Shown here: positions 1 through 64,000 of the stretch, piece by piece
Layout of the letters: each line of letters begins with the position of its first letter
How positions within the stretch are numbered: position 1 is the stretch's first letter
Translations under genes and position numbers: made by a program
Assembly (NCBI GenBank): GCA_036172245.1
Contig: JAYWIR010000070.1
Location: 372,001 to 436,000 of the forward strand
Length of the DNA: 64,000 nt
Reading direction: 5' to 3'
DNA from: Raillietiella orientalis
Taxonomy: Eukaryota
Notes under the pieces: model-generated
Seen by the model: only the letters and a program-made list of their open reading frames with translations
Database searches by the model: none
What the model was told of the DNA's origin: nothing

Positions 1-501
1 CTCCCACTGAGAACAACCTACACTTCCTTTTTCCCTCCCGGAACCACCTTTGTGAGATGCGCATCTACTCAGGTGGATGGCCGACAACTCAGCACACGCA
101 TGCTCTTCCTCATCTCTTCTGCAAATCTAGAGACCTTGTGAGAAATTGCCCAGGAAGCGCATACATGAGCCCTCGAGCTCTGCTGGAAGGCCAGAAACCT
201 CCAAGGCGCTCTGTGGATTCCGGCACTCTTCAGCAGACCGAAGGTTCGGAGGAATGAGATGCATCCCAGACTGCATTCCTCCCCTTCGGCATTCTTCTGA
301 GCGCCCGAAAAAAATAGAAGCGGTCAAGGAATTTCTAATGGCGGTCTCAGCTCCTCTGTCATCACGGTCCGTCGTTTGATCCCTTTGTATTCCTCTTTAT
401 TTTGCAGAGCGCGCCGCCTTGTTCGCTGCTGCTGCTTATCCTTTGCTCGTTCCTCTCTGAGTTTCTATCCATAGAGACAGAATCGCCTTTCTGTTCCCCA
501 G

Positions 502-970
502 AGCCGAGAAATCTACAAAGCTCCAGGGAGTGCGTACTTCCAAGAGTTTCTGAAGGACCTCACCAACACGAGCCAAGTGGTCGGCGCCTTCATACTGGAT
601 TCAGTGATTAACGTCAACTCGTCTTCCCACAGCCAAAACCTTCCGGAAGGATTCCAGGAGGTGACAGCGGCTCCGGGATGTAGCAGATACAGCGTTTCCT
701 TCTAGGTTTTCCCTAAAGCCTACGAGCTCATCAGCGGCGCTCACTTCAAGGGAAACTTTCTGGGCATAGTCAAGCGAGTTAACAAAGGGGACGAGGAACT
801 AGCGGAGCTTCTCACAGACTGCTGGACGAGCGACTTCCGCTTGATCCCTCTGCAAATACCGACCACGGTGTTTCATTTGTACGCTGAGGAAGAGTGGCAA
901 CGGCAAGATCACGAGTCCTTCTGGACGAGGGAAGGCGTTTCGATCCCAGCAATCCTGCTGACTGACACAG
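502..970 (+). CDS. Two internal exons (502-660, 706-970) of an M28-family (YfbL-like) metallopeptidase gene; other exons not located
   Basis: Spliced manual translation gives ..GSAYFQEFL..VGAFILDSVINVNSSSHSQNLPEGFQE|VFPKAYELI..FKGNFLGIV..RQDHESFWTREGVSIPAILLTDTG. DHxSFW..PAILLTDT resembles M28 peptidases. There is a 45-nt GT..AG intron at 661-705, an acceptor at 501 and a donor at 971. Confidence 0.7.
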
Positions 971-3900
971 GTACGCTGGGGTTCGCGGTAGACCTCCCCT
1001 CCCCTGCAAAAGGCAACCAGGCATGTACCGGAGGCAGGTGCTGTGCAAAGAAAGCATATGCAACGCCGCAGAAATCATAAACAAAAGGATGCTGATGATG
1101 GTGAGGAGTACCGTGGACTCCCTGTTCTGCGTCCTTCAGAAATCGCAATGCAGTAAGACCAAAAACCCCTTTCCTCTCTGCTTCTCCCTACTTCCACTCT
1201 GCTTACAGCTGTCGACCATGGGTCTTCATCTTCCCAGAAGTTCTCCCTAGCACTCTTGTGTGCATGCCTGATCACCATCTTTTCGAGGTGAGAAGACGCA
1301 CTGCTCTCAGGAACCTGTGGCAGTGCCCCGTTGTCGGAGTTTCCCATCGCTAAGAAACAGAACAGTCCCATACCCTTGAAATGCCGAAAAAGAGCGTGCG
1401 GATACATCCTGAATCCCAAAGAGCCAATGAATGATAATTTTCAATGTCATCCTCTGGGAACTCCTCCATCTCTTTTCCGAGGTTTGCAGGGAGAAGGAAA
1501 ATGAGCGAGGGAAGATGTCTTCCCGGAGCGGCCATCTCTGAAAATAGATGGTAGCCAAGCGCTGAGAGGCGGCACCCAGCCACCGGGACGTAGTCCTTCC
1601 TGCCTTCCGGCATTCCGTCGTCGTCGGGAGGCAGGATGCTCAGTTCGGGAGAATAGGTGGGTCTCGGCAACTGCGCGCAGAACTAGTTCTCCCGGAGCCG
1701 CCTTCGGTGCAGATGTTGGTAACAGCAGCATCCAAACAAGCACTCCATTGAGATCATGAAAGTTCGATGCAGAGGAGGGTTCAACGCTATCAAATCTTCA
1801 GGCATGGTTCGGTCGATCCGAGGTTCACTGAGATGCGACGCATCCACTTTGGGAAAGGTACCACCCTTCCACGAACGGATCTCTTCAGGAAAACTGGAGC
1901 GTCTTCTGTGATGCATGTGAACGCGGAAAACTTCTCTTGAATTCCCTCTGGGAAGAAATTTTTCATCTTATGGTGTGAGCTGCCTGCTTTGATTTTCGCG
2001 CTCACACACGAGAGGCTGAGCTCGGACACAATGCCTCTTCCACTTCATGAAGACAGAGGCATTGATATTTCCGAAAACTCCAGTGCCCCATTTCTGGCTT
2101 GTGATGCAAAAAAACGTTTCTATGGCTCAGATCTGCCTCTCATCGGGGGTCGAAGAGAGGAAAAAAACCCGGTCCTCGGCGATGCCACATGAGCTGCGCC
2201 CATGAGTGAAGGACAAAGGGGGCGTGGCACGTATAAGGTGGGATCATGAGGCTTCACCTGCTTCTGTTAACAAACAGGTATCCTCCGTCTGTTCCCATGG
2301 CGACCGGCGCCACGACGAAAAATTTCCGATAGCGTTGACAAGCGATGAAGTACCGATCGACACCTGCAACGTGACCTTCGTGCGTCCTCACCTCCGATTA
2401 GGAGAACGCTGGGAAAATAGAAAGAGACAGCATGTAAGACTGCGCAGTTGTTTGACCTCGGCATCGTTTTCAAAACCCTGGATCAGCACACACCTATAAT
2501 CCATATTCGTGAAGCCGAGAGAAACCGCAATGGAGCGCTACCCTCCATTACGGTAGTCAGCGAACTGTCCAGCATCTTCCTCCATTCCACCCCTCACGCG
2601 GACTCCCCTTTCAAGGAAGTTCTCTGCATCCTTCTTTTCCATGCCAGTCTCCAAGGTATTCCCAGCTTCCAGCTTCCTTTTTCGCTGCTTCTGGGATCCA
2701 TCATAGAAGCAAAAAGCAGGCCATGGGATGGAAGGGGGGAAGGAAAATGGAGCCGTTCGAACGAGATGATTGAGGGATAGCTGAAGGTTCAGGTTTCGCC
2801 TTTATCTCTTCTCTTTTCCGGACTTCCGTGCCCGTCGGTGAATCCATTGAGGCGCCTGGGTACAGGCATGTCCACTACGCGGGTTTGCCCACCATGAGAT
2901 GACGTGGTGGTTGCTCAGTTTCGTTGATGCATGAAGATTCAAGATCACACCTGCTTCGGACACAGCACCGCGTCGAATTCCAAGTGGCTGCGGTCTCCAA
3001 ACGTGTCACCAGCCGTTCGAATATTCGGGAAGAATCGACGCCGCGAGATGAGGGTGCGTCGTGGATTCGAGTTCCTCTCACAAGATGACGCTGGTTGATC
3101 TATATTCCGGTGCTGCAGTGGTAGCGGTTAAAACCGGATGTCCTCGATGAGTAGCCAGGATTAGGAGTCGACCCTCCGGGATCCATCCAGGGAACAGAAT
3201 CAAGGAGTCCGGTTCCTTTCAAGGTTCCACCCTCGGTTGTGCAAAGGAGCAGATGCCTCCTTCGGGGGGATCCTTTGTCTCGTACCTGGAGCTGATGGAT
3301 TGATGATACCTCTCCAATGTGCAAAGAAGCACACTGTGTCCTTCGGGGTTCCCTTCAGAGAAGGAAAGAAGGAGCGATTCCCATGCGAGTTCACTTCAGA
3401 GAAGAAAAAATGGAGTGAACTTCTTCGGAGGTCCTTCCGGAGAGAAGGAAGAGGTTCCCTTTGGAGACTGCTAGGGCGGTGGATTCCTTTCGGGGATCTC
3501 TCCTCAGGCGTGAGAGGAACGGACTCCGAGCCCTTCCTGGGTTCATAGGATAGTCTCCTCCCGGTATACCTCCAATCTTGAAGGGTTACACGCATCCTCG
3601 GATGGCGCGGAATAGTGTTAAAGAGCTGCGTGAGTCTCCAGTTGCGCGATGGGTCTTGAGATACTCAGCGAACCAAAAAAAGGAAAATCTTAGAAAAAAA
3701 AAAAAGCTGGATGGAAAACAGCGAAGACAGAAAAGAACCCAAATGGACTTCCATCATCTCGCGACTTTCGCACCGAGAATAAGCACCAATATGACTGTCC
3801 CTACCAAGCTCAACACCTTTGCGCTTCTCCAGACATTGAGGCGCGTCCCTTAATTGTGCACCCTCAGCAGCGTTGAAGCACATCCAGGGATCTCACTCCA

Positions 3901-6900
3901 GCTTCCTACCGCTCTCGCTGCTTGCTTGCTCCGTGATCAGACCCTCATATCGTCATCACATATTTCTTGACGTTTCTTGCGCACCAGAAGTTTCAGTTCT
4001 GTGCTCCTTCAAGCATTTTAGCTCTTCTTGATTCTTTTCTTTCTGAGTCCGTCTTTTTTATCGACTCCACTCCGAAAAGGAGAGGAAAGTGGGTGATAGT
4101 TCCAAACTAAACCTGTCCCTAGGATTCTGGAAAGCTGGGTGTGCCCAGTCGTCCCGACTCACTGGAGGAGGTTCCATGGAGTGGCTTGTCCCCGTGTCTG
4201 GAAGCAGTGGGATACTGCAACATGAAAAGGTACAAGATTGGTCTTCCACTTCCCGAAGCATCTTGCAGCTCTGAGATCTTGCTAACTCCTTTGGGTTTTA
4301 CCCCTGGAAAGCTTGCCCTAGCCTCCGACCCTCCGAAAAAAAGAGGTCACTCCTTTGATTCCCTCTACTCCCCTTTCTCTTCCCCCAGTTCGGAAACCTA
4401 GCACTTCTGGCCATGTTCATATTTCTCTAGCAGTCTGCCCTTTGTGCCTTCTAGGAGCTTTCCCCGAAGGGACAGCACCTTCATAATGCCAGAGAACACG
4501 CCAACCGGAAACATTGCGCACCCTTACATAGTCATGCCTTGAGCCGCCATGGCCGCTGCCTGCAGCCCTCCTTCCACGCGTTCGAGCACTGACTTCTCGG
4601 AACAAGGACCTAATCTTTAGCAGTCCATCCCTTGAGAACTGTTTCGACGATGCCTCTATCCCCGATATCAGCCCCACTCCCGTAGTTTCCCCTACACTGA
4701 CTTTCCAAGGACCGTTAGACTTATTAAATTCCCAGCTAAAACAGTCCGAAGGAAACGATGCCCCGCACGCCCATGCCATCAGCTGTATCTTTCGACTTTT
4801 TCCTGAAGCGGTATGAATACAGGCATGCTAGGAAAAAAGAATAACCTATCCTTTAGAAATTCCTGGCCTTGGAACAGGCAAGGATTCTTTCTCACTCCTT
4901 TCTTCCTACAGGCCTCACGGTTTACTCCTTCCCAGCAGTCCATGTGTACGTATGGGCGCACGGATTCTGCCGGCATCTGGGATAAGTCAGATTTATCTCA
5001 TTCTTGCCCTATGCTTCAATGATTTCCGTAGGAGATGACATAGAAACTTGGGCTGCAACGATGCACCAAAAGTACTCACGAGTTGATCTTCTTACAGGGA
5101 AAGAAGGAAGAGAAAGTAACTCGAGTTGCACACAAAATCACGTCTCCGATTCCGTGAGCAACTTTTAGGCAAGGGTCTCCATCGCTGGATGTCGCTAAGA
5201 GCTACAGGAAGTTCTGGGAAGCCATGCGCGTAGCACACCATCGAAAAAGACGTGAATTCTTACGTCTCTTTCACCGGTGCAGTTGCCTCCAAGCATTCGA
5301 ATCAATGAATGCATGTAATCAACTGGAAAGACAGGGGATAGCCACATTTTTTAGAGAAAGTTAGTGGATCTTGCCATGGAAAGTATACTGTGCTCCCATC
5401 AACTGGGAGGCCTTTGGACATGAGTTTTTCGTCGCTGAAGAAGTGGGCATATAAAAGGAAGAATCCAAGATTTCTACATCTATTGCACTTCTACCCCGCC
5501 TTCGCTCGTCCCCCTTACCTCATCGTTCGGCACCTTGTGTCCAGCAAACGGACACATCCATGGAAAGAATCCATTAGCTCCAACCAATTATAACCTTACA
5601 CCAGCAACTAATCAAGTTCTTCCTTTTTTGTCAATAGAATTCCCTGACACCATACTTTATAATCTGCATCCTTTCTCTGAGTCTCCTGGAATTTTCCTTA
5701 TCATCCTTTTTCCTTTCATCGGATTGAAGGTAGTGTCCTTGAGGAGGAAGCTGTGGATTGAATGTCTCTTCTCTTCTCTTCTTCCTCTTGAGAACAACGA
5801 GAGCTCCAACGAGGTTGGGCGTTGTTCCTCTTCTATGTACACCTCCTTTGGTAACATGATCACCAGCTTGAGGCTAGAACACAAGTCCTACTTCGGGTAA
5901 TTTATCATGAGACACAATTTCTAATCTTCTACATCAAGACAATCGATTCGAGTACAGGGGAGCTGTGAAATGTAACTCTGCCACGTCACAGAGTATGGAA
6001 TCACAAGCGGTATTTTTCTCTAAAAAAATACACGATAATTGACTCAGAGGATGCGACCCTATGCATCTCAATGTACCAAGATGCAAGAGAATTGCTATCT
6101 TAGGTTTGGAGCAAGGAACCTCCTGACATATAACAATAGTTTCTAATCAAGAATGCTGATACCTCATCTCGGCTTCCAGTTTGAAGGCTGTTTTCCTTGT
6201 GAAGATGAAAAAAATGCGGTGTTTCGGGCTTCTGTAGCAAGAAGGAACCGTAGTCTGTAGCTAGCAGTACTCCACTTTTTGGACTAAGCCACCGCTGGCT
6301 GATGAGCAAAGGCTGCTTACATGGAAACTTATGAACTTCTATAGTTCCCCTTGGTTGCAGTTAACGCACTTCGATTCATTTATGAGCTTTTCTGACGAGA
6401 TACTTTCAAGATAGAAAAATCAGTTTTCGAAAAGTAAATGCATACAGAAAAAAAATCTGTTCGGCCTCCGGTTGTACTTCACCACGTCAAATTTATCTGT
6501 GAGTGCTTTCTTCCTTCCTATTCGAGGTTCCGTTTTTATCCAATGGACATTAGAGTTTCAGACTTCAGAGGCATTTTCCTAGTTTGTGGATTTTTTAAGC
6601 AGTTATCGTCCTCAGTTAAGTTCCCCTCGTTTCCTAAGAAACAAAGTTAAGGCAATTCTTACCATGCTTCTCTAAAAGCATGCTAAAAGTAAAAGTGACT
6701 TGCAGAAAATGCTTCTTCTATTGAATATAATTTCAGAGCCCTTATCAAGTATCTCAGGATATACGGAATGAAGTTTGCATTGATGACGAAAATGGAGAAG
6801 CAGACAACCTGAACATGCGTTAAATGCTCAAAAGGAATCCCATCAGTGCACCTGGAAGTGCATGTGAGTCTGCGTATTCATTCTATTAATTAGCTGTATT

Positions 6901-7149
6901 TCACAAAAAAAGGCAGTGAAAAAAAAATGTCATCTAAAATAAAAGCAATTGACATCTAAAACCAAAGTTTCCTTCACTCGCCCTTGTTAAAAAAAGCAAA
7001 ACAAAAAAGAAAACAATTCTAGCTATTTAGCAGCTTTTTTTTTTGTTTTCAAAAAAAGCAGTCTTGTGTATTCTTAGGTTCAAATCAAACTAATCTGAAA
7101 GTTTTGCTTAAATCCACGGAACTTAAACAAATCCTGTTATGCTGTTCAT

Positions 7150-8280
7150 GTGGCTTCTCCATACTTGTTACAATGTACCATTGAAGTTATATCCTGACAT
7201 TGGGTTCCATCGTAAGATCCGACAGACAAATTTTTATACAAGTTTGCTAGGAAAATTATCGCGTGCTTAGTTCACATTATTATGTGTTGCAAAAAGTACC
7301 CATATAAATCCTGGAATTTTCCAATAATCAATTCACCTATCATTTTTAGGTTTTTCAATTGCTGCTATTGGAGCTAAAATTCAGTAAGTCAATGAGTCGT
7401 TGACTAGAAAGAAAACTGTTCTGAACAGAACAAGTTTCTTCAGAGGCGTCAACGAGGACTTCGGCATATTTATGAACTTTTCCCATTTCTATCAGAAAAA
7501 AGGTCTTTTTCGGGATCATCATTTCCGGGTTCTCGAACTCAATTTCCACAACAAGTAAACGAAGAAAAAAAATTCTAAACCATTGCTGTCGACTGGAGTG
7601 CGGAAGAACTGAAACAAATAGTTATTGAAGTCCGACAATTTGTCAATCAATGTCACTTATTTCAGTTTAGAATACCTAATTTGATTTCATGTACAATTCC
7701 ACATTTGGGAAAATGAAGAACCATTGGTGCATCCACAAGGAGTAATTGATCTGTAAGAATTCCAATTGAATTGTAAGAGTTGACTTGCAAGGGAGGGTAT
7801 AAGAACTGTATAAGAAATGTGTAATGAGTATAAGAAATGGTATTTAAGTATATAAGAAATGAATTTTTTGATTTAATAATCAATGATGGTGAGCAATACG
7901 ACGAATATGTGCAAGAGATGGCGAATTCTATCAACCACACTTTTCATTACTTCGTTTAACTTGTGAAATAAATTGAATCTTAAAAAAAACTCAAGTAAAA
8001 TGGAAGCATGAACTCTCACGCAGATGAGCAATGCAATTCAAGATCTGAATTTTTCATGAAACAAAGTTGAAATTCCTACAGATACCAAAAGATTTGGAAA
8101 ACAAAAATTCGTTTCCAATTAATTACTAACCTTATTAATTTATGTTTTGCATTAACATGCATCCTGAAAACTCGAAAGGTACTTATAAAGTCCAGAAAAA
8201 TTTTATCTGTCAAAATCGATGCCCAACCTTCCAGCATCAGTTTTCCATTCAACGTATTTCTGCTAACTTGAGTCAAATGG
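7150..8280 (-). CDS. Possible multi-exon gene divergent from SPT2, product unknown
   Basis: Short open segments on the minus strand are bounded by plausible GT/AG sites (e.g. DQLLLVDAPMVLHFPKCGIVHEIKL, VEIEFENPEMMIPKK). No family motif recognised and exon structure unresolved. Confidence 0.25.
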
Positions 8281-8686
8281 ACCGTGCAGTGTTAATACAA
8301 TAGGCTTAATTTGTTCTGTTTTTTATAATTTTTATAATTTTGATGCATTCGTTTGATGTTAGGCTGCACGAATGATTTTTACCTTTTATTTCTTTCCTCT
8401 TTATGGAATTTGAACTAGCAGCTGATCTTTTACACGACTATGCTGTAAATTGAGAACATGGAATTGGCACCTATGTGAATTGAAATTAAATTGTTGAGTG
8501 CTGATGTTCGTCAACAAGTGTGTGTTGCGTTATCAAGTGTAGTGATTTGAGTTAGATCTCGCATGGATATGTGAAGTGTTCTATTTGTTTTAGATTTTCC
8601 TTTACGTACTCTTTTACGACACGAATAATACGAATACATTATGGTCATTTTGCTTAGTCGGATCATAAGAGATTACTTAATCGCAT

Positions 8687-10715
8687 ATGGATTTTCTTGA
8701 AGTTTTACAAACAGCGAAAAAGCAAAATGAACAAGAGGTATACAAAATTGCCTTGATACGCATTTTATTAATATTATTTGTTAATCTTCAGAAATTTTGC
8801 AAAAGGTATAGTACAGCAGTCAGTGCCTCCAAAAAGGAACCAAGGAAAAAAGTGAACTCTGAAGCAATTAAAAGGTTTTTAGAGAAAAAAGAAAATGAGG
8901 AAATCCAGAAAGTAGTAAGCATGATTGAATTGTGTAGTTAATTAAACTTTTAGCGTGATGTTCATTGAATTTATTTTAAAGTGCCACCAATTCAGGGTGA
9001 AAGCTATCATGTGCCTTATTGCACGATTATTTTTCAGAATTTCTGTCATATTGATTCCACAAATCACATAACCTTTGTTGTGTGATTTGTGGAGCCCTGA
9101 AATTCCACATCAAATTCCAAAATTCAAAATCTGTGTCAACTTTTTTTGATGTTTACATGCATTTTTTTTTTTATTACATTATGAAAAAGCAAGTATGTAA
9201 TGGAAATTGAAAGTATTTTATTTGTGAATTAGAATAAGGCAGCTCTAGAGAAGGAGAGACTTTTGCAATGGCGTTCTCAAGACAAAGGTACTCACAAACG
9301 CCTGAGTGCCATGTTGAAGCTGACAAAGTCAGCTAATAAATCTGTTCTGAAAACCGAAGAAGAACAGATTGGAGGTTTGAAATAATGAACAGTCATCGTA
9401 GTAATGCTGGTTTTCTTGGATCAGATAACTTTGCAGTAGATGATGATTATGGATATGTATCCAGAGAATCACAGGCTTTACATCAAAAGCTGATGCATCT
9501 TTTTGAAAGGAGTGCAAGTAACGATAAAAAGAATAGGAAAGAATTGGTGAGTAATTTAACAAAAACCATGACAATTACAGGAAATTTTGCAGGATGCGTA
9601 CATGAAAAAAAGTAAGCGGAAGCAGTTAAATCAGACAGATAACCAAATTCCCAATCAGGAAGATGCAAGTAAAACTATGAAAGAGAAAGTGAAAAGAAAA
9701 TCTACTTTGTGCAAAAATCAGAAATCAGCACCCATAATAAGTTTTCAAGATTTGCTAAAACTTGCTGTTGAAAAACAACATGAGCCTTTGCATTTTGAAA
9801 CTAAGACCCTTCCTAAAGACAAAGAGTGTGAATTCGAGAGGCCGATGACTGCAAAGGAAAAAGAGGAATATCTGAGAGAAAGAGCTCGAAAATCACAAGC
9901 TAATGGTAGATTGCCTACTCCAAGTCCACAGGTGCCTAATGATTCAGTTGATTCTAATAAAAAGAACTTGGACAAACCAGCTGCAGTTGGTAATATCCAA
10001 GCAAAACCTCATAAGGTTCCGGAAACTTCAAATAAACAAATTCGAGTACCAAAAGTTGCTAAGCAGTCCAGCATCAAACCAGAACATTCTGAAAAATGGC
10101 AGAAGGTGACTGTAAAAAATCCATTAAATGAGCATCCTTCATGTGAAGTGAAATCTGCAAAAGAATTTCCCAGTACTGTTCAGTCTGTAAAGAAATCTCA
10201 CAAGCCTTCAATCCCACAAACCAGCTGTGCAAAACCACAAAAGTATTCTACTGATACAGCAAGCAAACCTCCTCCTACACATAACCCTAAACAGCCAACT
10301 AAAGTACATCCTTCATTTAATTTAGCAAAGCAATTTCAGAAAAGAAAAGGTGTGTTGATTAGGAGGAAATTACCTTATTAACAATTGGATTTTATTGTAG
10401 CTCGCTTAGATAGTGATGACGAGGCGTATAGTGATTTGGATGACTTCATTGATGATTCTCCTCAGGACAACCAGCAGGATGTGACAGCTATCATTCGGGA
10501 AATGTTTGGCTACGATCGTAGAAGGTGAGATGTTCACTTTTAAGATTTATGAGACTTGCTGGAGTAGGTATCGGGATGAAGATGACGAGTGCATGGAGTC
10601 TAACTATACAGAGATGATGAAAGAAGAATTCCACAGCACGAGAGCTGGCATCTTAGAGGATTTGGCAGAAATACGGAGGAAAAAGCGACTGAAAATGCAG
10701 CCTTCACTGAGATAG
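8687..10715 (+). CDS. SPT2: SPT2 / SPTY2D1-like histone chaperone, 7 exons: 8687-8737, 8792-8914, 9233-9374, 9425-9546, 9593-10349, 10401-10524, 10568-10715
   Basis: Phase-consistent GT..AG introns. Motifs MDFxExL, LTKSANKSV, DDDYGYVSRESQAL, SFQDLLKLA, ERPMT, DLDDFIDD..IREMFGYDRRRY..MESNYTEMMKEE..GILEDL are typical of metazoan SPT2. AATAAA at 11101. Alternative in-frame splice sites at 8912 and 9580. Confidence 0.92.
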
Positions 10716-13700
10716 AAAGGTGTTTTGAATAGCAGCACTACAGAGGTCATTGCTACTGGAGATAGGAATGTTTTGAATAGTCATCTCACTTGAATATGCT
10801 TCTCTGTGATATTCACCTATATTCATATTCTTGCACTACGGGATTTGTAGTGGAACATGCTTATTTGTGAACCAAAATTTTGCCTTTGCTGGGTGAATAT
10901 TTTAAACATTGGCTAATACATAACAGATTGATTTTGTATTTGGATAAATGTGCAATGAATGCAAAGCCTGTGTACATCTGCATTAAAATGCTAGCAGATA
11001 ATTTTGGTTCTTTCAAATTATGGAAAATTTATTACTTTATACAATTAAGTATAAGAAAAGTTTTGAAAAACATATTGCAGAATATTGGATATTTATAATT
11101 AATAAAAGATTTCAAACCATGATGCACGTGTGCTTTTGTGAAATTTACAAAGTGTTATAAATATTTTCATATCCAGGAATCTGTTGATCAATTTCTATTT
11201 TAAGTTTAATGTATTTTTGGTGTTTGTGTTTCAAGCTCAATGTATTGGAGGTATCTACTTGATTGGACACAGCTGATAAAGTTACAATTATGTAGTGTTG
11301 TACTTTACGTGTTTCAACTTATATTTCTGCCCCCAAATCCTGCATGATGAATGGTACTTTAGAAAGTTACAAGTGAAAACTAAAAAGGGATCGTAAATCC
11401 AATCTCTGTACTGTTGATTATTAATGCATTAAGGAGTGGATGTGTTTTCAGAACAAAGTCCACTGTATTGCCATGAAGTGGGATTTTTGTGGAAGGAGAC
11501 TACAGTCGTGTTTCTCCGGTGGTTACTCTTAGACTTGTGTGAATATGTTTGCTCATAAATGTGCGAGATTATCATTGATTTGTGCTTTAATGAATTTCCA
11601 CGTCTCTTAGCACTTATTGGTTTGTGTGTGCTTCTTTACGGTTTTTGGAAGTCGGTCTCGAGTTCTGTTGAAAGTTCAATCTTCCATCAGCCAGTGGTGT
11701 GTAGCCCGGTGGTCTGGAGCACGTTGCCCATAATGCCTCCTTTCCATCGCAGACGATTCCCCTCGGAAGTACGGGAAGATTGCTTCCTGCAAGCTTCCCG
11801 TATTTCGACATTTGGCTTATAACTCCTGATGGCCAAAAAATAACAATCCACCCCCTGATCAATACCAAAAAAGAAAAAAAACCAGAGCACCGCTGAGCTT
11901 CCAAACAGTTCCTTATAGTGCATCAAGCGTTCTGCAAATGAAACAAAAAACAAAGCGCCGTATAAAAAATTGCACCTCTGAAGGGGAAGTCTTTGTTTGT
12001 CTTGTAATACACGATTTGGTGGAAAACAACTACTAGACTTCTATATAAATGATCTTCTGCGTGTTGCATGTCTTCGCCAAAATATAAGGCATTCGATAAA
12101 CAGAATCTGGACTCCTAACCAAAGAGGGGTCAGTTCTGTGCTTTCGTTTTCAAGGGATATGCGATATATATAGCAATGTCACTGCATTTTTCCTTACTTA
12201 GCTTTCCATTGCCGTATCTGAATCATGCAAAGTAGGGACTTAGTGATGTGCTTTACAAACGATTTCATTTACGCTGAGGTTCGTGCGTAAAAAAAGGAGT
12301 TCGGTCTTCATATTTGCAGCGTAGCCTTTGGCCAAATTTGGCCACGTACGTGTCTCTAGGCAAGAACGGTGAAGTTAACGGTCGGTTCTTCATCCTAGAC
12401 ATTCGTGACAAACTGGATCTCCCCTTGGGAAGGCGCTCTCGTAGCCCGCGTGAGTGAGGCTGTGGGTTGCATCCATCGCAACGGGATTGTGGAGCCATGA
12501 AAAGAAACCTCACCCTTGTTTGCAGGGGCATGGGAACGGGCAAAACCGCCATCGACAGAAGGACTCCCCTTCGCCGAAATTGTTTACGAAGCACCACATG
12601 AAATTTTCCATTGCTTCACGTACTGTCAAACGTAGTAGCTACTACGTAGCTACTACGTCTCCGGATTTTCTTGCAGTCTCTTCCACGCTTGCGCTTGTTT
12701 GGAAAGGTTTGTACTCCTTTCGTACGTAACCTCAATCTGTTCTCATTCGTTTAATTTTAGAATGCAACTGGGGGTTTACGACTTGGCGCTCTTGAGTTGA
12801 AACATTTGCTTGAATACAAGGGGTCATCAAGAGGGATTACCGGTTGGATTCTGAAGCAAAAGTTGCCGCCGAAGAGACTCCATGATATTCCAAAGTGTTG
12901 CCAAGGACTGATCAGATCTGAGTTCAAACAGTAGCATCAGTAGTGCTGCAGGAAAGTATGTGACCACCCAGAGAAAGTGCTTTTTAAAAAAAATATGAAC
13001 CTCTGCACTCTCTGCAGCTTTGCTGGAAGCGCGTCCTGATTTGCAGGGTTTGTCTAATCAACATGCAGCAAAGTTGATGGAAGTAATTGAAAGCCATTGT
13101 AAATGCGTTTTCGGATGTGAAGCGGTTTGTGTCCACTATGAGAAGTTTCAGAAGAAATGTTGGCATCACGAGAAAAGTTAAGAGAACAAAATGGGGTAGC
13201 CTTCTACATGTAGAAAGCTATCCCGGTAATATGATGTGTTGTGTTGTGTCGGTTCAGAGGGTTCCAAATTTGGATTGAAGATCGTGATATGCCTCCATAA
13301 ATGGCTGTGCTATCCCCTGGAAGCAAACTTTTGGAAAAGAAGCATGTGCTGACATCGATAAATTAGTGCACACTGATTGGCTCATGATGCAAAAACAAAA
13401 CTTTTGGTAGCTCCTAGCACGGAATCAGTTTTTAATCTGATGTAGCAGATATCTTCAAGGTTTTTGCAGTTTCTAGGGAAATTTTGAATATTCCGTGCAC
13501 ATGCAAACTTTACTCAAGTAACAAAGCACAAGTCATTGCACATGCCTCTACTTACAGGGAGGCTGAAAGACTTATTTCAGTGTGACATAGGTGTCACAGC
13601 TGCTGAGAGGAGGTTCCCATTCTCCTGCTATTCTCTCCAGCCTTGGACCAGTATCTTCCCATTGAGGAAACAGAGTGTATACGCGCGGGCATCTTCACTG

Positions 13701-16700
13701 TGTCTTGGCTTAACTTGGGAACGAAGTAATGCAGGACACAAAAGGATCGTCTGTGGCAGTTGCGACGACGATATCTTAAAATGAAGTTGTGTTCTAAAAA
13801 AAAAAAAAGAAACGAAGAAAGAAAAGCACATAGTACTTCGCAGCAGTGGTTGAAAATTCAAACTGCCATCATCCTCTCTCAATGCTTGCTTGCAGTTTTT
13901 CAATCTTCCCCGAGAGCTCTTTAGTGGACTTTGCGCTCCACCGTCAAAGCCGATTTTGGATTTACAGCTCCGCAGCCACGCACATGTGAGGTTGTGAGTC
14001 AGTTTGCTCTCATGGTGATATGCAGGTGCTCTCCCGCTTCGCACCCGAAGTGAAAATGCTTCTTCATGACGTTCCCTGGTCTCGGGTGTTAACCTCCTCA
14101 CCTTCGAAGCTCGTGAGATTTCCGCGACATCTCCGGAGAACGGCTGAGTGTTTTCCGAGTCCATGTCGAGCAGCCGTGAGAGTCTGAGTCTGTAAAAAAA
14201 AAAAAAGGCAATTCACACTGTGGGTCATAGCGTGCTGGGACAGAACAAGGATGACCGTCGTCCCTTCTGAACTGAGTACCGAAATCAGGCGACTGAGTGC
14301 ATGATGGAATCCTGGATTCGTCTTTGCTGCTTTCACTTTTTTCAAGTTTTTTTGCCTTGGCTAAGTACTCAAGAACTGTTGCTTCGCAGAGCATAGGAGC
14401 ATGGGAGCGGCTCGTCGATATCGCCACATGGGGACCACTTTCGCGATTCCTAGGACCACTTCTGTGTTCTGGGCAGTCAACGGGACATCCAGCCGCGGAT
14501 GCCAGCGCGCCCTACCGATACACACTCAGTCTGAAACATCTTGCGAGTCATCTCGCGGTAAGACCCAAAAGCCACGGCGCATCCAACTCGGAGTCGATCT
14601 CCATCCAACCCGCGAGATGTTCTGTTCCGTGCTCCTGCGCCGCTTCCGTATGAGGAAAGACAAATGACAAGGGCGATGTGCATTCTGAAGGTACGCAATA
14701 GAACCTTGCTGGCACTGACAGCTTGGCGATGTTTCCGCAAGATGTGTGCGCAATTGAAGGAGACAGAAGGAGCGGGAAAAAGAATCGCGTGGACACAGGA
14801 AGAATGGGATGTAAGCCACTTTGCGCATCGAGAAATGAGATGAACTTTGGTGAATGGGGAACTTTACGATTACTTGTAAACATCGGTTACATCACTCTCT
14901 TGTTCTCTCATTCAAGGCGGGATGCTTCACGATCTTGCACGGTCATGTTGATCTTTTCTTCCATCGTTCCTCTTCCAGCATATGTACAGCCGAAGAGTGC
15001 ACGTACACTACAACTGTCGGCAAATTGATTGTCCATAAAAAGCGAGCAGAAGAAGGTTGCCATTAGCTGTCTTTTGCTCATGGGGCCGGGGCAGTTTCAT
15101 TCTGCAACCCTGAGACACGGAACGCACCTCTCCCATGACTGGACCTTGAGGATAGTCACGAACATTCCAGTGTGTCGAAGTGTGGATGATCCAGCTGGGA
15201 TCGAAATTCGGGGAGCTGAGAGACTTTCGAAAGCATGGGCAGCGTACTTCCTGGTGTTTTTCTCGAAGCAAACGAAATGAAACCCCCCCATAAACGAAAG
15301 GAAGCTCTCTCTTCTACCAATTTCGATGTCGCGAAACTCAAAGAAAAGCTCTGCTCCTGAAAAATGGTACTCAGAGATGAAAATTTTGGGTGAGGAAGTG
15401 ATGAATACGTAGATTGTGATTCCGTGAACGCTGCCTGGTAGTTTGACACAGGTATCTCCGTGAATTCATCCAACTGACTGCATCAGCAGCGTCCAGTATC
15501 AAGCGAATATTCCCATGAATTCCGCGTTCCAAATCACCCCCTCCAGCAGCTGTTCCCCCGAACCTGTTACCTAAACACTTCTGAAATTTGAGCGTCCCTC
15601 TCTCGCTCTAGCAAGTGGTTCAGTGGTCTTCCGTGCTCGTTGCTGGTGGCAAACTGCGTGCCAGCATGGACCCCTCTTGTATTGAGAACGCTCTGGTTAC
15701 TTGTGACGATACTGAGACTCACTTCTGAGCGCCAACCGCAGTAAGAAGTCTTTGCAAGGAGGGACCTAAGAAACATGCATTTCTTGGAGAATTGTCGAAG
15801 CTCCGTAGCCACTTGGGAACAATAATTCAGAGGAATGTTGCCTAGGCGGCACAGTCAGAACTGGAGTTTGAGTTTTGCTGGACAAAGCTGGACTAGTAGG
15901 GAGGATCACTTGAAATGTAAGCTTGTTCACGAATTTCCTTTGCCCTCAGATGCTTTTCCAAACGACCTTCCCAGAGTGGGAGGGACCAACATGAAGCGTC
16001 TATCTTTGGTAAATTGCACGCAGTTTCTGTCTTTAAAACACTATTAAAGAAATCTTAGGAAAGGAAAAAAGAAGAGAGAGGAATAACAAATAAATAAGCA
16101 TAATAAAGTTAAGACCGGGACGGATCGGACCATCAGCTCCAAGCGTTCTCAAAGGTCTTGCAAGAGAGGAAGGAAGGATAGTTGACCATTCATGAGCTCT
16201 TCTGATGGAACTCCAAGACTCTGGCTTGATTCTCATTTTTAAGTGGATCCATTTTGCCTCTTGCCTCATCGATCGCAGTGGGAACGCCGTAGTGACCTAC
16301 CACTGCATCTGGTCGGTACACAGTTTTGAAATGACGTCAAGAAAAATCCAGAAAAGCAAGTACGCTAAAAAAAGAAGGAAGAAAAGAAGGGAGAAAGATT
16401 TGTGCTGCTTGATTGGGGAAGCTGAATGCGCTGAGATCATAACCGCCACTCACGTTCATCGTGGTTCTCAGCTTGTGGTGGCCACCCGTTTTCCTGTTTT
16501 ACCTCATGGAATCCGCTGATGAGAAGATTCTTAGTTTTCCTTTCCTTTTTCTGATTCCTTTTTGCACTTTCACACCTTGAGAACCCGAACTGGGAAATCT
16601 TGAGATCTGCAGGTCTTTTGTACGGCTTCAACACGGAGTTAGCCCGCAACCTCCTCCGTGTTACGTACCTTGTGAAATCCTGTTCCTAGGATGTGACGGG

Positions 16701-19700
16701 ATAAGTTTCGAAGCCAAGCGCCTTCTTTCGCTCAGGGCAGGAGTGCGAGAAATGTCGGGAGAAGCTCACCAGGGAGCTTTTCTTCCTTTCTCGGAAAAAC
16801 AGTTCTTTTCAGTCTGCAAAAAAACTGCTTTCAAAGTACACCCTGGCAGAACTCTAGCATCGGCACGGGAGAGCTTCAGAGAGACCTTTCCATTGTTTCT
16901 CAGTAGATTTCGTGGACACCTTGAAATAGAGAAACCATTACGGAATCGGGTTCAACGCGGAGCTCCCCCCCTGCAAATAGAGTGGACTCAGAGCTGCAGA
17001 TTCCAATCGAAAAAGAAAGCCGCCATGCACCAGAGAACCACGCCATCGAGGAAGGCACCGAGTTGCTGAAAACAACTCAGACTGTAAAGCAGTGTGAAGT
17101 CAAAAGAAGAGGGATCATTTATTGCGGCTTCCAGAAAGCAAGAATACTCGTGAGATGGAGAGACGACTCCATTGTCCTCTCTTGAAACGAAGACGGAATA
17201 AGTTCTCCAGGGCCGGTTTCTTTCTTTTCGCTGATTCTTCTAGCCGTATTGTGAATCCTACGTCAAGGACACGGGGTGAAGAAAACATTACCAAGACTAG
17301 TGACAACATAGAGAACAACTGTTTGGTATCGAAATCGTGACCATGACCGTCTCTTGATCCGAGGCACAATCAAGAACGTAAGAGTAAGAAGGGCGCAAAC
17401 CTGTTTCCTTTTTTCCCCACTCAGCGGATAGAATTAAAATAATGACCCATTTGTTTTAGCTCTGCGGTCTCGTGCAAAAAGATAGTGGCGCTTCGTTGCA
17501 TCCGTCGTCTCAGCCTGTCAAAATCGCCGACTTGACGTGCACAGCGGCCTCGACATTTGGACGACAATCCCCACTCGTCCTTCCTCAGGCATCGAGATAA
17601 TTCTATTACTTCCGATTTCGTATCCCCATTCCATCAGGGTGCAAACTTCTTTTCGAGCTTTAATTGACTACTGCCTTTCTCCACACGAGCTCACTGACTG
17701 TGCTGATTGATTTAAAAACCGGAGTAACGCATGCCAACCAGCACGTCCATAACGCTTCTTCCTGCTTATGAGCTCCAACGATATCCTCCACCTTTTCTGC
17801 TCATGATCGTTTCGATGCTTCGATAGAAAGGGCTACGCACCGCTCTTGGAGGTGGCAATCATGGGAGCGTGCAAGAAGCCACCGGCTGAGGCAGCTATCC
17901 CGAAAGCAATGTTTCCGTGGGAACCAGAGGGCGAAGACCCAGAGATTGTCACGCAACTCGGAATGCGCGTTCCCACTCTCAAAGGTCTTCAATACTAGCT
18001 GTGGTAGGATAGTGACCAAATCTGTGTAGCAGGACAGCCCTGGAGTGCAGTGAGGAATTCCGCGTTACCCCTCCATGACCCCATGGATACTTTAGTGTGC
18101 ACTTCACTGCGCGTCTTTGGCTTCCACGTCTTCCTGCGATTGCACGAGGCTGCTTTTCATCAAGCAGCGAGAAGCAGGAAGCTGCATCTCTGTTTCTTTT
18201 TTCTTTTAGTTCTCTGAGTCCAGAACAGTCCTTTGCTTCCTTCGAGGGCGCAACAAGAAGGCTCGACAATGTCGTTACCTGAGGTCTCTCAAAGTTCTTT
18301 AAAAACCGTATCAACGCCACGCGAGAGTGAGCATGACCCAGTCAGGGGACAGCTCCGTAGAAATCGCCCTAATAAATCCAGGAAGTCTCCGGAGGTAAGA
18401 GTCCGTTCTTCTTACTCTTGGGGAGTAACTACGGAGGGATCCTGGTTGCCTCTAAGGGAACTCTCGGAAAGAATGCTCTCCTTGTGTACTCCTCTGGAGG
18501 GCTCCCCCAGAAGGGAGCAGCAAGTTTCTCATACTCTGGGGAGGAAGTCTCCAAAGGGGTAAAGTAGCTTCGTAGAACGCGATGGAGAGTCCCCCCAGGA
18601 TGGGAGAGTAAACAGTTCCATTTGCACAACTGGAGGGGAACCTCGAAAGGAACCGGATCCTTGATTTCCTGAAGGCCCTGGAGGTCAGCTTTTAATCCAA
18701 GCCGGTCAACGGGGGTATTTGTTTTCCAACACTCCCGTGAGGTCCACCAGTGCTGCACCCGAAGCCCGTGGACAATCGATGTCACGGGAGATTTGGAACC
18801 CGCGGCTCTTGGAGCCGCACTTGGCAGCCACAGCCATACGACCGTCAACGCGGGTCGAACCATCCGGGCTCATGGACACCGGGCGGACGTTTGAATTTGA
18901 ATCTCAGAGGCATGCTGGTACATTGGATGAATGCAAATCGATGCCGTTGTCCTCTCCGTGGATCAATGTCCTCTCCGTTGAATGGAGTCGCCTGAATGCA
19001 GTCAAACTAACCACGCTGTAGATGAGTACTTGACCAATTATCGTAGCTTTCTTTTCCTCGCTGCGCTTCATAGGGATGCGGAGTTGTCATTCGTAGTATC
19101 TGTACCTTCTTGCATCCGACGGGAGCTCCGAGGCATCTCACCATCCTGATTCGCTCTGCACACTGTGGGTCCCAGTAGCTCGAGGAGTGGGCTGCTAGGG
19201 ATGTTCCTTTCGATTGCTGAGACTCCAATGCCTATGATGGAAAATCTATTGGCAAACTGAGCCACTGGCTCCTAAAGCCATTTTATCTTGACTCGTTTCG
19301 GATGAAGCGAGTGAGAAGAACTTGCTCAACAGTGGAACGCCGAAAGAATAAGTAACGTATCTGAGTTTAATTGCCAGTGCATCTTCCAAGGCATGGAAAT
19401 GTTTTCACAGTACTTGAGCAGTGCTTTTATAAGAATTATCAACTCTGGGTATGAGGTGAGGTCAGGGGCTGCCTCTCATCTGGAATTGCTGGTATCCTCG
19501 TGGTAAACTGTGCACTTCCTTCGTGTTCTGACATGTCAAGGTCTTTTCTTGAATGCTATGAGTTAGATTAAATCTTTGTCTGTCATGGAAACACCACGGA
19601 AAAGGTGGAATGCACGGAGCATGATGTGCACTAATTCAAGAATGTTGGGATGAGTTTTTGGTGTCCTTTGCTATCACCAAGAGACAAGATCCAGTGGATC

Positions 19701-20159
19701 GAGTGAAAAAAGCGGAGCATACGCAGTAAGAGCTGTTGACCACGAACCAACCAAATATCGACTTCGAGCATGAACTCTAACAAAAACTAATGCTTCAGAA
19801 AGAGGAACGAGTTATTGTACTCCACGTCTTCAGGTTATCACTAACACCGATGATAGGATGAGGGAACAAGGAGAAAACTCTAGAGAAAGCAAGACAAAGA
19901 GGAAGGGGAACCAATATTTTCTTTTGGCCTCCAGAGAGGTTCTTGTTGGAGCAACCACTGGTCGTAGGGATCCTTGGAACCAAGGGAAACAAACGTAATC
20001 CCTTTCGGAGCGACACTACAGGCAAAGTATTTACTTGTTTGTTTCTGTTTTTTTATTGTTCTCCTCTCCTCTGTTTCGTATGCTGATCTCACTGGCCATC
20101 TGTTATGCTTTCCGGCATTGGCTTCTCAATCTTTGGACTTAGTAGGACCTAAGCGAAGG

Positions 20160-21507
20160 TCAGACTGCCGAGCCGACGGAAACTCAATGAATAAGAAGAA
20201 TGCAACGCTTTCCCGAGGCCTCGCAGAGAGCCTCAGAAAACACGAGCGATTGGGCTGAAGGCGAAAAAGCCTCCTACTGCCACCGTCGTGAACCGAAAGC
20301 CTCGCGTCAAGGCCTTGGCAAACGCCGCCGAATGCGGTCGTTCGCCCAACACCGGAAAATCGCGCCCACGGGCAAAGAACTCCACAACAACCGCCCTATC
20401 GCAGCCAAGGTGCCCCCGGCGCCGACTGCCGCGAGGAAACAGCCGTGACGCCTGCATACCTAGCGCGCGGACGCAGCTCCAGCCGCGGCCAACGAGGAAA
20501 CTGCTAAGGCGAGCAGAAGCGCTACAGCAGCGCCCCTAGAGGCCGCAAAGACAACGAGTGAATCCGTCTATGACGAGGACGTAGCGCCACTATCGTTCGC
20601 CAAGGCACTCGCGTACGCCTGCGCTCAGGCAGCGCTCCAAGAGGCAGCCAGGGCAACGTCGACTACACCCACGGAAGCAGCGCTATCTCAGGAAAGAGAA
20701 GGTAACTGCGATGCGAAGAAAGAAGGCTGGATGAAGGTAAGGAGAAAAAGAAAATGGAACCATCAAAGTCCTCACAGCTCCGCGTCAAGGTGAATGGTCG
20801 CTAAAAACCTGCGAAACCTTCGCAAAAAAAGGCTGTGATCTTTGCCTCCTAGTCAAAGATTGCTACTTCTACTAGCTCTACTACTCCTTGTTGTATGCTA
20901 GAGAGTCGACGGAACGTAGTCCCTCGGGGCTGCTTCTGCCGGCGGGTGGCCCTGCGGTCGACCAGGAGGAACGCGCCACTCTGGAGTTGCCCTTCACGGC
21001 GGAGGAAGTGTCTTCCTCCATAGCGGGCCTCAAGAAGCGTAAGGCGCAAAGTGAGGATGGTCTGCCTGCGGAGTTCTTCCAGTGTTTCGAGGCGGAACTC
21101 ATCCCCCTGGTGCTGAGGCTTTCTCGGCTCATGCGAGAGACGGGCAATGTTTCGCTCAGCAAGGGTGCGTCTCTTGCCGAAAGGCGGAGACATGCGCCAA
21201 TTAAGCAACTGGCGTCCAATCACCTTGGTGAATGCGGACGTCAAGTTGTTCTCCAGGCTCTGGGTCGCACGCCTAGGCAGAATCACTGGATCCGTGGTAA
21301 TTCCGTAGCAATCCTACTCTGTTCCCAGGCGGTCCATGGAGGCGAACCTGTTCTTTGCGCGCACGTGGCTCGAGCTGCAGCGTTGCGAGGCGCACGACAG
21401 CCAGGTAACCGCATCTGCGGCTGCCGAGGCTAGGCGTCGCTGCATTCGGCCTGAGGAAGCGCCGGGTGCCTTGGCGGTCGCGGTCGATCTCCGCAAGGCG
21501 TTAGATT
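20160..21507 (+). mobile_element. Element A: decayed lineage III non-LTR retrotransposon (possible ORF1 relic ~20160-20830; ORF2/RT fragment 20880-21507); outermost host of the nest
   Basis: 20880-21502 aligns to D2 ORF2 (59395-60025: YYSLLYAR..EDGLPAEFFQCF..VDLRKA). The upstream part is A/P/K-rich with an EGWMKV motif like other ORF1s; that part is lower confidence. Confidence 0.8.
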
Positions 21508-23350
21508 TTCACCCGGATTTCGCCGGGGCGTTTATTGAAACAATAAACTTTAACAAAGACGTGCAGTGGCTGGACCACTGCTCCAGCCAAGCACGAAGAA
21601 ACACAGAGCCTTCCGGGTCACCGGTTCGCAGACCGGTACGGTCCACCACGGCAGCAGGGGGAAGGGGGAAAAAACAAAAAACAAAACAAAAAAGAAAAGA
21701 AAAGTTGGGAGGGTAAGGAAAGGGATCACAGTTGCTGGTGGGGCCTTTGCATCCTTTGCAGGATGCCGGCAAGCTCCTTCTGTATTCCTGAATCCAGGTG
21801 GGGCCATCGGGACGCCCTCCTTAGGAACTGGGAGGCTGGCTGGATGGCACCCTGGTCGCGTTGTCCTCCCGTAGCCTTGCTCCAGGCGCTGACGATCCCG
21901 CGTAGGCAGCACAAAGCTGCTAACGAGGCCGCAGGCCGAAGGGCGTCGGCAACGAAGAGGGCTTTCAGAGCGTCCCTGGGGTTGCCGCAGGGGATTCCGA
22001 TGGCCGCGGCAAAGCGGAACCAAAGGGGTCGAAGGGCAACACAATCCACTAGCAGGTGGGGGAGGGACTCCATTCCCCACACCTGACACAATTGGGGTTC
22101 ACCGCTTCCCAGGTCCAGTGGTGTCGGAGGGAGTTGCAGGGGAGTCCCGAGTGCTGCAACAGGAGAGCCAACTCCTGCCATTTTAAAGGGAGGGTGGAGG
22201 TGTTCATAAGTAACGGGGCCACTTCAGACGTTCAATGGGAACGTCGAGCAGCACGACCCAGTGCACCACAACTCTGGAACAAGTGCCGACATTCGGAACT
22301 GGAGATGAAGCTCCAGCCGTTCCAATGTCAGGAGGCCGAGACCACCGTCCCGACGCAGAGCGCACAAGTCCTTTAAGTGGACTCGGGCCCTCCCGTTGCC
22401 CCAAAAAACGATACGAAGGGGGTCCTTCGTCCGCTTTTTTATCCTCTCTGTAGGGGGTCAAACAAAAGGCAGAGGTCGGAGGAGAGGAGCCGCGAACGTG
22501 TTCCAAACCGCGGCCCGTTCAAGCAGGAAAAACTTGCCGCCTCGGAACGGGCCGATCGCCGTCTCTACTTCCTGGAGGCAGCCGGACCATGCTTCCGCAG
22601 GGGAGTAGTCCCCCGACGGCACACCAAGGTACTTGAAGTACCTCACCGTGAGGATCCCCAAACGGACCCAGTCCTGCTGCCTGCCCACGCCGCACCAATT
22701 GGTATGACGGACGACTTCGCCCTGTTCACCGTAAGTACGGTTCCCCGATGCAGCAGGTCGAAGAACTCCTCGACCGTTGAAGCCGGGGTGGACATAGGGA
22801 GCAGCAGCAGAAGGTCGTCCGCGTACGCTGAAACGGCAGGCGTACCGGCACAGTCGTGCGGCAGGTGCGCAGAGTTTCCCTGTACGCTCTCAGTACGAAC
22901 TCAAAGTAGGTACTGAAGAGCAAGGGGCTCAGGCTCTCCCTGCCGTATCCCACGCCGCACCGGCACGCCGCGCACGGTCTGCCCGCTGAAAGAAACGTTG
23001 ATGAGCGCGTCGCGCCAGCAGGAGCGCAGATAGGCCACTAATGAGGCCGGAAAGCCTAAGCGTTCCAGAAGGAGATTCTGGTCGACGCAATCGAATGCTT
23101 TGCGCAAGTCGAGTGCGACCGCAAGGGCTCCCTCCCCCACTCGACCATCTGAACCTTTGCCGGCGCACGCAACGGAATTCCGGCTGCGCACTAAGCTCCT
23201 TTCATGTTGGAGCTCTAGCCAGGTGTAAGCGTGGAACAGGTTCGCCTCCATGCTTCGCCCGGGAACAGCATATGTCTGTTGCGGGCTGATGAAGATGTTT
23301 GCAACCCGTCCCAGACGCTCTGCCTAAGCCTTAGCCAGCAACATGGCGTG
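21508..23350 (-). mobile_element. Element B: lineage II, intact 3' end plus internally deleted ORF2 (RT and C-terminus)
   Basis: LDLRKAFD, YADD, KYLGVP and ESLPHLLVDC motifs. Colinear with E but roughly 0.5 kb shorter. AATAAA-hairpin terminus at 21508-21536. Confidence 0.9.
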
Positions 23351-23351
23351 C

Positions 23352-25502
23352 GGACGTGTTTTTTCCGCGATCCTCTGCGCCTGTTGTAAAGCGTTCCTTT
23401 TCGTTAGTGTTTGTGTGTGGAGCATCTGCGGTGTCCAATGGCAGAAATGCCTGAGGACACCGCAATGGAAGTCGGCAAGGGAGAGGATTGTTCCTCTTTC
23501 CAGCCCATAGAGATGAGGCAACCGCCCCCACGGAGACGAGGCAACCGCCTTCTTGAAAAAAGGGGCAACCGCATTCTTGGATCCTTCCTAGGCAATGACG
23601 AATACCTGGAGCGCCGTGACTACAGCACCATCCCCTGAAGCCATTGCCTAACAGTGTGCCTACCGGGATCAAGGGTATAAACCATCCTTGATTTATAAGG
23701 TAGGCAACCTTTTTTTGGAGAACACCGCTCGTAACCTTGAAAGAGAGTTACAGCGGCTGAATGTCGAAGAGGAAGGCCTGGAAGGTCTCTCCGTGATGAG
23801 TGGGGGCCAGCGGGTGAAGCTGACTTGCAAAGATGCAAGTCTGGCTCAGCGCCTGTTGAACACTTCCATCACGCTGGAAGGCCGAAAGGTCTTCCCTGTA
23901 ACGGAGGATCGCTCTATTGTTGCACACCTAACCTGTGTAACTCTTCTCATGACCAAAGCTGGCGTGCAGGAAGAGTTGAAAAACCATAACACGGTGCACG
24001 CGCTCTGGACCAAGCCGAACGTCTTCCAAACATACGGAAGACTGTTCAGTGGCATGGCTGCAGCTCGTGTGACCGTCCACGAAAACGGTGGGCTGCCCCA
24101 CAAACTCGACGTCGGCAACGAGGTCGTCGACGTCTGGTACGTGGGCAAGCCCAAGTACTGTGGGCAGTGTGATGCAACAGGACACCTGAAAAAACGGTGT
24201 TCTCACATCCAGTGTTTCCACTGCAAGGAGAAGGGCCACCTACGGAAAGTGTGCCCAAAGCGGAAACCTCCAGCGCCCTCTGCCTTGAAAAAAGGTAAGG
24301 GGAAACGCTTGGAGAAAACAAGCAAGCCCAAAGAAGCAAAGGAAAGGCCAAGCAAAAAGCCAGAGTCCGAATGCTCCCAGCAAACGGCGGGCGAGAAAAA
24401 TCCCGACGACGCTGGTTACAGCGAGGACTGGCGGACAGCGAAGCCGAAAAGCAAAAAAATCCGAAAAACCGAAGAACCGACAGCGGAACCCGTGACAACT
24501 CCTTTAAATAGAAGGCAACGCCACGCTTTGCTCCGCGAATGTTCGGTCGCTTTGTAGCGAGTAGAGATCCCCGAGACCTCCACCGGGGGAGATATCCCCC
24601 GCCTCGTTGACGCCGAAGCCGCGATCGCGGAAGGAGAACCCTCTGTGCAAACAGAGGGGGAGCCGAGCGACGCGGTCGCCGCAATCGAGGACGCCGCCTT
24701 CCAACAGGCGGCGGAAGAGCTCGCGGCCGAGCTCGCGGAAAGTGAGAACGGCGCGCGAAAAGCCTTGCCAAGCTCGGCCGCGGCCAGGGCACCTCCAACA
24801 GGTGACCACGAACCGGATGCCGGAAGTGCGTCCTCCTCCGCGGAGGCGCCTCCGAAGAAGACTGGACGGAAGTCCAAGAATCCAAAGATGTGCATCCCAA
24901 GAAAGAAGGAGGGGGACGCACCGGCAGCCGAAGGGGAAGCCGGTAGCGTAGGAACGGAGGGAGGGATTTTCCCACCCTGCGCTACCGAGCAGCTGGCGAC
25001 CCCCATGGAGGAGGGGGAGAAGGTAAGTCATTGCCGCCCACTTCCAAAGGTGGAACCTGCTGAGGAGATAGCCATGGAGGAGGGGGAGCAGACAGTTGAC
25101 AACCGCTCCCCCCTGCCGTCCAACGCAGCCGACGATTCGGCCCCCATGGAAGAGAGGGAGCAGGTGCGTGAAACTCGCCCCCTTCCACCGTTGCGGTCCA
25201 CTGAGCAATCGGCGCCCATGGAGGAGGGAGAACCGGTGCGCGGTGCCCCCATTCCTCCATCTGTCCCGCCCGACCAGGTGGCGGGCGCCCCATTGTCACT
25301 TTCGCAGGAATAACACCAGGGTTCGCCTGTCGCCGCCGATTACGCGTGGCCTGCTGGAACGTAAACGTGCTGCGCGACGACGGCAACAGACGGGACACGG
25401 CCGCCACCCTGCGTGACTTCGACCTGGCGCTCCTGCAGGAGATCCACGTGATCACCGCGCAGAACGCCCAGGAGATCGAGACGATCGCAGGGGGTCAACT
25501 GT
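23352..25502 (+). mobile_element. Element C: lineage I-related, intact 5' end, disrupted ORF1 (23438-25313) and start of APE
   Basis: Starts GGACGTG. Knuckles CGQCDATGHLKKRC and CFHCKEKGHLRKVC, PMEEGE repeats, then WNVN..QEIH. Interrupted at GGQL by D1. Confidence 0.92.
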
Positions 25503-27588
25503 TTATCACCCGGGTGCGCCGGAGCGTTTATTGTAAACTATCGGGGGACAGGGTTCATGGACAAAGGAGAAAACAAGAGACGAAGGGGGTGGGATCCCCG
25601 ACACGCAGGTCGGTATGCCGAAAGTCCGTAACGGGAGGGAAGGGACCACAAATACACTACTATAAAAAAATTAAATAAAAATATGGAAGGCAGGGGACAG
25701 GGGTCTTTATCGAGTCCGTTCCTTCCTTTCAAAACCGGCGATGGATGCCGGCGATCTCTCTCCTAACGCCCTGTGGAAGATGGCCCACTCGGCAGCCGAC
25801 GACATGATTGTGCTGGCTAATCCGGTGAATGACGAAGGATGGCCAGCTTCTCCAACCCTCGGTGGGCCTTGTCGATGGCGCGGGTGCAACACACGGTTGC
25901 AACGACAGCACCCAAGACAGGCCGCCTGGCGAGAAGAAGCGGCGCATGAAGTCCCTCGCGGTGTCCCCCTGGTGCAGGAGAGCTCATGCCAGCCCCCGTC
26001 AAAGTCCAAGAAGGGCACCGCAGTCTAGGAGCAGGTCAGCGAGCGTTTCCACTTTCTCGCACCGCTTACAGTTTGGGGAGACAACTCCCCCGGAAACACG
26101 GTTCGTCCGCTGGTTGGAGTGAAAACCCCAATGCACCAGCATGAAGACGTCCTGCTTTCACGAAAGGGGGTACACAGAAGCGTACAAACAGGAGGGAGGG
26201 ACCACAAGTTCTTCGGGGGGCACACTTAAGTGTTCACTCCACCGAAGGGGTCCCTTCGGAACGTGGCGAGGCGTGGCGGCGTCTGCCAGCTCGCAAGTCC
26301 TCTAGCCGCCAATAGGTCGTGTTGTTCCTGCAATGGTGCAGGCGACCTCCCATCTCGCCGGTTCGCAGCTGTCATCTCTTGCCCTGAGGGCTGACAGTAC
26401 GTCGGCGAGCAGCGTGACGGCCAGGCGGGTCCACTTCTCCTGGCTGTTGCACACTTCATCCACCGTGCAGTACGGGGAGAGTTGAGCGCAACGGAGTTCC
26501 AGGAGGGAGACATCCTGGTACTTTGCCCAGCCATGCAACGGTTCCTGCCGCCAGGCTTGAAAGTTCGTTGGGCGGCAGGAGATCCATTCCTAGGCTTCCA
26601 GGAGCCGGTAGAGCGGTTTCAAGGAAAAACCAAAGCTTCTCGTGGCGCGCTCCGCGTGCGGCCGCAGCTACAGAAGTCCATCGCTGCCTGTGCAGCGCCG
26701 CAGAAGCAGGCGCGCGGGTGCGCACCACGGGGTGGAACAAAGGTTGGCGCACAGGGCCAACATCCGAAGCTGCACCTGCAGCTCGATTCTCTCCAGCGTC
26801 AGGATGCCTAAGCCAGCATCCCGACGCGGAGCCGCCAAGTCTTTGAGGCAGATCCTGGACCTCGCAGGTCCCCACAGAGCGTTCCTCAACAGGCTGTGCG
26901 CCTGGAGCTTAGCCGATTAGAGGGTCGGGCAAACAAGAAGCAGGAGGCGCAACAGGGGGGCAACGAAGGTGTTCCATATCGTGGCCCGCACCGGCAGGAC
27001 GAACCTGCCATGGTGGAACGGGCTCAGGGAATTCGGAGCCTTCCGAAGGCAATCCGACCACACTTCCACTGGGCTGATGATCCCCAGCGGAACGCCCAGA
27101 TATTGGGTGGTCGAAGCGTTTGGGATCCCCAGGCGGATCCAGTCAGACTGCCCCTCCCACGCCGCAACAATAGGTACGCCCACGCTCTTGCTCCGGTTTA
27201 AACTCAAGCCCGCTCCCCGGCGAATCAGCTCGAAGAAATCCTCAAGAATGATTGCCGGGGTGGTGATATGTAAGAGCAAAAGGAGGTCGTCAGCATAGGC
27301 TGCCACGAACTGCGTTCCTGGACAAGAGCTCGGCAGGGTGGCCAGCGTCAGCCTGTTCGCTATCAGCACCAACTCAAAGAAGATGCTGAAAAGCAACGGG
27401 CTTAAGCTGTCGCCCTGCCTAATGCCCCGCCGCACCGGCACGCCGTACACGTGGCAGCCGCTCAAAGAGATGGAGATGAGCGCGTAAAGCCAGCAAGCGC
27501 GCAAATACGCCACGAGGTGCACCAAGAGACCAAGACGTTCCAGGAGCTCCAGGAGGAGATCCTGATTTACGCAGTCCAGCGCCTTGCG
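25503..27588 (-). mobile_element. Element D1: lineage III, 3' end and RT/C-terminal half of ORF2 (frameshifted)
   Basis: Closely similar to D2 60015-62106 including the 3'UTR; RQGDSLSP and YADD motifs. Confidence 0.93.
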
Positions 27589-27606
27589 TGCTCCAGGGTA
27601 GACGTG
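27571..27606 (+). promoter_or_regulatory. Putative Inr (GCAGTC, in target DNA) plus DPE (AGACGTG, in element H)
   Basis: A at 27573 and motif at 27600 give +1/+28 spacing. Confidence 0.55.
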
Positions 27607-28786
27607 TTTTCTCGGTGCTCCTCGTGCCAGGAAGTCTCCCCCAGTGCAAGCGTCGTGTGGTTCGGTGGTCAATCAGGCAGCGATGCCTGACGCGACCACC
27701 AGGGATGGCAAGGGGGCAGCGGCAACTCCGCCCCCAGAGGCGATGGAGAGCCAGGGGACGGCGGCAACGTCGCCCCTGGAGGCGATGGAGGTGGGGGCAT
27801 GCGCCCCCACAAAATCGGTCCCCGCTGCAGCGCGGGCGTGGAGCGCCCTTGTGTCGGCGCCATCGCCTGCAGCCGCGACGGAATTGTCGGCCTATGTAGA
27901 GGAGGGGTACAACCCCTCATTGTTCTACAAGGTAGGCAATCTCTATTCTTCAGAGAGCGCGCGCGCCTTTTCGAAGGGCATGCGCGCTGTTGATGTGAAA
28001 GAGGAGGAGCTCAGCGCTATGACCATCTGCAGCGGGGGTCAGTACGTTGAGGTCATCTGCAAGCATGCAGAGCTGGCCCAACGACTGCTCAAAACCCCTG
28101 TTGTGATGGGAACGCGCAGGCTCCTCCCCACTACGGCGGACCGCAGCATGGTGGTCCACCTGTTAGGTGTTACCGCGCGGAAGCGCAAGGAACAGGTTCG
28201 CGCCGCGTTGGAGGAATACGGAACGGTCCACGCGCAGTGGAAGAAAGTTAGTCCTTTCGAGGACTACACGGGGCTGCAACACGGCCTCACTGCTGCGCGC
28301 GTGAACGTTCGGGAGGGCTGCACTCTTCCCCACAAACTGGTGGTGGAAGGCGAAACCGTCGACCTCTGGTATGTGGGGAAGCCGAAATACTGTGGCTTCT
28401 GCAATACGTCGGGCCACCTCAAAAAGAGGTGTCCCAATGTGCAGTGCCAAGTATGCGGCACAATGGGCCACACGAGGGAGGTGTGCCCAAAAGCAGCAGT
28501 GCGGGTGGTTTCCAAGAGAAACCTTAAAAAACGCGCCCGGCTTCTGCAGAAAAGGCTGGCGGCGAAAGCTGCCGCGAAGGCTGTGCCACCCGCGCCCAAG
28601 GCCCAGGCCGCACCCGAGACCTCGGCGAACAACGCCGAACAAGTCGAGAAAACAAGCCAGGAGCCTGGGTGGCAGGTGGCTACGGCCAAAAAATCAAAGA
28701 AGGAGAGGAGGATGGAGAAAAAGCTCGCGTACCGCCAGAAAAAACAGCAGGCAAGCGAGCAAATTAAAGAATGCAGCGTTGTCGTT
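27589..28786 (+). mobile_element. Element H part 1: lineage II, intact 5' end and ORF1 N-terminal part (ATG 27683)
   Basis: AGACGTG at 27600. ORF1 is homologous to F ORF1 with two CCHC knuckles and is cut at ECSVVV by J. Confidence 0.92.
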
Positions 28787-31700
28787 TATTACCCGGTTGC
28801 ACCTGGACGTTTATTATAATATCAACTGAGAACTGTGTTCCCAGGCAAGGAGAACAGAAAATGGGGAGTAGATTTCCCGGAACGCAGTCCGGGCACACTG
28901 AGAGTTCGGAACGGGAGGGGGTGGGACAATAAATAAATAAATTGGGTGGGAGGGCGGGGACAGGGGTACACAGTCTAACCGTTCCTATTCTCAGAACCGG
29001 CGGTGAATGCCGCCGATCTCCGTCCTCACTTCTGCTCCAAGATGTGGCCACCCGGCAGCCATTTGCAGGTTGCAGGCTGCGGTGTCGGGGACCGATGTTG
29101 GGACTGCTCGCATCTGCAATACGTGGCGAGCCCTGACAATGGCGCGGACGCAGCAGATGATTGCGATGACCGCTCCAAGAGAAAGTCCGCCACGCGTGTA
29201 GAAGCGACGCATCCAATCCAGTGCGGTGTATCCAGGGTGCAGGAGCGCTGAAGACAGCCGCTGCCACAGCTCCTGGAGGGCACCGCACTCAAACAGCAAA
29301 TGCGGAAGCGAATCCACAGCTCCGCATTTGGCACAGTTCGGGGACGCAACTCCCCCGGAAATCAGGTGCGCCCGCTGGTTGCAGTACAAACCCCAATGCA
29401 CCAGCAGAAAGCGTCCTGCTTCCACCGAAGGGGGAAGAGAGTAGCGTCCAAACACGCCGAAGGGACCACAAGTTCATCGGTGGGCACCCCGAGGAGCTCA
29501 CTCCACCGGAGAAGCCCCTTTGCAAGAATGCGAGGTGTGGCAGCGTCTGCCACTTCGCAAGTCCGCCAGCCGCCCAGCAGTCGGGTTTCGCCTGCGATTT
29601 CGAAAGTGATCTCCCACCTCGCCGGCAGGTCACTGTCATCTCGCACCATCAGTGCACACAGTGCTTCGGCGAGTGGCGTAGCGACTAGGCGTGTCCACTG
29701 GTCCTGGTTTTCCAGCACCTCCCCCACTGGACAGTATGGGGAAAGTTTCACGCAACGGAGTTCCAAACGGGACACATCCTGTTGCGCTGCCCAGGACGAT
29801 AAGGCTTCCTGCCTCCAGGCGTTGAAGTTCGTCGGCCGGCAGGAGATCCACTCATGCTTTCCCAGAAGAGTGGCGAGCTGCTTCAAAGGGAAGCCGAATC
29901 CTCTCTGGGCGCGCTCCGTGCGCACATGCAACGAACGTAGTCCGTCGCCACCCGTGCTGCGCCGCAGCAGCAGCCGCGCTGGAGCACACCAGGGAGTAGT
30001 CCAGAGCTGCGTACAAAGTGCCAGCATGCGGAACTGCACTAGCAGTCCGATCCGCTCCAGCGTCAGGATGCCCAATCCTGCATCCCGCCGAGGAGCCGCC
30101 AAGTCCTTCAGGCGTATCCTGGACCTCGCCGGTCCCCACAGGGCGTTACGCAACAGGCGTTGCGCCCGGCGCTTAGCCGAGTAGGGAGGGGGACAAACAA
30201 AAAAGAGGGGACGGAGGAGGGGGGCAACGAAAATGTTTCACACGAAACCCGTTCCAACAGGAGAAACCTGCCGCCTTAGAACGGGCCCAGAGCAGTCTCG
30301 GCCTTGTGAAGGCAGTCCGACCACGCTTCTGCTGGACAGAAGGCGCCCAAGGGAACGACGAGGTACTTCAAGCACCTGCCCGTGGGGATCCCCAGGCAAA
30401 TCCAGTCGGACTGCACCTCTCACGTAGAGCCAACCGTTACAACGGTTGATTTCGTCCTGTTGACGCTCAGGCCCGCTCCCCGACGAATGAGCTCGAAGAA
30501 GTCCTCGAGCCTGGACGCCGGGGTGGACATGGGCAGCAGCAGGAGAAGGTCGTCAGCATAGGCGGCCACGGACGGTGTTCCCGAACAGGAGCTCGGCAGG
30601 TTGACCAGCGTCAGCCTGTACCTTCTCAGCACCAACTCAAAGAAGATGCTGAAGAGCAGGGGGCTTGAGCTGTCTCCCTGCCTGATACCCCGCCGTATGG
30701 GAATGCCGTACACGTGGCGCCCGCTGAAAGAGATACAGCATAACGCGTGGCGCCAGCAGGAGCGCAAGTAGGCGATGAGGTGCGTCGGGAGGCCTAGGCG
30801 TCCCAGAAGCTCCAGAAGGAGGTCCTGGTTTACGCTGTCGAACGCTTTGCAGAGATCGACGGCGACCGCTAAGGCTCCCGGGGTTCCATCGTGCCTTGAA
30901 CACCGCCGCTTTCCTTTGGCAGCGGCGATTTCGGCTGCCTGGCTCTGCTGCGCCACGCGCTGCTGCAACTCGAACCATGTTCGCGCGAAGAAGAGATTCG
31001 CGTCCATGGACCGCCCCGGAACAGCATACGTCTGCTCCGGACTTACCAAGGACTCTGCGATTCTCCCCAGGCGCGCACCCATAGCCTGGAGAACAACTTG
31101 ACGTCCGAATTGTCAGTGTTTAGTGTGCACTTCACTGGGAGAACCCAGTGTTTCCCTACAGTAAACATCTTTTTTAAAGACTTCATTATCTAATTTTTGT
31201 AAAAAATTAGAATAATAAATGCCCCGGCATATCCATGTGACAAACTTCGGATGCAGCCGAGCATTCCTGGCCAGCGTCATCGAGGAGACAAGCCGCTCCA
31301 GACTGCTAAACCTGGGGCTCGACCCTGGCCTTATACTCCGCCAGACGCCGGACGTCCGAGCATCGTGAAAAGGTACGCGCCTGCAGATAGGATCTGCTGT
31401 TCGCGACACCCTCCCTGAAGCCGCGGGGAAGCAGGTGCAAGGGGAACCGGCAGCAGAACTCGCGGACCGATCTTTTCAGATCGTCCCAGTCCTCGAGTTC
31501 ACAGATGGCGAAGCCACGGAGGTGTTGGCGGAGATGCTCCGCCGCCTCCGAATTGCTAAGCCAGTCGGCCGGCAACCTCCAGACATTCATCGGAGGCCCT
31601 TTGCCAGGCGGGAGGAGCTCGAACTCCAGTCTAGGATGATCCGAAATCGCGGACAGCAGGCGCCCTCTCCGACCTACTCGTAAGAGCAGGTGTTCAACGA

Positions 31701-34323
31701 GGAACGCATGGTCCGGCGATCTCTCCATCCCGGGCTCACCAGCAAGCAAGTTTTGCACGCTCACGGACGCGCATACCTCGCTCACCAGTTGCTTCTCCCT
31801 CAAGCGGCATCTCTCCTCTGTTAGCAGGTGGACGTTGAATTCTCCTGCAAGGAGGTGCGCCACGTTAGGGCCGGAGTCAGCGAGCCAGCGGCTGCGCAGG
31901 CCACCCGGGAATGCAAGTCGCTGGGCGTAATGCCGGCCACCGCTCGGCGCGTAGATGTTCGTAACGACCAGGTCGATCGATTCGGACCACTTGAGGACAA
32001 GTTGGTCCACACGACCTTCCTCGTCGAAACAAACGTTCCGCACCGCCTCCACCACCCTGCCTCGGACGAGGAACGCGACTCCACACGTGTGCGCGGAGCC
32101 TTGCCGTGAGTGTAGCGTCCCGCCCGCGCGCTCTTCCTGATCCGATGCCTGCCGTACGGAGATGCTCTGTATCTCCTGCAGCAGCATCAGATCGAACGGG
32201 CGCAAAGCGTTGGCTACCGTCCGCCATTTGTCACCATCACGTAGCCCGTTGACATTCCAACAGGCCACGCTGACGCGACGAGCGGAGGCGAGTCCACGCA
32301 TCACTGCTGCGGACATGACGGCGTGCTCCTCGCCCCGTCCGGCGAGAAGTCAGCTGGTAGGAGAGCGGATTGGGAAGCGGAATCGCTCCCGTTCGCCGCC
32401 ACATCGCGCCCAGCTGAGTCCTGGGAGCCGAGGATCATCGCCTCGGTCTCCGTGCAGGAGCCGGAACCGCCTCCGGCAACAGGCTCGTGCTTTCGCACTT
32501 TAGCCCGGCGCGCTACCGGCTTACCCCGGGATGCGCGCTCCATTTGTTTGCACTCGGACTCCACCTCGGAGTCCGAGTGCCTGGCGCGAGACTGGCGTTT
32601 TGACAGTCCCTTTTTGTTTCGGCAGGTGGAGGCTTGCCCTGCCCGCGCGGGTGTCGTCGCAGTCGCCAACGCAGCTTCCGGAGCTTTGGCTTCCGCAACC
32701 GCCCTCTCGCGCGAAGCGACGGAGACAGAGCACGCAGCCGTAGTGCGTACCTGGGTACGCACCTTCTTCGGCGTGCTTCTCTTTTGCCTCCCACCCACCT
32801 TAAGGATGGGGAATATTGAAGGGTCAACCTTCTTCTTCCCCTTTGTGGGCGTCCTGGAGACTCGAGTCCAGCCCGCGTCAAGGACGCCCTCCTGGGAGGC
32901 CGACGCCTCCCTCAATTGTTTGGCCGGAGATGCCGGCTCACGTTTCGCGCTCGCGGCGGGAGACGGCTCCGTCCCAGTTACGCACTGCACCTGCTCCTTA
33001 GCCGATGCGGGCGAAACGGCGGTCATTGCCGTCGTCCCGCGAGGCGCTACTGCAGCCTTCGCTGCTCTTGCCTTCGGCGTGGAAGACGTGATCTCCACCA
33101 CCGTAGGAGGAGGCTGCCGTGCAGAGGCAGCTCCGAGGGTACCCGCGCACGGTTTCCCGTGTGCTCCGCTGGACGCGCAAGCGGACGCGGACGGTTCAGC
33201 AGCCTTGATTAAGTGCGTGCCCGCACTCTTAGGCTGCTTCGAAGAAGGCGATTTGCCCCCAGGGCGACGTGGCATCTTTCCCGTCTGCGCGGTTGTCTGG
33301 GATGGTGGCTTCCCTGAAGCAACCGCGCCCTTTTTCGCGGGACCGCCACTCGAAGATGCCCCGCACTTCGCGCCCCATTTCTCCCGTGGCACAACGGGGG
33401 ATCCTTTTGGCTCGGACGGGGTCGATTGTTGGCGGCTTTTCGCCTGCCGCTTTCTCTTCAGCTCGGCGCACTCTTTGATGGAGTGGCCGAGCTGTTTACA
33501 ATAGTGGCAGTTGCGTGAAGGGCACGCCCACGGACGGTGGCCCTCGGCACCGGAAATGCCGCAAGCCGGTCGCTGACCGGCAAATTTAAGGTGGACGATC
33601 GCATCGCCCACCTGCAAGTGCGGAGGCATTTGCCTCCTATCCGCCATGGTGACACGCGCCATGGCAAGTCCGCTGTGGAGAGATGCAATCCTTTTGATCG
33701 GATTGTCTGCTTTCTACAGCGCGTGCACCGTGGCGAATGCACTTAGTGCAGCGACGAGCATGCGATCAGGCGTGTCCACCTGGACGGCGGATAATCGGAC
33801 CACGGACGACTGGTCCATGGCCGACGGGACGATCTCCTTCCCGCGGATATTTAGTGGGGTGCGGAGAAGGCGCTGGATTAGGGATGCCTCTTTGCAGTGC
33901 ACCTCCCAGTGTCCGAGCGCGTTAACCGGCATGACGGCCAGGAGGTCGTCCTGACGGACCCCGACTCGCAAAAGCACGTCCCACAAATTTTCTTCGACCC
34001 CGTCGGAGATAGAAGCACTCACCGGATAGCAGAGCGCAGGCTTGTAGCCATGGGCTGCATATGACTGCAGCTCTGCTTCGTCGGGCGGTGCTCCGTTGGC
34101 TGCCGCCGCCTTGACGACGGCGGCGAAGCTTCTCGCCGGTGGCGAGACACAAGAATCAGAGGCGGACCGCACATCTGGAGTAGAGTCTTTACTGCTAGTA
34201 GCAGCCTCCACATCCATCTTTTGCTGCAAGGGCTCCGTGGACATCCCAGTGGACGCACTCGGGCACACCACACACAAGAAGACGGAAAGGAATCACGCTC
34301 GAGGAGCAACACAGAACACGTCC
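28787..34323 (-). mobile_element. Element J: lineage III, both termini present; ORF1 34244-32301 (one premature stop), ORF2 32301-28991 (disrupted)
   Basis: 5' GGACGTG at 34323-34317 and 3' AATAAA-hairpin. TGATG stop/start overlap; APE, RT and CAKCGAVDSLPHLLFEC motifs. Imperfect TSD tgcagcgttgtcgt (28772-28785) / tgcaccgtcgtcgt (34325-34338). Confidence 0.93.
31111..31243 (+). mobile_element. Element K: isolated 3' terminus of a further family member inside J ORF2
   Basis: Ends aataaatgccccggcatatccatgtgacaa, similar to the D2 end aataaacgccccggcgcacccgggtgacaa. About 0.4 kb of J ORF2 is missing at this point. Confidence 0.7.
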
Positions 34324-34534
34324 GTGCACCGTCGTCGTCGAGCGTATTCCCGACGCTGCGAAAAAGAACTCGCCGCTACCGACGACAATCCCTCTGTTGA
34401 CTCTGTCAACAGCGAGGAGAGCGAGCCGGCGGCGGCGTCCGTCATCGACACCACCATCGATGACGTAGCCTTCGCGCGAGCCTCGGAGGAGCTGGCAGCC
34501 TCGTTGCAGCCAGCCCCCTCCGCGGCCAGTAGGA
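34324..34534 (+). mobile_element. Element H part 2: continuation of lineage II ORF1 after J
   Basis: Resumes CTVVVERIP..AAASVIDTTIDDVAFARASEELAASLQP, homologous to F ORF1 51180-51390. Confidence 0.88.
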
Positions 34535-34620
34535 GGACGTGTTTTTCCTTCACTCCCCAAAGAGTAGTAGGAAAGCGCTTTTTCTTCTGTGTGGTGTTTT
34601 GTGTACATCGTCGGTGTCCA

Positions 34621-36371
34621 ATGGCCACGACGCCAGAGGACACCGCGATGGAGGTGGGAGTGGGGGAGGTTAGTTCGCCCCCCAGCCTACTGGAGCAGGG
34701 GCAGCCGCCCCGGAATCATCCCCGGCCACGCCGAGGACATGGAGCGCCATGGTGGCCGCGCCAAGCGCAGAAGCCATGGCGGAGATGGCCGCATACAAGG
34801 CCTCCGGGTACAAGCCATCGCTTGTCTACCAGGTAGGCAACTTGTTCGACGGCCGGACAGCGCGCGCCTTCAGCAAAGCGTTGGAGGACGCAAATGTTAA
34901 TGAGAAGGATCTGGACGGCCTCTCCGTCCTCAGCGGCGGGCAGCGGGTCGAGGTGGTCTGCAAAGATGTCACCTTGGCTCACCGCCTAATCCATGCGCCG
35001 CTGAACGTAGACGGCCGCAAGATCCTGCCAGTATCAATGGACCGCTCCGTGGTGGTCCACATGACTGGCATCACCAGCCGCATGACGCGGTCAGCGGTTG
35101 GTGAGGAATTAAGAAAGTACGGTGAGGTGCACGCACTGTGGCCGAAACCCTCCATTTTCGACGGCTTCGATAGCCTTTTTGGTGGGCAGGCTACAGCGCG
35201 GGTGACCGTACGGGAGAATTGTGGGCTTCCCCACAAACTACAGGTGGCGCAAGAAAACGTCGACCTGTGGTATGTAGGGAAGCCCCGGTATTGCGGGCAT
35301 TGTGATGCCGTGGGACACCTACGTAAAAGGTGCCCCAATATACAATGCCATTTGTGCGGGGAGCGGGGCCACGTTCGGCGCGTGTGTCCCAAACGCCCCA
35401 CCCCGGTTCCCCCTGCCGCGAAAAAAGCGCAGGGGAAACGTGCTTCAAAGGTCTCTAGACCTAAAGTAGAAAAGGGCCAGCACAAGCTGCCAACACCTCA
35501 ACCTCCGGCAAGTAAGCCGGAGGATAAACCTTCTGAAACGGTGGAAGGCGAAGAGGGATGGCAGCTTGTAGAGGCCAGAAAACCAAGGAAACTCCCACCC
35601 GCGGAGAGCAAAGAGCGCAAGACGGCCGGAAAGCCGAAAAAACCCGGTCCGCGCTCGAAAACTCTGCGCGAGTGCACGGTGGCACTCGAACGAATCGTCG
35701 TTCCCGAGATTGCCACCCGGAGCGTCGATCCTCCCCTTGCCGTTTCCGCTGCGCCCGAGGCTCGCGACGGCGAACCCTCTGTTTACACAGAGGGTGAGCC
35801 GCGCGACATAGCGGCGGTCAAAGCTGCGGACGCCGCGTTCGCGCAGGCGGCGGAGGAGCTCGCGGTCACGCTGGCCGAGCGTGAGAACCCCTCGCGCAAG
35901 GCCGTGCGAAGGCCGGCTCCGGCGAAGAAGGCCCCCACAGGTGAGTTAGACCTGGGGGCCGGAAGCACATCCTCCTCCTCGGAGGCACCCCCCAGGAAGT
36001 CGGGACGCAAGTCCCAGAAGCCCAGGAGGCGCCTCCTCTCCACCAGCGAGGAGGAGAAGACGGAAGCCGTCGCCAGCGTGGGAAATTCAAAGGAGGAATT
36101 CCCACGCTCGGAAGCCGTCGATGCGGCCACCCCCATGGAGGAGGGTGAACAGGGGGGTGAAGTTTACCCTGCAGGCGCCGACCCTGAACAGCCCGCCCCC
36201 ATGGAGGAGGGCGAACAGGTAGGCGCGACTCCACCTGCGGGTGATCCGGCCGACGCGCCGGCACCGATGGAGGAGGGGGACCAGGTGCCTTCAGCACCTG
36301 ACCCCCCTCCTCCACCTAGCGTCCCGCCTCAGCAGGTGGCGGACGCCGCACTGCCATCTTCCCAGGAGTAA
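34621..36371 (+). pseudogene. a1 ORF1, gag-like (one frameshift near 34682)
   Basis: Near-identical to the intact a2 ORF1; two CX2CX4HX4C knuckles. Confidence 0.88.
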
Positions 36372-39300
36372 CACCTGGGCTCGCCAGTCGCCGTCGGATT
36401 CGCGCGGCTTGTTGGAATGTCAACGGGCTGCGCGACGACGGTAACAGGCGAGATACAGCCGACACCCTGCGGGAGTTCGACCTGGCCCTGTTGCAGGAGA
36501 TCCACGTGATCACCGCGGCAGACGTCCAGGAGATCGAGACGATCGCGGGGGGTCGGCTGTACTGGCACTGCGGCATCCGCAACACCTGCGGGGTCGCGTT
36601 CTTCGTGAAGCCGGCCATCGACGCTGCCGTGAAGGGCGTGCGCTTCGATGACGACGGTCGGGTCGGTCAGCTGACTCTCGGCTGGTCCGACTCGATCGAT
36701 CTGATCGTCACGAATGTGTACGCCCCAGCCGGTCAAAAGGGATACAGTAACCGTACCCGGCTGCTTGAATCCCTGAAGCGCGACTGGCTGGCGGACACGA
36801 ACGTGCGGAAGGCTCACCTGATAGCGGGAGATTTCAATCTCCGCCTGCTAACAGGTGAGCCGGAAACACAAGTGAACGCGATGAGCGAGTTGTGCGCAGT
36901 CATCCGTGTGCGCTACTTGTTATCGGGTGAAAAAGGAATGGTCCGCAGCATCGACCACGTCTTCCTGGACGCTGACCTGTGTTCACGCGTCGGCAAACGG
37001 GGGAGGGTTGTGTCGACGTTGTCGGACCATTCCCGGCTAATTTTCGAGATGCGGCCTCGCGACAAAGGACCGCCATCCAGGGATTGGCGTCTGCTGGGGG
37101 ACTGGACGCGACTCTCAGGTGCGAAGGAACACCTTCGCGAATACCTGAGAGGCGTCACGCTCCGGAATCTCTAGGACTGGGACCTTTTTGAGGAATCGGT
37201 CCGCGATTTCTGTGAGCAGTTCCCCCTGGATCGCCTGTTCCCCGGATTCGGCGAGTGTGCTCGCAACCATCGGGCCTATTTACAGGCTCGTAGGTACGAG
37301 TGAACCCCTAATGTCCGTCGCCTGGCCGAGTACCGCGCCGGGGCCGAACGCCAAGCCTGGCAATCCGGGTCGGCCAGCTTGCTGGAAGGCCAGGGCCGGG
37401 AATGTTCGTCCCCGGCGTCGGTACGGCATCTCGTGCGGAGTTATTATTCCTCCCTGTACGCCAGGGCGCCCCCGGATCAAGATGCCTCTCGGCTCTTGCT
37501 TCCGGATGGTGCCCCGGCAATAGGGGAGGAGGAGTCGTTAAGCCTCGATGAGCCTTTGACCACCGGCGAAATTCTCGCCGGTATCAAAAGGCTCAAGAGG
37601 CGGAAAGCTCCAGGGGAAGACGGCTTGCCCGCGGAGTTCTATCAGAGCTTCGCGGAAGAGCTGGCACCCCTGCTGCTTCAGCTGACAAGGCTGATCCGAG
37701 ACGAAGGCGATGTTCCCGCCTCGTTTCGGTCAGCCAGAGTGAGGCTCCTTCCGAAAGGGGGAGACCTTAGGAATTTGAACAACTGGCGTCCGATCACGAT
37801 TGTGAATACGGACGCCAAGTTGGTTGCCGGGCTATGGGCTTCGCGTCTGGGGCAGGTGGCAGAATCCATTATTAGCCCGGAGCAGACATATGCTGTTCTC
37901 GGGCGAAGTATGGATGCCAACCTCTTCTTCGCGAGCACGTGGATGCACGCGCAGAGGTGTCAAAAGGAAGGGAAAGGAAAAATCGGCAACCCCACTTTGG
38001 GGCCGCCAGCAGGGCAGGGAATGGACTCCCGGGCGGGGAAGGAGGCCTTAGCGCTCGCAGTCGATCTCCATAAGGCGTTCGACTGTGTTGACCAGGGGCT
38101 TTTGTTGGAGCTCCTGGGTCGCATGGGCTTCCCACCCTCCTTGATCAACTACCTGCGCTCCTGCTGGCGCCATGCGATAATTTCCGTCTCTTTCAGTAGT
38201 CAGAAGGTGCATGGCGTGCCGGTGCGGCGGGGCATCAGGCAGGGAGATAGCCTGAGTCCCCTGCTCTTCAGCACCTACTTTGAGTTGGTGCTGAGAGCCT
38301 ACAGGGTGACTTTGGCCTCCTTGCCTAGCTCGTGTCCCGGCACGCCCGCCGTAGCAGCCTATGCCGACGACCTTCTGCTCCTGTTACCTATGTCCACCCC
38401 GGCGAAGGCGGTCGGAGACTTCTTCGATCTGCTCAGCCGTGGAACCGGACTGCAGGTCAACAGGGCGAAGTCGTCGGTGGTGCCAGTAGGTGCGGCGTGG
38501 GCAGGGCAGCAGGACTGGGTCCGTCTGGGGATCCCCACGGCGAGGTGCATCAAGTACCTTGGTGTGCCGTTGGGTGACTACTCCCCTGCGGAAGCGTGGT
38601 CCAGCTGTCTTCAAAAAGTTGAGACGGCGATCGGCCCGTTCCTGGAAGGCAAGTTTCACTTGCCGGAACGGGCCGCGGTTTGGAACGCCTTCGCGGCCCC
38701 CATCCTCCGCCCCTTGCTTTTTGTTTGCCCCGCCCCCAGAGAATGCAAAAAGAGGACGAAGGACCTTCTCCGCATCGCCCTTTGGGGCAAGGGGAGGCCC
38801 CGAGTCCCTCTGAAGGACTTGTGCGCTCCGCGTCGGGATGGCGGCCTTGGCCTCCTGACGCTGGAGCGCGTGGAAATTCAGCTGCGGTGGCGAACCCTCG
38901 CCATCGCAGCGAAGATGTGGAGCACCCCTTGGTGCGTTCCGGCCCGCCACCTCGCCAGGCGTGTGTCCCGATGCGAAGGACTCGCGTCGTTTCTTCTGTG
39001 CCCTGGCCGGAAGATCCGAAGATGCGGCCTTATGCTCGGACGCATAGCAACCTTGGCGAAGACGAACGGTTGGATGGTTTGTGGCCCCGCCAACTCCTCC
39101 GCCTGGTTGGAGGAGTCTGCTGGCACATGGGCTAAGCTGAACCGGAGGAGTGAAAACCACATGAACTGCCTGCGAATCGGCCCATACGCCAACCGCACCC
39201 TGCGGGAAATACTGGAATTTCCTCGGAGTCGCAGGTGGGCGTTGACGACCCCCCTTGCTACGGCGATGCCCTACCTCCTGAGGGCGCTTCAGGATCGCCA

Positions 39301-39967
39301 GAAGCCGAGGTGGCAAGTCACCTGCCAGATCGCAGGCAGGGAGAAGATGTTAAGCAGCTGGACCACAGGAGAACTGGCGGACGCCACGACCCCGAGCGTC
39401 CAGCCGCGTGGATTAATGAGATGGGGCGAGCTGCTCGCCATCCCTACGGATGTGCTGAAGTGGCCCCCGGTACTAAAGGAATCCAGGATCCTGCCCCTTA
39501 AGTGGCAAGAGTCGGCGTTGCTATTGCTGCACTGGGGTTTACCCTGCAACGCACGCCGCTTCCACTGGACAAGGGGAGCTGTGGACCCTGAGTGTGTCAG
39601 GTGCGGAGAGCGGGAATCGCTCTCCCACCTTATTGTGGACTGTGCTGCCATCCGACCCCTCTGGGAACGGTTCGGGGCGACCCTAGGGCTCCCTACGAGC
39701 AGCACCCCCAGAGACGTTCTTCGGCCCCTCTTCGTGAAGGACGCACTGCAGCCAGCCGCAGCCATCGCAGCCTTGTGCTGTGTCCGTGGCATCGTGGCTG
39801 CATGGAGCGACGCCAATAACGAAGGAGTGGGTCCACACGCGAGGGATGTCATCCCATACGCCCAACGCTTCATGCGGAGAGCTGCCGGATGGCCCCAACT
39901 GGGGAATATACGGACGGACCTCGAGGGCTTCCTTCAACGGATGGGCCCTCCTCACAGCGCTCAGTGA
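36371..39967 (+). pseudogene. a1 ORF2: APE endonuclease - reverse transcriptase - CCHC, ~1199 codons in one frame with two premature stops (37172, 37301)
   Basis: WNVNGL, QEIH, YAP, GDFN, IDH, SDH; KAPGEDG, WRPIT, DLHKAFD, RQGDSLSP, YADD, KYLG, GGLGL; CVRCGERESLSHLIVDC. Confidence 0.93.
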
Positions 39968-40148
39968 TCCCTTCCCTGCCCTCCAACTTCTTTTTGTCTG
40001 TTTATTTTTTTTATTTTTCTTTTTGTTTTATCCCCATCCCCCTTCGCTGCTGAGGAACGCTACGCTGGGCTGCGTCCCGGTGTCCCGGCAGGTCCAGTGC
40101 ATATGGCTGTGAGCGGGGCCTAGTACCGCGGATGTAGAGTTTTTTAAA

Positions 40149-40179
40149 AATAAACGCCCCGGGCGTACCCGGGTGTAAA
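40149..40179 (+). terminator. Conserved element 3' terminus: AATAAA plus GC hairpin (representative of nine copies)
   Basis: aataaacgcCCCGGGcgtaCCCGGGtgtaaa; equivalents at 21508, 25503, 28787, 31214, 42832, 47013, 52648 and 62077. Confidence 0.75.
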
Positions 40180-40197
40180 CCTCCACGGCCAACTGGA

Positions 40198-42830
40198 GGA
40201 CGTGTTTTTCCTTTACTCTTCAAGAGTAGTAGGAAAGCGCTTTCTTCTGTGTGGTGTTTAGTGTACATCGTCGGTGTCCAATGGCAACGACGCCAGAGGA
40301 CACCGCGATGGAGGTGGGAGTGGGGGAGGCTAGTTCGCCCCCACAGCCTACTGGAGCAGGGGCAGCCGCCCCGGAATCATCCCCGGCCACGCCGAGGACA
40401 TGGAGCGCCATGGTGGCCGCGCCCAGCGCAGAAGCCATGGCGGAGATGGCCGCATACAAGGCCTCCGGGTACAAGCCATCGCTTGTCTACCAGGTAGGCA
40501 ACTTGTTCGACGGCCGGACAGCGCGCGCCTTCAGCAAAGCGTTGAAGGACGCGAATGTCACTGAGAAGGATCTGGACGGCCTTTGCGTCCTCAGCGGCGG
40601 GCAGCGGGTCGAGGTGGTCTGCAAAGATGTCACCTTGGCTCACCGCCTAATCCATGCGCCGCTGAACGTAGACGGCCGCAAGATCCTGCCAGTATCAATG
40701 GACCGCTCCGTGGTGGTCCACATGACTGGCATCACCAGCCGCATGACGCGGTCAGCGGTTGGTGAGGACTCGCGAAAGTACGGTGAGGTGCACGCACTGT
40801 GGCCGAAACCCTCCATTTTCGACGGCTTCGATAGCCTTTTTGGCGGGCAGGCTGCATCGCGGGTCACCGTAAGGGAGAATTGTGGGCGTCCCCACAAACT
40901 ACAGGTGGCGCAAGAAAACGTCGACCTGTGGTATGTAGGGAAGCCCCGGTATTGCGGGCATTGTGATACCGTGGGACACCTACGTAAAAGGTGTCCCAAT
41001 ATACAATGCCATTTGTGCGGGGAGCGGGGCCACGTTCGGCGCGTGTGCCCCAAACGCCCCACCCCGGTTCCCCCTGCCGCGAAAAAAGCGCAGGGGATAC
41101 GCGCATCAAAGGTCTCTAGACCTGAAGTGAAAAAGGGCCAGCACAAGATGCCAACACCTCAACATCCGGCGCGTAAGCCGGAGGATAAACCTTCTGAAAC
41201 GGTGGAAGGCGAAGAGGGATGGCGGCTTGTAGAGGCCAGAAAGCCTAAGAAACTCCCATTCGCGGAGAGCAAAGAGCACAAGACGGCCGGTAAGCCGAAA
41301 AAACCCGGTACGCGCTCGAAAACTCTGCGCGAGTGCACGGTGGCACTGGAACGAATCGTCGTTCCCGAGATTGCCACCCGGAGCGTCGATCCTCCCCTTG
41401 CCGTTTCCGCTGCGCCCGAGCCTCGCGACGGCGAACCCTCCGTTTACACAGAGGGTGAGCCGCGCGACATAGCGGCGGTCGAAGCCGCGGACGCCGCGTT
41501 CGCACAGGCGGCGGAGGAGCTCGCGGTCACGCTGGCCGAGCGTGAGAACCCCTCGCGCAAGGCCGTGCGAAGGCCGGCTCCGGCGAAGAAGGCCTTCACA
41601 GGTGAGTTAGACCTGGGGGCCGAAAGTACATCCTCCTCCTCGGAGGCACCCCCCAAGAAGTCGGGACGCAAGTCCCAGAAGCCCAGGAGGCGCCTTCCCT
41701 CCACCAGCCAGGAGAAGAAGGAAGCCGTCGACAGCATGGCAAATTCGGAGGAGGAATTCCCACGCTCGGAAGCCGTCGATCCGGCCACCCCCATGGAGGA
41801 GGCTGAACAGGGGGGTGAAGTCCCCCCTGCAGGCGCAGACCCTGAACAGCCCGCCCCCATGGAGGAGGGCGAACAGGTAGGCGCGACCCCACCTGTGGGT
41901 GACCCGCTCGACGTACAGTTTCCTATGGAGGAGGGGGACCAGGTGCCTTCAGCACCTGACCCCCCTCCTCCACCTAGCGTGACGCCCCAGCAGGTTGCGG
42001 ACGCCGCACTGCCACCTTCCCAGGAGTAACACCTGGGCTCGCCAGTCGCCGTCGGATTCGCGCCGCCTGTTGGAATGTCAACGGGCTGCGCGACGACGGT
42101 AACAGGCGAGATACAGCCGACACCCTGCGGGAGTTCGACCTGGCCCTGTTGCAGGAGATCCACGTGATCACCGCGGCAGACGTCCAGGAGATCGAGACGA
42201 TCGCGGGGGGTCGGCTGTACTGGCAATGCGGCATCCGCAACACCTGCGCGGTCGGGTTCTTCGTGAAGGCGGCCATCGACGATGCCGTGAAGGGCGCGCG
42301 CTTCGATGACGACGGTCGGGTCGGTCAGCTGACTCTCGGCTGGTCCGACTCGATCGATCTGAACGTCACGAATGTGTACGCCCCAACCGGTCAAAAGGGA
42401 TACAGCAACCGTATCAGGCTGCTTGAATCCCTGAAGCGCGACTGGTTGGCGAACACGAGCGTGAGGAAAGCTCACCTGATAGCGGGAGATTTCAATCTCC
42501 GCCTGCTAACAATTGAACCGGAAACACAAGTGAAGGCGATGAACGAGTTGTGCGCCGCCATGCGTGCGCGCAACTTGTTCGCGGGTGAGAGGGGAATAGT
42601 CCGCAGCATCGACCACGTCTTCCTCGACGCTGACCTGTGTTCACGGGTCGGCAAACGAGGAAGGGTTGCGTCAACGTTGTCGGACCATTCCCGGTTAATT
42701 TTCGAGATGCGGCCTCGCGACAAAGGACCGCCATCCAGGGACTGGCGTCTGCCGGGGGACTGGACGCGACTCTCAGGTGCGAAGGAACACCTTCGCGAAT
42801 ACCTGAGAGGCGTCACGCTCCGGAATCTCC
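40198..42830 (+). mobile_element. Element a2: lineage I, tandem to a1, interrupted after the APE domain by E
   Basis: Near-identical to a1 34535-37170; cut at VTLRNL. Confidence 0.94.
40281..42029 (+). CDS. a2 ORF1, intact (582 aa) gag-like nucleic-acid-binding protein
   Basis: Open frame from ATG 40281; knuckles CGHCDTVGHLRKRC and CHLCGERGHVRRVC; acidic PMEEGE repeats. Confidence 0.9.
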   Translation: MATTPEDTAMEVGVGEASSPPQPTGAGAAAPESSPATPRTWSAMVAAPSAEAMAEMAAYKASGYKPSLVYQVGNLFDGRTARAFSKALKDANVTEKDLDGLCVLSGGQRVEVVCKDVTLAHRLIHAPLNVDGRKILPVSMDRSVVVHMTGITSRMTRSAVGEDSRKYGEVHALWPKPSIFDGFDSLFGGQAASRVTVRENCGRPHKLQVAQENVDLWYVGKPRYCGHCDTVGHLRKRCPNIQCHLCGERGHVRRVCPKRPTPVPPAAKKAQGIRASKVSRPEVKKGQHKMPTPQHPARKPEDKPSETVEGEEGWRLVEARKPKKLPFAESKEHKTAGKPKKPGTRSKTLRECTVALERIVVPEIATRSVDPPLAVSAAPEPRDGEPSVYTEGEPRDIAAVEAADAAFAQAAEELAVTLAERENPSRKAVRRPAPAKKAFTGELDLGAESTSSSSEAPPKKSGRKSQKPRRRLPSTSQEKKEAVDSMANSEEEFPRSEAVDPATPMEEAEQGGEVPPAGADPEQPAPMEEGEQVGATPPVGDPLDVQFPMEEGDQVPSAPDPPPPPSVTPQQVADAALPPSQE

Positions 42831-42831
42831 A

Positions 42832-45800
42832 TTGAAACCCGGGTGCGCCGGGACGTTTATTCTTACGAATAAACCTATACAATCTGTGACTGGACCAGTA
42901 GTCCAGCCACGCCCTGGAAAGATATAGCTTGCCGGGCTACCGATGCGCAAACCGCCGCGGTCGACCTCGGCAGCAGAGGGGAGGGGGAACGGAACAAAAA
43001 GAAAACAAAAAATAAACAAAAATCAGGGAGGGAGCAGGAAGGGATCACAGTCTGCTGGGAGGGTTCGTCATCCTCTGGAGGATGCCGGCAAGCTGTTTCT
43101 GCGTGTGTGGTTCCAGATGGGGCCATCGCGTCGCCATCCTGAGGAAACGAGCGGCATACACGTTGGCAACCCTGTCGCTGGTTCCTCCCGTCGCTTTGCT
43201 CCATGCCACGACGATCCCGCGTAGGCAGCACAGGGCTGAAAGCTAGGCCGCTGGAGGCAGGGCGTCACGGACGGAGAGGGGGCGCAAAGCGTCTCTGGGG
43301 TCACCTCCGTGGATCCCCAGGGCTGCGGCAAAACGTTCCCACAAGGGACGGAGGGCAACACAATCCACTAACAGGTGGGGGAGTTATTCCCTCTCCCTGC
43401 ACCTGACACAATTAGGGTTGACACCCTCCCGCGTCCAGTGGTGTCGGCGGGCGTTGCAAGGAAGCCCCCAATGCAACACCAGCAGTGCCGACTGTTGCCA
43501 CTTCATGGGGGGGGTGCGCGAGTCCATGAGCACCGGGGGCCAATCGAGATGTTCCTCTGGAACATCCAGTAGCTCTTTCCAGCGCAACAGTCCATTTGGG
43601 GTGGTCCTCGGGGTCGCAGCGTTGGTGAGCTGACCTGTTCTCCAATCCCCGATCTTCTTTGCCCTGCTGGCGATCTTGACAGTAACCTCCCATTGTGCCG
43701 CGACGTCGCTGCCCAGATGTTCCCGTAGGGTAGGCAGTACCGCAGCAAGGGAGGTTCTTTGTGCCCACGCTCTCCTTCGAGGATTCTCGATGATTTCTCG
43801 GAGCGTGCGGCGGGCATGCGGCCCGAACAGAGCTATTCGCTCGTGTTGCGGGCTCTGCTCCTGAATCATCGCCCACGTGCGGACGGTTTCCTGCAACCAG
43901 GCAAGACCGTTCGCGGGGCGTACGAGGATCCGCGCCGAGTTGTTCTTCACGAGCTTGGCCGCCCTCCGAAGTTGAAGTCCGCAGTGGCAGATGGGGCTTC
44001 GGAGTGCAAAGTAGGACGAGAGTCCCGCATTGCCGGTGGCCCGCTCGACGAGGAGACGTGCAGGGAGCCACCAAGGGGTGCACCAATTTTCTGCCATAAA
44101 GGCAACAACTCGGAACTGGAGCTGTAGCTCCAGCCGCTCCAACGTCAGGAGGCAGAGACCACCATCCCGACGAGGAGCGCACAAGTCCGAAAGACGGACT
44201 CGGGGCCTCCCTCTGCCCCAAAGGGCGATCCTCAGGAGGTCCTTCGTCCTCTTCTTTGACTCCGCTGAGGGAGGGCAAACAAAAAACAAGGGGCGGAGGA
44301 GGGGGGCCGCAAATGCGTTCGACGCCGCGGCCCGTTCATGCAGGAAGAAGACGCCGTCCTGGAACGGGCCGATCGCCGCCTGAACCTTCTGAAGGCAGCC
44401 GGACCACGCTTCCGCAGGGGAGTAATCCCCCAACGGCACACCAAGGTACTTGAAATACCTCACCGTGGGGATCCCCAAACGGACCCAGTCCTGCTGCTCT
44501 GCCCACGCCGCTCCGACTGGCACTACGGACGACTTCGCCCTGTTCATCGTCAGTCCTGTTCCACGACTCAGCAGGTCGAAGAAGTCCTCGACCGCCGAGG
44601 CCGGGGTGGACATAGGCAGCAGCAGCAGAAGATCGTCCGCGTACGCCGAAACCGCAGGCGTACCGGGGCAATCGCACGGCAGGTGCGCCAGAGTCTCCCT
44701 GTAAGCTCTCAGCATTAATTCGAAAAAGGCGCTAAAGAGCAGGGGGCTCAGGCTGTCTCCCTGCCGTATGGCGCGTCGCACCGGTACTCCGTGCACGGTT
44801 CGCCCGCTGAAGAGAACATTAATGAGCGCGTCGCGCCAGCTGGAGCGCAGGTAGGCCAACAAAGAGGCCGGGAATCCCAAGCGTTCTAGAAGCTCCAGCA
44901 GGAGATTCTGGTCGACGCTGTCGAATGCTTTACGCAATCGACATCGACCGCAAGGGCTCCCTTCCCCACCCGACCGTTCCGTCTCCCGCTAACAGACGCA
45001 CCGTAATTCCGGCTGCTCAATAAGTCCCTTCCTTGTTGGAGCTCTAACCATGTGGAAGCGTGGAACAGGTTCGCCTCCATGCTCCGCCCGAGAACAGCAT
45101 AAGTCTGTTCCGGGCTGATGAAGATGTTGGCAACCCGTCCCAGACGCTCTGCCCACATCTTGGCTATCAACTTAACGTCCTCATTCACTATTGTGATGGG
45201 ACGCCAGCTGTTCACGCTCCTCAGGTCTCCACCCTTAGGGAGGAGCCGCACCTTTGCCGAACGAAACGAGCCGGGAACGTCACCTGTTTCGCGTATCAGC
45301 AAGATGAGTTGCTGTACCAGGGGGGTAAGCTCAGCCGCGAAAGTTTGGTAAAACTCCGCGGGCAGGCCGTCCTTCCCTCGAGCTTTCCGCCTCTTGAGCT
45401 TTCCGATGGCCGAGAGGATCTCGTCCATCGTGAAAGGCTCGTCGAGGCTTCTTTTCTCCTCCTCCCCGATCGCTGGAGCACCTTCCGGGAGCAGAAATCG
45501 TGAGACGTCTCGCTCCGGAGGCGCCCTGGCGTACAGGGAGGAGTAAAATTTCTTCACAATCCCGCGCTTCTGAGCAGGAGCCGAGTGTTCCCGGCCCTGG
45601 TCGTCCAGCAAGCTAGCCGACCCGGATTGCCAGGCTTGCCTCTTGGCTCCCGCTCGATACTCTGCTAACCTGCGCATGTCGGGGGTTCTCGCGTAACTTC
45701 GGGCCTGAAGATAGCACCTTTCGTTACGCGGCTTCTCCCCAAATCCCGCAGGTAGGCGATGCAGGGGGAACTGGTCGCAGAACTCCTGGACCGACCGCTT

Positions 45801-47012
45801 GAAGCGGTCCCAGTCCTGAAGTGTCTGCATCCTGAAGCTCCGAATAAACGCACGGAGGTGCTCCGCCGAGCCGGGAAACTTCAGCCAGTCCCCTGGCAGA
45901 CGCCACGCTGACGAGGGGGGCCCCCGTGGCGCGGATGGATCTCGAGGACTAGCGGGCGATGGTCGAACAGCTCGCACGGTAACTTGCCGCGCCTGCCCAC
46001 GCGAGGGCACATGTGCTCGTCAAGAAACACGTGGTGAATGCTGTTTTCCATCCGCGGTGCACTGGCCAACAAATTACTGGTGTGCACCGCCATGCACTCC
46101 TCGTTGTCCAGGTCACGCTCGGGTTTCTGTCCATCTGGTTTCAGGCGAACGTTAAAATCGCCTGCAACAGGATGGGCATCCCGCACGCCTGCTTTGGTCA
46201 GCCAGTCTCTACGGAGAGCAAGGAAAATCACTTTCCTCTCCCTCCTAGTCATCAGGTCTGCGCCGCTCGGTGCGTACACGTTCGTTACGATCAGATCGAT
46301 CGAGTCGGACCACCTGAGAGTCAGCTGGCCGACACCACCGTCATCGTCGAACCGCACGTTATGAGATGCGGCCTCGACGGATGGCCGAAGCAGGTAGGCG
46401 ACACCGCAACTTTTCGCTATCCCACACCTGTACCATAGTCGCCCTCCGGAGATCCGTCCGATCTCTTCCGCTTGTTCTGCAGAGATCACGTGGATCTCCT
46501 ACAGCAGCGCAAGGTCGTAGGGCTCTAGAAGGGCGGATATGTCTCGTCTCCTGCCGGCGTCTGTCATGCCGTTCACGTTCCAAACGGCGATGCGCAGACG
46601 ACGGCGGGAGGAGATTCCCGGCATTACTGCTGCGAAGATTAAGATGTGGAAGAGCCCGCCTCTTGCGAGGCAGGCGGGATGTCCATGGGGGTTTCGGCCT
46701 TTTCAGGCACCTGAGGCACCTGTTCGGCCTCCTCCCCCATCTAGAACCCTCCATCCGTGTCATTGCGTGGGAGTCTCTCGGGCGACGGGTCCCGAGAGTT
46801 TCCCACGCTCATGGCACCCTCGCTTGCGGAAGCCATCTCTTCCCCTTCGACGGGGGAGACAAGCTTCCTTGGCTTTGTGGACTCACGTCCAGCCTTCTTG
46901 CGGGGTGCCGTGGAAACGGAGGCTGCGCTTCCAGCCTCCACCTCGGGGTCGGAAGTGGGGGACTCCTGAGGGGAGGCCGGACGCCTTACGGCCTTCTTGC
47001 CAGCCTTGGAGG
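42832..47012 (-). mobile_element. Element E: lineage II, 3' end, frameshifted ORF2 (46624-43045) and ORF1 C-terminus
   Basis: TAATG overlap at 46626-46622; APE, RT and CVRCRERE motifs. Cut in ORF1 at SKAGKK by a3. Confidence 0.93.
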
Positions 47013-50000
47013 TTTACACCCGGGTACGCCCGGGGCGTTTATTGGTAAAACTCTACATCGGCGGTACAAGGCCCCGCTCACGGCCATATGCACTGGACCT
47101 GCCAGGACGCCGGGACGCAGCCCAGCGTAGCGTTCCTCAGCAGCGAAGAGGGATGGGGATAAAACAAAAAGAAAAATAAAAAATAAACAGACAAAAAAAG
47201 AAGTTGGAGGGCAGGGTTGGAGGATCACTAAACGCTGTGAGGAGGGCCCATCCGTTGAAGGCAGCCCTCGAGGTCCGTCCGTATATTCCCCAGTTGGGTC
47301 CATCCGGCAGCTCTCCGCATGAAGCGTTGGGTGTATGGGATGACATCCCTCGCGTGTGGACCCACTCCTTCGTTATTGGCGTCGCTCCATGCCGCCACGA
47401 CGCCACGGACACAGTACAAGGCTGCGATGGCTGCGTCTGGCTGCAGTGCGTCCTTCACGAAGAGGGGCCGAAGAACGTCTCTGGGGGTGCTGCCCGTAGG
47501 GAGCCCGAGGGTCGCCCCGAACCGTTCCCAGAGGGGTCGGATGGCAGCACAGTTCACAATAAGCTGGGAGAGCGATTCCCGCTCTCCGCACCTGAAACAC
47601 TCAGGATCCACAGCTCCCCTTGTCCAGTGAAAGCGGCGTGCGTTGCAGGGTAAACCCCAGTGCGGCAGTAGCAACGCCGACTCTTGCCACTTAAGGGGCA
47701 GGATCCTGGATTCCTTCAGTACCGGGGGCCACTTCAGCACATCCGTAGGGATGGCGAGCAGCTCGCCCCATCTCATCAATCCACGAGGCTGGACGCTCGG
47801 GGTCGTGACGTCCGCCAGTTCTCCTGTGGTCCAGCCGCTCAACATCTTCTCCCTGCCTGCGATCTGGCAGGTGACTTGCCACCTCGGCTTCTGGCGATCC
47901 TGAAGCGCCCTCAGGAGGTAGGGCATCGCCGTAGCAAGGCAAGTCGTCCACGCTCACCTGCGACTCCGGGGAAATTCGAGTATTTCCCGCAGGATGCGGT
48001 TGGCGTATGGGCGGATTCGCAGGCAGTTCACATGGTTTTCACTCCTCCGGTTCTGCTTAGCCCATGTGCCAGCAGACTCCTCCAACCAGGCGGAGGAGTT
48101 GGCGGGGCCAGAAACCATCCAACCGTTCGTCTTCGCCAAGGCTGCTATGCGTATGAGCATAAGGCCTCATCTTCGGATCTTCCGGCCAGGACACAGAAGA
48201 AACGACGCGAATCCTTCGCATCGGGACACACGCCTGCAGAGGAGGCGGGCCGGAACGCACCAAGGGGTGCTCCACATCTTCGCTGCGATGGCGAGGGTTC
48301 GCATCCGCAGCTGGATTTCCTCGCGCTCCAGCGTCAGGAGGCCAAGGCCGCCGTCCAGACGCGGAACGCACAAATCCTTCAGAGGGACTCGGGGCCTCCC
48401 CTTGCTTCAAAGGGCTATGCGGAGGAGGTCCTTTGTCCTCTTTTTGCATTCTCTGGGGGCGGGGCAAACAAAAAGCAAGAAGCGGAGGATGGGGGCCGCA
48501 AAAGCGTTCCAAACCGCGGCCCGTTCCGGCAAGTGAAACTTGCCTTCCAGGAACGGGCCGATCGCCGTCTCGACTTTTTGGAGGCAGCTGGACCACGCTT
48601 CCGCAGGTGAGTAGTCCCCCAACAGCACATCAAGGTACTTCAGGCACCTCGCCGTGGGTATCCCCAGACGGACCAAGTCCTGCTGCCCTGCCCACGCCGC
48701 ACCTACTGGCACCACCGACGACTTCGCCCTGTTGACCTGCAGTCCGGTCCCGCGGATGAGCAGATCGAAGAAGTCTCCGACCGCCTTCGCCGGGGTGGAC
48801 ATAGGTAACAGAAGCAGAAGGTCGTCGGCATAGGCTGCTACGGCGGGCGTGCCGGGACACGAGCTCGGCAAGGAGGCCAAAGGCACCCTGTAGGCCTTCA
48901 GCACCAACTCAAAGTAGGTGCTGAAGAGCAGGGGACTGAGGCTATCACCCTGCCTGGTGCCCCGCCGCACCGGCACGCCATACAACTTCTGAATACTGAA
49001 AGAGATGGAGATAATCGCATTCCGCCAGCAAGAGCGCAGGTAGGTAATCAAGGAGGGTGGGAAGCCCATGCGACTTAGGAGCTCCAACAAAAGCTCCTGG
49101 TCAACACAGTCGAACGCCTTATGGAGATCGACTGCGAGCGCTAAGGCCCCCTTCCCCGCCCGGGAGTCCATTCCCTGCCCTGCTGGCGGCCCCAAAGTGG
49201 GGTTGCCGATTTTTCCTTTCTTTTCCTTTTGACACCTCTGCGGGTGCATCCATGTGCTCGCGAAGAAGAGGTTGGCATCCATACTTCGCCCGGGAACATC
49301 ATATGTCTGCTCCGGGCTAATAATGGATTCTGCCTCCTGCCCCAGACGCGAAGCCGATAGCCCGGCAACCAACTTGGCGTCCGTATTCACAATCGTGATC
49401 GGACGCCAGTTGTTCAAATTCCTAAGGTCTCCCCCTTTCGGAAGGAGCCTCACTCTGGCTGACCGAAACGAGGCGGGAACATCGCTTCGTCTCGGATCAG
49501 CCTTGTCAGCTGAAGCAGCAGGGGTGCCAGCTCTTCCGCGAAGCTCTGATAGAACTCCGCGGGCAAGCCGTCTTCCCCTGGAGCTTTCCGCCTCTTGAGC
49601 CTTTTGATACCGGCGAGAATTTCGGCTGTGGTAAAAGGCTCATCGAGGCTTAACGACTTCTCCTCCCCTATTGCCGCGGCACCATCCAAAAGCAAGAGCC
49701 GAGAGGCATCTTGATCCGGAAGCGCCCTGGCGTAAAGGGAGGAATAATAACTCCGCACGAGATGCCGTACCGACGCCGGGGACGAACATTCCCGGCCCTG
49801 GTCGTCCAGCAAGCTGGCCGACCCGGATTGCCAGGCTTGGCGTTCGTCCCCGGCACGGTACTCGGCCAGGCGACGGACATTAGGGGTTCTCTCGTACCTA
49901 CGAGCCTGTAAATAGGCCCGATGGTTGCGAGCACCCTCGCCGAATCCGGGGGGCAGGCGATCCAGGAGGAACTGCTTGCAGAACTCCCGGACCGATTCCT

Positions 50001-50034
50001 TAAAAAGGTCCCAGTCCTGGAGATTCCGGAGCGT
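47013..50034 (-). mobile_element. Element a3: lineage I, 3' end and ORF2 downstream of APE (disrupted)
   Basis: Near-identical to a1 37157-40179 in reverse orientation. Confidence 0.94.
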
Positions 50035-50046
50035 CGAGCGGACGTG
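50011..50046 (+). promoter_or_regulatory. Putative Inr (CCAGTC, in target DNA) plus DPE (GGACGTG, in element F) core promoter
   Basis: A at 50013 and motif at 50040 give +1/+28 spacing, matching the Drosophila Inr TCAKTY / DPE RGWCGTG geometry. Function inferred. Confidence 0.6.
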
Positions 50047-52647
50047 TCTTTTCGTTGCTCCTGAGTTCCATTTCCGTTGGTGCTTGTGCGTGGTGTGGGT
50101 GGAGGATTAGGCAGAAATGCCTGATACCACCACCGGTGAGGATCCGGGGGCGATGACCTCATTGCCCCTTGAGCAGATGGAGGTGGAGGCTCCCGCATCA
50201 GTGGAGGCACCCGCCAGCACGGATGCGCCCCCGGCCCTACCCAGGGCTTGGAACGCCGTGGCTGCGGCACCTACGCCAGCGGCTATGGCGGAAATGCGCG
50301 CTTACCTGGAGGAAAGGTATAACCCACCCCTCCTATATAAGGTAGGCGGTTTATATTCTTCCGAGAACACGCGCGCCTTTTCGCAGGCGATGCGCGTTCT
50401 CGGTGTACAGAAAGAGGAGCTTCTGGCTATGTCCGTCAGAAGCGGGGGTCAATTTGTGGAAGTTATCTGCAAGGAGGCAACTCTTGCGCAAAGACTTCTG
50501 CGAACCCCCGTAATTATGGGCAGCCGGAGGCTTCTCCCCATTACTGAAGACCGGTCGGTGATCATTCACCTGACCGGTATCACGTTCCCGATGACGAAGG
50601 AGGCCGTCCGGAACGAATTAGAAAAATCTGCAACTGTCCACGCGCTGTGGGGAAAGCCTACTCGTTTTGTCGATTACGACGGGGTGCTTGGCGGCCTGGG
50701 TGCAGCGCGAGTGACGGTTCGCGAAGGATGTGAGTTTCCCCACAAACTCAGCGTCAACGGTGAATCCGTTGACGTGTGGTACGTGGGGGAACCCAAGTAT
50801 TGCGGCTGCTGCAGCAGCTTCGGTCACCTTAAAATGAGGTGTCCGAGCGTGCAGTGCCAGCAATGCAAACAAGCGGGGCACACCCGTCTGGTGTGCCCCC
50901 AAAACACAGTCCGCGTAGTGTCCGCGAAAAACGCGAGAATGCGCGCGGCTAAAAAGAGAAAGAAGCTGGCAACTCGTGCTGCTGCTAAGGAGGTCACATC
51001 CGCCACCAAGGCGAAGGCCAGCCCCGAGACCCCGGCGAAAACCGCCGAAAAGGTCGAGGGCGAGGGTCAAGAGCCAGGGTGGCAGAAGGTCGACCCCAAG
51101 AAAAACTCCCATAAGAAGGGAAAGAACGTGGCGAAACGGAGCGAAACCGCTCTGCGTCGCGAAAAAATTAAAAGCTGCTGCGTCGTTGTAGAGCGGATTC
51201 CCGCCATCGACGAATGCGGCGCTAAAGAACTCGCTGCTGCCCCTGCTCAACCCTCCGTTGACAAAGTCAACAAGGAGGGGAGCGAGGCGGCGGCGTCCGT
51301 CATCGAGCCCACGCTCGATGACGTCGCCTTCGAGCGCGCCGCGGAGGAGCTGGCTGCCTCGCTGCAGCCGGTTGCCCCCAAGGCTGGCAAGAAGGCCGTC
51401 AGGCGTCCGGCTTCCCCTCAAGAGTCGGCCACTTTCGACCCCGAGGTGAAGGCTGGAAACACAGCATCCATCTCCGCGGCACCCCGCAAAAAGGCAGGAC
51501 GAAAGTCCACAATGCTCCGGAAGATCGTCTCCCCCGACGAAGGGGAAGAGATGGCTTCCGGTAGCGAAGGTGCCATGAGCGTGGGAAACTCCCGGGACCC
51601 GTCGCCCGAGAGAATTCCACGCTCGGACACGGAGGGGATGGTGAGGATGGAGGACGAACAGGTACCCCAGGCGCCTGAAGAGGCCTCCGTCCTCGTACCG
51701 ATGGACCTGTCCTACACCTGCCCCGCGGCAGGTGCCGCGACGCCACTTTCCCAGCCATAATGCCGGGAATCGCCTCTCCCCGTCGTCTTCTGATCACCTG
51801 TTGGAACGTGAACGGGCTAAGCGACGACGGCAAGAGGCGTGACGTGGCCGCCACCCTGGCATCCTCCGACCTGGTGCTGCTGCAGGAGATCCATGTGATC
51901 TCCGCAGATCAAGCCCGGGAGATCGAACGGATCTCGGATGGGCGGCTGTTGTGGCGTTGCGGCACCTCGAAATCAAGCGGTGTCGCCTTCCTGCTTCGGC
52001 CAGCCATCGAGACCGCAATAAAGGACGTTCGGTTCGATGACGCAGGTCGCGTCGGTCAGCTGACTCTCAGCTGGTCCGACTCTATCAACCTGGTCGTCAC
52101 CAACCTATACGCTCCTAGCGGAAACAACGCGTTGAGGGCGAAGGCAAGAAGGGAATTCTACCTTGCCCTGAGACGCGATTGGCTGACCGATGCAGGAGTT
52201 CGCAAAGCGGACCTGATTGCAGGTGATTTCAACCTGCGCCTGCTTTCAGGTGCGCCGGATACACTGAACAACCGCGTCAAAGAGTTGGGCGCAGAAATGA
52301 ACGCGCGCAACTTGTTGGCCGGGGACACGGCCATGGAAAGCAGCATCGATCACGTGTACCTTGACCAGCACCTATGATCTCGGGTGGGCAGGCGCGTAAA
52401 GGTACCATCCGAGCTGTCGGACCATGGTCGGATCATGTTCAAATGCGTCCGCGCGACAAGGGCCCCCCCTCGTCAGCGTGGCGTCTGCCAGGGGACTGGC
52501 TGAAGTTTCCCGACGCAATGGAGCACCTCCGCGAGTTTATTCGGAGCTTCAGGATGCAGACACTTCAGGACTGGGACCGCTTCAAGCGGTCGGTCCAGGA
52601 GTTTTGCGACCAGTTCCCCCTGCATCGCCTACCTGAGGGATTTGGGG
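50035..52647 (+). mobile_element. Element F: lineage II, intact 5' end, ORF1 and APE; interrupted by G
   Basis: GGACGTG at 50040; TAATG overlap at 51758-51762; cut at LPEGFG. Confidence 0.93.
50117..51760 (+). CDS. F ORF1, intact (547 aa) gag-like protein
   Basis: Open frame with knuckles CGCCSSFGHLKMRC and CQQCKQAGHTRLVC. Confidence 0.9.
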   Translation: MPDTTTGEDPGAMTSLPLEQMEVEAPASVEAPASTDAPPALPRAWNAVAAAPTPAAMAEMRAYLEERYNPPLLYKVGGLYSSENTRAFSQAMRVLGVQKEELLAMSVRSGGQFVEVICKEATLAQRLLRTPVIMGSRRLLPITEDRSVIIHLTGITFPMTKEAVRNELEKSATVHALWGKPTRFVDYDGVLGGLGAARVTVREGCEFPHKLSVNGESVDVWYVGEPKYCGCCSSFGHLKMRCPSVQCQQCKQAGHTRLVCPQNTVRVVSAKNARMRAAKKRKKLATRAAAKEVTSATKAKASPETPAKTAEKVEGEGQEPGWQKVDPKKNSHKKGKNVAKRSETALRREKIKSCCVVVERIPAIDECGAKELAAAPAQPSVDKVNKEGSEAAASVIEPTLDDVAFERAAEELAASLQPVAPKAGKKAVRRPASPQESATFDPEVKAGNTASISAAPRKKAGRKSTMLRKIVSPDEGEEMASGSEGAMSVGNSRDPSPERIPRSDTEGMVRMEDEQVPQAPEEASVLVPMDLSYTCPAAGAATPLSQP

Positions 52648-55600
52648 TGTCCACCTGGGTACTCCCGTGGCGTTTATTGTATAAAACTCTACAAGAAAAC
52701 GTGGTACAAGGCCCCACTAACGGCCACACAACACCGGACCTGCCGGGACGCCGGGACGCAGCCCAGCGTGACGCTCTTCGCCAGTGGAGGGGGATGGGGA
52801 TCAAAACAAAATTAAAAAATGAAAATAAAGGAAAACAAAAAGAGTTTGGAGGGAGGGGAAAGAATCACGTTCCACTTAGAGGAGGGTCCAACCCTCGCAG
52901 GATGCCCTCCAGGTCCATCTTCATGCTTCCCAGATGGGGCCATCTCGCTGCTCTCCGCATGAAGCAGACCGCATACGGGATGACATCCCTCACGTTGGCA
53001 TCCACTTCTTCGTCGCGAATGTCGCTCCATGCCGCCACGATGCCCCGGATATAGCAGAGGGCTGGGAGGGCTGCGGCAGGCTGCAGGGCGTCACGCACGA
53101 AGAGGGGCCGAAGAACGTCTCTGGGCGCTCTGCTTGTTGGGAGCCCGAAGGTCGTCCCGAACCGTTCCCACAGGGGACGGAGGGCAGCACAGTCAACTAG
53201 TAGGTGGGGAAGCGATTTGTGCTCTCCACACCTTGCACACTCAGGCCTTACACTCCCCCGCATCCAGTGGAAGCGGCGCGCGTTGCAGGGTAGACCCCAG
53301 TGCAACAGTAGCAGCCCCGACTCTTGCCACTTCAGGGGGAGAAGCCTGGATCCTATCAGATTGGGGGCCACTTGAGGTCATCCGTCGGGATGCCGAGCAG
53401 CTCGCCCCATCGACGAAGTCCACGAGGAAGGGTACTCGGGGTCGTGGCATCCGCCAGTTCTCCCATGGTCCAACCGCTCATCTTCTTCTCCTTGCCTGCA
53501 ATTCGGCAGGAGACTTGCCACTTTGGCTTGCGGCTGCTTGTTAAAGCCCTTCGGAGAAAGGGCAGGGTCGAAGCTAGAGGGGTGATCTCCGCCCACGTGC
53601 TCCTGGCGGGACACTCCAGAGTAGTCCGCAGTGTGCAGCGGGCGTTGGGGCCGAATCGCAGGCGGTTCCAGTCCGGGGAAGTCTGGAGGTTCAACTTGGC
53701 CCACGTCGCAACTGATTCCTCCAGCCAGGCGAAGAAGTTGGCGGGGCCGCATACCGTCCAGCCGTTGTTTCTGACCAGGGCTTCCATGCGCCCAAGAAAA
53801 GGCCACATCTTCTCACCTTCCTGCCGGAGCACAGGAGGTACGACGCGAGTCCTTGCGTCCTGGACACACGGCTGGCGAGGATTCGGGCCGGAATGCACCA
53901 AGGGGTGCTCCATGACTTTGCTGCGATGGCGAGGGTGCGCCATCGCAGCTGTATTTCCAGGCGCTTTAGCGTCAGGAGGCCGAGACCGCCGTCCCGACGA
54001 GGAGCGCATAAATCATCCAGAGGCACACGTGGCCTCCCGCTGCCCCAGAGGGCGATGCGGAGTATGTCTTTTGTCCTCTTTTTAATGTCACGGTGGACGG
54101 GGCACACAAAAAGCAGGGAACGGAGGATGGAAGCCGCGAAGGCGTTCCACACCGCGGCCCGTTCCGGCAGAAGGAACTTGCATTCCAGGAACGGGCCGAT
54201 TGCCAACTCTACCTTCTCGAGACGACCTGACCAGGCTTCTGCGAGGCAGAAGTCCCCCAACGGGACACCCAGGTACTTCAGGTACCTGGCCGTTGGGATC
54301 CCCAAGCGGATCCAGTCAGGCCGTCCGACCCACGTCGCACCCACCGGTACGACCGACGACTTCGCCTTGTTTACCCGCAGTCCAGTCCCACGACTTAGCA
54401 GATCGAAGAAATCCTCGACTGCGGCTTCCGAGGCGGACATGGGCAGCATGAGCAGAAGATCGACGGCGTATGCTGCAACGGCAAGCGTGCCGGGGCACGA
54501 GCTGGGCAGGGCAGCCAAAGTCACCCTGTACGCTCTCAGCACCAACTCAAAGTAGGTGCTGAAGAGCAGGGGACTGAGGCTATCGCCCTGCCGTATGCCC
54601 CGCCGCACCTGCACGCCGAACACCTGTTGGCTGGAAAAGACGATGTTGACAATGGCATTGCGCCAGCATGAGCGCAGGTAGGAGAGAACGGAGCTTGGGA
54701 AGCCCATGCGACCCTGGAGCTCCAACAGTAGCTCCAGGTCTACGCAGTCGAACGCCTTGTGGAGATCGACCGCGATCGCTAGGGCTCCCTTCCCAGCCCG
54801 GGTATCTATTCCCAGCCCACCTGGCGGTTCCAAAGTGGGGTTGCCAATCTTTCCCCCTGTGTCGTTCAGGCAGCGCTGCACATGGAACCATGTGCTCTCG
54901 AAGAACAGGTTGGCATCCATACTTCGCCCGGGAACAGCGTACGTCTGCTCCGGGCTAATTATGGAGTCTGCCACCTGTCCTAGACGCAAAGCCCACAGTC
55001 CAGCGATCAGCTTGGCGTCCGTATTCACGATTGTGATCGGACGCCAATTGCCCAAGAATCTCAGGTCTCCTCCCTTCGGGAGGAGCCTCACACGGGCTGA
55101 CCGAAACGAGGCGGGAACGTCGCCTTCGTCTCGGATCAGCCCGGTCAACTGAAGCACCAGGGGTGCCAGCTCTGCCGCGAAACATTGAAAGAATTCCGCA
55201 GGCAGGCCGTCTTACCCTGGCGCCTTTCGCCTCTTGAGCCTTTTAAAACCGGCGAGAATTTCACCGGTAGAAAAAGGCTCGTCGAGGCTGATCTTCTCCT
55301 CTTCCCCTATTGCCGGGGCTCCATCCGAAAGCAGGAGCCGCGAGGCGTTCCGCTCTGGGGGTGCCCTAGCGTAGAAAGAGGAGTAATAACGTCGCACGAG
55401 GTGCCTGATCGCGGGTGGTGCGGATCGCTCCCGGCCCTGGTCGTCCAGCAAGCTGGCCGACCCGGATTGCCAGGCTTGGCGTTCGGCCCCGGCTCGATAT
55501 TCCGCGAGGCGACGGACATTCGGGGTCCTCTCGTACCGGCGGGCCTGTAGATAAGCCCGATGGTTCCGAGCCCCCTCCCCGAATCCGGGGGGCAGGCGGT

Positions 55601-56282
55601 GCAGGGGAAACTCCTCGCAGAACTCGCGGAACGAGGCCTTGAAGAGGTCCCAGTCTTGGAGACTGCGGAGGGTGACACCTCTTAGGATTTCGCGAAGGTG
55701 TTCTTTCGCACCTGTGAGCTGCGTCCAGTCCCCAGGCAGCCGCCACGCCCTGGACGGGGGTCCTTTGTCGCGCGGGCAAACCTCGGCGATGATCCTGGAA
55801 TGGTTCGACAGCGTCGACGCAACTTTTCCCCGTTTGCAAACCCGCGAGCACAGGTCGACATCCAGGAAGAAGTGGTCGATGCTGCGGTCCATTCCCTCCG
55901 CGTCTGCCAACAAGTTGCGCGTGCGCATGGCAGCGCAAAACTCGTTGGCCGTGCGTTCTTGTGCTTCGGGCTCACCTGACAGCAGACGGAGATTGAAGTC
56001 TCCAGCTATCAGGTGTGCCTTCCGCACATTCGTGTCGGCCAGCCAATCGCGCTTCAAGGTTTCCAGCAGCCTGGTACGGTCGCTGTATCCCCCTTTTCCG
56101 CTCGGGGCGTACACGTTCGTGACGATCAATTCGATCGAGTCGGACCAGCTGAGAATCAGCTGACCGACCCTACCGTCGTTATCGAAGCGTACGCCCTTCA
56201 CGGCAGCGTCGATGGCCGGCTTGACGAAGAACGCGACCCAGCAGGTGTTGCGGGCGCCGCATCGCCAATACAGTCGACCCCC
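52648..56282 (-). mobile_element. Element G, 3' part: lineage I subfamily, ORF2 from GGRLYW to the 3' end
   Basis: Homologous to a1 ORF2 and 3'UTR; frameshifted. Confidence 0.93.
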
Positions 56283-56372
56283 TCCATTGTTCGGACGTGC
56301 ATTCTTGCGCTCCGTCTTTGGTGCTTCTTTGCGGTTGTTCCTTTTGGGTGCGGTGGGATTTTTCATTTGGAA

Positions 56373-58310
56373 ATGAAGCCAGTGCCCGCAGAAATGGAGG
56401 TGGAGGAATCCCCCTGCGCCGCAGGACCTTCTTCGGGAGGAGCGGAAGCCTCCACCGATCGTCCCTCGCCTCCAGCGAGAAGTTTTGCCGCCGTTGCTAA
56501 GGCAGCGGCGGCTCACGGAGCCCCACCCGACGAGGCAGAGCTGCGGGCGTACGCCGCGAGCGGCTACAACCCCCCTCTGGCCTACAAGGTCAGTGCCGCG
56601 TACCGGGATGGGACGGGCAACCAGCTCTGGAGCGAGCTAGAACGCGTAGGGGTCCGAGAGGACGATCTCCTGGCAATTATGCCAGTGAGCGCGGTAGGCC
56701 ATTGGGAGGTGCACTGCAAGGATGCAGCCCTCGTCCAGCGCCTACTGCGAACCCCCCTGAACATCAGGGGTAAGGAGGTCGTCCCCTCGGCCCTGGATCA
56801 ATCGTTCGTGGTCCAGCTCTCGGGAATTAGGCCGAGAATAACGGACCGCGACATCATTGTTGCACTCGAGGCGTTCGCCACAGTGCACGCGATGTGGAGG
56901 CGCGCGAACCCGATCGATAAAGTCCCGCGCCTCTCCTGCGGACTTGCGACGGCGCGCGTCACCATGGACGACCGGAGGCTCATGCCTTCGCAGATCCTCC
57001 TCGGTGACGTCGTCGTCTATCTCCGGTTTGCCGGGCAAACCCCCGCTTGCGGCAACTGCGGGAAGGAGGGCCACCGTCCGCGGAAGTGCCCAACACGCAG
57101 TTGCCGATACTGTAAGCTGCTCGGCCACTCGATTAACGAGTGCGCCGAGCTGAAACGAAAGAGGAGGGCGAGAAACCCCCCCGCAACATCGCCGTCCGCG
57201 CCGACTCCATCCGCCCCGTCGTCGGGGAAGAAATCAGGCGCGAACGAGCATTCTCAGCGGAGAAGTGAAAAGTCCGCTTGCGCGGGCGATTCTTGGAGCA
57301 ATGCTCCACAAAAACCCGCGCGAAAGGACAAGGAGCTCCTCCAGGCTGCTTCAGTAAAGCCCCGAGCGACCCAGCCCGCCGATAACATCGGGCAGGCTGC
57401 AAAAATAGCACCGCCGCTTCCGTCCGCTCTCGCTCCGGAGCGAAATAGCGGTGGCACGCCCGGGAAGACCACCGGAGCGTCGAAAAAGGGGTCGCGCGCC
57501 CCTTTGCCCGCGACAGGCAAGCCGGCCACGGCGGGCCGAACGCCAGCAAAGGCTGAAAAGCCTCGCGCGACACCCGAGAATCCCGCCACTGTGCCCGCAC
57601 CTCCCGGTAAGGAGGTGCAGAAGGCAGACGTGGCGAAGGAGACACTGGCCTCAGTCGCCGTATCCGAGGCCTTGGAAAGGATGCGAAGGACCCTGGAAGC
57701 CCTCGCGCCCAACCGGGGCAAACAGGAAGGCGGCGAGGATGGCTGGACCTTCGTCGGGGGAAAGAAGGAGCGCAAACCGCGCGATCCTTCCCACTTCCCG
57801 ATCCAAAAGGTAGGCGGGGTGAAGAGGCAACCCCGCGCGCCCAGAAAGGCGCAAGGACAAGCCTCTGCTGCCGCCGCGCGCGCCGCCGCAAACACCCGCG
57901 GCGAGAGGGGAGCTGCCGAAGCCGTGACCCCGAAAGGGGGATCGGCGACGAAGGCACCCTCGAAGAGTGCTGGACCAGCTCCGGGCTGCCAGCAAACAAA
58001 GAGGCAGGCGAAACGCCCGCCGCCGCGCGCGCGCAATTCGGACTCCGAGGTGGAGTCCGAGGGCAGCGCTAAGGCTCGCCAAGCCCCGGTCAAGGCCAGG
58101 GCTGCGCGCAAGCCAAAACTTGCCAGGCAAGAGCCTGATGCCGGGAACGGTTCCCGATGCTCCTCGGAGCCCGAGGCAATGGTCCTCGACTCGACCAAGC
58201 CGGCCGCGAGCGGCGCGGCGGGGACAGGAAGCGCTTGCGCTACCTCATCCGCCGTGCTCCCGGCTGATGCCTCGCCGGACGGGGCGAGGAACGCACCTCC
58301 ATGTCCGTAG
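56373..58310 (+). CDS. D2 ORF1 (645 aa) gag-like protein
   Basis: Open from ATG 56373; knuckles CGNCGKEGHRPRKC and CRYCKLLGHSINEC; long basic low-complexity tail. Confidence 0.9.
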   Translation: MKPVPAEMEVEESPCAAGPSSGGAEASTDRPSPPARSFAAVAKAAAAHGAPPDEAELRAYAASGYNPPLAYKVSAAYRDGTGNQLWSELERVGVREDDLLAIMPVSAVGHWEVHCKDAALVQRLLRTPLNIRGKEVVPSALDQSFVVQLSGIRPRITDRDIIVALEAFATVHAMWRRANPIDKVPRLSCGLATARVTMDDRRLMPSQILLGDVVVYLRFAGQTPACGNCGKEGHRPRKCPTRSCRYCKLLGHSINECAELKRKRRARNPPATSPSAPTPSAPSSGKKSGANEHSQRRSEKSACAGDSWSNAPQKPARKDKELLQAASVKPRATQPADNIGQAAKIAPPLPSALAPERNSGGTPGKTTGASKKGSRAPLPATGKPATAGRTPAKAEKPRATPENPATVPAPPGKEVQKADVAKETLASVAVSEALERMRRTLEALAPNRGKQEGGEDGWTFVGGKKERKPRDPSHFPIQKVGGVKRQPRAPRKAQGQASAAAARAAANTRGERGAAEAVTPKGGSATKAPSKSAGPAPGCQQTKRQAKRPPPRARNSDSEVESEGSAKARQAPVKARAARKPKLARQEPDAGNGSRCSSEPEAMVLDSTKPAASGAAGTGSACATSSAVLPADASPDGARNAPPCP

Positions 58311-58315
58311 CAGCA

Positions 58316-61300
58316 ATGCGCGGTCTCGCTTCTTCCCGTCGCGTCCGAGTGGCCTGTTGGAACGTCAACGGGCTGCAGGACAACGAGAAGAGGCGATTGG
58401 TTGCCAACGTCTTGCGCGACTTCGATCTGGCCCTGCTGCAGGAGATTCACGCACTCTCCGAGCAGCAAGCGGCCGATCTGCAAGTTCGCGCAGGCGGGAC
58501 GCTCCATTGGAGGTCAGGCTCCCAGAATACCTGCGGAGTCGCATTCCTTGTCCGGGGCAGGGTGGCGGGAGCGGTGCGGAGCGTTTGTTTCGACGAGGAA
58601 GGTCGTGTGGGCCAACTTGTTCTCAAGTGGTCCGAATCGATCAACCTTGTCGTCACGAACGTGTACGCGCCGAGCGGCTCCGCGCGTCACACCGAGAAAC
58701 TGGAGTTTTTCGAGAGACTGCGCGACCGCTGGCTCAGCAACTCCGGCCCCGACGTGGCTCACCTCGTAGCCGGGGACTTCAACGTCCACGCGCTATCGGA
58801 GGAGTCTCACCGTCGCCGGGAGAAACGGCTGGTGAACGAGGTGTGCGCGTCGGTGCACGCCTCGAATTTGCTGGCCGACGATCCCGGAATGCGTGCTTTG
58901 CCGGACCATGTGTTCCTCGACGATCACCTGCATTGCCGGGTGGGTCGAAGAGGTCCCGTGCCGTCCGAGCTTTCCGACCACTACAGGCTGGAGTTTGAGC
59001 TACTCCCGTCTGGCAAGGGCCCACCGACGAACGTCTGGAGGTTGCCGGCCGACTGGTTGAGAAATCCGGTGGCTGCGGAGCACCTCCGCCAGCATCTTCG
59101 GACCTTTGCCGTTCGAGAGCTCGTGGACTGGGACGATCTGAAAAGATCGGTCCGCGAGTTCTGCAGCCGGTTCCCCTTGCGCCTGCTTCACCGTGGCTTC
59201 GAAGAAGGCGTGGCCAACAGCAGAGAGTTTCTGCAGGCCCGCCAATTCTTCCGATGCCCGGACGTCCGGTACCTTGCGGAGTACAAGGCCAAGGCCGAGC
59301 GCCAGGTCTAGCAGTCAGGAGTAGCTTGTCTGCTCGACGACCAGGGCCTGGAGTGCTCGGGCGCGGCCGAAGTTCGCCGCCTCCTAAAGCGCTATTACTC
59401 CTTGTTGTACGCTAGGAAGCCGACGGAACGCAGTCTCTCGGAGCTGCTTCTGCCGGCGGATTCCCCGGCGGTCGACGAGGAGGAACGCGCCACTCTTGAC
59501 TTGCCCTTCACGGCGGAAGAAGTGTCTTCCGCCATAGCGGGCCTCAAGAAGCGCAAGGCGCCAGGTGAGGATGGTCTGCCTGCGGAGTTCTTCCAGTGCT
59601 TCGCGGCGGAACTCATCCCTTTGGTACTGAGGCTTTCTGCGCTGATGCGAGAGACGGGCAATGTCCCGGCCTCGTTTCGCTCAGCAAGGGTGCGTCTGTT
59701 GCCGAAAGGCGGAGACATGCGCCATTGAAGCAACTGGCGTCCCATCACCTTGGTGAATGCGGACGTCAAGTTGTTCTCCAGGCTGTGGGTCGCGCGCCTG
59801 GGCAGGATCGCTGGATCCGTGGTAAGTCCGGAGCAGTCTTACGCTGTTCCCGGGCGGTCCATGGAGGCGAACCTGTTCTTCGCGCGCACGTGGCTCGAAC
59901 TGCAACGCTGCGTGGCGCACGACAGCCAGGCAACCGCGTCTGCGGCTGCCGAGGCTAGGCGTAGCTGCATTCGGCCTGGGGAAGCGCCGGGTGCCTTGGC
60001 GGTCGCGGTCGATCTCCGCAAGGCGTTCGATTGCGTAAATCAGGATCTCCTGCTGGAGCTCCTGGAACGCCTCGGTCTCCCGGTGCACCTCGTGGCGTAT
60101 TTGCGCGCTTGCTGGCGCCACGCGCTCATTTCCATCTCTTTTAGCGGCTGCCACGTGTACGGCGTGCCGGTGCGGCGGGACATCAGGCAGGGCGACAGCT
60201 TAAGCCCGTTGCTCTTCAGCATCTTCTTTGAGTTGGTGCTGAGGGCGTACAGGCTGACGCTGGCCAACCTGCCGAGCTCTTGTCCAGGAACGCCGTCCGT
60301 GGCGGCCTATGCTGACGACCTGCTCCTCCTCTTACCCATGACCACCCCGGCATCCAGTCTCGAGGAGTTCTTCGAGCTGATTCGCCGGGGAGCGGGCATG
60401 AGCGTAAACCGGAGCAAGAGCGTGGTCGTACCTATTGGTGCGGCGTGGGAGGGGCAGTCCGACTGGATCCGCCTGGGGATCCCGACCGCTTCCTCCGTGC
60501 AATATCTGGGCGCTTCGCTGGGGAACATCAGCCCAATGGAAGTGTGGTCGGACTGCCTTCGGAAGGCTTCGAATGCCCTGAGCCCGTTCCACCATGGCAG
60601 GTTCGTCCTGCCGGAGCGGGCCACGATATGGAACACATTCGTTGCCCCTCTCTTGCGCCCCCAGCTTTTTGTTTGCCCGCCCCCCTACTCGGCCAAGCTC
60701 CAGGCGCACAGCCTGTTAAGGAACGCTCTTTGGGGACCTGCGAGGTCCAGGATCCGCCTCAAAGACTTGGCGGCTCCGCGTCGGGATGCTGGCTTAGGCA
60801 TCCTGACGCTGGAGAGAATCGAGCTGCAGGTGCAGCTTCGGATGTTGGCCCTGTGCGCCAACCTTTGGTCCACTCCGTGGTGCGCTCCCGCGCGCCTGCT
60901 TCTGCGGCGCTGCACAGGCAGCGATGGACTTCTGTCGCTGCGGCCGCACACGGAGCGCGCCACGAGAAGCTTCGGTTCCCCCTTGAAACCGCTGTATCGG
61001 CTCCTGGAAGCCCAGGGATGGATCTCCTGCCGCCCAACGAACTTTCAAGCCTGGCGGCAGGAACCGTTGCATGGCTGGGCAAAGCACCAGGATGTTTCCC
61101 TCCTGGAACTCCGTTGCGCTCACCTCTCCCCGTATTGCACGGTGGATGAGGTGTGCAACAGCCAGGAGAAGTGGACCCGCCTGGCCGTCACCCCCCTCGA
61201 AGACGCACTGTCAGCCCTCAGGGCAAGAGATGACAGTTGCGAACCGGCGAGATGGGAGGTCGCCTGCACCATCGCAGGAACAACGCGACCTATTGGCGGC

Positions 61301-61878
61301 TGGAAGACTTGCGAGCTGGCGGACGCCGCCACGCCTCGCCACGTTCCGAAGGGACTCCTTCGGTGGAGCGAACACTTAAGTGTGCCCCCCGAAGAACTTG
61401 TGGTCCCTCCCTCTTGTCTGAACACTTCTGTGTTCCCCCTTTCGTGGAAGCAGGATGTGATTATGCTGGTGCATTGGGGTTTTCACTCCAACCAGCGCAC
61501 GAACCTTGTTTCCGGGGGAGTCGTCTCCCCAAACTGTAAGCGGTGCGGGGAAGTGGAAACGCTCTCGCACCTGCTCCTGGACTGTGGTGCCCTTCTAGGA
61601 CTCTGGCGGAGGCTGGCCTCAGCTCTCCTGCACCAGGGGGACACCGCGAGGGAGTTGATGCGCCGCTTCTTCACGCCAGGCGGCCTGTCATTGGGTGCTG
61701 TCGTTGCAACCGTGTGTTGCACCCGCGCCATCGCAAGGCCCACCGAGAGTTGGAGAAGCTGGCCATCCTTCGTCAGCCCACCGGATTAGCCAGCGCAAAC
61801 ATGTCGTCGGCTGCCCAGTGGGCCCATCTGCCACAGGGCGTAAGGAGAGAGATCGCCGGCATCCATCGCCGGTTTTGA
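58316..61878 (+). pseudogene. D2 ORF2: APE-RT-CCHC with stops at 59311 and 59728 and a late frameshift
   Basis: WNVNGL, QEIH, GDFN, SDH, DLRKAFD, YADD, CKRCGEVETLSHLLLDC. Confidence 0.92.
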
Positions 61879-62106
61879 AAGGAAGGAACGGATTTACCAA
61901 AGACCCCTGTCCCCTGCCCTCCAGATTTTTCTTTTATTTTTTTATATAGTAGTGTGTTTGTGGTCCCTTCCCTCCCGTTCCGGACTTTCGGCATACCGAC
62001 CTGCGTGTCGGGGATCCCACCCCCTTCGTCTCTTGTTTTCCCCTTTGTCCGGGAACCCTGTTCCCGGATAGTTTATAATAAACGCCCCGGCGCACCCGGG
62101 TGACAA

Positions 62107-64000
62107 ACAGTCGACCCCCCGCGATCGCCTCGATCTCCTGGACGTCTGCCGAGGTGATCACGTGGATCTCCTGCAGCAGGGCCAGGTCGAAGTCACGCAG
62201 GGTGTCGGCCGTATCTCGTCTGTTGCCGTCGTCGCGCAGCCCGTTGACGTTCCAACTGGCCACGCGGATTCGACGGCGACAGGCGAGCCCAGGTGTTATT
62301 CCTGGGAAATCGGCTGTGCGGCGTCCGCCATCTGTTGGGGCGGGACGCTAGGTGGAGGAGGAGGGACAGGTGCCTCTAGCACCTGGTCACCCTATTCCAT
62401 CGGTGACGGCGCGTCGGGCGGGTCACCCTCCGGTGGGGTCGCGCCTACCTGCTGGCCCTTCTCCATAGGGGTGGGCTCCTCAGGGTCCGCGACGACAGGG
62501 GGGATTTCGACCCCCTGCTCACCCTCCTTCATGGGGGTGTCGTGCTCGACGGCTTCCGCGCGTGGGAGCTCCCCCTCCGGGATTCCCACGCTGCCGGCGA
62601 CTTCCTGCTTCTCCTCCTCGCTCGTGGAGGGGAGGCGCTTCCTCTGCTTTTGGGAGTTGCGTCCCGTCTTCCGGGTGGGTGCCTCCGAGGAGGAGGATGC
62701 ACTTCCGGCCCCCAGTTCTAACTCACCTGCGGGGGCCTTCTTTACTGGAGCCGGGCTTCGCACGGCCTTGCGCGAGGGGTTCTCACGCTCAGCCAGCGTG
62801 GCTGCGAGCTCCTCCGCCGCCTTCGCGAAGGCGGCGTCCTCGCCGGCGGCGAGCGCGTCGCGCGTCTTACCCTCTGTGCAAACAGAGGGTTCGACGTCGC
62901 GAACCTCGGGCGCGGCGGAAAAGGCGAGGGGAGGCTCGTCGCTCCGGGTGGCAGCCTCGGGAACGCTGATGCGCTCCAGTGCTACCGAGCACTCGCGGAG
63001 AGTTTGAGATCGCGGACCAGGTTTTTTCGCCTTCGCGACCGTGTTTTTCTCCGCCTTTTCTTGTGAACCCTTTTTGGGTTCTTTTGTGGCCTTTACCAGC
63101 TTCCATCCTTCTTCCTCGCCCGCGTCTTTCGCTGTTTTTTCCGCCGCCGCCTGGGTTGGAGGAGGAGGAGAAGGCTGCTGGGGCCGGCCATTCTCGCGAT
63201 GAGGTCTTTCGACCTTATTCATCTTTTTCGCCTGTGCCTTTTTAACAGCAGGTGGCACAGGGGTGGGGCGTTTAGGGCACACATGACGGACGTGTCCCTT
63301 TTCCCCGCACAAGTGGCACTCGATATTCGGGCACCGCATGCGCACATGCCGTACTGCATCGCAGTAGCCACAATAGCGGGGTTTTCCCACGTACCAGAGG
63401 TCGACGGGCTTCTTCCCGACCTCCAGTTTGTGGGGTAACCCAGCACCCTCGTTCACAGTGACACGCGCTGCTGCCTGGCCACCAAAGAGGCTGTTATAGC
63501 TATCAAAAATGGTTGGCTTAGGCCACAGCGCGTGCACATCTCCGTATTTCCTCTATTCCGCGTTCACCGCAGAGCGCGTCATGCGGTTCGTGATCCCCGT
63601 TAGATGGACCACTACGGAGCGGTCCATGCTAACGGATAGGATCTTTCGGCCAGCCACATTCAGCGGGGTGTTGATGAGGCGCTGCGCTAGGGCTACGTCT
63701 TTGCAGACGACCTCCACGCGTTGCCCCCCGCTGAGTACGGCGAGGCCGTCAAGATCCTCCTCACGCACGGGGAATTCCTGTAGTGCCTTGCTAAAGGCAC
63801 GCGCGGTGCGACCGTCGAACAGGTTTCCCACCTTATAAACCAGGGATGGTTTATATCCGGAGGCCCTGTAGGCCGCTTGCTCAGCCAAGGTTTCCGCGCT
63901 CGGCGCGGCGACCATGGCGCTCCAGCTCCTCGTCTTGGGCGACGAGGGCGATTCCGGGGCGGGTGCCCCTGATTCTGTAGGTCGTGGGAGGGGGCTAGCC
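62107..64000 (-). mobile_element. Element G, 5' part: ORF1 (ends 62296, disrupted) and APE start; 5' end just beyond the window
   Basis: Homologous to a1/a2 ORF1; two CCHC knuckles; TAACA ORF junction. Confidence 0.93.

Follow-up and report, generated by a model that had tools for sequence, protein, structure and literature searches.

The LINE elements in the 64-kb window (the whole stretch of DNA analyzed here) probably represent a family with a compact endonuclease (EN), in which the core and the fold of the human L1 endonuclease (L1-EN) are predicted to be intact and two DNA-facing parts between the GDFN motif and the catalytic Asp to be halved, a reading that we favor with modest confidence on the strength of a structural model. 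The stretch considered in copy a1 encodes the GDFN-to-IDH segment of an APE-type endonuclease from an L1/Tx1-like LINE. Since the shortening falls at the position of the DNA-probing finger, the family may find its targets differently.

Element a1 and the endonuclease copies of the window

The LINE copy a1 extends over 34531..40179 (plus strand; ends approximate to a few bases) and contains ORF1, an ORF2 encoding the EN, a reverse transcriptase (RT), and a putative C-terminal CCHC, and a 3' UTR, with GGACGTG at its 5' end. ORF1 (34674..36371, plus strand) carries CCHC zinc knuckles, with a PF00098 match (E = 0.00099) whose 19.5 bits lie slightly below the curated cut-off of 20.8. The APE-type endonuclease domain (model residues 1-219; 36398..37054, plus strand; residue 1 is the I at 36398) was supported by Pfam, phmmer, AlphaFold2 (AF2), Foldseek, and VIA, and the RT and the C-terminal part of ORF2 follow at 37304..39967 (plus strand; PF00078, 4.2e-22). 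The EN (36398-37171), at the N-terminal position of ORF2, shares one frame with the RT, and two in-frame stops between them (TAG at 37172-37174 and TGA at 37301-37303) split ORF2, so that a1 is slightly decayed. The translated C-terminal region of ORF2 contains a C-x2-C...H-x4-C string, and PF13966 (zf-RVT) matched the C terminus with an E value of 0.0037 and 18.3 bits, under the curated cut-off of 27.5. The 3' UTR contains a CCCGGG-N4-CCCGGG stem-loop, and the element terminates in ..TGTAAA without poly(A). An L1-clade-style 3' poly(A) tail was absent at all five recognizable 3' ends in the window, each of which reads ..(A/C)AA straight after the CCCGGG stem-loop with no A-run; the 3' end of copy E11 reads ..GGACA. 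Elsewhere in the window, a 269-aa ORF at 9572-10381 matched none of the longer proteins searched and scored above threshold for no Pfam family, and an SPT2-like identity considered for it was dropped as unsupported by these searches.

The catalytic set of the a1 EN is complete, in agreement with the preliminary description, which had listed N, E, Y, D-N, D, and H motifs as retained. It comprises N7, E34, Y108, the GDFN motif (residues 144-147, 36827-36838, plus strand) with catalytic D145 and N147, the IDH motif (residues 185-187, 36950-36958, plus strand) with catalytic D186 and H187 at 36953..36958, and S209-D210-H211 (37022..37030, plus strand). These residues are invariant or nearly so across an alignment of 43 sequences, in all of which G144 and N147 are kept. 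Between GDFN and IDH lie 37 aa in a1 (residues 148-184, 36839-36949, plus strand), compared with 56 aa in human L1-EN, where the figure of about 56 proposed beforehand agrees with the numbering N147, I204, and D205 given in PMC1950540.

Results of tblastn and alignment over the 64-kb window revealed that this short spacing is common to all seven EN copies. Those with 37 aa are, in addition to a1, a2 (42056..42829, plus strand; 91% identical to a1, with an open frame), E11 (55659..56285, minus strand; 78% identical, lacking residues 1-49 because E12 inserted there), E10 (51799..52565, plus strand; 58% identical, one stop), and E8 (45819..46597, minus strand; 51% identical, one stop, IHH for IDH), while 39 aa were found in E6 (31495..32274, minus strand; 50% identical, GEFN) and E12 (58343..59122, plus strand; 49% identical, PDH for IDH). 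At least four lineages of the family with the compact EN are present in the window. The preliminary description had reported a similarly short spacing in all three of the lineages that it distinguished and no D.(W/Y)R..P....T(W/F) segment; both observations were borne out, none of the seven copies having such a segment and all seven missing the Thr/aromatic anchor together with the D.WR..HP part.

Every copy in the window is somewhat damaged by stops, insertions, or single catalytic changes (GEFN in E6, IHH in E8, and SNH in E11), which would fit an artifact of decay, that is, a short spacing caused by deletion in dead copies. Such an origin is nevertheless highly improbable, given that the 37- to 39-aa layout is common to seven copies of only 49 to 91% identity, that target duplications are intact, and that some copies are 95% alike. 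Moreover, the dN/dS of the EN was 0.15 to 0.36 between lineages (0.45 for a1 versus a2), and these inter-lineage values argue for a working design, not decay.

Fold and spacing compared with related endonucleases

The a1 EN matched PF03372 over ORF residues 32-237 (E = 5.6e-14), its 52.8 bits clearing the cut-off of 24.5, and phmmer linked it to L1-EN with E values of 8.5e-7 to 1.4e-6. The AF2 model of the a1 EN (pLDDT 88, pTM 0.82) is a four-layer alpha/beta sandwich with the L1-EN fold, and its top Foldseek matches were human L1-EN (E = 1e-17 to 1e-16), followed by ExoIII and APE1 in both Foldseek and VIA. Human L1-EN (1VYB, 7N8S) is thus the best match in both sequence and structure, with the same catalytic residues and the same N-terminal place in ORF2 upstream of the RT. 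By VIA, the a1 model aligned with L1-EN over 208 residues (Z = 26.0 to 26.3, rmsd 2.1 Å), whereas the model of a canonical control aligned over 233 residues (Z = 32.7 to 32.9); about 25 L1-EN residues were left without an aligned counterpart in the a1 model, compared with 2 to 3 in the canonical relative.

As a control against chance, 36 canonical relatives were combined into a profile, which was run over all fetched proteins; both motif columns were occupied in 102 of the sequences, and in 101 the residues were N and D. The N-to-D spacing of these 101 relatives, a sample that is mostly L1/Tx1/RTE-like because it was chosen by similarity to the window element, was 42 in P0135 and 50 to 73 in the others, with a mode of 60, and the 38 to 40 of the window family is below every one of them. 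The canonical-profile alignments of all seven window copies break off directly past GDFN, and most of the 141 matches in a whole-library HMMER search stop aligning near query residue 147-150. In that library, closer EN relatives (>36% identity) occurred only as N-terminal fragments, none of which covers the spacing region; P0037 was 54% identical over EN residues 1-97 and P0038 36% identical over residues 2-119. A word-based search with the RT returned one 67% fragment (P0001) and otherwise relatives at 20 to 30%, its nearest named relatives being unclassified fish, frog, and plant RT proteins (24 to 30% identity). Two loci returned by a metagenome scan proved false once translated. Because these searches gave no further full members, the family alignment is limited to seven sequences. 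Querying solved structures with P0033 for those of R1Bm and TRAS1 matched only RT chains, and the R1Bm comparison made below is based on residue numbers quoted in PMC1919474.

The trimmed region between GDFN and the catalytic Asp

According to the DSSP assignment of the a1 model, the post-GDFN loop LRLLTGEP (residues 148-155, 36839..36862, plus strand) has 8 aa, compared with 16 in the control, the canonical relative P0159, which was folded with the same 43 sequences. The helix that follows (ETQVNAMSELCAV, residues 156-168, 36863..36901, plus strand) has 13 aa, equal to the control, and leads to a short core strand, VRY (residues 171-173, 36908..36916, plus strand), with N for Y in six of the seven copies. 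This strand would correspond to the 'L-x-D' strand found in the D.WR motif, an equivalence suggested by matching DSSP patterns, the helix-2 aa-strand geometry, and beta-alpha-beta logic, not by residue-level superposition. From there to residue 186, the model has no strand or bridge, and the residual loop 174-185 (LLSGEKGMVRSI, 12 aa, 36917..36952, plus strand) is irregular and makes a single helical turn, at 181-183; the pLDDT averaged by block was 90 for residues 171-180 and 93 for 181-190. The corresponding part of the control has 24 aa with a WR..HP turn and a hairpin: its helix 161-173 and strand 176-178 (L-I-D of D.WR) are followed by helix 179-183, hairpin strands 192-193 and 199-200, and then the Asp203 strand. 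In keeping with the model, the ascending T-W arm was deleted in both the MAFFT and the hhalign (probability 99.9) alignments. The local confidence of the model may be overstated, because only seven window sequences inform the region, and the AF2 input alignment already carried the gap placement made by MAFFT.

It had been proposed at the outset that the target-recognition hairpin appears to be lost. The models agree, as the control P0159 has a hairpin and a1 has no equivalent one, its loop 174-185 being irregular at a pLDDT of 90 to 93; however, two sequence alignments disagree and allow a short one. Likewise, the length of the region is about halved, but 12 residues remain at the hairpin-base position, so the loop is better described as reduced than as lost.

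The two alignments that allow a hairpin raise the possibility, which we regard as the less likely one, that a short true beta-hairpin of about R1Bm size is kept, with arms YLLS and MVRS and the turn GEKG. If this less likely case held, the missing ~20 aa would consist of the post-GDFN loop and the D.WR..HP linker only, and the loop would be the usual specificity element in miniature with a lineage-variable tip. BLASTP of a1 versus P0159 sets VRYLLSGEKGMVRSID gapless on IQFTWHGRKNQKSRID, with the hairpin kept, 16 ungapped residues up to the catalytic Asp, and only HLNPTK deleted, and phmmer places RYLLSGEKGMVRSIDH on the hairpin of the LR1 variant 2v0s; YLLSGEKGMVRS, which sits gapless on the hairpin in both comparisons, falls between the hairpins of R1Bm and L1 in length. 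In addition, the conserved residues L174, L175, A176, and M181 flank a variable, G/P/D-rich tip of 4 aa, and the pattern of NLLA, this turn, and M-x-R-S resembles a 4+4+4 hairpin. L174/L175 stand at D-12/D-11, between the T-F of R1Bm (D-11/-10, from numbering quoted in PMC1919474) and that of L1 (D-13/-12, from PMC1950540). Moreover, P0033, another LINE-type EN, has a spacing of about 32 aa and retains a T-F...S-x-D motif (read by eye), so that short spacing alone is no proof of hairpin loss. These points are opposed by the a1 model, in which residues 174-185 form no strand or bridge and 181-183 are helical, and by the MAFFT and hhalign alignments, in which the T-W arm is what gets deleted. 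Furthermore, the Thr and aromatic anchors, listed as conserved in R1Bm EN (PMC1919474), are Leu-Leu here, and a retained hairpin would leave the post-helix core strand of the control without a counterpart.

We lean toward the compact design, in which the link from the core strand to Asp186 would have 12 aa for about 24 and the post-GDFN loop 8 for about 16. In canonical relatives, the 24 aa form the D.WR..HP turn plus a protruding two-stranded hairpin that enters the minor groove; in the window EN, a short irregular loop most likely sits where the base of the hairpin would be, with neither the T...S anchors nor a ribbon.

Insertion sites and the choice of target

Site-specific insertion, taken as a premise in the preliminary description, is well supported by the junctions in the 64-kb window, which revealed four target sites within sister lineages, each occupied twice and flanked by target duplications of 13 to 16 bp. 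The site in the a-type ORF2 linker was used by E8 and E10, that in ORF1 by a1/a2 and E9, that in the EN-coding sequence by E12 (13-bp duplication) and E4, and that in the c-type RT by E2 and E5. The E12 and E4 insertions share 91.5% identity over 250 bp of flank and so may not be independent events. The target sites are lineage-specific, GC-rich, and located in coding sequences of sister LINE lineages. Two overlaps of 15 to 16 bp between oppositely oriented halves had at first been taken for inversions, which the junction sequences rejected; the overlaps are two sides of different same-site insertions in a staircase nest.

Within loop 174-185, L174 is invariant, residue 175 is L in six of seven copies (F in a2), residue 181 is M in six of seven (I in a2), and variation is greatest in the 4-aa tip (177-180). 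This tip does not point clearly for or against a role in targeting, because it differs between ENs that share one (SAPR in E8 and GDTA in E10) and little between a1 (GEKG) and a2 (GERG); as a simple specificity code, the loop tip was rejected on account of the unlike tips of same-target ENs.

Variability of this kind would also be expected if the spacing were unrelated to targeting, that is, if a fast-evolving surface had been shrunk by deletion and the sites were set by other parts of the ribonucleoprotein, which seems improbable to us. The EN would then have only loose nick preferences, and the precise sites would be decided entirely by the C-terminal zinc-finger region of ORF2, the ORF1 protein, or RNA-DNA contacts. 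Region 148-185 is indeed the least conserved in the EN, with a mean pairwise identity of 0.41 versus 0.59 elsewhere, and the changes between a1 and a2 are concentrated in it (11 of its 38 positions, compared with 13 of the 220 outside it; Fisher p = 1e-4), with synonymous differences likewise raised. Moreover, no motif is common to the nick sites of different lineages, and E8 and E10 are unlike at the loop tip despite their shared target. On the other hand, the invariance of L174 and the conservation of its neighbors (residues 173, 175, 176, 181, and 184 are kept in five to six of the seven copies) indicate that variation in the loop is constrained. According to PMC1919474, specificity resides in the EN itself in those site-specific APE-type LINEs that have been studied, and inspection by eye showed the element 3' ends (..AA) to have no complementarity to the flanks.

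The compact EN, as we picture it, would presumably keep the usual metal-dependent nicking, judging from the conserved residues, and the junctions show that the elements integrate by target-primed reverse transcription with 13- to 16-bp duplications at lineage-specific GC-rich sites. With the groove-probing finger reduced to a stub, loop 174-185 is probably not the sole determinant of the precise site, the choice of which may involve the remaining EN surface plus another part of the ORF2/ORF1 ribonucleoprotein. The initial proposal that targets must be recognized another way is plausible but overstated, since in the literature the hairpin shares its role with other contributors. Loop swaps in L1 failed to transfer specificity (PMC8565326 and PMC1950540), and the specificity of R1Bm also depends on Y98, outside the hairpin (PMC1919474). 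A bolder and rather doubtful extension would be a LINE family that has dispensed with two features of every solved LINE EN, the minor-groove hairpin and the D.WR..HP platform, and still integrates to the nucleotide at GC-rich, non-repetitive sites in the coding sequences of sister lineages, its site choice having moved to another ribonucleoprotein module and its lineages forming a network in which each is another's landing pad. No description of a hairpin-less LINE EN, or of LINE lineages targeting each other, was found in open-access text.

The hairpin before the catalytic Asp has been the main handle in attempts to re-target L1. If the compact design is correct, a natural EN under selection and with only a stub at this position would reveal other surfaces or partners that supply specificity, and would offer a compact scaffold for engineering; if a short hairpin is kept, the EN would amount to a known design in unusually compact form. 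The side-by-side lineages, with one architecture and different targets, constitute a comparison set for mapping specificity determinants.

Several known systems help to place the family. Like the window elements, those of the Tx1L/Tx1 clade are APE-type LINEs inserted at specific sequences, and the CCHC knuckles of the window ORF1 are also a feature of Tx1-type ORF1s. Many Tx1 LINEs target transposons, with Tx1D piggyBac, Mariner, Harbinger, and LTR elements being cited for crocodilians in PMC4494074, whereas the window targets are coding sequences of sister LINEs. The hairpin loop of Tx1L has 11 residues and exceeds that of L1 (PMC1950540), while the corresponding region of the window EN is trimmed. 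Compared with human L1, the window elements have no poly(A) tail, and their EN has no D.YR..HP segment and probably no hairpin loop like the one anchored by Thr192/Ser202 (aa 193-202), whose Pro197 and His198 enter the minor groove (PMC8565326 and PMC1950540).

The ENs of R1Bm and TRAS1 (2EI9, 1WDU) are site-specific and APE-type too. The R1Bm authors regard the hairpin as shared by every LINE EN solved to date (PMC1919474); in R1Bm it is short, spanning residues 176-183, and more than one surface residue, Y98 and N180 among them, contributes to specificity. Unlike the window EN, R1Bm retains the Thr175-Phe176 anchor and a clear hairpin, and after GDFN it has an extended loop with helix alpha3 where the window EN has a shortened loop. 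In the engineered L1-EN L3G, also an APE-type LINE EN, the hairpin loop was swapped for a very short linker; significant nicking of duplex DNA was not seen and the preference for supercoiled DNA was lost (PMC1950540). The window family, unlike L3G, shows purifying selection and transposition and must therefore compensate in some way. A natural shortening of the hairpin loop also occurs in plant RTE-clade ENs, where the authors consider that it might underlie a change in nick specificity (PMC6007223); the hairpin of these plant ENs is shortened by only 2 aa, whereas the window region is ~20 aa shorter and its anchors are gone.

The LINE block and its compact endonuclease

From 20.8 to 64 kb, the window is an unbroken block of non-LTR retrotransposons of about 60% GC, in which seven copies (a1, a2, E11, E10, E8, E6, and E12; 49 to 91% identity to a1 by tblastn) carry an APE-type endonuclease (EN). 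In a1, an ORF1 with CCHC knuckles (34674-36371) precedes the EN (36398-37171; Pfam PF03372, E = 5.6e-14), with the reverse transcriptase (RT) in frame behind it (37304-39967; PF00078, E = 4.2e-22) and then a weak match to zf-RVT. Given the in-frame stops in ORF2 at 37172 and 37301, a1 is slightly decayed; the first (TAG, 37172-37174) reads CAG in the sister copy E9 (50010-50020, reverse strand) and in a2, and thus reflects one C-to-T change. About 50 nt at the end of ORF1 are shared with the ORF2 frame, in which no ATG lies ahead of the EN (36320-36400); ORF2 is thus presumably translated by coupling to ORF1, through reinitiation or frameshift. The C-terminal part of ORF1 contains a 66-nt tandem duplication (36127-36286, 72% identical) encoding PMEEGEQ-type acidic repeats, a region that differs from copy to copy. 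Adjoining the GC-rich block is an AT-rich stretch (6000-12000, 34 to 37% GC) with a single long open reading frame at 9572-10381, of 269 aa rich in Lys, Ser, and Pro. None of its Pfam matches reached the threshold, and comparison with longer proteins gave no homologue.

Numbering the EN from the I at 36398, GDFN occupies residues 144 to 147 (36827-36838) and IDH residues 185 to 187 (36950-36958), enclosing the 37-aa string (residues 148 to 184) on which the preliminary description based its claim of an apparently missing target-recognition hairpin. Its sequence observations were borne out: the spacing was short in all seven copies (37 aa in five, 39 aa in E6 and E12), none carried a D.(W/Y)R..P....T(W/F) segment, and the catalytic motifs were retained (N7, E34, Y108, D145/N147, D186, and S209-D210-H211). 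When a profile built from 36 canonical relatives was run over every protein fetched, the motif columns held N and D in 101 sequences, an L1/Tx1/RTE-like sample by construction. The distance from N to D was 42 in one of these and 50 to 73 in the others (mode 60), and that of the window family (38 to 40) fell below all 101 in this sample. The canonical profile alignment ended directly after GDFN in 7/7 window copies, and in a whole-library search most of the 141 matches ended near residues 147 to 150. Short spacing alone, however, is no proof of hairpin loss, since another LINE-type EN, P0033, has a spacing of about 32 aa yet visibly keeps T-F...S-x-D (by eye).

EN dN/dS (Nei-Gojobori) was 0.15 to 0.36 between lineages, with dS near saturation in the deepest pairs, and 0.45 between a1 and a2. 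The compact layout is not decay and was maintained throughout the diversification of the family. Residues 148 to 185 were the least conserved part (mean pairwise identity of 0.41 versus 0.59 elsewhere; 0.30 at the tip, 177 to 180). Between a1 and a2, 11 of 38 positions differed there versus 13 of 220 in the rest of the EN (Fisher p = 1e-4), with synonymous differences also raised in this patch. The loop tip differs between two ENs with a common target (SAPR in E8, GDTA in E10). Such variation fits a fast-evolving surface and no simple specificity code.

Predicted structure of the hairpin region

The a1 EN was modeled with AlphaFold2 (pLDDT 88, pTM 0.82) from a 43-row alignment of the 7 window copies and 36 relatives, which carried the MAFFT gap placement and left the GDFN-Asp186 region informed by only seven sequences. 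Its top Foldseek matches were human L1-EN entries (E = 1e-17 to 1e-16, TM 0.70 to 0.80); VIA-align aligned 208 residues with L1-EN (Z 26.0 to 26.3, rmsd 2.1 Å), with ExoIII homologues and APE1 next closest (Z 23 to 24.6). Between GDFN and Asp186, the model showed an 8-aa loop, a helix (156-168), two residues, a strand (171-173, VRY), 12 residues that hold neither strand nor bridge but include a helical turn (181-183), and the Asp186 strand, with block pLDDT values of 71 (151-160), 84 (161-170), 90 (171-180), and 93 (181-190).

As a control, the canonical relative P0159 was folded with the same sequences (pLDDT 92.9). It showed a 16-aa loop, a 13-residue helix (161-173) of the same length as in a1, two residues, and a strand (176-178) formed by L-I-D of the D.WR motif, then a helix (179-183, IWRHL), a loop, and a hairpin of strands 192-193 and 199-200, with the Asp203 strand next. 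With 233 residues aligned to L1-EN (Z 32.7 to 32.9) versus 208 for a1, the L1-EN residues lacking a counterpart number 2 to 3 in the control and about 25 in a1. The helix, two residues, and short strand common to both models would form a beta-alpha-beta unit with its second strand beside the GDFN strand, making VRY the predicted equivalent of L-x-D. On that equivalence, the 12-aa loop LLSGEKGMVRSI would stand in for 24 canonical residues (the WR..HP turn and the hairpin), and the loop after GDFN would have lost another 8 aa.

We lean toward regarding the residual 12-aa loop as a stub and not a hairpin, but sequence alignments of this region conflict. The T-W hairpin arm is deleted in the MAFFT and hhalign (probability 99.9) alignments, whereas BLASTP against P0159 matches VRYLLSGEKGMVRSID to IQFTWHGRKNQKSRID ungapped, confining the deletion to HLNPTK, and phmmer against the LR1 loop variant 2v0s gives much the same alignment. 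These last two would suit a hairpin kept in short form, roughly of R1Bm size, which we consider less probable. A 4+4+4 hairpin would likewise match the family pattern, in which N-L-L-A leads into a variable G/P/D-rich turn of four residues and M-x-R-S precedes (I/P)-D-H. Moreover, L174/L175 lie at D-12/D-11, near the Thr-Phe anchors at D-11/-10 in R1Bm and D-13/-12 in L1, as numbered for R1Bm (Thr175, Phe176, and Asp186; PMC1919474) and L1 (Thr192 and Asp205; PMC1950540), so that an R1Bm-sized hairpin is possible.

If the hairpin is truly a stub, this would be a LINE EN of an unusual kind. According to excerpts of the structural literature, the R1Bm hairpin (176-183) belongs to a feature common to all solved LINE ENs (PMC1919474), and the L1-EN loop (aa 193 to 202, anchored by Thr192 and Ser202) places Pro197 and His198 in the minor groove; replacing it with three glycines nearly abolished nicking, and grafts from other elements did not transfer donor specificity (PMC1950540; PMC8565326). 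R1Bm specificity was changed by Y98A, outside the hairpin, as well as by N180A, inside it (PMC1919474). In plant RTEs, a hairpin only 2 aa shorter was tentatively tied to a changed insertion signature (PMC6007223). Hairpin loss is favored by the a1 model, whereas BLASTP and phmmer allow a short hairpin. The proposal that the target must be recognized another way does not follow of necessity, because the hairpin is one of several contributors even in canonical enzymes. The family is a compact L1/Tx1-type endonuclease variant, under selection, in truly site-specific elements.

Nested insertions and reused target sites

The junctions show the 43 kb from 20874 to 64000 to be a staircase nest: 13 or more LINE copies of several lineages, every one broken by the copy that follows. 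E2 is inserted in E1, E3 in E2, E4 in E3, and D1 (E5 plus the fragment 34323-34530) in E4. D1 received E6/E7, with about 14 bp duplicated, and the tandem pair a1-a2. From a2 on, E8 is inserted in a2, E9 in E8, E10 in E9, and E11/E13 in E10; inside E11/E13 lies E12 with a 13-bp duplication (ACAGTCGACCCCC).

Four target sites within coding sequences of sister lineages were each used twice, with duplications of 13 to 16 bp. E8 (3' junction, in a2) and E10 (5' junction, in E9) entered the a-type EN-RT linker site CGCTCCGGAATCTCCA in antisense. An ORF1 site that starts CCTCC was entered in sense by a1/a2 (5' junction and the 14-bp spacer that separates the tandem copies) and by E9 (3' junction, in E8). 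In antisense, E12 (both junctions) and E4 share an EN-coding site that ends ..CTGT, and E2 and E5 share the c-type RT site CGCAAGGCGTT.GATT. The E12 and E4 insertions may be non-independent: E3/E4 (25253-27588) and E13/E12 (62359-60017) are 91.5% identical over 2.3 kb across the junction, 250 bp of it flank, with only 64 to 69% identity further out, in the ORF1 of E3 versus E13. E3 also has an a-like EN start (82%) behind an ORF1 with only 47% identity to that of a1. Gene conversion could account for this, as could 3' transduction or an origin of the element by recombination. Reuse of the same nucleotide at three or four sites in elements of about 5.7 kb cannot be chance, which upholds the earlier claim of site-specific insertion. 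No motif common to the nick sites of different lineages was found among the window junctions, and thus each lineage has its own target. The lineages appear to serve each other as landing pads; LINEs of the Tx1 clade that target other transposons are known (PMC4494074).

In all five recognizable 3' ends (40150-40179 and 62078-62106; 47013-47042, 42836-42860, and 25503-25531 on the reverse strand), AATAAAC precedes a CCCGG(G)-N4-CCCGGG stem-loop, and the sequence finishes in T..(A/C)AA without a poly(A) tail, which suggests a 3' stem-loop that the RT recognizes. Across lineages, GACGTG lies within the first ~15 bases of the 5' ends (34531, 40194, 23353, 27589, 50035, and 56298, forward; 34322, reverse), as GGACGTG in six of seven and AGACGTG at 27589, in otherwise unlike 5' UTRs.
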